From contig OZ199838.1 of assembly GCA_964304625.1 (NCBI GenBank), positions 9,327,245 through 9,391,244 of the forward strand: a stretch of DNA of 64,000 nt, written 5' to 3'. This DNA comes from Kudoa neothunni. Lineage: Eukaryota; Animalia; Cnidaria. Within the stretch, counting starts at the first letter, position 1. Every line of letters starts with the position of its first letter. Shown here one piece after another: positions 1 to 64,000 of the stretch. Below the pieces are notes generated by a model. The model saw only the letters and a program-made list of their open reading frames with translations, ran no database searches and was not told the origin of the DNA. Position numbers and translations under genes: made by a program.

Positions 1-715
1 TTAAAAATATGGATAGGATTCAATATTTTTCGTATTGATATATTTATAATCGAGTTATTTATATATTGACGATTGGTTTCACGCCAATAATAACTATTAA
101 CTATATTACAATTTAGTGTTTAATGTTTCTTCTTCAATACACATAAGTATATGTATTCGCATTATAAATTACAGCTTAGTCACTTCAACTGTCGCTGAAA
201 GAAACAAAAAGGCTAGTTCTTGATTTCGAGAGATATATTTAGATATTAGCGTTGAAGAAACGTTCATTTTGTGAAAATTAATTTCAATTGATTTATTATA
301 GAATCATAATATTATGCATGTTATATTAATGACCAAAAAAATCAAAAAATTTCACAGAGTAAATAGTTGACAACCTCATCTTTATATATTTCACCTATTT
401 CTCTCAATTATCTTTTGGATAATTTTTTATAATTGCGGCTACTAACGATTATTTGCTATTAAATTTGGAAGAAAAAGCAATGGTGTTTAAAGATCGTAAT
501 TTTCTAGGAATAATTATTTTTGGGAGGAAAAAAGGTATTTTTGATGAAAAAGTAAGAATTTTATTGTATACATAATATTTTATGATAATTTAAAGTTAAA
601 TTGGGTCATATAACATCCCAATACATTTTATTTAATTAAGGAATTTAATAAAAGTAAAGATTGCAGTCAGAATTATACAACTAATTTATTTTATCGTCGG
701 GAGACGGAACTCGAA

Positions 716-1641
716 ACACTTACGCGTGTGCCGAAGGGGGACCCAAGGTACCCCAGGGGTTTTTCAACTCAATTCTCTCGCAGGGATAAAAAATTTGTTT
801 ATGTGGTCACTACTTAGTTTGAAATAAAAGTAACCGCCAAAAACGCAGAAATATTTAACCAACTAGGAAAAAAATACAAGAAATTCGTGGCCATCACTTT
901 TAAGAAAAAAGCGAGAATAAACAAGCAATTCCTCAACGGTATAGATAGGTTATGCTTGTATACAGCTATTAACTAGTTATTGGAAAACTCAAGGTTGATT
1001 TTCAAGTGAATTTGGCATCTGAAAGGAGCGACCGACAAAACCGCCACAACAAAATCCCAAGGTTTTCGTTAATCTCATTTTGCGATCGTGGTATTAAAAG
1101 GTAGGAATATTTCCTTCCCTTTAAACGACTGCATTTTCTGCTATAATTTTTATTCTATGGTAAAAATTATGGCTGATGTAAAAAGAAACCCCCGGTTGGA
1201 ACAAAATTAAACATTAATCGACCTATACTTTCAAAATTAATATACTACTAAGAGCGCTCATGTCTTACAATAATCTCAGGATAATCTCCAAATATGTCGG
1301 ATTCTTCCGGTAGAAAATAAAATCAAAACTTGGTCATACTCTTATTCCTTTTATCTATTTAAAAATTGTTTTTTAAACAATAATTTTTAGTCGAAATTAA
1401 ACAAATAATAAATATAAGATATCCAAAGGTTTTTAAACACTAAATATTTTAGGTTCAGGTTTAAAAAGTAGTCTATTATATTATAACCTGAAGGAAAACA
1501 TTTTTTGTTGTTTAATTTAAAGTTAATTAGATATTAAAAGATTACATGGAAAATTATAGAAAAAAATCAAAAGGTGAAAATAGAAATTTCGAAACATACA
1601 ATAATTCGGGTTCCTAAAATACCCCATCCGTACCGTAAGGG
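716..1641. mobile_element. piggyBac-type non-autonomous element (MITE), about 0.93 kb
   Basis: Right end reads TTAA-CCCTTACGGTACGGATGGGGTATTTTAGGAACCC on the minus strand (TTAA at 1642-1645). The left end is degenerate (CACTTACGCG, then GGGGACCCAAGGTACCCC). Similar ends occur at 17246, 52412 and 56628. Confidence 0.55.
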
Positions 1642-3608
1642 TTAAACATTAACGTTGATAGCATATAATGAAGTTTTGGTTAGAACAATTACTTTTGAAG
1701 CCAGAATGGTTGCTCCAATAGGACGTTCACGTACGTTGAATGAAGATTGCCGAGCTTTGGGTTGTTGTGAGGACGCTAGATTTGGATTCTCGTACACAAA
1801 CACATGTCCATTACAATCCACAATGACGTAATATCGTTGAGTAGTTCGTTCTACAAACCTGAATACCGTGTCGCGTTTTGTAGCTGCTATATAGGCCAAA
1901 GCGTGAAACGTGGTTTCGTGAACCACCGAAAGAGATTGATTTTGGTTACTCACACTCCACACAATACCATCTTCCATATTATCCATACAAATATTGAAAC
2001 TATTTTTGGAGCGTTGTAAAAACTAAATAAAAGTTGTGTGGCATTCGTTTCAACCTATTTGAAAACAGTTTAAAGAAAGAAATGTTATAGGAGGTGATAT
2101 TAATAAAATTGTACTTTTCGAATGGAATGAGTTCTTAGAGACGCCAAATACAGTTCTTGAGAGTTACTACAATCATCCTCATTGTAATCATCTTCACCTA
2201 AGCCCTACATACAAATACATTATATATATTAGAATCAAACGGAAATTAAAAGGGATATACTTTTCCTATCTCATTTCCATTCGAGGTTGTAAAGGCATCC
2301 AAACTAGACACTGCTTCAGACAGGAAATGTTTTTCTTCGCCTTCGATGATGTGCTCAATTGTAGAGTTGACAGAGTCTTCAGTTGCATTATCAAAAAACA
2401 ATTGTGACCATATCATAGGTTTTTCTTTTATGATATGAATCTCTAACCTACGACACTATTTAGCTATTCTCTGAAAGAAATAGAGAACTTGTTGGCATCC
2501 GTAATAATCCATCTGCATGAGTCGTCGACAATAGGGTTAAAGAATTTTGCCTCCAGACTCACTTTAGGAGAGCCATCCGCTTCTAACCACTTGAAGTGTA
2601 GACTTTGAGGTTTAAAGTGACAATGAATGGTGTCCTTTTCAATATCTCTAAGTGTTAATGTGGGTTGTATAGTAATCATATCCAGTGTTTGAGACCATGT
2701 AAAATTTTTAGGTTTCAAATTCGTACTTTTGTTATTTGAAAACTCTAAGCAATAGCTAAAGTAAGTTGTGTCAAAATGACTTCAAATACCTTGTTGACAA
2801 ACAGTATTATGGATGTTCCCTTCTGATATAAAACAGCAAAATGACTTATCGCATGAAATAAAACACACCAAACTTGGAACTGTTTCACAATTGAACTCTG
2901 AATTTTGTTCTACCTTAGATAATTTGATCGCAGTGTCAATTTTATGGAAATAAATATCTATAATTTTAAGTTGGTTATAATGCTTGGGGCTGTTTTTCTT
3001 CTTAGTATTCCTCCCAGATGTAGAACAAATTGCCAAACGAAAATATTGTTCCGTTTGGCACACTGAGGCTGTATAACAATAAAATTTTCCTATACTATCA
3101 ATCATATCTTTCTCATCACAAAATTCCCAGTGTTCTCGAGGGTCGTAAACGATCCGAAAAATACACACCTTAGAGTTGGAGTGTGCTACTAAACAGATAT
3201 TTTTTTGAACAAATAAAATCATCGGAGGATATTCCAATTTTTCGTCTTCAACCAGTTTCATATCACTCACTTTGAAAACAGTAAAACTATCACTGTTCTA
3301 AAAATTAATTGATGTATTTATCGAAATAAGCGTTCTTCCTTAACTACTTTATCCACCTGTATACGAACAATGTAACCTTCTTGACTAAAATAATACGCCA
3401 CACTATCATCATCACTGAATTCATTAATAAACAGCCCATTTGTCAATGAGAGTAATTTCAGATGATCAAAATCATAAAAAGAATCATCCAATGATATTTC
3501 TCTTGGTGTTAACGACAATGGAGAAGGATGAGCATTAATAAAATTTGGAGAATATTTATAACCATCAAAATCAGGTTTCAATAAATTTCTATCCACGCTA
3601 AAGGACAT
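1642..3608 (-). CDS. NUDCD1: NudC domain-containing protein 1, about 6 exons
   Basis: N-terminus SVDRNLLKPDFDGYKYS matches the NudCD1 start. A CS/p23-like segment (FTWSQTLDMITI...IVDDSCRWII), H..TFHALAYIAATKRD and the C-terminus VIVLTKTSLYAINVNV also fit. ORF pieces join through about 45-65 bp GT-AG introns. Confidence 0.88.
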
Positions 3609-3854
3609 TATTTGTCCACGTGACCCAGACTGGGAAACGCAATTGAATGGCTAATCAAGACTGATTTGTTTCTTACTAGATGGTAAATTATCTTTGATAC
3701 AACATGTTTCAATTTTGTGAGTATTATAAGTTGCCGCGATTTGTGTTGCAGATTCCTCCATACGGAACGATCCGAACACGTGGCGTCGTGTAGCTTCGTT
3801 TGGTCGTGATAGCAATGGTAAGCTTTGAACATTCTTAGAGATATGCCTTAAATA
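3609..3854. promoter_or_regulatory. Bidirectional promoter / shared 5' region of NUDCD1 and SmB
   Basis: Only 246 bp separate two divergent ATGs. The core is CpG-rich for this genome and contains CACGTG near 3777. Confidence 0.6.
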
Positions 3855-4624
3855 ATGCTTGGTATTAAGGCTGGGGGCAAAAAAGGGAAACTGATTCAGT
3901 ATATCAATTACCGTATGAGATGTACGCTACAGGATGGACGTATGTTCATCGGAACATTCATGGCTTTCGACACACACATGAACATTATATTCAGCGACTG
4001 TGACGAATTTAGGAGAGTTAAAACAAAATCAGAGTCCAACGCGGAAAAAGAAGAAAAACGAGTGATAGGTTTTGTTTTGATTCGTGGAGAAAATATCGTT
4101 TCGTTGACTGTGGAAGCCCCTCCTGCCCCAGACGTAAGTCTTCATCGGATGTTAGATTTTAATGCTAAGCTATCTTCTTTAGGACAAAGGAAAAGGCAAA
4201 ATTGCGACCGCCACACCTGGTATGGGAATGGGAAGAGCTGCCGGACGAGGTGTTCCTATGCCTGGTCAAGCGCCACCAGGTTTGGCCGGCCTTGGACGCG
4301 GTGTTGGTGTTCCTACGCCTCAGATTATGGCTCCAGGTGAGATTTCCTTATCACGTGGTGTATTTTCCTAACTGTGCTTTAGCGGCGAAAGTTCCTCCTG
4401 GAATGAGACCGCCAGGTTTTCCTGGTGTCCCTCCAATAGCAGGCATGCCACCTATGGCCGGCGTACCACCAGGTATGCCGATGCCTCCACCTGGAATGAG
4501 ACCACCTGGTTTTCCTGGAATGCCTCCTCCCGGATTTAATAGACGTATGATTATTGTTGTTGTGTTGGAATTCACTCTCCCTGATTATATGTATCTTTGT
4601 TTAGCTGGGCAACAACCTCAATGA
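3855..4624 (+). CDS. SNRPB: Small nuclear ribonucleoprotein SmB/B', 4 exons
   Basis: Sm fold [37 protein letters not shown]...[16 protein letters not shown]. Introns at 4134-4182, 4337-4382 and 4545-4604 give GMGRAAGRG and PPPGMRPP repeats, ending PGQQPQ*. Confidence 0.96.
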
Positions 4625-4779
4625 ATGTTTCCGAATTTGTATCATCAACCATATATATAACCTATATAATATATACATTATTATCTTGGGATAGTTTATT
4701 GATTTTTTACATTTCAGCAATTCTCGGCTAGCTATTGTAATGTTTGATCGATTGATTACATTATTCTATTATAATAAAT

Positions 4780-5316
4780 CAGGGTTCGCCGGCGTTCGAC
4801 CCTTCAGTTATCTCATCCGCCCCGCATTGAATGGCATAAAATGTTTCTTAATATCTGAAATACCTAAATGATTAATGCGTTTTTTCTAGATCTTTTTCCA
4901 AAATGTTAATATGTTGTTGATGCAAACATTTTAACCGACTAAGATTCATTTTCATTAAATCGGAAAACCGAAACAAATATGAATGTAAAAAAAGCGTTAA
5001 AATTTTATATGTAAAAATATAAAATCTTTTTAAAAAAGCATACAGGTACTTCTCATGTTTGACGTCCTCCGATGAATGGTTCCTTCGTAAGTCAAGCACG
5101 AGTTAATTAGATTGGAAAAGAAAATTATTAGAATATGATACTATTGATTTTACGTACTTTTCTACTTTAAAAGACTTTTATATATTCTTATATATTTAAA
5201 TCCAAAACTTGAATTAAGAATAGTTTAACATATTAGTAGGTTAATTTTAATACGGCCGCATTAGACTTAGGGGTATGTCTGCTCGACCCGTCACTCGAAA
5301 AGGTTGCCGACCCCTG
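4780..5316. mobile_element. hAT (Charlie-like) deletion derivative
   Basis: Right end AAAGGTTGCCGACCCCTG and degenerate left end CAGGGTTCGCC. No clean 8-bp TSD. Confidence 0.5.
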
Positions 5317-6070
5317 TAAAACTCGTTTAATTTGAAAAATTCTGATTAATAGACTGATATCATAAAGTTTGTTTGATGCGAGTGGTGGTGAGTAGGCTAC
5401 TGCTAAAAAATTGGGTTCTTGTTATTTTGTAATCAACATAATTAATTTAACCGTTATCATCACTGACTTACGCTATCAAATAAATATCGAATAGGAAAAG
5501 CCGAGGTAGTATTGTAATATCAAAATAACCCGGGTCACTTGCAAATTCAACTAAAAGATTTTAACCATTGTAATGTGCCTTTGGATTTGGGCGCGTGGCC
5601 AGACCAAAAGTATTTTTGACGCAATAAATAGCCAGTATTTCGCGGAACCAATTTTATTTAATTTTTTAGAAAACTCTTCGTACGTAGTAAATATTAGCTT
5701 ATTTATTTTAGGATGTTTTGGTCATTTTAAGAATGAAAGGATTAAAGTGGCAGAAATAAAAATCAAGCGGTCAATCAGTTTTAAGCAGTTAGCTACGTGA
5801 ACGTTGTTTCAAAGTCGGTGTTTCTAATTCCCATTCGCTGCTAGAATTAGACAAATAAAAGAAATATTCCTCAAACTATAAAACTATAAAATACTATAGT
5901 AGTGTTTTTATAGCAAAGCCAAAACTGTTACTATGGATGATTTAAAATCTGATCCATCACTCTGCTTGGTAAAATTATGAAAAATTCTGAATAATTATAA
6001 AAGATTGTTGAAGCCGGATTAGTTTATGCATGTCTAAAGAATGTAATATCCGAACTAATGATTCTCTTAA

Positions 6071-7107
6071 ACATCCGAGCGGTTTCGGGGTCAAATTGAA
6101 CCCAAAACCTATTTTGTCATAATTTTTCTATACATAGAAGAATTCAACATTTGTAATCTCTGATTTATTCTCCTAAAACAAATAATATTTTTTAATTTTT
6201 TAATAAAAATTTGAAAAAAATAAAATGAACAACGATATACGATACAACTATACGCTTGGTGCTTTGGGGGTCAATTTGAGCTTAGGGATTTTTTGCTTTA
6301 TATAATATTAAAATGTTCTAATAAATGATTAGTTAACTTAAGTTGAATTCTGGGGGAAGAATACTGAGAAAATAAGGAAAACATATACATGAGATCATAC
6401 GCGATGACACAGATGCATCCGTTTTATCGCGCCTTTCGCACGAATTTACTCAAAACATACAGACAAAAGAAGACTTCGATGAGATTTTTCTCATTGACTA
6501 CGATAGCAATGCCAAAAAATATTTTATGCCACTCGTCTCAATTATCGAAAGTCAATTTCTAGTGAATCTGATGACAATGATGAGGATTTGAATTTGGTTT
6601 TCGAGAAGACTTTTTGTAGCCTAAATTATATCCAAAGGGCGATATAAGAAAAATGATATTTTTTACAGGAAATCCAAACTAGATTAAAGTGGATAAGTCA
6701 TTATTTTTACTTTTTCTCTGTCACCGAGAGGTTTAAGCAAAAATGGTTACCTACTGTAAGAAACCAATATGTTACTCACATTACGAATGAACTTAATTTA
6801 TCAATATTTTTCGTAAAAAAATTTATATCCTATTTTTACGTATGAAATAGCGAGTCATCTCATCTCACTAATTCGTTATAATAAAGTTCAAGTCGACAAA
6901 ACACAGATTGCGCCAACAAATTCCCACGAATTGGAACAATTTCGTATACACATAATGTAAATCTTGATGGAAATTTTTCGATAATTTTTTTAGAATTCAC
7001 TTATGATTACATAATTATTTCTTGCATTTAACGACGAAGAAAAAACCTTGGATCAATATGTCCCCGAAAGCATCAAAGGTAGAGTCAATTTTGAACAGGT
7101 TGGAAGG
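6071..7107 (+). mobile_element. Decayed piggyBac-type element
   Basis: TTAA at both ends (6067-6070 and 7108-7111). Subterminal GGGGTCAAATTGA(C)CCC-like motifs at about 6086, 6266 and 7081. Decayed acidic N-terminal coding remnant at about 6480-6600. Confidence 0.5.
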
Positions 7108-7772
7108 TTAACGAACAGGTTTAAAATTGGATGAATGTAAAACAAAATAATAGAATTAAGTATTAACCCTTTTTGTCAATTACCGAACTTAATTCAACGA
7201 TTGAAAAAAGAGTTAAAATAGTTCTTGACTATAAAAAATTAATTAGGTTGATATGTGTGTGTATGATTTTTTAATTGCAATGTATTTAGACGACGATAAT
7301 ACAAATTCACCCAACGGTGGGCGCGAATAAAATTGTGTAAATTGTTGACATAAAACTTCTAAAATCATTGAAACATAAAATTTAAGAATATTTAAATTTC
7401 AACAAAAATTGAAACTTTAGAAAAATTTTAAGGTAAGACCTCCTAATCTCCTAATAGACCGAAAATCCAATTTTTTTCTGCGGGAACATGACCATGTTTT
7501 ACAATTTTTTGTTTCGATGTATAAAAATTTGAGAACAATAAACTTACCCTCATTTTATATCATAGAGTTTATGTTAAACTCTGATAATACTGGATAATAA
7601 AGTAAAAAGCGCAAAATCTAATTAGGAATTCCTCTAACAGATATTATAACTGAAAATGTTAATTAAAAGTTTGATATAATTAGCTGAAGAAGAAAAAAAG
7701 CTGTGGTTTATTTCAACTAGAAATACTATAAAATAAGCCTGAATATAAAAATGAATCCTGTTCTTTGGAAAG

Positions 7773-9921
7773 TTACATTTTATCTACATGGTTACCAATT
7801 GAATTTTCTAATTAACAAATAGAATCACACTCCAAACCAAACTAATTAAATACCTTGCTCTTTTGTATATTTGGATATTTGCTTAAGTATAGGAATCATT
7901 TTACTTTTTGGCAAATCCCTTACTCCAAAATTATTGACTCTTTTCTAAACCATCTATAAGGTATACACAATAATGAAAATATATACTCTCAGCTCTGGAG
8001 TTTCCATTCTGCTATAATGAGTGATGTTAAGGGACAAATGTTCATCATTAATGACGACGCCTGTGATCGTGCTAGAAAAAATATCCTACAAAAAAATTAC
8101 TTTTGAACGGAGCAGGAATTATTTCAAGTTCCGAACCATGGTGAGGAGGAGTAGTTGGAATGTCAACATCGTGTGTAACAAAATTATAGAAAGAATTATC
8201 CACAAATTCGTTTGGATCATAGAGCGAGGACAGAAATGCTGATGTTTGTTGGTTATTGAGTGATTCATCATTTAATGAATTTTCGCAATTAATTAAAGAT
8301 GGGAATGATTTATCAATAATATCAGCATTTTGAATGTTGTAATTATCTTCCTCAGTCAGCAAATCTTCAACTATAATAGTATTTTGTATTGAAGTTTGTT
8401 GTTGGATCGGAAGAATATTTTTAACGGTAAGATTTTCCTCAAGAATTATGCAAGATGAATCATTTAAAGAGATTGGTTGTTGCGATTTCGAGGTAGACGA
8501 ATTGAGATGGCTTAAAAACGGCTTTATATTATACCTAAAATCTTGTCCCAAAACAGCACACACAATACCAAATAGTTACTCTTCAGCAATCTTCATATAA
8601 ACAGAAATTTCATTTGGTTTTATCGTGATTTCCCCAAAGTAGATGTAATCAACAAATCGTTGAAGCTGGTCTTGATTCAGATTAAATTTCATTGTACCAT
8701 TTTTGAACTTTCTTTCATAGATCTACACAATGTGGTTAGACATTGAATATTTTAAGCATCATACATGCAACAAATCCGGAAATCGAGCCAATAAAATCAA
8801 TTTATGAAGGAATTTAACTTGACCATCGCTACTTTGAAAACACACGTCGGTATAATTGGAATCGCGATAAATCTGTTCAAGAATATTTCTCATTGCGATA
8901 TCATCAGAAATATGGACTTCTTCTTAAATCAAGCTTAAGTAACTATCAACGACATGTAACTACCTTCGAATGAAGACGATGGTTGAGGATGGATATGGAT
9001 GGAAGAATTGACTGGTTGTGAGTTCGCTAAGGCGTTTGAACGGGGAGTGGACGATTTTTGGAGGTGAGGATTCATCAAATGATTATTGATCTAATAAAAA
9101 ACTAATAAAGTATTGAACAATTTCGAGAAATTTTGGTGAATATATAACACAGTTGGAAGCCTTGCTGAAAAGTATAAAAATACCTTTTCATCGTTACAAA
9201 AGCTATTATTGCTAATAGAAACTTCAGCTGGTTGAATAGACTTTGATAGAGGGTTGCATGGAGAGGTGATCTCTTGAGATTTTTCCCCAGCTGCAGCTAC
9301 AGACCAAATAGAAGGCGTCAGATTTTTCTACATTTCACAATCATTTATCAATCATTCTCGATAACTTAGTTACTACACTTTGAGAGGAAATACATGTATT
9401 AGAAATTTGCGATTTGCTGTTTTCCTTCAATTTGAACAAAAATTTAACATACACACTCAACCAAAAACAAATTACATTCATATAAAATTTCTCAAACCTT
9501 CCAGCGGCTATTTCGAGCGCTTTATCGGTTGATGTCAAGATCAAATCAGACGTCTTGTATAAGCTGTCCATTGGTCAAATATTAAATTAAGCACTGCAAC
9601 TACAATTCATTTATACCTCTTTTTGGTCCTTCTCATTTGATGAAGGGTTTTTTTCTTTATAGGGTGACCAGCAAAACAATTCTCTAGCCTTATCTTGGCC
9701 TGAATATCAACAGCTTAGAAAATGTCACATACAAGTCGCATCACATAAGAAGGAAGGATATCATTAGACATATAGGCTCCATTGCATGGTGGCAAATCGT
9801 TAGGGAACGAATTTACACATAGAGATTCGTTGCTAACGTTACCACTCTTTTTATTAGAAATTACGGTAGATATCTGAGATTTTCTATCCATCATAGAACG
9901 TCTGAAATTATCAGAAGCCAT
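7773..9921 (-). CDS. SLX4: Compact SLX4/MUS312/BTBD12-like endonuclease scaffold (MLR + BTB + SAP); 3' end uncertain
   Basis: The spliced translation has an MLR-like segment (AKIRLENCF...RRTKKSLYKTSDLILTSTDKALEIAAGR). It has a BTB domain at about 8560-8925 (DSNYTDVCFQSSDGQVKFLHKLILLAR...LQRFVDYIYFGEI). It has an SLX4-type SAP motif at about 7855-8020 (YSRMETPELR/KRVNNFGVRDLPKSKMIPILKQISKYT). Confidence 0.82.
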
Positions 9922-10077
9922 TTTCTCCTAAAACCACCCCTCCTGGAAACTTTCCAGCAGAATTAATATTATTTATATAGATGTTACGCAAAATATTTTA
10001 CAATCTGTTATGCGTTTAAAATTGTGATAATTTCGTTCAGCAAAGCAGTCAAACACGACCAATAATGCGAGTTGATG

Positions 10078-10088
10078 GCGCATGCGCA
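10078..10088. promoter_or_regulatory. NRF1-like element GCGCATGCGCA between the divergent SLX4 and OATP-A starts
   Basis: Near-perfect YGCGCAYGCGCR match in AT-rich DNA, 157 bp upstream of the SLX4 ATG. Confidence 0.5.
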
Positions 10089-10609
10089 CATTTATAAACG
10101 ATCGAGAATCGGTGCACAAATTTTTTATAATGAATTTTTCTAATTTTATTGAACCATAAATAAATTTAAAATTTAATTTTCTTACAAATTATTTTGATGG
10201 TTTCGTAAAAATCCACTCACTAATTTAGTGTTGGATTAAAAAAAATAAACATTTTAAATTTATTTTTATTATGTTTAGGTTGATAACGAGGTCGATTATT
10301 AATAATAAATAAAACGATTAGACCGAATGTTTAGAGAGTAATTTGAGATTGAGAGAAATTTTAACAACCTTTGTGTTGAGTCGTATCGTATGTGCAAGAC
10401 ATACCGTTTACATTAAGATTGTACCCCCATTTGAACATTTTAGTGAGATATTAACAGAATTTGTTGATCCAGCTGAACAAAATATGCAAAACTCATCCAC
10501 CTCACCCTAATCAGACAATAATTCACGTTGTCATTGATTTGCTACTAGTCAGGAGCTAATAGCTTAACAAAGTTTTTTAATTAATCTTACAAAAAGTTAT
10601 CTCCTCCAT

Positions 10610-12861
10610 ATGCCTATTCGAAATAAAACTAGGAAAAATATATTACGCCGCGTGTCTTGGAGATTCAGCACCCAAAGCTCGCAAACAGATGTAGCTGTTA
10701 GACAAGAAATTCATGAGTATTACCCAGGACTGTTTTTCACCGGTAGTATCTTTCCAAAGGCCTTCAAAAATAACTACTTTTCATTGTTTCTACTGTGCGG
10801 ATTGATTGTTGGCCAAACCATGATTGTCAATGGTCTCTTGGTTATCACCATACCAATGTTGGAACGAAATTTTGGTTATTCAAGTGTGGAAACTGGCATC
10901 ATTAATAGTGTATATGATATCGCATTTGGAGTAAGTGCATTGATATCTGGAGTGATGGGCGGAAAAAGAAAACTATTTATTATCGGTATGGGGGGCTTAT
11001 TGATCACCCTGGGAAGTGTGTTATTCACCTTGCCAAATTTCTTGGTTAATTTCAAAGATCTGGTTCCCACTCTAAGCCGTATAAACAAGGAGAAACTTAA
11101 CCTGATAACTGACATATCACTGAGTGTGTGTCGAAATAGCACTTCAACAACCACTCCCTTGCAATGTGCAACCAACACGTCCGCGATTTATTTGACTATA
11201 TTTTGTATTGCATACAGTATGATAGGTAATCGATCAAAAAAATTAATTTTTTGATTTTATTTTTAAATTATATATTTTTGAGTTATCATCAATAAAGAAA
11301 TAAACTTAGGATTTGGTTCTGCACCTTTGCACACTTTGGCAATCGCATATTTTGATGAGAATCTCACATCGGAATCGAATGGAATCTATCTTGGAATATT
11401 TTACTTGTTCGGAGCCATTGGGCCTGCGATTGGCTTTGTTATGGGAAAGCCATTTCTATCCTTGCCTGTCACTCTGGATTACACCAACTATGCCGTTGTT
11501 TCACCGAACAGTAGAAATTGGATTGGAGCCTGGTGGCTTGGCTACTTGGTGGCCGCCACTATCGTTTTGATATTTGGATTTCTACTAATTATGTATCCTT
11601 CCAAGATACCACCACAAAAACCAACCGAAGCCACCTTTGATGATAATGTATTTATATCTAATGCATTAAAAGTGACAAGATTTGAAAATTTTGCAAACTA
11701 TTTTTCCAATTTTCGTTATCTATTTTCCAATTTTCCCTATATGGTAATGGTGTTGGCTTTCGCGTTGGAATCGATCCTCGTTCGTGGGATTGGCACTTTT
11801 CTAGCCAAAATCATACAAGTACAATTCAGAGTACCACCTCAAAATGTAAGAGTTTAATTTTTTGTCAGCCATAATGTGGCTTAGGCAAGTTTATATGCCG
11901 GGGGTTTGGTTGTAATTGGGATTGGGTTTGGCACCATTGCTGGAGGCGTAATCACCAAACTCAGAAAAGATACACCAAAAATCAAAAGTCTCATAATATT
12001 AATCATGTCATTTGTTATTGGTTGTTGTTATGCATCATTTTTTTTCGGCTGCGACAACGTGGAAATATCTGGCATTAAATTGGATGAATTGAAAATGTAT
12101 TTACAATAGCTACTACATGAGCAATTTTGAAACTAATTTGGTCTCATATTGTAGAGTGCATAAATTAGAGACAGCTTCTTGCAATGCGAATTGTCACTGT
12201 GATGTTAACAGGTATCAACCCGTTTGCGATGAAATCAACAAGTTGACTTTTTACAACCCGTGTGTTTCTGGGTGTGGCAACGTTACTGCCGAAACAGTAC
12301 ATAAATCTATCGGAAAGAACTTTTTTATACTTTTTCAATAGAAATTTACAAATTGTTCCTGTTTAGCGTCTCAGAATATTCAACTAGGACAGGGTGTTTG
12401 TGATGGTGATTGCAAATCTATTGTCTATTTTTTGGTAAGCGTTTTGGTAACATTATTCCTTCAATACCTCACCTACGTTCCACAACTCACGTTAATATTG
12501 GCGTAAGTTTTTGTTGTTGCGAATCCAGTTTGTGTAGTTTCTATCACAGATATCTGAATGAAAAAACCAAGAACCCTGGACTTGGATTACAACAAATTCT
12601 TGGAAGGATCGGCTACATTGCAGGACCATTCATATTTGGCTACATTATTGATTCGAGCTGTAGTATGTGGAGCATAAACGAATGCACACTCTCCACAGCC
12701 AACTGCTTAGAATATAACAATGAATCCATGAGGTATATCCAACGACTTATAATTATCCGAGTTTATGCTTTAGAATGAATATACCCATATACGCAATCCT
12801 GATCAGAATTTTTATCACACTGCTTCATTGTGCAGGATACGTGTTTACGAGTGAAGATTGA
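10610..12861 (+). CDS. SLCO: Organic anion transporting polypeptide (OATP/SLCO family), paralog A
   Basis: Signature WIGAWWLGYL. Also LERNFG...ETGII.S.YD, AYFDEN, IGPAIGF, a Kazal-like loop CNANCHCDVNRYQPVC and GPFIFGYIIDSSC..W...C.....C..YNN. ORF pieces join through short introns. Confidence 0.93.
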
Positions 12862-13052
12862 ACTATTTTCTTCTTTATCGTTGGCTCGGTGGGCTTGATT
12901 TTGAGAATTTTCAGCGCTTATTTTTGTTAATTACTGTTGACCATTTATTGAGTCGTTTTATTTGTCATACTAGAGGTGAGGACTCTACGTTTTTTAAGGA
13001 TTACAATAGACAGTCAATAAGTATCTGCAAAAAATTCAATTATTTTATTATA

Positions 13053-13629
13053 CAGTCAAATCTCGGTTATCCGGAAAATTTGGGACCGGCAATTTTCTTT
13101 CCGGATAGCGATAGCGAGTTCAGGTTAATTGAGCATTAACAATGTCTTGTGCGCGTGCGGTTTTTTTAAATTTCTACTTAAAGGATTCTTTACTTGATTA
13201 ATAAGCAATTTTTATTCATTTATTAAGTAAAGTATTTTAACTTCTCCCATTTAAATCAATAATGTTGACATATCTATTAACTAAGAATATGGAGACTTGA
13301 AGGAAAAAGTACATAATTATGGCAGTTTTACACGTCTACAGAGGAAATACCAACTTTCTTAAATGATCGATGATTAATGCTTGTTTAATATTCATACAGT
13401 AATGTGTTCAGTTATAGCACAAACATATATAAAAACTGAATGTATAACTTAAGTTTTAAAAGAAAAATTTATTAATAAATAACCTAGAAATATTTTTGTT
13501 TTAAATATTGCATTGATATATACATGCTACATTGTATATGTCGTAAGGTGATGGGTGCTACTCCTATCCGGAAATATGATTAAACAATATTCCCGGTTGA
13601 CGAGGTTCTGGATAATCGAGGTTTGACTG
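13053..13629. mobile_element. pogo/Tigger-type MITE
   Basis: Terminal inverted repeats (TIRs) CAGTCAAATCTCGGTTATCC and GGATAATCGAGGTTTGACTG, flanked by TA on both sides. Confidence 0.85.
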
Positions 13630-14156
13630 TATACTCCTGGATTATTTCCATTTTAGAAACTTAAGATGTTTTTCGAGTATTAAGATAAGACTGGTATCTT
13701 GATTGTGATCAACTAGTGCATTATCCCAACTTTTATACTCGTAACATGTGTGATTGAATTTTTAAAATATTTTCTCATTATTAAAACAAATCCAGCTTAT
13801 ATTCGTAAAAATTCAAAGTAAAACCGAAAGATAAAAATACGATTTTATTCCATTAAAAAATCTATGTTTAAAGGTTTAACTTTATTTCCAGATTTAAAAC
13901 TAACATTGAATTACTCGAATATGTAGAAATTTTGCAACAAAATATGATTATTAAAACATTTAAATTGCCATTAGTACTAAAAATTAATGAGAAAATAACA
14001 TAATTATATAATTTAATCATAATAACAAATTTATAATCGGACCAATATAAATATATTTTTTATTATTACTCAAAAATATAAAAAAACAATGGTTGTTAAC
14101 TGTTGTTTAAAAATTATTCTCTAGGCCTGATGAAAGATCCCAATTTACCTCCTTAA

Positions 14157-17100
14157 TCATTTCAGGCCGAGATTTTGTTGATGGTTCGAAAAAAATATTT
14201 GATAACATATATGACATTTTTAAAGTAAAATAAATCATGTGTAACATTTTGGAGTTTGATTGCGCTAAAACAAAAAAATTTCATGCATGATGCCATATGG
14301 CATCATTCGGCCGCCCCAAATTTGCAAAACCGTTAATGCACAAGCGGGGCGAAAAAAACCAAACAGAATATTGCTATTTATAAAGAAAGTAAAAAAATGA
14401 TGTTTTTGTATAGTTTTATTTTGTGTGATATTAAAACAACTTCTGCTAATGTTAAGGCACAGAGCGATGTTGCACGTTATGCAGTAAATCCTAGAATACA
14501 TTGAACAGTACTTGCATCTCTTTTTTTCATGTCTAGATTCTGGATAATAAAACACTCCATCGAAACGAGAATTTGGAGAAACCCACTTGCATCGGACGTT
14601 CGCTTGCGATTAGGAACACTTTGTTTGACGGTTACTTGGGTGGATGATGGCCTATCCCTTGTTGGCACACGTTCTATGTTTTGGCAGTAAAACATTAGGT
14701 GTTCACTTACCTCCAATGTAAGGTTTTGAAGATCCATAATCTTTTTACTGTCTATAGCCATTGGTTTACATTGCCTGTGATAAATGATCCATCCATTCAG
14801 TAAGCAGAGGTTTAGGCACCAACAAAATATTATGGTGTACCACTTTTTTGACTTATGATCTAATCGATACAATGTCATCAACATGTCGAACAAATCGACC
14901 CCCCCCCCATGTATTTATTATACATTTTTACAATTAGAGGATAACTGATATTTTGAACTTTTTTCTGTTTTTGTCGTATCTTTGTACAGCAGGAACTGAA
15001 AAATCAGAATAAAAAGTGGATGATATATTAACAATAGATTCATCTAGTCAGCGTACAACATTTATTTTGGAATTATCTAAACAATAGATTCCATATTCAA
15101 AACTTCCTCTAGGTTGATTATTAAACTCTTTTTCCGTTTTAAAAGGACACTTCTCCATGCGGGTTTTTCTTATGATGCTGGTAGAAAAGTAAACAAGCTC
15201 CAAAAGTTTGTTGTGCAAGTTAAAACTTTAAAAGTCATTATCATAGTATGTATGATATTTAGAACTATTCAAAGTTTCACACAGCTTCAACATTATGTCC
15301 GACGATTTATTCGCCGTAGGTGTTGTAACATTAAAGTAGTTCCAGATTCAAAGTAAAAATCATGGATAATTCCACCGGCACCGTTCCTCGTAAAAACTTT
15401 AAAGCCCATTTAGTAGGCTTCAGTGACAAATAATGTTTTAAGCCCGATTTACCTTTAAAGGAATAATTTTCTCATCGATGGACTGGTGGTATTCAGACTA
15501 GATAGTTAAGCAAGCCTGCCGTATTATGTCAAGAACAGGTCTTATCTAAAAAAACCTGTCTTAGACAACGTTATTAGGATTTAAAACAATATTGTTATTG
15601 TCGCAGAAACGTAAATACCTTAATAACGACTCGAATCTCTCTCTCGTCATTCTATCGGATATGGCGTTGTAATTAATTTTCGTTGACCAGTAATTCCAAC
15701 ATTGCGGCAATTTTACGATAGACATTCGAATAAGAATTACGATCAATAGCCGAATTTCCTCAATTGTAGTTTCAAATGACGAATTTAATGTTGACGCATA
15801 TTTATTTGTTTCATTCAAAATAAGTTCAAAACGGGCGTCAGTAAAAAATTGATTGAAATAATAAAATAGTTCAAAAATATCGCCATAAACCTCCATGAAA
15901 ATAGATTCTGATGCAGCTGAGTTACCACCATCACAAGATTCATTTAGAATACACTTGGGATCAACATCAAGAGTTACCGTATCATTCTCGCCTTCAGAGA
16001 AGTCGTCATCTCTGACAGAATTATTAAAAGTTTCAACATCCTACGCATTTTCAGCATCGGATTTGCCAGGATCTGGAAGTAGTATAAGCTGTTTCATCAT
16101 CCTCCCGATTTTGTTTTTTTAATAATAAAATCAGCATCCATCACCACCCTCTCACCTGTAATCAACCCCCGCCGAGTGATGCCATATGGCATCATTGTTG
16201 ATTTTTCATTTTGAGCCTTAAGGTTAGAATTTTCCAATATTTTATATCAAATTTGTAAAAATATTTTATTAGAATAATACAATAAATTTTTATCAGTGAG
16301 TAAAACAGTTTCTTCAGTCTTATAGTTATCGTTCGAAAGGGTCAGTTTTGCTGATCCCAACAACAAGTATTATTATGTACTAGCGCAAAAGCCCCGCTTC
16401 GCATGGGCTTCCTTGCCCAGCCAAGTAGACTACAGCCTTGAGTAGGCCAAGGTCATCCGAAGTTCAAAGTAAATTAAGAGTATTTAGATAAATAGTACAA
16501 AGATTACCCGATTAACGGATGATTTATTTAACTAATTGGACGCATGAACCTTATTTAATATTTTTAAAAACGAATAAACACTACTGAGCGTTTAAAATTT
16601 CCTCTTTAGAGCTCCTAAAAATCGATTTTCTCCTTGTTGTTTGCAGTTATCTCTAAATCATACCATATGAAGTGGACTAATCTTGTTAAACTTCAATAAA
16701 TGAATTTCAGATTAATTATTGGCTACATAACGTAATATTACCTTCTTTATTTGAACTTATTAAATTGTTAAATTACGTTTCAATAATTTTAAAGTACAAT
16801 AAACACTTTGGTACGTTTATAATTAACTTGTAAAACTTTAACAAAATGATCTATATGTTTGCATAAATCCTCTGATCATACCAATCATATCACGTAAAAA
16901 TGTTTTTAGTCATTTTTCAGAATGCAAACCTTTTATAATTTTTTACGTATTTTTCTGTGTTAAAATAAAATTTTATCTTTCCATCTGTGTGCTCAAATAG
17001 AGCATTATGTCTTTCTATAAAGAATGAAAAATGCGTACACACTGACACACACACGGATTATCGGTTTGTTTTATATAGTAGATTTTATACCATGAAAATA

Positions 17101-17246
17101 TACAAATCCAACATTTTAAAAATTTTTTAATGGTAACATTGATTTTCATCTAATATGGCAAATTTTGTCTTGCGGAAATTTATAATAACAGAGAAATTCG
17201 CTAATTAGCAAAATGATGCCATATGACACTAATAGGTACGGAAGGG
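14157..17246 (-). mobile_element. piggyBac element with a frameshifted transposase (about 14400-16100)
   Basis: Transposase fragments FNQFFTD...ETNKYA, MTRERFESLLRYLRFCDN, GGVDLFDML..YR..HKSKKWY and a C-terminal C..C...C..C..LC cluster. TTAA at 14153-14156 and 17247-17250. Confidence 0.88.
16380..17082 (-). mobile_element. Non-autonomous Helitron inserted in the piggyBac 5' region
   Basis: 5' end A|TCTACTATATAAAAC followed by a GT-repeat. 3' GC hairpin CCCATGCGAAGCGGGG followed by CTAG|T. Confidence 0.8.
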
Positions 17247-17329
17247 TTAACTTAAAAGTTAAATTTAGGTCTATTTTAAAATTATATTGTAATTTTGCTA
17301 AGGTAGAGATTATTTTTACGATTAATTTT

Positions 17330-18284
17330 GATCCCAACGTTATGTACGCCCCCGCAATTGTGCTATCAACGTTGATGAGGCCCTCATAAGATTAAAGAGC
17401 TAGTTACGAAGACGCCGTATATGTTGACAATGTTTCCAAGATGATCATTATGCGCTGGTTGGATAGTTCCGTTGTAACTGTGGCATCAACGACTCATTCT
17501 ATTTCTACTATAAGCATTATTAGCAGATAAGAGTAATGGAAGAAAAAAGTCGTGAAAATTGATTGAACCAATATCATCAAAATGTACAATAAAAAATGGG
17601 TGAGATAGATTATTTGGCATGCTAATGACTCTCTATCAGTTAGAACTCACATAAAAAATGATATAACAGGATATTCGTAAGGGTGATTAACTTTTCTATC
17701 CTTAACGGGTGGTTTGTGTACCAACGGCAATGAGTTTTAAACTAAGCCTCCGTGAAAAATATTCTCTGTTTAATGAATTATATCGTCACTGTGATTTATT
17801 AAGTTTGATACATGTAGTTCAAATAATGCATACAACAAAAAACGAGTCCTCCAGATGTGATGTTATTACTTAATCATTTTTCATGATTAATAGAATATAC
17901 GTTCTTCCACAGTTAAAGGTAAGTTCTAATGTACGATTCGACAGTCTCTCATCTTCCAACAAGCACAACTGCAAAGTCAAGCGTAAATTTTTTGGAATAC
18001 ATTCAAGGACAATGTCTCAAGTGTAATTTCCGCTTGTACTTAAATAGTAACAGAAACTACTACTCAGCTGATTGTAAAAAAATTTTTTATTTGGAGCATG
18101 TCCGTTCGAAATTTGCGAGATTAAATTGTCTCAGAACATTGCCTTATGGCAGCAGTATATTAATTAGGTTTCCTAGTGAAATATTCCTAAAATTTTTAAA
18201 TATTTATATCTGACTTTAATTTGTTGAATATTTTGGCGTTAAAAATAATATTTACTCATTGTTTGATTTTTAGGGCTGAAAGGG
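17330..18284 (+). mobile_element. 3' fragment of a second piggyBac element
   Basis: Remnants MRWLDSSVVTVAST, IIKMYNK and NFSILNGWFVYQRQ, ending GGGCTGAAAGGG-TTAA. Confidence 0.75.
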
Positions 18285-19500
18285 TTAAGAAATCGATAAG
18301 TCGGATGCAGGAAAAATAAGACAGCCAGCTTTAAGGTATAAACGAGGAGCAGATTTTTGAGGATTCCGAATAACATCAAAAATAATGTTTTTATCTTCGA
18401 GTTCACGGCGAATTACTTCGACCCTATAAAGGTTACGTTAAACCAAATTCCCTTTATCATCACTTGTTGTTTCTAAAGCTGCCACATGATAAATTCTAAC
18501 CCACCTCCATGTAATTAATTCAGTTTAAAATATGCGGATACGATTCAGAAACTCGCACTAACCCTATAAGAAGAAGTTGAATACCCTTAACATAGTGAAT
18601 ATAATTAAGAACCAAAACATCATTTATATTTATTAATAAGTGTTGTTTGTCATTATGGAGCGCATCACGAAATCGTTGTAAATTTAACGAATAATTAGAT
18701 CTGAATGACTTGATGGGTGACCAAAAAGTTTCAAAAAAAATAATTTATATTCCACTTATGTTTATCTGTTTTTAATTATTTTATAAAGGCTATTGTAGCA
18801 ATAACAACAATAATACTGTAAAAAGGTTGTTATTGAAAATTGTGATTTATATTACAAATCAGTCCACCATTTTAAAACGCATTGTTGTAAATTATTGACA
18901 ACTTTATAAGAAAATAAATATATATATCATGGCTTTGCGATTAACTGAATAATGTATTGCTAAAATTACAATCTGCACGCTAATCTTCCAACAACTGGTT
19001 ACAAATCGTATGATCTTCATCTCTTATTAAAAAATTTTTTTAAGATTAATATATTAAAGTTGTTTTCGTTGGAATATTAACTAATGATCAACTAGTTTGA
19101 ACATTGAACTTCTGAATTCTTTATATTGCATTATGTCGAATTATACGAATTGACCAAGCTTGATGGGTTGTCATATTTATTGGATAGGTTATTTAGTTGG
19201 GTTCACACAACAAATATTTGGTTCATGTGTATACTTTTTACTGAAAATAAGATCCGAGACATAATATAGACGATAACAAAATTTCACATTAAAATTTTTG
19301 TCAAATCTATGAGTTGAAATAAACAAGGACCTAACTGGTACCTGCTTAAAAACGCTCGTTTGCTTTTAGAGGAATAATTAATGGTAAATATTCAACTAAA
19401 TTCTGTGGATATAAAATATTTCGATCAATCACTAAATAATATCCTCAAACATTATTCATAAGAAGATTAATCATTACCCAAGTATCTAAGATCCCAAAGG

Positions 19501-21813
19501 ATGGACAATGATGGAGTTGAAAATGTTTCAATTGCGACCGAATCGAACGTAAATGCTGCACATACAGATTCCGCAACAAATGAAGAATTGAATAAATTCT
19601 ATAAACCTCTATTTTTCAAAAAATGCTGTCTACCAAGATGGTGCCAAGGAATGATATTTGCATTAGTTTTGATGTGTCTTTCAATAATTGGCCAAGGAAT
19701 GGTTATCACAGGACAATTACCGATAACATTAACTATGTTGGAAAGAAATTTCGGTTTCACCAGTGTACAAACAGGCTCGATTCACAGTTTTTATGACGTA
19801 TTTTTCGGAATTGGAGCATTAACAGTGGGTATTCTGGCCAAAAAAAGAAAAATTTTCTCGGTTGGAGTTGGGGTGTTCATCATGTCGTTAGGTTGTTTTT
19901 TATTTACACTACCCAACTTCCTTCATAACTTTAACAAATTCAACTTTTCCGATAATGCATCTACGTCTAAAACCACCGGATATGAAATATGTAATCTGAA
20001 ACAAGTCAATCAAGAAACCAAAATGCCGCCCAGCAACTTTGGATACCTCGTAATATTCTGTCTAGGCTACTCATTAATTGGTAAATTAAACTTTAATACA
20101 CATGTGATTGTGTCTGTTTGTTGTAGGTTTCGGTGCTGCTCCCATGCACACATCTGCATTAGCTTATTTTGACGAAAACCTAACACCAGAAATGAATGGT
20201 CTGTACCTTGGAATATATTATCTGTTTGGCTCGATTGGACCAGCTATTGGTTTCGGTTTGGGTAAACCATTGTTATCGATACCCGTCAACCTAAACTTTG
20301 GGTCGTCTTCAATACTCACACCGGAAAATGAAAGTTGGATAGGAGCCTGGTGGTTGGGTTATATTATAGCAGGCTGCTTTCTAACAATCGATGGGATTTT
20401 TTTGGTGTCATACCCTTCAAGGATTGTTCGGCCGCTCAATGCTGACAATAAGAATGGTGGTGATAAGCAACCCAATAATAGTATCAGTGATCAAGACCAA
20501 CCGAAAATATCTAAAAAGAGCTACACATCCAAATTCAAGAGTGTTCTTGAATCATTTAAAACCCTTTTACTAAATACACCATATCTCTTCCTGGTACTAG
20601 GAATGTCAATGAAAGGAACCACATTAAATGGATTGGGGACATTTTTACCAAAGATTTTTGAGGTGCAATTGCGTGCTTCATCCACCCAAGTAATTCTAAA
20701 TCTTTTCCATACAATAATTAACCAACATAATGGTCTACAATGATATTTTAAGGCTAGCATGCTATCTGGAGTTCTGGCAGTAACAGGAGCTGCTCTTGGT
20801 TGCCTCTTAGGCGGCTTAATAATTAAGATAAAAGGTCACACCATCCAAAGTAGAGTTTTATTTGTGTTGGTCGTTAACACAATTGCAGCACTAACGTATT
20901 CCGCATTTTTCTTTGGATGTGACACTAGAAAATTTGGAAAACTTTATCTTGATGACAAACTTCAGTAAAATTATGTTTTTAGTTGTATGTTTTTATTATT
21001 AAAAACATTGGATAGGCTTACTGACAACTCAACTAAGTGTCAAATACCCTGTCACTGCAGACTTACCAGATATGAACCTGTGTGTGACGAGAGATCACAA
21101 ATAACGCATATTAGCCCTTGTTTAGCTGGTTGTCATGAAACATACGAAAAAGACAAAAAACACGTATAAATACTAAAATAACTAATATGAATAAAAATAA
21201 GCTTAGTACTTTACCAAATGTGACTGTCTTAATTCCCTAAATGAAATTGTTGTTCAGGGCGGATGTATTTCTCCATGCAACAGTCAAACAAAATTCATGG
21301 CTCTAGCATTTTTTTCATTGTTTTTAAGCTTTTTAGTATTTGTTCCGGAATTATCCATTATGCTCCAGTAATTAAATTATTTTATTTTTAAACTTGAGTA
21401 AGTAATTTTTTTGTTAATTTTGAAAATTAGATTGCTTTCTTATGATACCAAGACCTGGGGATTAGGGTTTCAACAAACGTTGACTCGCATCGGATTTATT
21501 ATCGGTCCCATATTGTATGGTTATTTGATAGACAGAACATGTATACTTTGGTCAAAAGATAATCAAAACTCAGGAGTATCATACTGTTTAGAATACAATA
21601 ACCCTTTAATGAGGTATTCAGCCAACAACGTTTTGAACATCTTAAATGAAATTTTTTAGGTTGTATCTATCGCTTTATTCTATCGGCATTGAACTTGTTT
21701 CGTCAATTATGTATGTCATTGTCTATATCATTTTACGCCTTTCTCCGAAGAAAAATTCTCATGAAGAAATTTCGGCAGATAAGGAAACGAATCATCAACC
21801 TAATGGGGAATAA
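19501..21813 (+). CDS. SLCO: OATP/SLCO transporter, paralog B
   Basis: WIGAWWLGYI, LERNFGF, AYFDENL, Kazal-like CQIPCHCRLTRYEPVC and IGPILYGYLIDRTCILW. Introns fall at the same positions as in paralog A. Confidence 0.93.
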
Positions 21814-22265
21814 GCTTAAGTTGAAAGAATTCTATCATTCGTTTTTTAGGAGCGAATAAAATTTTGTCATTATTCCATTATTATTAATTTTTTCAAGCCC
21901 TAAATTTCTCATTTGCGTGAAAGCCTGGTTTTAATTTCTTAAATATGATTTTCTCACTACAATCAAAAATGGATACCGTGCATTTAGTGTGAGATTTATA
22001 AAAAGGGTACGCAACCTATTCCGCGCATAATATACAATTAATGACGTGCGTACTACAAATAAAATTTAAGTATTATCCTTAGAATATATCAATTAACAAT
22101 TAATTTGTGAAACGATCAATTATGAACGTGCATTTTTTGTCTGATTTTTTTATTTTAATTATTCTATTCATCACCTGGTGGAAATCATTTAATACATTTG
22201 GAGCTTTAAAGCAGAACACCCGGTTTATAATTGAGAGGGAATTTTTTATTTTATTTTAAAATTAA

Positions 22266-23442
22266 CTCTCTAATGTACTTAAAATCGATTTACCTCCAAT
22301 GGAATTTGGGATAAGAAAATTCACCGGGTTTTTTTTATTTCATATGCAAGAAAAAATATAATATTTTGAAATTACACGGAAGAGAACGAATATATTGTCA
22401 GAATCAGTTGAAAATAAATGAATAAATCTATAATACTCCTTATAATCTTAAGATAATTGGCTTCGTTAAAAATCGTTGTACTATTTTATAAATAATAGAG
22501 AGTTTTTTACTTTGCATCATAGCAAAAATCTTCTTTAATAAATTGGACAATATAATTAATTGGTTAACTTTCCGGGTTCCTCAAATCGACTCTACATTTG
22601 CTGCTTTTGAGATCACATTGACCCCAGGTTTTTATTGCATCTTTAAATGCCATCAAAATTATGTAGTCGCGTGTAAAATTAAATAAAAATTGATGGACAA
22701 ATATCTGTCGTATTTTCATCAATATTTACATTGCATACAAACAAAATAGTTCGAATTCGAGTAAATATGTTGGTGCCATCTGTGTTTTTATCGTCTTGGA
22801 CTTTAAATATAATGAATTAGTAGGATAATCCAATTTTTGATACTTAATAATGGTTTAAGCTAAAAATATTGATAAGCTAAGTTCGCTCGTAACGTAAGTA
22901 ACAAATTAGTTTCCTACGGTGGGAACCACTTTACACGGTTTGACGAAGGTATGAGCAATATGAATTTTTTAGTATCGCCTTTTTAATATAATTTAGGCCA
23001 TAAAGGTTATTTATATCGCAAAAGAATTCAAATCCTCATCATTCTCATCATTGCAGTTTCTAGCCAGGCAATCCATTTTCGGAATGGAGGTGATGCGTGC
23101 GAGTTCAATGAACTAAATTACGTGGTTTGGTAAGAATTAATAAAGGTATATTTTAAAATTTTCCCATCCGAATGTGCTCAATTCGGGAAAAATTTCTCAA
23201 GATATTTAAAGTCCAATTTTGGCAGAGAACAATTTGGAGTATTTTTTACCCCAAAATCCATCGAAGGATGGAAATTGTATAACTCCGCTAATATATTATA
23301 TGTTCATAATTTTTCTTTCGGAAATCCAAAATGATATTTTTGAGGAATAGATGGAATTCTAAAATTTACGTCCTTAGAAATATGGAGAAATTAGAGCAAC
23401 AATATCATCCTGGGGTATTTTTACCCCAAATCCATTAGAGGA
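22266..23442. mobile_element. TTAA-flanked piggyBac-type MITE
   Basis: Ends TTAA-CTCTCTAATG and CATTAGAGGA-TTAA, with duplicated subterminal GG(G/A)GTATTTTTACCCCAAA(A)TCCAT at about 23236 and 23412. Confidence 0.6.
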
Positions 23443-24229
23443 TTAATCATTGGTAATTGTATGCTCGTCTCTAGTATTCAGACTAACATAATTTACCCCA
23501 CTGGAATTTTATAATTCTGAAAATTAAACATAAGTTTCAAAAATTAATAATTATTATTTTGTTTATAGATTTTTTATCGTTTTACACCTCTTAACTGAAC
23601 TATATATAACCCTTAATGAATAAAAATTCTTAACGGTTATAATTAATTGTTTTTTCTGTACTTTAACCTTCTAAGTAGTTGAAAAATTGCCACCCTCCAA
23701 ATAAAAATGAGGTAGAAATCTGCCCCACTTTTTTATTTGCTGAAATTATTTCAAATAAAAGTCAGCATTGACCAACAAAATATGAGGGAAATTCATCGAG
23801 TAACTTTTGAATAAATGACCAATTATTAAAGTTATATCCTGTATGTGCATGCGCATACTGATGTTACGTTTCCTTGGAGTATGATTGTATTTATAGGTGT
23901 ATTTGTGCATTTCTTTAGTGTTTATATTTAATTAAAATTCCATAATAGCTGCCAATTAATTTATCCTATTTAAAACAATGGAGTATAATAATGCGCAGAA
24001 AAAAAAACCCAAAAATTGTCAAACTGTTGAACAATTATATCATATGTTTTTGGATGCTCTCTACAATTCAGAATTAAGCAAAATGTACAAGGGCCATCAT
24101 ATTTTGAATAACTAATGTAACCAAACTCTTAAACAATACTTAACAATCCTATATTTGTGAACCACGTGTATGCTTAGTAATTGTGAATCCTTTGCGTAGT
24201 GCTTCAGCTGCAGCCGTCACATCTGGTAA

Positions 24230-24492
24230 CAGGGTTGTTGGATTAACCCATATTTTCAATCTGAAAAAATTTAATGGCTATGGTGACAATTTTCCAAAAT
24301 TCCATCGGTCTTTCATGCTTCTATCATTGGCCTCGAACTGGAATGAAATCGAGTGTGCGAGGCATATCTCCCTTCACCTTGATGAATCCGTGGTGGACCT
24401 TTTGGAAGCTGTTAACCTTAATATCTATGGTCCCACTAGAGAACACTTCGGCGGCATCATTGAGCTGCTTGAAAAAACCTATCGTCCAACTA
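24230..24492 (+). mobile_element. LTR-retrotransposon gag-like remnant, truncated by a Tigger insertion
   Basis: KFNGYGDNFPKFHRSFMLLSLASNWNEIECARHISLHL resembles the F.G..D.W..F...F...A.AN.W.......L...L pattern of Ty3/Gypsy capsid N-termini. Confidence 0.5.
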
Positions 24493-25881
24493 CAGCCGAA
24501 CCTGGGTATTGCGTAATTTGTTTTCCATTCCCGAAAAATTACGCAATAGGGAGATTTTTCGCAATACAGGATATTAGCACATGCGCGTTATGCACAAAAA
24601 ACAAAAATTTCTTAGGGTTTAAAATAACTGGTAATTTCAATTTGTTGGTCCGATTTTCGGATTATTTAAAATATGAACTCCATAACTGTGTGTTTTGAAA
24701 ATAATACTGTTGAGTTTTCTAACAAAAGTTTTCTGATTAAATTAATTGATCGTTTGAGTTCCGCAGTTGACACAAGCGCTTCATCTTTTACAAAAGTTGA
24801 ATCGAAATTTTCTTCAAATGTATCAACTGCATACGCTTCAGATAAAGCTATTGATTCCTCCTCATGTATTTTTCCCTCTTCTTCAACATTGTCGGTTTCG
24901 TCATATTTTTATCTAAAAATTAAAGTTAATAAACAGTTAAACAGTGTGACTAAATTTATAAAATTATTTTCAGAAAAATCTTGAGATAAGTTTTCACTAT
25001 CTATTACTTAATCTTTAATTTGATATATTGTAGTATCAAAGCACAATGTTAAAAAAGTCCAGATTTTCTAAATCATTTTTGAATTATAGTCGATGATACG
25101 TTTTCCCATGCATGATTTAAAGTTTTAATAAAACCAAAATGATACACTTAATTAAATTTGAATTATCCATATTTATTACGTTGTACTCTTTGTATCATAG
25201 TGAAATTTTTTAAAAATTAATTCCAAATCTATTTTTAAATTCGATAAATCAACCGTTACTACCGCTGAATTTGTAAATACTCATGGATTTACGATAATTT
25301 TTGTTTTTTCAACAATTAAGTAGACAGGAGCAACCTTCTTTTCATTTCGCATTTTAGTTATTCATGTATATAATAAATAAACAAACTCTGTGTGCATGTC
25401 TTCTTTTTTTTGAAGCCGAAATAATAGAATTAATAATATCATTTTGAGATGCTAAAATTCTATCAATTGTAGAATGCCTTGCAAATATATTATATTGACA
25501 TTCGATAATTTTATATTATTAGATGGCTTGGGAAGTTTAAAAGTCATTTCTTTTTCTCCTTTGGGTGATTTAAACGAATTATAATATTCGATTATTTCAA
25601 TTTTTTCAGCCATTGTTCGCTGATTCCTTACCATTTTTGTTTCGCAGAATTCAAAAAGAAGATTAATTGAGGATTAAACTGAACAAAATGTTACGCAGTA
25701 GCGAGATTTTAGTTTTTGCAGGCTATCTTAAATTTATACTTCTTTAATAACAACTTTTTATCTTTTTTTGCTCAGCTAACATTAATTTAAATAATATAAA
25801 AGCAAAGTTGGAGTAAAAAATTTAAAATATCTTTTATATTTCAATAAACTTGTGAAATTACGCAATATCCAGGTTCGACTG
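24493..25881 (-). mobile_element. pogo/Tigger deletion derivative
   Basis: 25-bp TIRs CAG(C/T)CGAACCTGG(G/A)TATTGCGTAATTT, TA on the left. HTH-psq-like start MVRNQRTMAEKIEIIEYY at 25634. Confidence 0.85.
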
Positions 25882-27823
25882 TGTACTGACAGTATAATTC
25901 GTTTTGTATAATAAATTAGCGGTGAATCATCCTTATAAATGAGAATAAAATTTTCATATAAATAAGTTTTTATTTTAAGGTAATGTCCAACTTAATAGCG
26001 ACAAAAATTAGTGCAAAGTATCTATCGAAAAACGTCATACCTGGGTTGAATTTTAGAGCGCAATATCCATTTCCTACTATTTTTAAATAATTAAAAAACG
26101 AGGTCACATACATGCCAGTTAGTTTAAAAGAATGACAGAAGACGACCACTGCGTAATAATAATTGTTGACTATGTTTACATGAATATTCAAAATATGGAC
26201 TTGATACGATATAGCAAATAATTAAGAATTTATAACTAATCTCCGAACCCAAACATCAGTCTCTCAGTGCTATTACTTAGCATGGTTATTGTGTGCTTTT
26301 AGAAATACTGTCAAAAATTTAATATATAAGAATTAATTATAGGTATAAATCATGAGATAAGAGTAAAATATATCAATAAAAATTATTAGAAAATTAGGAA
26401 AGAATTTTTTCGTGTGGAAAAATAGGAGTGCGTGCTTATTGCACAATTCATGGTTATTACGCACTTGAAATTTGTTCTTTTATTTTATTGGCAGGGCTAT
26501 TACGCATTGGAGTCTTTGTCCCAGAGAGTGCGTAGCATCCCTGCACAACCGTAGTTAAAAATACTTGTACCTTTTTCAAAAAAAGATTGCAACTCTCAAT
26601 CAAATAATACTTAATTGGGAATTATCAAAGTTCTCAGGTCACTAAAAAAAGATCAGCTTCCTTAATTAGAATTTTTATTTTTTTCATGGTCAGCAGTCTA
26701 ATCAAATTAACCATATTGGATATGTGCGAGAATAGACAACATATCACATTTAGATACTAAAAAATAAAAATTATCATTAGAAGGGACGAAATTTCCATAA
26801 TTCACAAGTATTATTAATTAAGCTATTTGGAAATGAGATCATCTTATTTAGATTCCATCCTCAATATTACTTAAACCAAGCTTAATTTATTTAACATTGG
26901 GAATTTAGAGCACCCCAAATTCATCTAATTTGTGTGGTATACAACTTAAGTTGTCAAAAAAATATCTGGGCACATTTTACGTTATTTCCTATGTTAAAAA
27001 TGTCAAAATTTTGCAATAAATTTTCACGATTTTATTCGTTCTTATAGATTCCATTAAGGAGATTAAATAGAGATCAATAAAATTAACAATGTAGAAACTT
27101 ACGAATTAATCAAATAGAAATAACTCTAAAATGTTTTTACGATTTCAATAATTTCGTTACTCATTGTGATTGGACCAATTTTGGGTCTTATTATATAAGG
27201 GTCTAATAAAGTTAATCTTGTAGAGGAAATACAGCCTTGAAAAATTATTCAGACTCAAGTTCTGAAGAGATTAGTAAAAATACTAATGATCATAGTTTAG
27301 CTTACGTTGAATTCAAACGTTTGAAGAGTTTTTAACCATTATATGTAAGCTAGTCAGTGAAGGTGTAAATCAATCTTCTTAAATATTAATAACTAATTAT
27401 GCAAGGCTAAGAGATGAAATAATTATATTTTTTGTTGACCTAATATAATAAATTCTATATTTATTATTTGAGAAAAATATTTATTCACGAGAAATAATTT
27501 TAATTTTTCGACTCGACGCTCTAATGAAATGATTTAATTTAAAAATTATATGTAATTGTTTCTCATTAAATATATACATATATATAAATTTAGTTTATTT
27601 AAATGATAAACAAAACAATTTTACAAATTTGAATAATCTGATAATATCTTAAAATAAAAAGATAATTAAGGCTTATCGATAAGACCCTGGTGTGACCAAA
27701 GTCTAAGGAATCTGAATATCTAAGCACCACCAGTCCACTTCAAAATAATACAATAGCTTCACGAATTTCGAAAAAATAAAATAAACCAAGCGCAAAAATT
27801 AATTTGGAATATTGGAACAAAAA

Positions 27824-29631
27824 ATGTCAGATACGTTATCAGCTGAAAATTACTCCACATCTGGTGAAATTAAATATGTATTCATTGTTAGCGGAATGTG
27901 GTCACAGCTTAGATTTGCTATTATAGAATATAGTTTTGACACTCTATATCACAACAATGACCTACAAATTTTTTGCCATAGGGAGATCTAATTCGATTTC
28001 AACTAAATTCGAAGGACAATGCGATGGAGCCTCTATCTACCTTGATTGTGATATGGGCTTCAAAAAAAATAAGTTTATGTTTTTAATTTTAGCGGAAAAA
28101 CGTATCAAAGAACTTGAGAATGAATGTTTAGAAAAGATAATTTCGGAGAATGCTATCAATGACAATGTGTTGTTGAATCATACAGAAATAAATATTTATT
28201 ATACACCGGAATATTTAAGTTTCCAAAAGTATTCTATTAATATTTCCACATACATTCTATTTAATTTCTCTGAATAGACACGTTAAATTCGGCACAAAAA
28301 GTGAAACTAGAAACATTAAAAGATCAAACCGACAAATAACCGTCAACGTGCATCGAATAGACCACTTGGAATACCTTGCTTATTTTGTTACTCGATATGA
28401 ATATGATGTATTTGATAATAGATAAATAATTTGATAAAATAATTATTGGTTTCATAAAACTTTTAGGGCAATATTGTCATGCTCTTTGAAAAATATTCAT
28501 TATTTCTGGGGCATGCAGCGATGATAGACTACTACGATCCCGAGCAAAACTCGAAAAAATTTCGCCAACAACAATACTTGGTAAATGTATACGGAAGAGC
28601 TTTGAATTGTTTAGGATATGACACTATATTTGCAAGACTTTCGCATCACTTACTATATGTATTTAAACTGTTTTCACATTCGTTTGACGTAAATCTACAT
28701 CGATCTAGAATTATACTAAACATCATCCCCAGTTCACACCTGATAACGATTTAATAATTATTGAACATCCTTGTCTGAAATTCAATCAAGTTTTGAACTT
28801 AACCTACAAAGATATTGATTCTATTTGTGTATCTAACACTAACTACTTAACCCACATAAAAAATAAACAATCTCTGGTAATAACATATGTCGGAAGTTAT
28901 TCATTTGATAGATGTATTGATTTGATGAAAAATACGTTACACATTCGAGACAGCAATGATCCATGGAAGGAATTCGCTTTGAGTAACTATAAAAATGTCT
29001 TCAAAGCAACCAATGCCACAGACGTTACCGTAGTTAACTTATTATAACATAAAATTTCACATTTATTTTTTTGATTGATCCAATGCAGATCTTTTCAAAT
29101 GAAAGATATAATGTGTATGTTGACGGTCCTAAGTCATATTATAAAAGAGTTCTAAGAAAATGTTCCCAGCTTAATCGCGAAACAAATGTGGTATTTTTAT
29201 GTTCAATAACTACATACGATTATTTTTCAACAAAGGAATGTCTCAAAAAAATGTATCTAGCCTCGATGTTAATTATTTTATCCAGTTATTCAAATGAATC
29301 GTTAAAATACAAAATTCAGGTATTTTTTCCATGTTAAAGTAACTGTTGTGATTTATAATACGTAGAGTTTACACGGATTTGCGAGCGAAGATTACTTTCA
29401 AATGAAACAGAAAAACTATGATCGCCTCCAAGACATCTCACGGCTTCAACATACTGCATACCTTGAACACTATATTCCTGTGGGAAGTAACTTTACTTAA
29501 TTTGATAAATATTAAAAAATGATTAAGAATATTTGGGAATAACCTTCAGTCTTATAATTTCAGTTGGCTTTCTAACAATAGCTCTTTGGAGACTAAAAGA
29601 CAAACGCGACCTAAGACTTAAACTCAAATAA
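27824..29631 (+). CDS. GDA1/CD39 (NTPDase/ecto-apyrase)-fold membrane protein with degenerate apyrase-conserved regions, about 9 exons and about 470 aa
   Basis: Exons 27824-27877, 27927-28228, 28278-28407, 28467-28658, 28709-29029, 29089-29252, 29286-29319, 29366-29486 and 29528-29631 splice into one open frame (exon 1 least certain). NSKKFRQQQYLVNVYGRALNCLGYD, IIEHPCLKF..LNLTYKDIDSICV and YVGSYSFDRC follow the CD39 register. C-terminal TM LGITFSLIISVGFLTIALW. Confidence 0.72.
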
Positions 29632-31179
29632 TATTATACCGTTGTCACATTCAAAATTGCCTTTTTGGGACGATAATTATTATATTTCATGAGTGTTATA
29701 ATTTGGTAAATTTGTTGTTCGTTTTTTGATTCGGCTGTATAATTTAAAAAATACTCTAATATTATTAAAAAAATAAATTTAAAAATTTATTCGGATTATT
29801 CTTCACGTTTACAAATAACCTGATTCCAGTAAATTAGCCTCTCCTAAAGATTTGATAGAATTTTATTCGCGAAGCGAAAATTTGTCCATACACTTTTTAT
29901 ATTCAGTAGGGTCGAATTTAGTAAGGTTTTTGGAATAAATGTTTATTACGGATTCAAAATTTAAACAATAAAAAGTGATAAATATCATTATTTCTAAACA
30001 GAGTATTTAACTGATAAATTATTTTCGGTTGAAGATATCATGGAAGATTAGGTCCTGCCGATTGTATTTTTTTGGTTCAAAATTTATTGTTATTAATTTT
30101 GAATTTCGAGCTATTTTAAACTCGAAGAATTACTCAGTACCTTTTATAACCATTGTCAATCTATTTTGTCATGATTCCAGAAACATGGCATAACTGAATA
30201 TTTATCCATGAACAAAAATTTTTAATTATGCGTCAAACGGTTAACTTGTTTAACATTCATTCCGCTTAAAAATTTAGAAATTTAATATTGAAAATATTAT
30301 TAAAATCATGATTATTTAATGTTACTAAAAGAATTTTCTCCCATATTTTAAGTCAAATTTTTACAAACATTATATTTAACATCTAATTCTTGAACTCTTA
30401 CAAGAGAATATGGGTGAAGTTGTATTTTATTTCAACTTGGATGAGATTTTAACTTACATTTTCATGCTACGTTTAAATATTGCTATTTAATGTGACAATA
30501 TCTATGTAGATTTAAGAAAATAAATTCGAAAATCTTTCAGCATAAATTCCAAATATGATCATGATTAAATCAAATCACTAGTGAATGCACTGAATATCGT
30601 TCATATTATGACCTGTATTATCTGGACCTTATAATGAAATTATAATTAAAATAAAGAAATTTTGAAATTTTTTTATATGATATAGGATAAACGCCCAATA
30701 ATATAATAATTTTGTTTAATTTACTAACACCAGATTATTTAAAAAGAATTGCCACTTGAGTTATTACTATTCTATATATCATATTGAATAATACTTTTAT
30801 ATAACGTTATTGTAGTATACTTTAATTATATTAGATAAAAATATAAATGTATTTGTATAATCAGTGTTCTTAGATTCATACATCAAGTCACGTTTATGCC
30901 ATAAATCAACACTACGCAATAATATAGAGAAATTAAAGAGTTCAATTTACTCCTTGCACAATAGATTTACATAGGCAGCCATCATATTCCTCTTATCTGA
31001 TCGTATCGGTTGATAATAATAATTAGTGATGACTATATTTGCGACAGATACTCCACATGTTTCAGGATTAGTTGTATCGAATTTTTGGAAAAATATCATG
31101 TAATTTTACTCCATTCAATATTTTTAATTCTAACGGCGAAAAAAGTTGCGATTAATACGTATAATTTTCACATTATTAA

Positions 31180-31395
31180 TCCTCTTATTAATTTGGGATA
31201 AATTTTTACCCCAACGAGAAGTTTTGGTTTTATACGTGATTTGTTTGTTATTCATAGGATACGAGTTTTTTTTTCTAATCTTCCAGAGCAGTAAGTAATA
31301 TATGATTCTAAAATATTATGAGTAAAAATATAAACTCAGAACAATTATAACAAGTTTACGCTCCAATGAATTTTTGGGGTAAAAAGTTATCCCAA
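31180..31395. repeat. End of the same TTAA MITE family as 22266-23442, with a 22-bp inverted repeat pair
   Basis: TTAATCCTCTTATTAATTTGGGATAAATTTTTACCCC resembles the reverse complement of 23412-23446. TTGGGATAAATTTTTACCCCAA and TTGGGGTAAAAAGTTATCCCAA are inverted copies with 1 mismatch. Confidence 0.55.
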
Positions 31396-32501
31396 AATTT
31401 TCTCACGTCAATTGACAGATAAAATAATAATTATTACATGAATCAAATTTTAGGTTTATCTGCTGGTTGAATTTGAAGTTATATGATTATTACCTATACT
31501 AATGATCGCGTGACTTCTTTTTTTATTTTAACTTTGCGATAATTGAGATGGATTTCATCGATAGTAATTAAAATGATGAATAAAATTCTTTTAAAGTAAT
31601 TATGAATACTTTACAAATGAAATGTCGTAAGAATCTGACGTGAATGAAAATTTTGAGAATTCGGGTCAATCCATAATCGGTAGTGACGATCTATGGTGGT
31701 GTTTTTCCATTTAATGGTCTTATCATTTATAAATGCGTTTTCAATATAGAAAAAAACTTGTGAGATAATATGGTTATGAGAAAGTTTTTGAATATATGGC
31801 AAAATTACTACAGTCGAATCCCGTTTATCCGAATGATTTTTTAAAATTTGATTGAAAATGATGTAGATTCCAAATAAAAAAATTTAGTTTAACCGAAACT
31901 TCAGCAACCGCAATCCGAAACAACTTTTTGCTGAAATTTTCGGATAAAAATACCTTCAAGTCTGGATTAGTGCCTGGTTAAAATGACACTTACATTTATT
32001 TTGTTGATACATATGTTAGTTATTTATTCAATTTAAGTTTATGCTTGATTAATAGAAATAGCGTAACGTAGATAATATAGTATTTTATGTTCAAAATACA
32101 ACCATGTTCATGATAAACGAGTAAATGTTGGGTAAAGACAAACGCTCTTACATCTTTACGTGAGTAATAAAATATAAAAATGGAATTCATTGGATTGTTT
32201 AATCATAAACTAGTAGTGACTTCATAAGACAAATGTATCCATGGAATTGACTCGATTCAACAATGTTCACACATCAGTTTTTTCCCATAACATCCCCACG
32301 TTTAAGTCTTACTGAGTCTCAATAATCATTAATCAATATTAAATTGTTGGAATATGACATATTTTAATTAATGAGGAAATTCTAAATATCGTTATGAAGA
32401 ATTCTGGGAAAATACTCCTCATCGTTACTTTTTTATTCTTACCATCATTAGTAGTACAACTCACAATATCTAAATAGGGAAGAAATTATAACTAAATTTA
32501 A

Positions 32502-34008
32502 GGCTAAAGTACGTTACACGGTATAAAGACACTTCCCGGAATCTGTCTCGACACATCGGATCTAAAGAAAAAGCCGTGGACAGATAGCACATAGGTGTGA
32601 CACTCGGACTCAGAACCTTGAGATAATGCGTTCGAATCTGCCGGTGGTCAAACTATTGCTTCCGTGCCAGTGGGTCTCCATCCCATATTTGGGAGCTGTG
32701 GTTAACGTGTACGCTCGCTGTGGAGTGGGATGTACTGGCAGCCAGATTTGCGTGAATAGGAGTTTGAATCTCCGGAACCCATCGAAAGGCAAAGTGATTT
32801 GCAGTTCCCGCAGAGCCAACGTCCTTAAAGGGATAGGGTTAGGGGTGGTGGTCGCCCTGAGACGAGGATGTTTAGTGGGTTAATGTCCCACACTACCGCA
32901 TAAAGACAGGCGACGGGGTTTCATGTTACGTCCTGCGGTGCCTAAAGCGTTAATGGAAGAGGTCTGACCAACCAGAATTCCACAACCTAATAAGTTGCGC
33001 CAGGGGTTTTACCTTGTAAACAAAAAAAACCTAAAGTAAAACGCCAAAAATAAGACAATTTAAATGGACTTCATTAATTACTATAAAGAAAGTTGATAAA
33101 ATATCTTAAGAGGAAATTTTGTTCGAAATAATTATTTACAAAATTAGAGGGGAAAAATTCCGATTTTGTATTGGTGACGCATCTGAATTCGCGTGTGGTT
33201 GCGTCTTAAATGGCCTCTTTTCGATTTATATGCGCACATATGACAGACTTAAACATGATACTACGTTTCGTGCAGCTGCTAGCATTAAATATGTGGGTTA
33301 AATTATGATAAGAAGGCCATTTGTCCGCCCACGGAGTTAATCTCTACTACAATTGTGAGTTATTATTTCTTCAAGAATGACTCGGATGCGTTTCTCAGCA
33401 AGTACATGGAAAAAGTTGGCACTAAAAGTAATCCCGACCATTATCCTAATATTCTGGTTTATGAGGACCCTCCCACGATGAAATTTTCGTTTACAAACTT
33501 GAGATTCGTTTATTTTCTCAATCACATCAGCATCAGCAATAGGGAGCCGTTAATAATGAAATATTCCACGTAAATTTCTCATATGTAGTTTTTCCATCCA
33601 CATATGATTTCTTGTGACGATATTTTTGTTTGTTTCATTAATATGCCATTAATTTCAAATACATCATGAAAAATATTTTCCATAATGACATTTTGGCACC
33701 ATAAAAAAGGATCATATCTTAATTTAAACCCGTTTCTTCCGTTGATAAGATCAAAACACACGGTCATTCATTATGCTAAATTGTTTCAATGCCATAACTT
33801 GGTGACATTGGTCATAATCCTTCGTTTTAGGAATCAACTCAACATGCTGTAAATTCAATAATTTATTTATTACAATTTTTAAACTTAAAAACATCTTCTA
33901 GAAACCAATCGCCAATGAATAAGGAAGTCAAATTCATATTTCCGGTCAATTCGCGAACACTTCCGACAGACGCCAAAAAGTGTACTTATACCGTACCGTA
34001 CTCTAGCC
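32502..34008 (-). mobile_element. Merlin/IS1595-like DNA transposon remnant
   Basis: TIRs GGCTAAAGTACGTTACACGGTATAAAGACACTT and AAGTGTACTTATACCGTACCGTACTCTAGCC. Transposase remnant INESQVCKRKFHRGRV...AEKR. Confidence 0.78.
32573..33030 (+). mobile_element. tRNA-derived SINE, about 460 bp
   Basis: GC-rich island with A-box TAGCACATAGG (32585) and B-box GTTCGAATC (32630), an A-rich tail, and TSD CTAAAGAAAAA / CTAAAGTAAAA. Confidence 0.78.
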
Positions 34009-34479
34009 CAAACAAACATTGAATAATGAAAAATAAAGTTTGTGGTCAACCTACAATTTTTCCTCGTAGCACATGCGCATTTAGCGAACTTCGTTTAACA
34101 GGAATTTCAGTATCCGAAAGGAAAATCCTAGGTCCCAACATTTACGGATAAATGGGGGTCGACGGTATGTCTTTCCATTAATAGAAAAAACAACCTTGAA
34201 GTCCAAAATCCTGAGAAATCAATCTTATCTATACTGTTATAACTCAGAACACCAAATAAACTAACAATATTTTTAAGGTCTGAATTTTTTTACGGAAAAT
34301 TGATAGAAAACTCGGCACTGGTGGCGGAGTGTGGATCCCAGATTAAAGGGATTAAAAGATTACGCAGCTTTTTAATCTTTAAAAGTGAGTTTCAACTTGA
34401 TTTCATTAATAACATCATCAGATCAGACTAATATTGAATTTTTGAGAAATTAAAATATTTTAAGAACGAATCAGCCATC

Positions 34480-35760
34480 GCGAAAAAGTTATGGGAGACC
34501 AATGAGCATTATAAAATACCGTAACTCCAAAATATACAGAAATCCTTCACACAGAAAGAACAAAATTTCTCCAAAGAAGAAAATATTTCTTGTGAATTAA
34601 AACGTGAGTTTTCAAAAATATATCAATATTTTTTAATCTTGGAGTACCTAACGACCAAATTTTAAAGCTGTCGAAAGGTTTTCGTTGAACGAAAAATCCA
34701 TTATCCAATTTTGCCAACTTTTCAACGATGTCTGTTCATATATTTTGAAAAAATGACAATATGATTGATGGACGGGAGCATATTATTAAAATTTATGAGT
34801 CTGATGGCAAACGCAAAACATGGAGTTTGGTAGGTTACTAAAACGAAGATGGGTTTTTGGAGGGTACGGTGTAAACGGAAAAAGAGGTTATTTGTTTTAC
34901 TGGATGATAGAATTGAGTATACTCTTCTATATAACGTAGGAATGTTTATAAAACCGGGAAGTATAATCCATTCTGACAAATGGCCATCAAATAAACTAAT
35001 TCGAGAAATTCCTGTGGATTCTCCAAATAAACATGAAACCGTAAACCACTTTTAAAATTTTAAAGCTCTCATAACTGGTATTCATAAAAATTACGTTGTT
35101 TTAAAAATGCTAAGACATTTATAATAAAATACAATTCAAACGGGAAGGAATGGATGACTAGGGAAACATTTAACAAATATCTTTCTAATTTCGACAATAT
35201 ATTCACACGAAGTACAAGGGAGTTTACTACTTCTTAATAATGCCGTTTGCCACGCCGAAATTCATTCGTCCAATATCTCTTTTATATTCCTTACAATAAA
35301 TTCAACTAACATTTTGCAAGTATTAGACCATGAAATCAGTTTCTCATTCAAATGAAATTACAAAAATAATTTAATAGAAAGCCATATTGTTGCAGTTAGC
35401 AGTGATATAAATAAATCCTCCCAAGATTCGCTTAAAACATTGTTCCTAATCAACAAATCATGAGGCGGTATATCAAAGGATATTGTGATTGTTTCAGAAA
35501 ATATAGGTTTCCTGTAGTCAATGAATGCGAGCGTTCATCAAAAATTAATTTGTGCAATAAAGAATTCTTATTTGGTAATTTAGAGATTATTCAAGAGGAA
35601 GTCATTATGCCTACATCAAAACACTTTGACGAGCTTGCTTCTTTTATTGTTGAATCTGCCAATTTTGAAATTGAAGATGAGCGAGTGGTAAAATTTATAT
35701 CATCAAAAGATTCATTCAAATGTTTAAATGTGCAGATGAAATATACGACAGAGAGGAACT
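34480..35760 (+). mobile_element. Decayed pogo/Tigger DDE transposase interrupted by a Merlin/IS1595 fragment (about 34840-35090)
   Basis: GKEWMTRETF, LLLNNAVCH and STNILQVLDHEI are DDE_1-like. IKPGSIIHSDKW...HETVNH is ISXO2/Merlin-like. Confidence 0.7.
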
Positions 35761-35949
35761 GATTATCTGAACGAAATAATGAATTAAGATCATAAAATTA
35801 CGACACACATTTAAAAACATAATTACAAATAACATATTGGTTCAATATATAGAGATATTTGTATGAATGAAATTAATTTCTTTAATTGTTTGGAAAAATG
35901 TAGTCGATGGCAAACAATCGTTAACACTATTTGATACTGACTGGTGAAT

Positions 35950-38409
35950 CTCGTAAACGATTTTAGACCAGAAACTTTCTGTTTTAATCTTTAATTGACT
36001 TCTAGATTCAAATGGAATAATTCCAAATATATCTTTTATCCAATCAGCAATATTTGAAATAGAGCCATTTTCTTCAGCTCATCTATTAAAATATTTAATG
36101 GACAATGAGATATATTGTAATTATCTGAATCAATTTTTATTATTGAGTTTATTTTTTGTTCTGTTTCATAACTTTTAGTTTCTTTTAAGAAACTGGTGAT
36201 TGCAGAATAGTGATCTTTTATGTGTTTTAAACAGTTAAAGAAACTACACCATGGTATGTCCAAAATACGAGGAATTTCCTTCTTTGTTTGAAAGTTATTT
36301 TAAGGAGAACCCAAAACCTCCTTTTATAATTACTATTTTTTGATAAAAAGGCGGAAAACCTTTTTATATCGGAAAAGTATTCATTTGTAGCTTTTTGACC
36401 TGCCAAATGAATAATGTGTGAAAAACATGGATTTCTAATGATAGCTGTATACATGACCCTCTAATTCTTAAAATACTTGTTCATGTACTGTACTGAGTCA
36501 GAAACAATCGCAATGCATTTATCCCATTTTAAGTCGTACTAATTTGGTACACTAGATATGTGACCAGCTATGATTACGGATTTGCATTTAACAGACCCCG
36601 AAGAATCAAGTATTATAACTCCTCGTTTACCGGTAAAACAAAAATGAAAAGAAGCTAATGTATTGAAAATCGGCCTATTTTTCGAATCAGGGGACTCACC
36701 AATGATTAAACTAAATCGTTCATCCATCATCACGGATTTAATGTTATCGACACCTTGTAATACAACCGAAAGATGTTTATCAATCAATGTGTCCCCATCT
36801 GGCAAGGAATTCGACACTGGGCAATGCTTAGAAGAGAACCCCCTCAAGTTACTCTTTTTATTAATTGCATCAAATGGAAGACCATCAACAATTACAATCT
36901 TCACCAAATCGATTTCAATATCACTTAATTTCCATCTGTTGAGATTTAGAATATTTTTTAATGGTATTGTTTTAGAAACATTTGACTTTATTGACAAATG
37001 TTTCTGTGAACTGAAATGTTCTTGAATTTTGTTTTGTTTAGGCGGCAACAGAAACTTGCAATATTTACAAGATAAAGAATCGTCCACAGCCTCTAAATCA
37101 ACCCACGACGCTAAATAATCCTTTATATATATAAAAGAGGACTGTCGGTATGTTTGTGTGTGTATGCCCCTAAGTACGCATGTGCGGACAATTTTTTTCT
37201 TATAGAGAGTCATATATAAAATTTTTATAAATTTGTGATATTTACAAAAGTCGTATAATTGTTTTCGGATGACTATAATTTCCAAAAAGTATTTATGAAA
37301 TAGTGATTTTGTCGATTTAAAGTTTGTTTATCGGATTACATAAGTTCAACTATAGGATTAGCGCTTGCTTATTTCGTGGTGATGGTCGGTTAAAATTAAC
37401 TATCTCCCTTATATACTCTATCATATATTAATTGAATGATGCCATCTGTCTTTACGTATAAGATTTGTGCGTTTATTTTATTGTTTGCTCAAATAAATTC
37501 CTTATATGGGGAGTTTTAATGTAATTGACTTGATAAACACATTTTGAAGGCTCTATTAGTGGATTTAGATACGAAAAAATGTCAATATATGCATTATTAT
37601 TGAGTTGGTTATACGTGTTATAATCAGATAGATTGAAGCACTATAACGCAAGTACCGTGTCCGTAGATTTCATTGAAACCGTCCGTTATGTTGAACTTTC
37701 AGTGATTCAATTCAGTGCAGATGGTTGTACGGTTATTTCATCCGATTATTTAAAATATTTGCTAGAAAAAGCGCATTAAGGTTTTTGCGAACAAAACGAT
37801 ATTAATTTTAGCAATATCAATTAATTTTCATACGTTTTCTTCTATCTCCTATTACTTTCTCCATTTTTTATCTCTTTAAAAGATAGTGGTACACACAGTT
37901 ATTGAGCGGGACCAGAATCCGACTTTTAAAAATCCTGCGGCCAAAAAACAACGTTTTAGATAACACTTTAACGGGATTTAAATAATTCGGGAATGAAAAA
38001 AATAGGATGCTGACCTTAACTTATTTAGCGTTGGTGCCGAGCCACGAAATTTCAAATGAACGCCAGGATTGGAACACACCTTCAAAGAAATGAACATAAT
38101 TTAAATTTCATAATTCAAATCGTTAAAGTATATTGTTTAAAAATTTTTAGTTATTTTGCATCTATGGGTTTTAGGCTTTAATATATTTTTCGAATATTGT
38201 TAAGAAACGTATCTATGCGAAATCTTCCCTAAACAACGCTGGGCAGTTCCCGCTAGTTAGTAATATCACGTCGCTTCCTACCCATTTTAATTCGATGTTG
38301 ACGTGTTAAAATCGTTTTTTACCGATCAAAAAAAATAAACGTCGAACGATTTTTTAAAATTCGACGGTTTAATCGATCGAAATCGATTTTAGTCGAAACC
38401 CGCAACCCT
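35950..38409 (-). mobile_element. hAT transposon 5' part (ATG 38285), split by a Helitron
   Basis: CKYC...H....KH zinc-finger-like motif, FSLIIGESPD, VSDSVQYM, PCFSHIIHL. Terminus AGGGTTGCGGGTTTCG at about 38408. Confidence 0.75.
37119..38256 (+). mobile_element. Non-autonomous Helitron
   Basis: 5' end A|TCCTTTATATATATAAAAGAGG plus a GT-repeat. 3' end is a degenerate hairpin CAACGCTGGG followed by CTAG|T. Removing it restores the hAT reading frame. Confidence 0.85.
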
Positions 38410-39062
38410 TTTTAAGACTGAAAACTGCGCGAGTATGTGAATGTTTTCAAAATCTAGAAACTCCAAGACGGCATTTCTCTTTCATAAACAAATAAATAAA
38501 CAACATTTCGATGAATATTATGGATTTATAAACGTTAATTTTACGCGATTTTATTATCTGATTTGATGTTTTACCCATGCTTTTACCGTACCTGTGATTA
38601 TCGTATATAAATGTGAATGAGGTAAGATCTAATACGCGCTTTAAACAAAATGGCGTCATCAATTTAGGAAAAAACTTGTACACGAGATTCAATTTATAAT
38701 AAAATGAATCTAAAAATAACTAAATAATGGAAAAACATATGAGTATGCGATACTAATACATAAATTAGGTTTGGCGCAATAAGAACCATTTCCTTACTTT
38801 CCATTATATTCGTTGCGTTTAGAAAAATCTCATATATTACTATATTTGAAAAGGGATAAAATGTATGTAATTTGTATAATTTTTTAGATATCTTAAGATT
38901 GTAAACTATAATTATTTATAATTGAGATGTATCAAAATTTATCAGTTCGATGTAGAAATAGTTTTTTATTCATTTAGTTAATTTTCTCGAGTGATAACTC
39001 GCTCTGACTTCCTTTATTAATTGTAATTTGTCGACTCCACTTGTTTGTAGAATTAAACAAAC

Positions 39063-41611
39063 ATGTCCTCCCAAAAGCATACAGTTGTTGATGAAAACCG
39101 TAATTGTAATGATGATTGGACTCGAAAATATTTTTTCATCTATTCGTTGAATAAAGCGATGTGTTTGCTTTGTCTCGAATCAGTCGCCATATTAAAGGAA
39201 TATAACTTGAAACGACATCACGAAACGAAACATGGGGAATTCAGTGAAAAAATCAACAATAACAACAGGGAACAGACGGCCTTAAAATACCTTGAAAGTT
39301 ATCAAACGCAACTCGGTTCATTCAAAACGAAATCTCTAACCCAAGAAAACGAATCAGAAACAAGTTTTATGATATTATATAGCATTGCTCTGTGAAACAA
39401 ACCATTTTTAGATGGCGAATTTGTGAAAGAATGTATAATGGATTGTGTTAACGTTATTTTCCCGGAATTGAAAAAAAAGTTTGAAAATATTCTATTATCA
39501 AGAAGTACAGTTGTGCGTCGTATAGAAATGATAAGTGAAAATTTAAGCCAAAAATTAAAAGATATAAGCAAAGATTTTGTGTGTTATTCATTAGCATTAG
39601 ATGAAAGCACAGATATTAGAGACACTGCACAATTGCTTATTTTTGAACGCGGAATAAACCCTAATTTTTGTATCACTGAAGAGTTACTTTATATGGAACC
39701 GATGGAAGGTACAACAACTGGGCAGGATTTGTTTGAATGTGTGGTTAAATCATTTGAAAACAATGAATTACCTTGGAGTAAATTAACAAGTGTAACAACT
39801 GATGGAGCTCGCTCTTTATTGGGAACGATTTAACTATTAAATGAAAAGTTTAAAAAAGAGATTCCCAACCATGCTTTTCCGTCATTTCATTGCATTTTGC
39901 ATCAAGGAAGTTTGTGTAAATCTGCATTAAGTTTACACCACATTGTAACTCCAGTTGTGAACGCAATAAACATCATTCGTTCAAGAGCTCTGAATCACCT
40001 TCAGATCAGATCGTTGTTAAATGACCTTGATTCTGAGTATGGACATGTTATCTACCATAACAATGTACGATGATTGAGTTTAGGAAAAGATTTGAATAGT
40101 GAGTTTATCCATAATATAAACTGTGATGAATGGAGGTTTGAGCTTATGTTCGCAGTTGACTTCTTTGAAATCTCAACGAATTAAACCTAAAGTTGCAAGG
40201 TAAACAATTCATGGTTTATGAAATGTTCAACCACATTAAATCTTTTGAAGCGGAATTATCTCTTTTTATAAACCAAATAAATGAAGGGAAATTTACTCAC
40301 GTTCCATCGCTTGCAAAAGAAAAAAATGCCTCCAGCTATTGGTTTTAAAATAGAAAGCCATCTAAAATCTTTATTAGATGAGTTGAATAGAAGATTTAAA
40401 ACTTCCGACAGGTTGAACCAAAATTTCAAATACTCACATCGTTATTCTCTATTTATGCCAACACGACTGCCGACTAGCTTCAGCTTGAACTGATAGATGT
40501 TCAATTTGATAGTTTATTAAAAGAATTGTTTGTTGTTGTTCCATTAGTATAATTTTACAATTAATTACCTGCTAAGAGTTTTCCATGCCTTAGAAATTTC
40601 GTTACAGAAATATTTTCCATGTTTGGGTCAACCTATATTTGTATTTGTGAGAAAAGTTTCTCCTGTATGAAAATTAATAAAAACAAGAATAAGTCTTTGC
40701 TGTCAAACAAAAACCTAGGGACCGTGCTCAGGATATCTTCAAGCAACCTAAAACCGAACCTTAAGCTATTAGTTCATAAAAATATTTAATAATTTTTTTC
40801 CTTTTAATTTCCGTTTTATCAAGCGTCCCAAGTGCAACACTAATCACTTCAGAGTTGAAGTCTTACGGTAAATATAATTTTTACTAATTGATATAATTAG
40901 AGGAAGTTGAAAGAAATAATAAAAAGTAGGAAATAATAAGTTATGTTAACTCTTCCTGGTGGAATTATTATTACAAAAAATATATTCATAAAACCTTAAA
41001 AGATGAATGTTACATCGATACTTACCGAAAATTAAGATTTTTTTAATTTCATGTAATTTTAATCATAATTTAGGATTGTAATATTCCCTAATAAATTTTT
41101 CTAAAATTATTTCTGTAATTTGATTATATTTGTCACAAAAAATTTAATGTAATCTGAAATATTAAAAATCCAATTAATTTTTATTAATTGGATTATACTC
41201 AAATTTATAGTTTAGGTCTTATTTTAAAGTACATGTTATATTGAATTTGATGCTTAAAATAATTATAAATAATTGTATCAGTGTCATTTTTTAAATATTT
41301 CATGTGTAGTTAATGAGTAACATTAACTTTTCATGACTTTAGTTATAATTAAAATTTATTAAGTATTAAACCTATTATTTCGATCGTAACTTGCAATAGT
41401 ATGCCGATCACAAAATTTCTATATTTAAAACAAATATTTAATTCTTTTTTAAATGAACTTATACACTAACTCGTTTATTGTACAAAAAGTGTTAGAAGAA
41501 CCATCAATAGGTATTTAAGCTCTCATAAAGCATTTAATCAACAATGCGGTCCTCCAAGTTTCTGTGATGAGCCAATGTGGCCCGCGAATCCAAAAGTTAT
41601 GCCCACCACTG
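39063..41611 (+). mobile_element. SPIN/GTF2IRD2-like (Buster-type) hAT element with a decayed transposase (39063 to about 40790)
   Basis: CLLCLESVAILKEYNLKRHHETKH, YSLALDESTDIRDTAQL, VTTDGA, FHCILHQ and FGSTY. 3' terminus GTGGCCCGCG...TTATGCCCACCACTG at 41611. The left TIR was not found. Confidence 0.9.
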
Positions 41612-43962
41612 CCTTCATGCCATTCTTCTCCACGTTTTAAGGGTAATTTGGCTTTATCGTTGATTTTGGTGTTTAATTCGATCGGTTTCCATTCGTTGTA
41701 GTTTTTCCTCATTCGTTTCAGCCATACGTTGTTGTGTTCTTCGAAATGCTTCAGCGGTTAGACGTTAGTTCCTTCGTATGATAGATTCCAATGAGATTTG
41801 GTTCGTTCTTCGTATTCTATTGGATTGTCTTTTTTGCCGATTTGATTTTCAGTTTCTTGGGAATGTTGCATTTGATGTCTCAGCATATTCGAACGTAAAC
41901 GTTCCGTTCGGTCTTCCTGGGTTTCTTGGATATGCCTGGCTTCATTTCTTACGTTTCGTTCGTTCATGAGTCTTCTCTGCTTTTCGCTTTCTTCAAGTCT
42001 TCTATTTCTTCTTTGCTGTATACCTAAATTGTTTAAAACAAAATTTTCTCACACATAATTATCAGTCATTTTTAGCTAGCGTTAATTCCTCTAAATATTA
42101 TTTTATTAAAGGCGATGCCTAAAAAAGAAAAGTTATCGCTAAGATTTAAGCGTAGATAAAAGTATATGCTGCTAACATGAATTTTTATTCATGGAAATAA
42201 TATTTCATACGATGATATTTCGTTACATCTTAAACTATGACGTTTTTTATAACATGGAGTGTACATTTCACAGGTGGAGTCTGAGAAAAATCATTTTTGG
42301 GCTGTGATAGTTTTAAATAAAAGAATAAATTATTTTACAGCATCTGACTACATCGCGGATAGGGCCTAAGAAAATTGTATCAATAAGTCAATTTCACGAG
42401 TGGGATCTGGGGAAATTTTAGTGGGCGCTAGACTTTTTAGTTAAAAAGCAAAGCGAGATAAAAAATGTTGTAAAACGTTGTCATAGAGAATAGTACATTT
42501 AATATTTTGAAGGAAACGGTTTAATAAATACAATTTGCACTAAAATTTATTTAAAAAATTGTCTTGATTTCAGTTTATAAGAAAATTTCTTTTTACTAAT
42601 TAGATGTAGGAATGTCCTTCCCTTTGATATTATATTTACCGATAAGCCATATAACAATAAGGTAGCAAGACGAGGTTTTGTGAGAATTTATTAGATTTTT
42701 TTATTTATAACATTTTTCGGTTGATCTTAATTACTCCTATATTTTAATCAACAATTAAAGGGATTAAAATTTATGCCCCAAAAAATAGGCTGTAGCGGTA
42801 AATTATAATTAAAAAACAGGACGATTGTGATGTTAAAAAGATTAAAAATTAAATGAAATTACTTTTTTCGAATTAATAAAAGTTATAATACACTTGATGA
42901 TTTATGCCTAAGTTGAAATGATTCATCTATAAAGTCAAATATAATATTTACAATTCTCTCATTGGCATGGTTTAATATTTGTTAATTCAAAAATCATTTG
43001 TTGAATTAAGCCAGATAGTGTCGTAAATAATAATGAAGACAACTAACATTGGTTCAGCTCTGATTTTAAATTTGAAGACCTTAAATGTGGTGTCTTAAAA
43101 TAAACTTTACATCTTAAATTAGTGGTTCATTAATTATCTCGTCAAATATAGAAACTTATCGAATTAGTTTTAACAGTTGTTTTGCAGGAAAGTTTAGGAA
43201 AACCAAAAAATGAGGAAAAACATCTCGAAAAGACGAATATAGTTTCAATCTCAATCGAATATTTGATAAAAATAAATTTTCACATCTCAGAAATTCCAAT
43301 GGAGCATAATTTTCATTTAAGAAGTTATCACAAAAATTTAATTATTCGAGAACTCTATTCACATCTTACATCGTTTTTAGAATGAGTATAGAGACCCAAA
43401 TTATTCCAACGTGGCAACAACTTGTTATCTCAAATTATGTGTTTTATTTAAAATGATCATAATCTCTTTTTCTTAACTATATCTATAACGCTTGAAAAAT
43501 GAAAATACATCCTACATAATTTTATTACGCTTCAAATTCTAAGGGCAATGCAACATCTCTTGTAAAAATGACTATAATGGCTTTATCTATCTTAAAATTA
43601 CTCCAAACAGGCAAATGTAACATTTCTAAACATTATACATCATAATTAGCAGATTCTCTTTGTATGAGTGAAAGTTCATTTTAATTGGATATCACACTGA
43701 AGTAAACAAACATCAATATTATTCAGGTACTTTTTATTCTGTTATTCGATGTTGACAACCAGAACAATCCTAATTTCGGATACTGACATTGATTATGTAA
43801 GCAATTATATGTGAATAAACGATTTTTTATAATAGTATCATCCTTCTAAATGTATACTAAAAGCTGTATTTAAAAAAAGTTTCTCCTTGGCACATGCATA
43901 CTATAGAAAACACACTGACACACATAAGAACTTTATATATTAGGATATATATATATAGTAGA
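41612..43962 (-). mobile_element. 5' portion of a Helitron (charged N-terminal repeat coding remnant at about 41620-42070)
   Basis: 5' end A|TCTACTATATAT... with TGTGTCAGTGTG at 43962. R/E/Q-rich repeats ETQEDRTERLRS are typical of Helitron Rep N-termini. Continuity across the middle is not proven. Confidence 0.55.
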
Positions 43963-44619
43963 TTAATATTTCATTTAAATCAAATCAAATATTAAGTTTG
44001 TTATCGTAAGCGATGGAAGACTAAAAATGTTGGTTGTTTTAATGAGCTCAAAAACCACAATCCCATTGGTGAAATCTTATTATTGTCAAATTTTTAATAC
44101 CCAGTAGCAATTTTATACGAAACTATCATCTTATTTTAAAAATACAGATTTTTTTTCCTCGAAATAATACTAACATTTGAGTTACACCTATCTCAATTCA
44201 TACTGCTATTAAAACCTCTACAAGGAAATGTCACGCACACACACACACATTCGTCTTTAAGAACCAGTATTTCAGTTTATATCATGATAGCATTCAAGGC
44301 AATAAAATAAAATTCCGCAATTTATAGCTTGATTGTATAAATTATTTTAATAAAAGTACCATTACTCTTGATAATGATAATATTAAAAATTTTAATTGCT
44401 CATTAGACAGCACCGATCAATGCCGGGATTTCGCATAAACCATCGTCATTTGTTATGAATAACTAAATAGCTCTGTTGTCGTCACAACCTGGGAATGATA
44501 AAAAGTCGATACCAATCATGTTATTGATAGCAAACCATAGATCGAAGGTCACCAATTTGAAAACAATTCCCGCCAAAAACAGTATATAATTTGATATACA
44601 ACAATTTCTACAAAAATTA

Positions 44620-46844
44620 ATGTCAGATGGTGTTGATGCGGATAATGAAAATACCAACTTTTGGACGCGATGCTGCAACAATATTACCATCATACTAATG
44701 TTGGTGTGTATGTTGATCACCGCACAGAGTTTAGTTGTTACTGGTTTATTGATATTGACGATCCCTACCGTTCAAAAATTATTCGGATATTCCAGTTACC
44801 AAATGTCATTCGTGGTGAGTGTTTACAACATCTTTTTTGGTGTTTGTTCAGTGGCGGCAGGTTACAAAACATTGAAAAGAAAACTACTATGGATAGGAGT
44901 TGGTGGGGTGTTGATGTGTTTGGGATGCTTTGTTGCTATTCTTCCGCACAAAATAAGTCTTCACGATTCCAGTCTTTTATCTTCTTATCAAGTGACGAAT
45001 AATGAAACATTCCAGATGTGTAACAAGAACCAACCGTCCAAAATTACCTATTTTCAAGATTGCATACCAACCTCATTAAAATATTTGATAGTTTTCTGTT
45101 GTTCGTATGCATTACTAGGTAGCTTTTTGAGGCGTAATACATTAGAGATATCGCTTGGTTGTAAAATTTTAGGGGTGGGATCCGCTCTGTTACACACATT
45201 AACAGTAGTGTATTTCGATGAGAAATTGTCTCCAACCAAAAGTGGGATATACATTGCAATATTTAATATTTTCGGGGTGATTGGCCCTGCGATTGGTTTT
45301 GGTATTGGCTATTTGTTTATCCGAATGCCAGTCAATCTTAAAATGGATCCAGTCAACGACGTTGGTATGACACCCGATAGTGAAGGTTGGATTGGTGCTT
45401 GGTGGCCAGGCTATGGAATTAGTGGGTTGATCTTAGTTATTCTTTCTCTATTAACAATACTTGTTTGTTTTAAATCACATATCAAAAACTATAATCATAC
45501 CAGCCAAAACAGTACGTTAATCGGAGATGTGCTATCGATTTGATATAAATTTTTAGCCCCCACTGGTGAAATTCAAAACAACTGTGAAAATATTGTACAA
45601 AACCAACAAACCCTTACCTCAGAGCAAACCATCTATCTATATGTTATGCTGTCTATCAAAAAATGTTTAAACAGATTTAAATTGTGTCTTTCCAATATTC
45701 CCCTCATGTGTGTAATAATTGGCGCTACATTGGAAGTTATTCCGTTGAATGGGTTTGTTATATATACGGCAATAATTTTGGAAGCACAATTCAGAGTAGA
45801 TGTTAATAAGGTTAAGAGGAATTATCAATGAATTTCTTTATTATATTATAGATTGGTCTTATTACAGGCTCTTTGTCGATGTTGTCTGCGACCGTTGGAT
45901 TTATATGTGGGTCTTTATTTAACAAGTATGTCAAGTCTCAAAAAAATAAATTGCTTGGGGCTATTTTTGTTTCTATTGTCACAATTTGTCTGTTCTTTGT
46001 TGTATTTTACGGATGTGCAAGTAGAACTATAGTGGGTGTTGAAACGGATGAAAAAAACATGTAGCAACGGTTTAACAAACAAAATTTTGCTATATTACAT
46101 TTATGTAGAGTGGTACCAGCTTCAACCCAATTATGCAATTCAGGCTGCAACTGTAACTTTTTTCGGTATGAACCACTATGTTACAACGGAAAAACATATT
46201 TCAATCCTTGCACAGCGGGATGTGAAAAGAAACATGCTAGTTCTACTAATGAAGTGGTAATAACTATATATATGTGTATAAAGTTTCTTATTTTATTTTA
46301 AAGATTTTTACAAAATGTAAATGTTTCAAACACCTATCAGAAAATATAAAGGAAGGAGGATGTATTGATGAGACCTGTAAGAATATTTACCTATTTTTGC
46401 CCGTATTATTCTTTGCTCTGTCCTTCACGATATTTCTCTATATCCCTCTTTTAACGTATAATCTATCGTATGGGTTTATATAATGTCTTCCGTTTGATAA
46501 TGTATAATAGGATTTTGAAGGAAAATCAGAAAAGTTTTGGAGTGGGTCTACAACTGTTTTTTATTAGAATTGGTTATATTATTGGACCCAATCTGTACGG
46601 GGCTTTGATTGACAAAAGTTGCGTTTTGTGGTTGCCTGGAGAGTGCAGAGATTCCACTGGAAATTGTGCAGAGTATGATAATCGAAAAATGAGGTCTATT
46701 TTATTTCTTCACTACAAATGATTAATAGTGCTTTGTAGTTTGTATCTGGTAGTGTGTTCCATTTGTTTCAAAATTGGCGCCACATTTCTTTACGTTTTGG
46801 CATATTTCGCTCATAAGAGTCATTACGAAAAGTACCTTGAATAG
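44620..46844 (+). CDS. SLCO: OATP/SLCO transporter, paralog C
   Basis: WIGAWWPGY, VYFDEKL, IGPAIGF, Kazal-like CNSGCNCNFFRYEPLC and IGPNLYGALIDKSCVLW. Shares introns with A and B and has one extra at about 45512-45556. Confidence 0.92.
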
Positions 46845-47221
46845 CTGGAAATATAATAAATTCTTTTTTTATAGATAAATTATATAAAAATCAATTTTTG
46901 TTTATAAATAAAACTTTTTGTTGGAAATTTGTTATTGATTCTAAAAATATGATTTTTTCGTGCACTTAATATGTTTTATTGGGCGTGTCGACATTATTTT
47001 TGAAATTGTCAATAATTAAAGATAAATTCTTTATCGCACATTAATAAACTCCATATAAATTTTGTTTCATTTGAATATTGATAAATCAAGTATAAAATCT
47101 TTATCAAGTAAAATGATATTGTTTATAGATACATAATTCTATTCAGTAATTTTATGAGACTGAAATCAAAAGCAATTATAATGAAATTAAAAACAAATAT
47201 ATAAATTTCTAAACAATTTCA

Positions 47222-48074
47222 TCACAATTTTTTTCGGACTCCGAAGTGACATAACTCTCGTCCTCTCTGTCTGAATTTATACTTGAGGAGAGTGGCAGCG
47301 ATTGGGAGGTTGTGGGAAGTCTTTTTTTTCGGTTGACAAAATTTGAGCCGACCAAAGAAATTTTGAAAACGTGCCCAAACAGGAACACCACATTGGATAT
47401 TGAGCCCATTTTTTAGGTTGTTTACATTAGGAAGGTAACTGTTACACAATTTTTCCATTACCAGATTGAACACACACTCAACGTCATGACCAATGCGATT
47501 CGAAGCAAACATCAGATCACATCCTTTCGATTGTGCATATTCGTAAACCTCGCCTGTAAAATTCTCACTCTTATCTTCTAATAAGAGATCGGTCTAAAAT
47601 TAAATTAAATATTGTTGTGATTAACACAATCAAAAAACTTAAGTTATTTGCGGGAATAAATTTAAAAAATTAAAATCAAACCCACATAACTACACCTCCA
47701 CACTATAAACATACCTTACAACCGACGATAACTTTAACAGCCTTTTCATCGCATACTTTTCGCACCTCCGGCATCCAAAAATCCAAATCCTCAAAAGTTT
47801 TTTTGTCGTTCACATCATACACCAATATAACTGCATTAGCATCACTGCAACATGCTTCCAAATAGCTCACCATCGAATGATTTCCTGAGGTATCCCATAT
47901 ACAAAGTTTGTAGTGTGTTTTTTTGTGGTAGATGTTTTTTATCACAAAATTAGCGGTGTAGGTGGGCGCTTGGTCAGAAACAAATTGTCCCTCACAGTAT
48001 TTGGTTACCATAGAGGTTTTGCCAACATTTCTATTTCCAACAAGAACAACTTTAAACAGCGAACAGGTTGACAT
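47222..48074 (-). CDS. Atypical Rab-like small GTPase, 2 exons (intron 47594-47714)
   Basis: FKVVLVGNRNVGKTS (G1), KLCIWDTSGN (G3), VILVYDVN, spliced VGCKTDL (G4) and FASNR (G5). Confidence 0.85.
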
Positions 48075-49300
48075 TAACACCCGAAAGGTAAATAATCCAC
48101 TTAAGCTAAAAATTCCATTCAACCAATCGTAAAGCTATGCGATATCTTACAAAAATATATTGAAAAATTGTTTCCTCGATTCTCCAAATAATCCAATCTA
48201 CTCATACTCATCCAATTATCTCAGTTCTACTCCAAATCTCATCCCGATATTTTTGGTATAGTATTCTCTCTAAACACCTTATTGTCAACCAATATTTATA
48301 TTTCGTCTTATGCGGTCGACGGACACAAACAACCACCAACAAAAATCGGCCAAATAAACATGATTAAATATATTTTTTTAAAAATCTTGCGCAAAGTTTC
48401 TCTCAGCTTCTGCCAAAAATGTTATAAGATATTCATCCAGGAAACTCAATTAATAATATTTAAATAGTTTAATTTAAAAAAGTGCTATTAATGAGGTTGG
48501 TTTCCATCTAGATCAACCATAATAGAATGTGTTAATAATTTGTTGAAAAATGATATAATTCCGTAAAATATGTATAATCTCTTCAAGGTTTACCGAGTTT
48601 GGTACTCACTGCTTCCGTTCGTTAATTACCTGTTTTCTAATTGTTAACATTCGGAATCCGTTAGAAATTATGTAGTGAGAAAAAAAATAAAAATTGGCAG
48701 CTTATTCTCTTCATTGTTTTCGTAAATTTGATGCTTAATTTCATCGCCATTAAGACTGCCCCCGACACAAAATCTTATTTTGGGACATTGATACGTAATG
48801 CCTACTGTGGTTTTAACGCTCAGGTCGCATGATCATAATTCTATAAAGATTAACGAATCCTTCTAATGTATTAGTTTCTTTAAATTAATAAATAAGAACG
48901 GAAATTTTTTAAGTATACTCGTAAGCGCAGTAACGGCCCAGATATTGCGTGTACCATTTACTGGGAATTAACGACACACGTCGAATCTATGTGCGCTTGC
49001 GTGATCCTACCAATTCATTTAGATTAAAAATATGATAATTTTTTTATTTTTCCTTTTTAATTATATTATATAATGGTTCAAAAATTTAGCCGTATACTAA
49101 AGGGATTATTCGACATTAGCTAATGGTCAATTTTATTAAATGACTTTAATTTTATCAATTCAAACTATTGGTTATCGAAATATGAATTTAAACTTTGTTC
49201 ATTTTTGAGAAAATCTAATTATTTAAGCTACCATAATCTGATTTATTGTGGTGAATATATCAAAATCTTCCACATTACAACGTGGTCGATTAATATTTAA

Positions 49301-51284
49301 CCCTCTAGGACAAATTCTAACGCGATTTATTGGTTGCTGTAAAAGTTTTATTTAATAAAATAAGGAGTAATTCTTCGGATATGTCACTAATAATAAAAAA
49401 AGACTTTTATAATTTAAAAATAAAAATAAATATTTTTTATATATCTAGCTCTTTTTGATTTATATTTTATTAAATGTGTATAGAATAACATAAAATTAAA
49501 TATTGGGATAATAGAGAATGTTGTAGAATTTATTTTGATAAAAGAACGATTTTATGACCACCAAGCATCTACGTTTATGGCTTGTATGTCCAATGGAGAG
49601 TTTGTTTAATTTCCATCAAGTGAAGAATACAATTCCATTGAAATATATGATAATATATAAGAAAATGTCTCTTGGACTATTTGTGATGGCACTGATGAGT
49701 TTGATTCAATTAATACGTACAATAATAAAAACAATATCGTGTGTTCTCCTGATATTCCGTCAAATATTAAGATATCAAGGAAAATATTCTAAAAACAGAA
49801 TATAACTACGTTTGCGTCGTCATGAATTTGTCGTTTGTTAGATTGTTTTCAGTATTTTTCGATGACGAATTATAAAATATCATTATTTCCAAGACAAATA
49901 AATTTTGATCCTTCCATTACAGAAATAAAAACATACATGGGGATTCTCATGTATGTTTGTGTATTTTTAAACCTAAGGTGGAATCCTTCAAACAATTATG
50001 GAGCATGGATAAAAGGGAAATTTATTTAGAAAAATAATTTCGTCCGAAGTATTAACGCCAATCAATTTTGCTAATGGGGGCCGTAGGACGTGAAAATGAT
50101 AAGTTTCGTCTTGTATATGATGTATTTAATAAATGGAAACATATTCTTCCGATGTGTTTGATTCCCATCGAAAGCCTTACTGTTAATGAATTGCTAGTAG
50201 CCTTTGGCGGAAGATATTCGTTTAAATAGTACATGACATCTAATCCTGCAACTTGATATAAAAAAATTTTCTTTTAAAAATATTACCCCAGTTATAACCA
50301 TAATATTTCCGTCTATCTGGGTCCAACTAATAATGTAGCTACTAAGAATTTGGGAGAAAGTGTTGTTTTATAGCTATCGTTATATCTAAAACAACCTGGT
50401 AGAAGTATCGTGTGTGGATAATTTTTTAGCTGAACAAAAATGAGGGAAGTCCTTAGTTCGACTATTGTTTATCGTAAGTAAATGATAGGGTTATCCTATG
50501 TATCAAGCAAGAACAAAGCTATCCTTCTGTTGATTATATTATCAAAAAATATGAAGTTGTATTCAAATCATACTAAAATATTTGAGTTTATAATTGATTA
50601 TAATAGATCCAACGGTGGATTGGATACGATGGGTCGTATTCTATCTACTTCAAGTATTAAACGATACACCAAAATATACCTAATGATATTTCATTACAAT
50701 AAGATTGATTTAGGTTAGTTAAGCTCATTTTACTTACAGAAACCCATATTTAATAAGTCTAACATCTAAAGAGTCAAATACTTAGAAGAGTTAGCAGATT
50801 GTTAGTGAAACTTTTCTCAATCGTTATCTTCCTATTTCGAGAGATGAGAGCATCATTTCTAAAATTAAAAAAGATTCAATTTGTTTCTGAGAGGTTAGGA
50901 AAGACAAACGAAGTCAATGTGCTTTTATTGTTCCAGATATTGTTGCAATAATCACGCAGAAACTATTAGTTGCAATCTTGTAATAAAATACAAACTTTAG
51001 GTATTTATCTTTTTTTATTTATTTTTTAATTATTTAGCGGTATTTTTCTTTCCAGCATTAACCTATTACAATCGGTTCAAGCATACAATTATAGTTATGT
51101 TTGCATTGAAAAGTGGTTAATGCTTTAATTAGTGAAAATATTATTCATTTCGAAAATTATATATTAAATATGTTAAGATTTTTTTAGATTAAAAAACAAA
51201 ATATTATATAATGATCCATTATATATAGTAATAAAAAATTGAATTATAATTATTGTAGTCCGTTGTTTAAACGTTATAATAAGG
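49301..51284 (+). mobile_element. Decayed piggyBac (PGBD4-like) element
   Basis: TTAA-CCCTCTAGG ... AAGG-TTAA. Remnants EIKTYMGILM, DKFRLVYDVF, LTVNELLVAFGGR and DYNRSNGGLD. Confidence 0.8.
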
Positions 51285-53329
51285 TTAAGGTACTTTAAAT
51301 TCTAAAATATGATTCCAAATAACTTGCATTTTCATTTTAATATGTGATTATTCTATTCGAATAAAATTTAAAAACTAAAACAAGCAATTTATTCGTACGT
51401 AGTCGTCAACCTTCGCTCGGACTAAACTTTAATCGCTCTGTCCCTCGTCTAGAGTTTGGACAATAGTTATATTTTTAATTCAGAAATCAATGTTTGATAA
51501 TTTTCTCTTTAGTAATAGGGGGCAAAAAATAGAGTTTTTCTAAACTACAAAACGTCTGGTATATGGCCATTTTTGGCTTGCTGGGAATGCTAAATAAAAT
51601 GTTGGACAAAACATATCTTAATGCAGCTTCATCATATTAGTTAAATGATGATACTTCGCTTAATTCATTATTCATCTTTTTTAGAAACCCCAGATATGGA
51701 TATTTTATCTTTATATCATTCGAATGATTTATATGAATGCCAATAATTCGTTACGTTATCGATAATATACTTATATAACTCTAAACTATTTTTTGCGCCA
51801 AATTAAAAAAAAATTAATATATGATAAATTAAGTTTAAAATTTCCACTACCCTGAGTCACCCTGGAAACTCAAATCATAGAGAGCGTGAGCCTTCTCCTA
51901 ATTGAGGAGTGCTGCTATATGTAATTCCTTTTCCATAAAGATTAAACTTACAAAGAGATTACATTTTTCAATTATCGTATAATAAAACAAATAAAACTCC
52001 AAAATAAAAAAATATAGATTTATTCAATAAACATTAATTATTCCACTTTTTTCAACCCACCAAACTAAAATTGTAAAATATGCAGGGAGTTTTAGTATTT
52101 TTATTATTAAATCAAGTTTCTTGTTAAAGCTGAGATCTATGTCCAGTTAATTAATTATTACTTGAAAATATTACAGCATGGCCATCCCTATCTTAATACG
52201 TCTATTTTATTAAAATAAGTAAAAATATCTTATCATATAACAAATTTTTATAGAGGAGTAGTCACAATATATGAATTAGAACCATTGAAATGGAACTGAC
52301 ATTCTCTCACTAGCATATCAACATTTAGATCATTTATTTCGACCTTTTTCAGAAAACAAAATATTAACAATTATGAATGATTTAGCCCCCAGGTGAATTT
52401 TTTCTCCTTAACCTTTCCGATACCAGGTGGGGTATATTCGGTACTCCATCTAAGATAATTTCTTCCTAATTTCTAATAGACGAAATTTATTTCACTGAAA
52501 TTTCATGAATGCTTTCCTATTAATTTAGCACATCAGTAGGAGAAACTTTCAATTTATATTTAACTTTAACAAGAAATATGGCTTCAAATTTTTAACTGGT
52601 CCGATGGTTTTCGCTCATAAAAATCATTATTGCGACTACAACATAGCCATTTATATTTTTTTGAATATTTAAGTCAAATATATCTCAATAATTTTAATTA
52701 AGACTAGATATTTTCAAATTTAAATTATGAGATAATGGGTAACGAAGATTGATTCATAACAATTGTGCTCTGGTGAATTTTGTTTCGTTGTAGAGTTGAG
52801 AGTTTCAACATAATTATGTTAAAACTTAATTGAGTCATATAAAAGGGTTTGAGGGAAGTTTAAGGCAGAACATGGAGTAGAAGTCTGATTTTGGGATTAA
52901 GATGTTTCCATAGTCTGAGGATGATCCCGTGTGGCCGCTGTTACCTGAAAATAGCTTATTTCACAAATTATCCAAAATTTATATTTTATATTATTTTTAT
53001 TAGCAACGGCATTAAATTTTTCTGCGTTTATTTATCACGTGAAAACCGCTATAAAGGAACTTTAGGTTTTAGAGGGGACGATGGACTTTTTCTGTTTAAT
53101 TAATGACCATGATAGTTTTTTGTACACCTTAGTAGTAAAGGGTTATTGAAAAACTGTCCCAGAAAGATGTTTTAAGTGTTAGAATTATAAAACCTTTACT
53201 TTAAAAAAGAGAAAAATAAATGTAAGGAGACCAATGACCGATATTTCGTGTTACAATAGAAACAACATTGATTACTCCTTCACTTACAACTGTAAAAAGT
53301 ACTTATCTTTCGTGAAATAACGAATTAAT

Positions 53330-54230
53330 GTAATTAAGATATAAAACTAGTGTTTCCCCCTCGAAATGGTACCTTTTTCTCTATGGGTTCCGTTACCTCA
53401 ACAACAAAATCAACGATAAAAAAAATATTTAAAATACTTTATTACTGGTCGATGGACAACACCATTATGTCGACCGGTTAGATGATAAATATTTCCAAAC
53501 CTACCACTTCTTCATGGTTTCGCAAGATTAGAAAAATATGCGTATTAAGTTTTGAGGAGCGACAAAAATTTGGTGAAGAAGATTACGTCATCGAAATCGA
53601 CAAGACTCTTCTTCACGGAAAGAGGTGTCATGTTTGGATGATCATTAATTTGATGACCCAATTACGTCGACTTATCGAAACTATTAGAACATTGTAGAAT
53701 GTTCTAAGGTACATTATCTACTATATAACTACGTTACGACTAGAGATTATTATCTATCGATATTTTGAGTGTTTGGTCTGTGCGTATTCTTAAAATGCAA
53801 CCTTCGAGCTCCATGGGTGACAAGAGGAAGCATAATCAGGGGAGATACAGAGATCGTGTAGACAGCCCTTGGGTTTTCGGACTTTGTTTTTGCAAGATAT
53901 GTGACGATGGGAAAAGGCAGCTCATGGAAGTCCGTTATTTCTACGTCCAGAAAAGAGACTAGGGAACTCTTATTCAAATCATCCAAAATGAGGTTCTTAA
54001 AGTGTCTATCGTCTGTAATGATGAATGGAGAGCCTGTAGTAACCTGAATTCACTTGGTTACAGGCATATAAAAATCAATTACTCAATTGAATATGTCCAA
54101 AACGGTGCCCATGCAAACACCATAGAAGCTTGTTAGGGGAGACTTAAAACAAAGTTTCTCCGAATTAAACGAGGCGATTCATTCCATAATTTGCCCGAAT
54201 ATTTGTGGAAAAATGGTTTCGATCAATTGT
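53330..54230 (+). mobile_element. Merlin/IS1595-family transposase pseudogene
   Basis: VIEIDKTLLHGKR, PWVFGLC, YVQKRD*GTLIQII, CNDEWRAC.NL..LGY.H and HANTIEAC*GRLK. Confidence 0.85.
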
Positions 54231-55401
54231 GGGAGAAGAATTTCAACTTTAAATAATATACTAACAAAAATTATGTTACTATATTAATGTAGTTATTAAT
54301 AAGTCTATCATATTTTATATAAATGCGTTTTTATTTGTTGTATTTAACGTAATAAATGTCAGAGGACGTATAATTAGAAATTTTATATTGGAAGTTAGAT
54401 ATGTAAATAATAAATTATTTATATTCAAAGCTAAATTATATTTTTTATTAATGTCTTTCTTCAATTTTGTAGCCAACAATATCAATATACGAGTAATATA
54501 ATTATTGTCAGTTCCAATTTCGCAAGTAATTGATGTATACAAATTTTTTCACTAATAACAATGTACAAATAAAAATTTATAAACTAAAATCAACGATTAT
54601 AGATGTGACTAAATGTTTTAAAAGTTAACTTGACATTTAGAAATAAAGATAGATGACACATTATTTCTTAATATTAGATAAGCTTATTTAGAAGGTTTAC
54701 TAGGTTAAATTTGGTATTTAAAGCTTAAAAAAATTTAAATAATGGTTAAAATGTATTAATCAGGATAAAATTTGCAAGTAATAAGCTATTTTCAGGTGTT
54801 TATTGCAAAACGATGTAGATTACATGTGTATTCGACTGTTGTCGAATAGGAATTAGGCAAAAATTTAGAAGTAATTAATTTGCACTCGGTATTCTTTTGA
54901 TTTATTATTGATAATCGTAAAAGAAAAAACGTGCGGAAGATGGTGTTTTTCTGGAGTCACATACTTTACTATTAACCACCGAAGTCTTCGGAGGATTAAA
55001 CATCATGGCTCAAAGAAGTGGGAGTGAATATCTGATTATATTTCGGATGTTTTTCCAATTTTAGGTCGTATTTTAAACAAAGAAATAACTGTTTTTTCAG
55101 TAATATTTAAGTTTATAGCTAGTTTTGTGTAAATTATATGTTGTGCGCTTGCGCTAAAAGTACATACTATCCGGCCGGGACCGGTAATACGTACAGTTTT
55201 CTCGTCTCCGGGGAGATTACGTACGACCGATCCATTACTGTATTTGTGTACGTTTGTGGGTACTCTTCTCCATAAATTTAGAAGTCTTATTAAAAATTAT
55301 ACTTTTTTCATGCTGTAGACTATAAATATCGACAAAACTTTTTATAAACGATTTATTTTGGCGTAGGTTGATGTTTGAAACATTGAATACCAATCGATTA
55401 A

Positions 55402-56475
55402 CCCTTATGTAATAACCATGGGTCCCACGAGCCCACCTATCTATCATTTTTAAAATATATTTTAAAAATGAACTTGTAATATTCTGTGTGTTCTCGCCAG
55501 AATTTCACCTAATTTTAAAAAATGTATTATTTATCGACTATTGATATAAAATGGATAAAAGTCCCGACGAAAATACTCAAAATGTAACGAAATTAGCAAC
55601 AAAATAATATAAAAGTGGCCCGTGAAGCCTATGGTTATTGTTAGGGCGTGTAATTTTCGATTTAAACCGATTTTATCATGATGGTTTGACCTTTATTTTT
55701 TCGGACTGTTTCGGAAAAGGGCGCCTTAACAAGAATGTACAGAAAAAGATGTGATTTGGAGCATTTTATTGATGACTGAGTTGATTTAAAAATTATTTCA
55801 AATGAAGTTGTTTACAAATATCACAAGTTAAAGTTACTTACAAAACAAAAACATGTGCAGAAACATTTGCATTATTGAAGCATCTTTGAATGATAGAATC
55901 GTTAAAGCGCATCTCTCCTAATTCCCTTTGTTATTAAGAGATCATAAAAATCAAAAAATAAAGATTTGTCTTGTTTCAGCAGATGTATACGATGGATTAC
56001 AATTTAAACTAATAGATAATCTCACAAAACCTAGAAGTTTTTCCTAAAAATATTGTCCTTCATCATGTTCACTTTCTAATGTTAAAACTTCCGTTGATAA
56101 GCAATTATCTACATTGTTTGAAAACAAGATTATATCAATGCTAATTTTTCCGACAATATTTTTTAAACAAACCGTTGTCTTCATTCGCAATTAAAACTTT
56201 TTTGGATATTAGGCACGTTCTTTAGGATGAGTGAACGTCTCTTTCGAGAGGAAAAATCTCGATGGTATTATAATTATATCAAAATAATGAAATTAAAATA
56301 TAATTTTATTATATTATATTACATTACATGAAATGTTAATTTGTGTTTTTTGCGTCATAGAGATGTTTGTGCAGATCTGTGTATAATCTCCTTTATTTAT
56401 AGACGTCGATTTAAACTGTCGACTTCTCCAAAAATGAATGTTGAAAATTGCATGCCCTAGTTAATTACATAAGGG
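55402..56475. mobile_element. piggyBac-type MITE, 1074 bp
   Basis: Perfect 12-bp TIRs CCCTTATGTAAT / ATTACATAAGGG with TTAA on both sides. Confidence 0.9.
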
Positions 56476-56997
56476 TTAATCAGGTTTCATGCCCAGTTAT
56501 AAACAATAATATATGAAGTTTTGATTTACTCAAAATTGAAAAAATATAGTTTTAAGCTGATGTCTCCTGGGATCCCCAAGATACCCCATGGACACACACG
56601 GGATTTTTTGAGCTCGGTACGGGAAGGGCTAACGTATTTATTTCTTGTAAAACAAAACGATATTTTTACTCTAATTAAAATAATAACATATTTAAACAGA
56701 ATTAGGCTCAGAACTTACTCTTCAGATTTCACTTAGCGGTAATCATTTTGCAACTAAATTCTATAAGTCCGATCAATTTTTCTTAGGTTCCAGCCGAGGG
56801 ATATATTGATATAAGAATTTTTGAATTTTTTTGAGGAACCTTATCGAAATTTAAGTTTTGATAACAACATTTTTACTCTCTGTATTATTTTTTAAATAAT
56901 GTAAATATAATAAAATTATATTTTGACTTTATTCAATGATTTTTTAAGGGTTTAATTTATATTGGTGCGCACGCAATCTCAAAATTAAGGGCGAAAT

Positions 56998-58254
56998 ATG
57001 AAACCGTTTGCCACCTTTGACGAAAAACATCTTAACAAGGTGTCCAGGAATATTGATGGAACACCGAGAACAATTGCTGAGTATATATGGAGTGTAAGGT
57101 AAATTCTGACCTTGATTCAAAGAGATATTATATCTGTACATCGTATTCAGAAATGAAGCGACAGAACTACCTTCGTGTAAAGTTTGCGAGAAAACAATTG
57201 ATGCAATGGAAGTCGGAAAAAATTCTCCGCATCCATTGTTGATGTTAAATGATAGATCGGAAGTATGCTGGTGCCATCGTGCTTCGATTAAAATAACAAA
57301 CTGGTTAGGATCTTTTATATTCTACCTGTAAATATTTTCCAACATCAGACACCCAAACCGAATGGTTGGACATGTTTTTACAGGCTAGACGTGTAAAAAA
57401 TAAATTATTTTTTGTTAATTATTTATGGCTGATACTTTGTTGCTTTAGCAAGTGGAAATATACAAAAAAAGTGACAACGTAGAGTTGGAAGCAGTTGTTG
57501 ATCGAGTTCCAGTATTTCTCACTAGTAGATTGGAATAAAATTTGTTTATAAATTTATTTTTGTGTAGCCAACAAACCTAAAAAGTGCAAACCAATGGATT
57601 AAGTTTTGTTTTGGAGTGGATGATGACGTTGAAAATTCGGCGGATAAGAATTCAAACAATAACCCTAGTTTAAATAGTTATGAGGTTAGTTATTGGTACA
57701 CGTTAATTGTTAACAAATAAGTATTAATTATTAGGATTATTTCCCACCATATATATCTCTTATTGGAAATTTAAAACAAGTAAATAATCAGCGAATTATA
57801 TTTTTAATGGAAAACTAATTTTTTAGAGTGAAATTTTTCAACTACTAAAATCTCACATAGCTTTTATGGAAAACACAGGCTACTCTTTGGAACAGGTAGA
57901 TTGACGTTATCGCTCGACGTTTGGAAATGTGGTGTAATTTTTATGTTAGGGTGTTTGGTTTTATGGATTATTGGTTATGGTTGAGAATACTACACTTAAT
58001 AGAATCGATTGTGACACGTTGCGCTCATTAGTTTTTGTCTTGGACGATTTCTATAAACAGTATTCCAAACATGTACATATTTTGGATATCTTGTAAGTTT
58101 TGACTATTGTTAGGCTGAAAATATGGATACGGGAAATGCTTTTAATATTTTGAAATCCATATTTCTGATTGTTGTAATTGTGAAGAAGTATTTTTTATTA
58201 CCGATCGGTTTCATTATCTTTTGTCATAGTTTTTTTGGCCAAAAAGATTTGTAA
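56998..58254 (+). CDS. GEMIN2: Gem-associated protein 2 (SMN complex), 10 exons
   Basis: Spliced translation has GTPRTIAEYIWSVRNEATELP, QWIKFCFG, FPPYISLIGNLKQ, GVWFYGLLVMVE and NFFGQKDL*. These match the Gemin2 motifs in order, and all nine GT-AG introns keep frame. Confidence 0.88.
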
Positions 58255-59228
58255 TCATGTAGTTTATATTATTCGGGTACTTTGTTTATATTTTTGTGAA
58301 CTATTCAATACTCGTTTTATATTTTCTACGTTTCGAACAAGCGCTTGGTTTATGCTAGCCTAGGAAAAGTTTCTTATTAATTTATCAATCAAAAAGCTTT
58401 ACTCTCATTTTCATCTTTAATTTTGTATATCTGTATACAAATTAAAATTCTGTTAGCAACAAATGAACACTAAAAAAATTTATTTGGAATTTAGAAATTA
58501 AATAAAATATATTTCATTTGAGTTTCTGTTAATGTATTGATCTATATACGATGAAGTCTATGAAAGTTATAAAAGCCCCCGGATTTTTCGTTAAGAAGGC
58601 CAAAGTAAGTTCAATTAATTTTACTTAATCCTTAAATTTAAAAGCTGAAACCCCCATTAACATTTAAATTTCTCAACATTTCTCTTACTATTAAACAAAA
58701 TTTTAAGTATACTATACTTCACAATAAAAATGGGCGTGGTTGAGATGTAATGTCTAAGAGTCATTATGTAGAACGAGTTGTAGAACATAATAGATAGTAA
58801 ATTTTTAAAAATTAATAAGTCCAGTTATTAGTTTGAGTTTGTAATTATTGTGTAAGAGAACATTTTCGTTTAGATTTTTGGTGCTTCCTGAACATGATTT
58901 AGAATTACATTAGGTGACCACTCACGCATTTTTCTAGAAACAACTCATGCTTTTTAAATATTAAAGGAGCAATTGTATTATTTTTGTCTTATATAATATT
59001 GTATAATTAAAGGTAATTGGAATAAAAATAATATAGAACATAGTCAAAAATCAAACCACGTGACAAGGCAATTTTAAATAGTTTTCTGGGTGAACATTGT
59101 TTATTGCTTGGTGTTTTTTATACTAAATAACTGGAAAAATTAAATGAAAATTATAAACATTCCTTATAAATATAAAATAATGACGGAATACAATAGCCTT
59201 TTATTGTGAGAAGAGAAAACTTCTACTA

Positions 59229-59652
59229 CCGCGTTCCCCGATTTTAAGGCAGGGCTTATATTTATTGGTTTAATAGGGGGCATTAGGTCTTATGTGCAGG
59301 ATAGGCCTTATATTTCTATAAAAAAATTTTCTATGCATTATTTAGCTTATATAACAGAATAAAAAAGATCTTTTTAACTGGACCAAATAATATTTTTACT
59401 GATAGAATTACGATTTGAAACATATAATTTAAAGTGTACGTTTACCTGTTGTTTAAAAATGAAGATAACACGATAATAAAATCTTAAAATTTATTTTTAA
59501 ATGGGTGTTACCTTTAAAATTTTAATTGTTATTAAATACTCAATAAAATTACATGGTTGGGGATATTTTGTTATTTAATTCATAATTTCAGGATTTGGGG
59601 TAGTTTATTAGGTCTTATTTTTGGGATGGATCTTATAACTGGGGAAAGTAGG
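59229..59652. mobile_element. Degenerate pogo-type MITE
   Basis: TA-CCGCGTTCCCCGATTTTAAG ... CTTATAACTGGGGAAAGTAGG-TA, with repeated internal GG(G/T)CTTAT motifs. Confidence 0.5.
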
Positions 59653-60959
59653 TACTATACACCTATTTAATGCGCTATAAATAAACATGCGTAATGGAAT
59701 CTCATAAAATAATAATTATTTATATAATTACTATAAAGATGAATTGGTTAAATCGATCTTAACAATTTCATTAGATCAAATAATGGTTCTCTGGGTCAAC
59801 ATATTTATAGCCGTATCCGACGAAGGCGATCCGGAATAAGTAAAGCGCTCCGTACGTATTAAATAAATGTAATTGTACTAAAAGATGGTAAATAGTCAAA
59901 TTTTATCCATATTTGTCTTATTGAGTTAAAAAATTATATTAAAAGGAAATATATTTTTATGGCGGACCTGCCAAATTGTTGATCCAACTATTATTTCTAA
60001 TTTGAAAGCTCGATCAATTATACATAAGATATTTTGCCGATTATATATACCAATTTAATGAGTTTGATTTTGTCAAAAAGCAATAATGCGGTAAAAAATA
60101 AAATTTCCAACCATATAATTGAGGAAAAAGTTGTGTTCCAACAGATGGAAATAATATTAAAGATTCAGTTTCAAAAAAGAGTAAAAAATTGAAAAGTGAC
60201 AAAAATATGTTTATTAAGATTTTTGAAGTGAATTCTTTTTACTTTAATTATATCCAGCAGTTAATAAACGTAAATCCATCATTTCTGTGCTGGTTCAAAA
60301 TAAAAGTGGTTATCAAGATTATTTAATTTAAGGAAGTGGCTATTGACATGGATCATAATATCGAGATAGGTATGGTTTTGACTGCATTTAATTATTTTTG
60401 GTCCTCCGCTACCGCTCCTAGAGGCCAAAAATAATTAAATACTGCAGATTCTAAGAAACAAACTTTATAGGTCAATTATAAATGGGAGTCACTGGGATTA
60501 AAAACTTACGTGTCAATACAGTAGGCAGTGCCTTAATTTAATCGTTGTGGCTATATCTCAGGTAGTGAATTTCTCGGAAAGTACTCAACATATTAAATCA
60601 AAAATTTACACATCGTTATAATTTAGTTTAACTTATGTTTTGCTTAAATTACAAAATTTTATGAAAATTTAAATATTTTACGTAAACAACGACATTACGA
60701 GTACCGGAATGATACTTATTCCACGTAAATTCCCGAATATAGTAATAAATTAAGAATAATTTAAATATAACAAAGATATTTTTATATTTGCGTTTATTTC
60801 TTTCGAATATAAGATATTTTAACTAAACAGATATAATTTATGATTGCAACCATACATATGCGCACACAGGTTTTCCGTGAATAATGAACTGACACCAAAA
60901 AAAAATTCAAACATCTATTCTTAATTCACATGAATTCATAGTCGAAACGTATTATTTTC

Positions 60960-63547
60960 TTTTCTTTCTGACTCTAATAGTTGTTAAATGTCTACCTCTT
61001 GGTCGACCAATGGATATTTTTGAAGGGATTTTTAAACCTTAAACAAAATTATCAAAATTAAAATTTATTTATTACCTTTCAATTGGGGTTGCTCCATTAT
61101 TATTGTTGATCCGTCTTGATTATTGATTTTCTGTTCTTGAACATTGTACTCACTATTTGAATGAGTTTTTGATATCGTATGTGGCGAATTTTCAATTAAT
61201 TCCTTTGTTGATTCCTAATATGGTTAAAATGAAATTTAATTAGAAAAAATTACTATTTCGTCAGTTTCCAATAGCTCCCCAACTAAATAAAATTATGAAG
61301 TATGATAATGATTATCAACAATCACGTGTATCAAGAAAATGATCGATAATTGTGTTATCGTGGTTTTTTATTATCCTTTCCAAAAAAAAATTGGTCTTAT
61401 TGATTTATCAAAAAGGTCTCGACAATATTCTGATGTTGTATTAGCCAACTTTGTTGTAAAAGTTGTCGCATATTTCAACTTTTGAGCGAAACTTTTTATT
61501 TTAACCTGCTTTTTTATCAATAATAGTAGAAGTTTTTCCGTCGTTATTTTCTGTTATTGGACCTGTTTTCAAAAATTTCATTCTCTATGACTTTGTCCAT
61601 CTTTCATGGCAGCATGGTAATGAGAATGATCGATAAACTAAACATGAACATGTCGACGGATTTGAACTTTCATTAAAGCTTGTCAATACGTTATCGTCAT
61701 TTAATAATGAGATTTGATCTCTCAACATAATATAGGCATATTTTGTCAAGCGTTGTTTGTAAAGAAATGTACATTCTACATTAAATGTTTCGTTTGAAAC
61801 ATAATACAATTGACTCATTGCTCTAACCTCCCTTCCTATTCGGACGGTATTCAAAAATGTTGAATAAGTTACAAATAAAATCACTTAAAGTACTGAATTT
61901 ATGAACAGCGCTTTTAATTTCCGAATTAATTGCTTCAACTCGATTGTTTGCACCATTATCATAAAAGTTTTTTGCATCACTGCTCCCAATATCCCATGCA
62001 CTGCAAATTGATTCCCAGTTCCTTTGAAAATATTCGCTCAATTTAACGTTGTTAAATAAATGAATTTTACCCACACAACTTTTATATTCGCTGTAATCAT
62101 TACAATGAATCATTTTCTGTAAGCATGTTAAAACTTCTTGACAACGACCAATAGAAATTGAGAATTTATTGTTGGTAATTTGCGTAACATGAAATTTACA
62201 CAGTATACTCGATGCGAGAAGAAAACTTCTTTTTAGGCATTTTATAAATTTTTTATCCTTATCGGTAACGATTGAGTTTACATTTGTTGTATACGCGCCA
62301 AATGCCGAAAGAATACACAAAGTTAACTGAAAAAGCGCGAGGGAGTCAATTAGTAAATATTAACAAATGTTTAAATAGGGTGAGGGGCTCTAAATCCCGA
62401 TATTGTCCGACCTTCATTTTTGACAATTCGTACCGCCGCTTTCGATGGTAAGAAGATTTCATAATGTGGTCAATGTTGAGGGGTGTATTGGTCCCACGTT
62501 TCTTCACCAAATCGAAGGAACAATGCAAGAGGTGTAATTCATGGAGAAACGGGAACCAAATACTCTTTGAATAAAGAAGGACATGGTTTCCAATTCTTAC
62601 CTCAACGGCCGCGGCGGGGATTCTGTTTTGGCGCCAATTCGTGGAAGGCTCGAGACCCAACAATATTGACTTGAAGCGTCGGTAACGTTTCAGTTAAAAC
62701 ATCTCCAACCCATTGAATAGCCGCTTCAATCTCCTCATATAGTATACACACACGTGATGTGTGTTAGCTCAATATTATCTACCCTCGCAGATAGATATAA
62801 TGGAGCTCTAAAACTATGATCACATTAGATTCAAATTTTTTTAATTAACTTGAATTAAGAAGTTTGTATGTTGCGTCTACAAACATCACCTCTGGATAAA
62901 ATTGCAAAAAGGATTCCATTTATTGTCTGCAAAAAATTCCATTAACAACGTGATATTTATCATATAAAATTCTAACGTAGCAGCTATAATTCTCCCTTAA
63001 AACTTTTTCTATCGCATCTAGGTTGAAGGGGAATAAATTATTGTTTTTCTAATATTATGGATAGACTTGAGACGAACATTTTTTCCGGTTTCACGCTGAA
63101 TTTTAGACTGAATCAATTTTTATTTGCCTCTGGGCGAATCAATTTAATTAAATGTTGATCATCTAAATCAATTTTCCCGTGTTATGGTAAATATCAGTAA
63201 ATCACTTGATTTGGTTCATGATTATGAACTAACATACAAGAACGTATTTCAAGAGCAGTTTCATCGACAGAAGTCTTAAGTGATATTTTAACAGGGCAGT
63301 CTCCCCTTAAAGCTGGTTTATTTCTACTGCCACAAGATTTTGGTTTGTTTTTACCACTGAAAATACAACAGTAAGTAATCTCATAATAACATAGAGTTGG
63401 GTGGACTGATTTAGTCATTTCGTCTCACATATTCGAAATAGTTCTGGCTTGATATTTATAAAAGTTACAAAAATTTGATTTTTTTAAATCTAAAATGGCA
63501 TTATCTAGATCTTCGAAGGTGACAAATCGTGTTCCAAGTGTAAACAT
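60960..63547 (-). mobile_element. Decayed MULE (Mutator/ZSWIM3-like) transposase gene
   Basis: Start MFTLGTRFVTFEDL, then CPVKI...HNH, YPEVMFVDATYKL, IVTDKD, LCKFHV, NNRVEAINSEIK and a SWIM motif CSC......LPCCH. Contains frameshifts and stops. Confidence 0.85.
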
Positions 63548-64000
63548 GTTTGAACTTAACGCGTGCGTAGTCAAATTGTTAGGGCAGAATGCGCGCTCAA
63601 AGCATGACTCGAAGGAACCAAAAATTGTTTAATCTATTATACTTAATTCTAGTAAAATCTTTTAATATATGAAAAATAATTATCATTCCCAATACTTGTG
63701 TTGTTGTCCTTTACGCAATATATTTAAATTTAAGGAAAACTTAAGTTAAACTAATTTATAATGATGAGTAAATTTTGAGTTTAATATGTTAAGTAATTTT
63801 CGAGAAATTCACTGCTTAATTTAATACGTTAAATGAAACGTATGCGTTTTTGGTAAACAGTTGAAACCACCTAACTATATTTGTCATTATTAAATTAATT
63901 ATTTGGGAATTTAAACAAAAATGACCGAAACTAATATTAAATCAATGAAAACTCGAAACATCTCCCTCAATATGAATCAATTTTAACTTAAAGCAATTGT

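What the first reader, a model, noticed from the sequence alone, without database searches (positions are those of the whole stretch)
27824..29631. Intact CD39/NTPDase-fold membrane protein with all apyrase motifs degenerate (candidate ecto-pseudoenzyme)
Seen: four anonymous ORF fragments plus small exons splice into one stop-free gene of about 470 aa. It has a hydrophobic N-terminal stretch, a C-terminal TM, N-glycosylation sequons (NHT, NLT, NAT) and CD39-like cysteine spacing (NVYGRALNCLGYD, EHPCL, DSICV, FDRC, RKCSQ, FLCS). Established: GDA1/CD39 catalysis needs ACR1 DAGS, ACR2 ATAGMR, ACR3 E, ACR4 DxGGxS and ACR5 W. The equivalent positions here read DCDMG, YTPEY, HLEYLAY and LFEKYS, and there is no GWTLG. 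Inference: the scaffold is retained without phosphate-binding loops, so it may act as a surface decoy, nucleotide sensor, adhesin or partner of an active NTPDase.
Basis: partly seen in the sequence, partly recalled or inferred. Interest (0 to 1): 0.8.

Follow-up and report, generated by a model that had tools for sequence, protein, structure and literature searches.

The report
Dead-apyrase surface gene, Kudoa parasite
This gene of a tuna-muscle parasite (almost certainly Kudoa neothunni) encodes a membrane protein built on the scaffold of the ATP-splitting enzyme CD39/apyrase but lacking every catalytic motif, and it is one outlying copy, with an uncertain front end, of an undescribed family of at least 37 such genes that probably coat the parasite and bind rather than cut.

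Summary
The gene is real. A spliced, stop-free frame of 469 aa (484 if one 45-nt intron is kept) runs 27824-29631. The genome matches Kudoa neothunni (40.2 Mb, three chromosomes). Sequence searches miss the NTPDase link, but it is well supported: the exon 28467-28658 model has rat NTPDase2/1 as its top seven Foldseek hits; the next exon aligns to the following NTPDase1 segment; six introns match in phase, and four in anchored position, a motif-intact NTPDase of the same genome. All five apyrase motifs are gone. Corrections: DCDMG is not ACR1 (it sits on a splice donor); there is no N-terminal TM or signal peptide, so 'ecto' is unproven for this copy; the first 160 nt have rival readings, one of them broken; no RNA test was possible. 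It is not a lone gene but an outlier of a family of at least 37 copies (19 within 200 kb), mostly signal peptide + dead NTPDase domain + acidic stalk + TM. Best reading: non-catalytic surface or binding protein, like inactive trans-sialidases. No paper found describes it; this scan already found the family on other DNA of this genome.

The parts
27824..27877 (+). First coding stretch from ATG (18 aa, NYS sequon, ends KY). No signal peptide or TM; the sister gene L008 has a TM just upstream of the equivalent stretch.
27878..27981 (+). Ambiguous region holding the ACR1 hairpin. Reading A: exon continues to 27932 (ACR1 site SGMWSQ, 27890-27907), intron 27933-27981 with weak donor. Reading E: intron 27878-27926 (strong donor, phase 0, family position), ACR1 site LYITTM 27942-27959. 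Both give the same length. A frame or splice break here is not excluded. No DxG in any reading.
27982..28047 (+). Exon part common to readings A and E; first Cys (C50), resembles the second half of family exon b
   Evidence: P 0.02, weak
28048..28092 (+).
28093..28228 (+). Exon c: ENEC cysteine, NHT sequon, ACR2 site YTPEY (28200-28214); phase-2 intron follows as in L003
   Evidence: (held-out family profile P 1.5e-7)
28278..28407 (+). Exon d: ACR3 site HLEYLAY (28363-28383); the catalytic Glu position reads Tyr
   Evidence: register by eye against L001, L003
28467..28658 (+). Exon e: ACR4 site LFEKYS (28482-28499), CLGYD; folds like NTPDase1 residues 207-270; ends 16 codons after the Cys exactly as in L003
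28709..29029 (+). Exon f: HPC, SIC and DRC cysteines (first and third invariant in the family); aligns to NTPDase1 268-330
29089..29319 (+). Exon g: starts IFSNERY; three Cys
29366..29486 (+). Exon h: ACR5 site SEDYFQM (29384-29404), no Trp; very short stalk
29528..29631 (+). Last exon: TM helix (29530-29589), basic 13-aa tail, TAA

Best explanation
The gene descends by duplication from a cell-surface CD39-type NTPDase of Kudoa (the motif-intact gene L003 has the same exon plan and a signal peptide plus C-terminal TM). It kept the two-lobed, disulfide-stapled, glycosylated scaffold and lost the metal- and phosphate-binding loops and the catalytic Glu, so it cannot hydrolyse ATP or ADP by the known mechanism. 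The scaffold was amplified to at least 37 genes; typical members are type I membrane proteins that hold the dead domain on an acidic Ser/Thr-rich stalk with a tail too short to signal. The most likely job is a non-catalytic surface coat or adhesin in which the remodelled cleft binds a host or self ligand, with paralogs giving a varied surface. Shown: ancestry of the second lobe, motif loss, copy number, architecture, purifying selection among paralogs. Inferred: fold of the first lobe, inactivity, surface location, binding. This copy is an outlier (sister to L008), has almost no stalk, keeps more CD39-like cysteines, and is probably still coding, with an unrecognised upstream exon supplying its signal.
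For: Foldseek of the exon-e model (pLDDT 85.6): ranks 1-7 of 350,542 chains are rat NTPDase2/1, prob 0.89-0.98, 21-24% identity; VIA aligns it to NTPDase1 207-270; first Atlas row is GDA1_CD39. Exon-f model: CD39 has the best TM and probability in its Foldseek list and is the only VIA hit, 268-330, collinear. Intron phases 1,2,0,0,0,0 equal those of L003 (P about 0.004), four anchored within 0-2 codons. Held-out profiles: family exon f to L003 exon F P 4.5e-5; family c, e, f to window exons 1.5e-7, 6e-5, 3.6e-14. No ACR motif in about 20 members read. 34 loci match both exon profiles, 37 match exon e at E<1e-5. Signal, stalk and TM in cluster genes. dN/dS 0.28-0.57 among older pairs. Relatives in two marine metagenome contigs, at most 42% identical to any G000 copy.
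Against: No single search is significant by its own cut-off (Foldseek E 0.095-0.24; VIA Z 2.0-2.2; hhalign P 0.02-0.045); Pfam, PDB sequence and Atlas feature searches are blank. Only two exons (about 170 aa) were folded. No RNA, no assay, no localisation. This copy has no signal peptide and an unresolved 5' end. No ligand is indicated.
Confidence: 0.55

Rival explanations
1. The family is as described, but this copy is recently disabled at its 5' end (signal exon lost, frame or donor broken within 27878-27988) and is on its way to a pseudogene.
For: No signal or TM in frame or within 3 kb upstream, though L003, L008 and the cluster genes have one. Both candidate first introns look coding (GC 0.37 and 0.33 against an intron mean of 0.20). 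The frame-2 read-through shares YSFDT with sister gene L008, and L008's exon length (103 nt) points to a place in the window with no canonical donor (alignment P 0.07, weak). Transposon remnants lie upstream (24144-24695).
Against: About 395 downstream codons over seven exons are unbroken with strong donors; two intact 5' readings exist, one at the family's intron position with a strong donor; an acceptor at 27841-27842 scores within the range of real ones, so a distant first exon is possible.
Confidence: 0.27
2. The dead domain still binds a nucleoside or nucleotide and acts as a sponge, sensor or uptake aid for host purines.
For: By eye, this copy keeps a CxGxD and an FSNxxY stretch at the places where human NTPDase8 has the ribose contacts Asp250 and Asn354 (residue numbers from PMC12489842; the register is from my own knowledge, not tested). 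The parasite lives in ATP-rich muscle.
Against: These residues are not kept in the cluster genes; both phosphate loops carry bulky or acidic residues; one ligand would not need 37 divergent copies (median 38% identity); the tail is too short to signal.
Confidence: 0.1
3. It is a non-catalytic subunit that oligomerises with, traffics or regulates one of the two motif-intact NTPDases.
For: L001 and L003 keep ACR1-5; CD39-type enzymes oligomerise (own knowledge).
Against: Copy number, long variable stalks and rapid divergence fit a host-facing role better than a partner of one enzyme.
Confidence: 0.04
4. The protein is an enzyme with a new active site, or the NTPDase likeness is limited to the second lobe or is a chance fit.
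For: The first lobe was not folded; sequence support is marginal.
Against: No invariant polar residue at ACR positions across the family; the only invariant residues in exon f are two Cys; intron phases match over both lobes.
Confidence: 0.04

Closest known systems
Cell-surface E-NTPDases, GDA1/CD39 family (NTPDase1/CD39, NTPDase2; PF01150; PDB 3ZX0, 4BR2)
   Same: Second-lobe fold, cysteine spacing, exon plan shared with the genome's own motif-intact member L003, glycosylation sequons, C-terminal TM.
   Different: All five ACRs replaced; no N-terminal TM; expanded to at least 37 genes; most members add an acidic stalk.
mt-PCPH, the inactive ENTPD5 oncoprotein (PMC3829800, PMC4090452)
   Same: Catalytically inactive protein of the NTPDase family; the only such case the paper search returned.
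   Different: It is a 27-kDa frameshift truncation of one gene, not a full-length scaffold with replaced motifs kept as a gene family.
Inactive trans-sialidases of Trypanosoma cruzi (PMC5504189, PMC3198458)
   Same: Works-like model: a parasite surface enzyme multiplied into a polymorphic family whose inactive members bind rather than catalyse.
   Different: Unrelated fold; binding is shown there and not here; family far larger.
Parasite ecto-NTPDases with adhesion roles (T. cruzi TcNTPDase-1; PMC8630654)
   Same: Shows that the NTPDase scaffold can serve host-cell adhesion.
   Different: Single-copy and catalytically active.
Sphaerospora molnari variable surface proteins (bioRxiv 10.64898/2026.02.11.705288)
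   Same: Duplicated membrane-protein families in a myxozoan, proposed for immune evasion.
   Different: VSP, RIFIN and ETRAMP-like; the paper does not mention NTPDase, apyrase, CD39 or GDA1.

Membership tests
GDA1/CD39 superfamily (descent) | NTPDase fold | tested here: met
   Second lobe only: exon e top hits NTPDase2/1, exon f collinear, Atlas. Each is below formal significance; first lobe not folded.
GDA1/CD39 superfamily (descent) | Shared exon plan with a bona fide member | tested here: met
   Six intron phases equal those of L003, four anchored within 0-2 codons.
GDA1/CD39 superfamily (descent) | PF01150 score over cut-off | tested here: inconclusive
   No exon hits, but exons of motif-intact L003 also fail (best E 0.078); the joined protein was not searched.
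Active E-NTPDase | ACR1 DxG | tested here: not met
   SGMWSQ or LYITTM by reading; no DxG motif in any frame.
Active E-NTPDase | ACR2 TAGMR | tested here: not met
   YTPEY, anchored by the phase-2 intron.
Active E-NTPDase | ACR3 catalytic Glu | tested here: not met
   HLEYLAY: a Glu sits one place before, the catalytic place reads Tyr; register by eye against L001 and L003, so one-residue doubt remains.
Active E-NTPDase | ACR4 DxGGxS | tested here: not met
   LFEKYS in the exon aligned to NTPDase1 207-270.
Active E-NTPDase | ACR5 GWTLG | tested here: not met
   SEDYFQM.
Active E-NTPDase | NTP/NDP hydrolysis | not testable with these tools
   Needs an assay.
Cell-surface (ecto) NTPDase topology | N-terminal TM or signal peptide | tested here: not met
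   None in this copy; present in paralogs and L003.
Pseudoenzyme (as opposed to pseudogene) | Intact, expressed, under purifying selection | tested here: inconclusive
   Family dN/dS 0.28-0.57; no close relative or RNA for this copy; 5' end ambiguous.
Variant surface antigen family | Many divergent, clustered type I membrane paralogs | tested here: met
   At least 37 copies, 19 in 200 kb, median 38% identity.
Variant surface antigen family | Diversifying selection | tested here: inconclusive
   Youngest pair: 18 replaced and 5 silent codons in two patches, 2.3% exonic against 0.5% intronic differences; fits gene conversion as well as selection.
Variant surface antigen family | Switching, mutually exclusive expression | not testable with these tools
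   No parasite RNA available.

The most novel reading that the evidence does not exclude
Kudoa has turned the CD39 ecto-enzyme scaffold into a family of about 40 expressed, non-catalytic surface receptors whose rebuilt clefts bind different host ligands or form a switching surface coat: the first pseudoenzyme radiation of the GDA1/CD39 family, and in an animal parasite.
Probability: 0.3. Interest if true: 0.85.

Novelty: new variant of a known kind. Interest (0 to 1): 0.57.

Why it matters
Parasites are thought to keep ecto-NTPDases for their activity (clearing the danger signal ATP). Here the scaffold is kept and multiplied without the chemistry, next to two intact enzymes. No full-length dead GDA1/CD39 family turned up in the paper searches, and 37 or more genes are about 0.7% of the 5,316 predicted proteins of this reduced genome (PMC12239612). 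It gives concrete surface candidates for how Kudoa persists in fish muscle, and explains a block of myxozoan orphan genes that sequence searches cannot name. The weight lies in the family; this copy alone is an outlier with an uncertain start.

Tried and rejected
Blank or uninformative: Pfam on all window exons and on L008, L018 exons; PDB sequence searches with single exons and with profiles A1, A2; word search with A1; Atlas feature searches; pairwise exon-to-exon scores against L003; wide VIA search of exon f; own-genome searches with the two 5' frames. RNA: two runs of the host species held no parasite reads, so this is no test. Rejected: bacterial-style ORF reading or an alternative genetic code (ordinary GT-AG introns explain the stops); DCDMG as ACR1; an N-terminal TM; Sphaerospora molnari as source (40.17 Mb but 40 contigs); a 20-nt intron at 28073-28092 (leads to a stop); positive selection from the first dN/dS of 7 for the youngest pair, which fell to about 1 with proper exon ends; the hydrophobic stretch at 27130-27195 as a signal exon (stops on both sides, no start or acceptor). 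Left out by the operators' rule: any search or fold of the joined protein; exons were searched one by one by reference, and joined only inside scripts to count stops, length, cysteines and codon changes. Human ENTPD1 intron positions could not be checked in a paper.

Full report
Source. The window lies on contig 1 of a 40,260,978-base assembly in four contigs, about 30% GC, with introns of about 50 nt. This fits the published Kudoa neothunni assembly from yellowfin tuna muscle: 40.2 Mb, three chromosomes plus a mitochondrion, median intron 49 bp, GC 30.4%, 5,316 predicted proteins, too little parasite RNA for annotation (PMC12239612).

Observation. Splicing at GT-AG sites gives a stop-free frame from 27824 to 29631. 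From 28093 on the model is firm: seven exons, six strong GTA donors scored with a model trained on other genes, one TM and a basic 13-residue tail. A 45-nt in-frame stretch, 28048-28092, is AT-rich and lies near the family's phase-1 intron; spliced out, the protein has 469 aa and 9 Cys. The N-terminal hydrophobic stretch is the ACR1 hairpin, not an anchor (KD19 at most 1.2).

The 5' end is open. Reading A uses intron 27933-27981 (weak donor, position new to the family). Reading E uses intron 27878-27926 (strong donor, phase 0, the position of intron 1 in L003, L008 and the cluster genes). Both introns are 49 nt, so both give 469 aa. Both are more GC-rich than most real introns and score as coding-like. 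The frame-2 read-through shares YSFDT with the sister gene L008, and L008's exon length points to a place in the window without a canonical donor (weak). A break in 27878-27988 is therefore not excluded. No reading has a DxG, and none has a signal peptide; no convincing signal exon was found within 3 kb upstream. DNA contigs agree with the assembly; the RNA runs held no parasite reads.

Family. The exon 28709-29029 found 12 paralogs. Profiles of that exon and of the one before it find 34 loci with both and 37 with exon e at E below 1e-5, plus about nine weak ones. Nineteen genes lie in 200 kb of contig 1 with the same exon order. Most have a signal peptide, an acidic Ser/Thr-rich stalk of about 30-340 residues, one TM and a short basic tail. 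Median identity is 38%; dN/dS among older pairs is 0.28-0.57. The youngest pair differs in two patches, 18 replaced against 5 silent codons, which fits gene conversion or selection. Profiles built without the window gene recover its exons c, e and f in order. On an exon-f tree it is sister to L008 (95/91) and far from the cluster. Among 1.84 billion proteins the profile finds one hit, from two short metagenome contigs that carry the same exon plan and are at most 42% identical to any copy here; so the family exists in at least one other, unnamed organism.

Ancestry. PF01150 finds two genes with intact motifs in this genome: L001, an ENTPD4-like gene, and L003, with signal peptide, ACR1-5 and a C-terminal TM. 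Direct sequence tests of the window exons fail, but so do most exons of L003 against Pfam. Three other lines agree. First, the AlphaFold model of exon e (pLDDT 85.6) has rat NTPDase2 and NTPDase1 at ranks 1-7 of 350,542 chains, probability 0.89-0.98, E 0.095-0.24; VIA places it on NTPDase1 207-270 (Z 2.0), and the first Atlas row is GDA1_CD39. Second, the exon-f model (pLDDT 73) lists CD39 at rank 15 with the best TM-score and probability of its list, and NTPDase1 268-330 is the only VIA hit among 481 chains, directly following exon e. Third, six introns have the phases of L003's (1,2,0,0,0,0; P about 0.004), one exactly 16 codons after the shared Cys and three more within two codons of shared anchors; from my own knowledge, unverified here, these are also the intron positions of human ENTPD1. 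The held-out exon-f profile matches L003 exon F at P 4.5e-5. No single score is decisive; together I put descent from a CD39-type NTPDase at about 0.93.

Catalysis. Productive NTPDase complexes need the Asp of the DxG motifs of ACR1 and ACR4 for the metal, and ACR1-5 for the phosphates (PMC12489842; PMC8630654). All five sites are replaced here, and no motif survives in any frame of the window gene, the 200-kb cluster, L006, L008, L016 or L018. The ACR positions are not conserved among paralogs either, which argues against a new shared active site. Inactivity is an inference; no assay exists.

Mechanism. A dead enzyme domain on a glycosylated stalk, with one TM and a short tail, in 37 or more divergent copies, most resembles the inactive trans-sialidases of Trypanosoma cruzi, which bind rather than catalyse (PMC5504189, PMC3198458). 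An active parasite NTPDase also has a reported adhesion role (PMC8630654). I read the family as a non-catalytic surface coat or adhesin set (0.55 including this copy being live). Rivals: this copy is disabled at its 5' end (0.27); residual nucleoside binding (0.10); partner of an active enzyme (0.04); new enzyme or partial likeness (0.04).

Novelty. Paper searches found no NTPDase or apyrase work on Kudoa or myxozoans and, as inactive family member, only the truncated mt-PCPH; most subscription journals are not covered. It works like known parasite pseudoenzyme families and descends from GDA1/CD39, but it fails every catalytic membership test, so it is filed as a new variant, not as an NTPDase. 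This scan had already noted the family at several other places of this genome; those notes are not evidence, and the tests above are my own.

Limits. The first lobe was not folded.

Noticed in passing
window 10610-12778, 19501-21810, 44620-45543: Three OATP/SLCO organic-anion transporter genes in one 64-kb window (PF03137 for the first; the others by sequence likeness): a local expansion.
   Followed up: partly
window 3855-4624: snRNP SmB-like gene (LSM domain) with a PPPGMRPP-type tail; the two ORFs overlap in different frames, so a short intron or a frame break lies near 4200-4340.
   Followed up: partly
window 24144-24908: Remnant that looks like a retrotransposon gag-type ORF about 3 kb upstream of the gene; no Pfam hit. 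Could lie inside a long first intron.
   Followed up: partly
window 14477-15896, 36539-37285, 39063-39833, 61823-62320: Several DNA-transposon remnants (piggyBac-like, hAT-like by eye; MULE/DDE hit for the last).
   Followed up: no
window 47703-48122 (-): Ras/Rab-family GTPase.
   Followed up: no
L003 (G000:C1:884130-887228, -): Motif-intact but very divergent CD39-type NTPDase with signal peptide and one C-terminal TM, nine exons; likely parent type of the family. ACR2 reads GTGGLR.
   Followed up: yes
L010:2251-3231, L007:2247-3032: Stalks made of tandem repeats (7-aa units in L010, about 21-aa units in L007) whose copy number differs between near-identical paralogs.
   Followed up: no
G000:C1:16202642-16204538: One cluster copy has about 1.4 kb between exons e and f instead of about 50 nt, probably an insertion in the intron.
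   Followed up: no
L034:1632-1637 (G000:C1:16291632): Exon c of this paralog appears to end at a GC donor (GCAATA); unverified.
   Followed up: no
L039, L040 (ENA ERZ28624939, ERZ4740346): Two metagenome contigs carry the same family member: exon f identical, exon e differs by four residues near its start; probably an unrecorded Kudoa-like myxozoan in those samples.
   Followed up: partly
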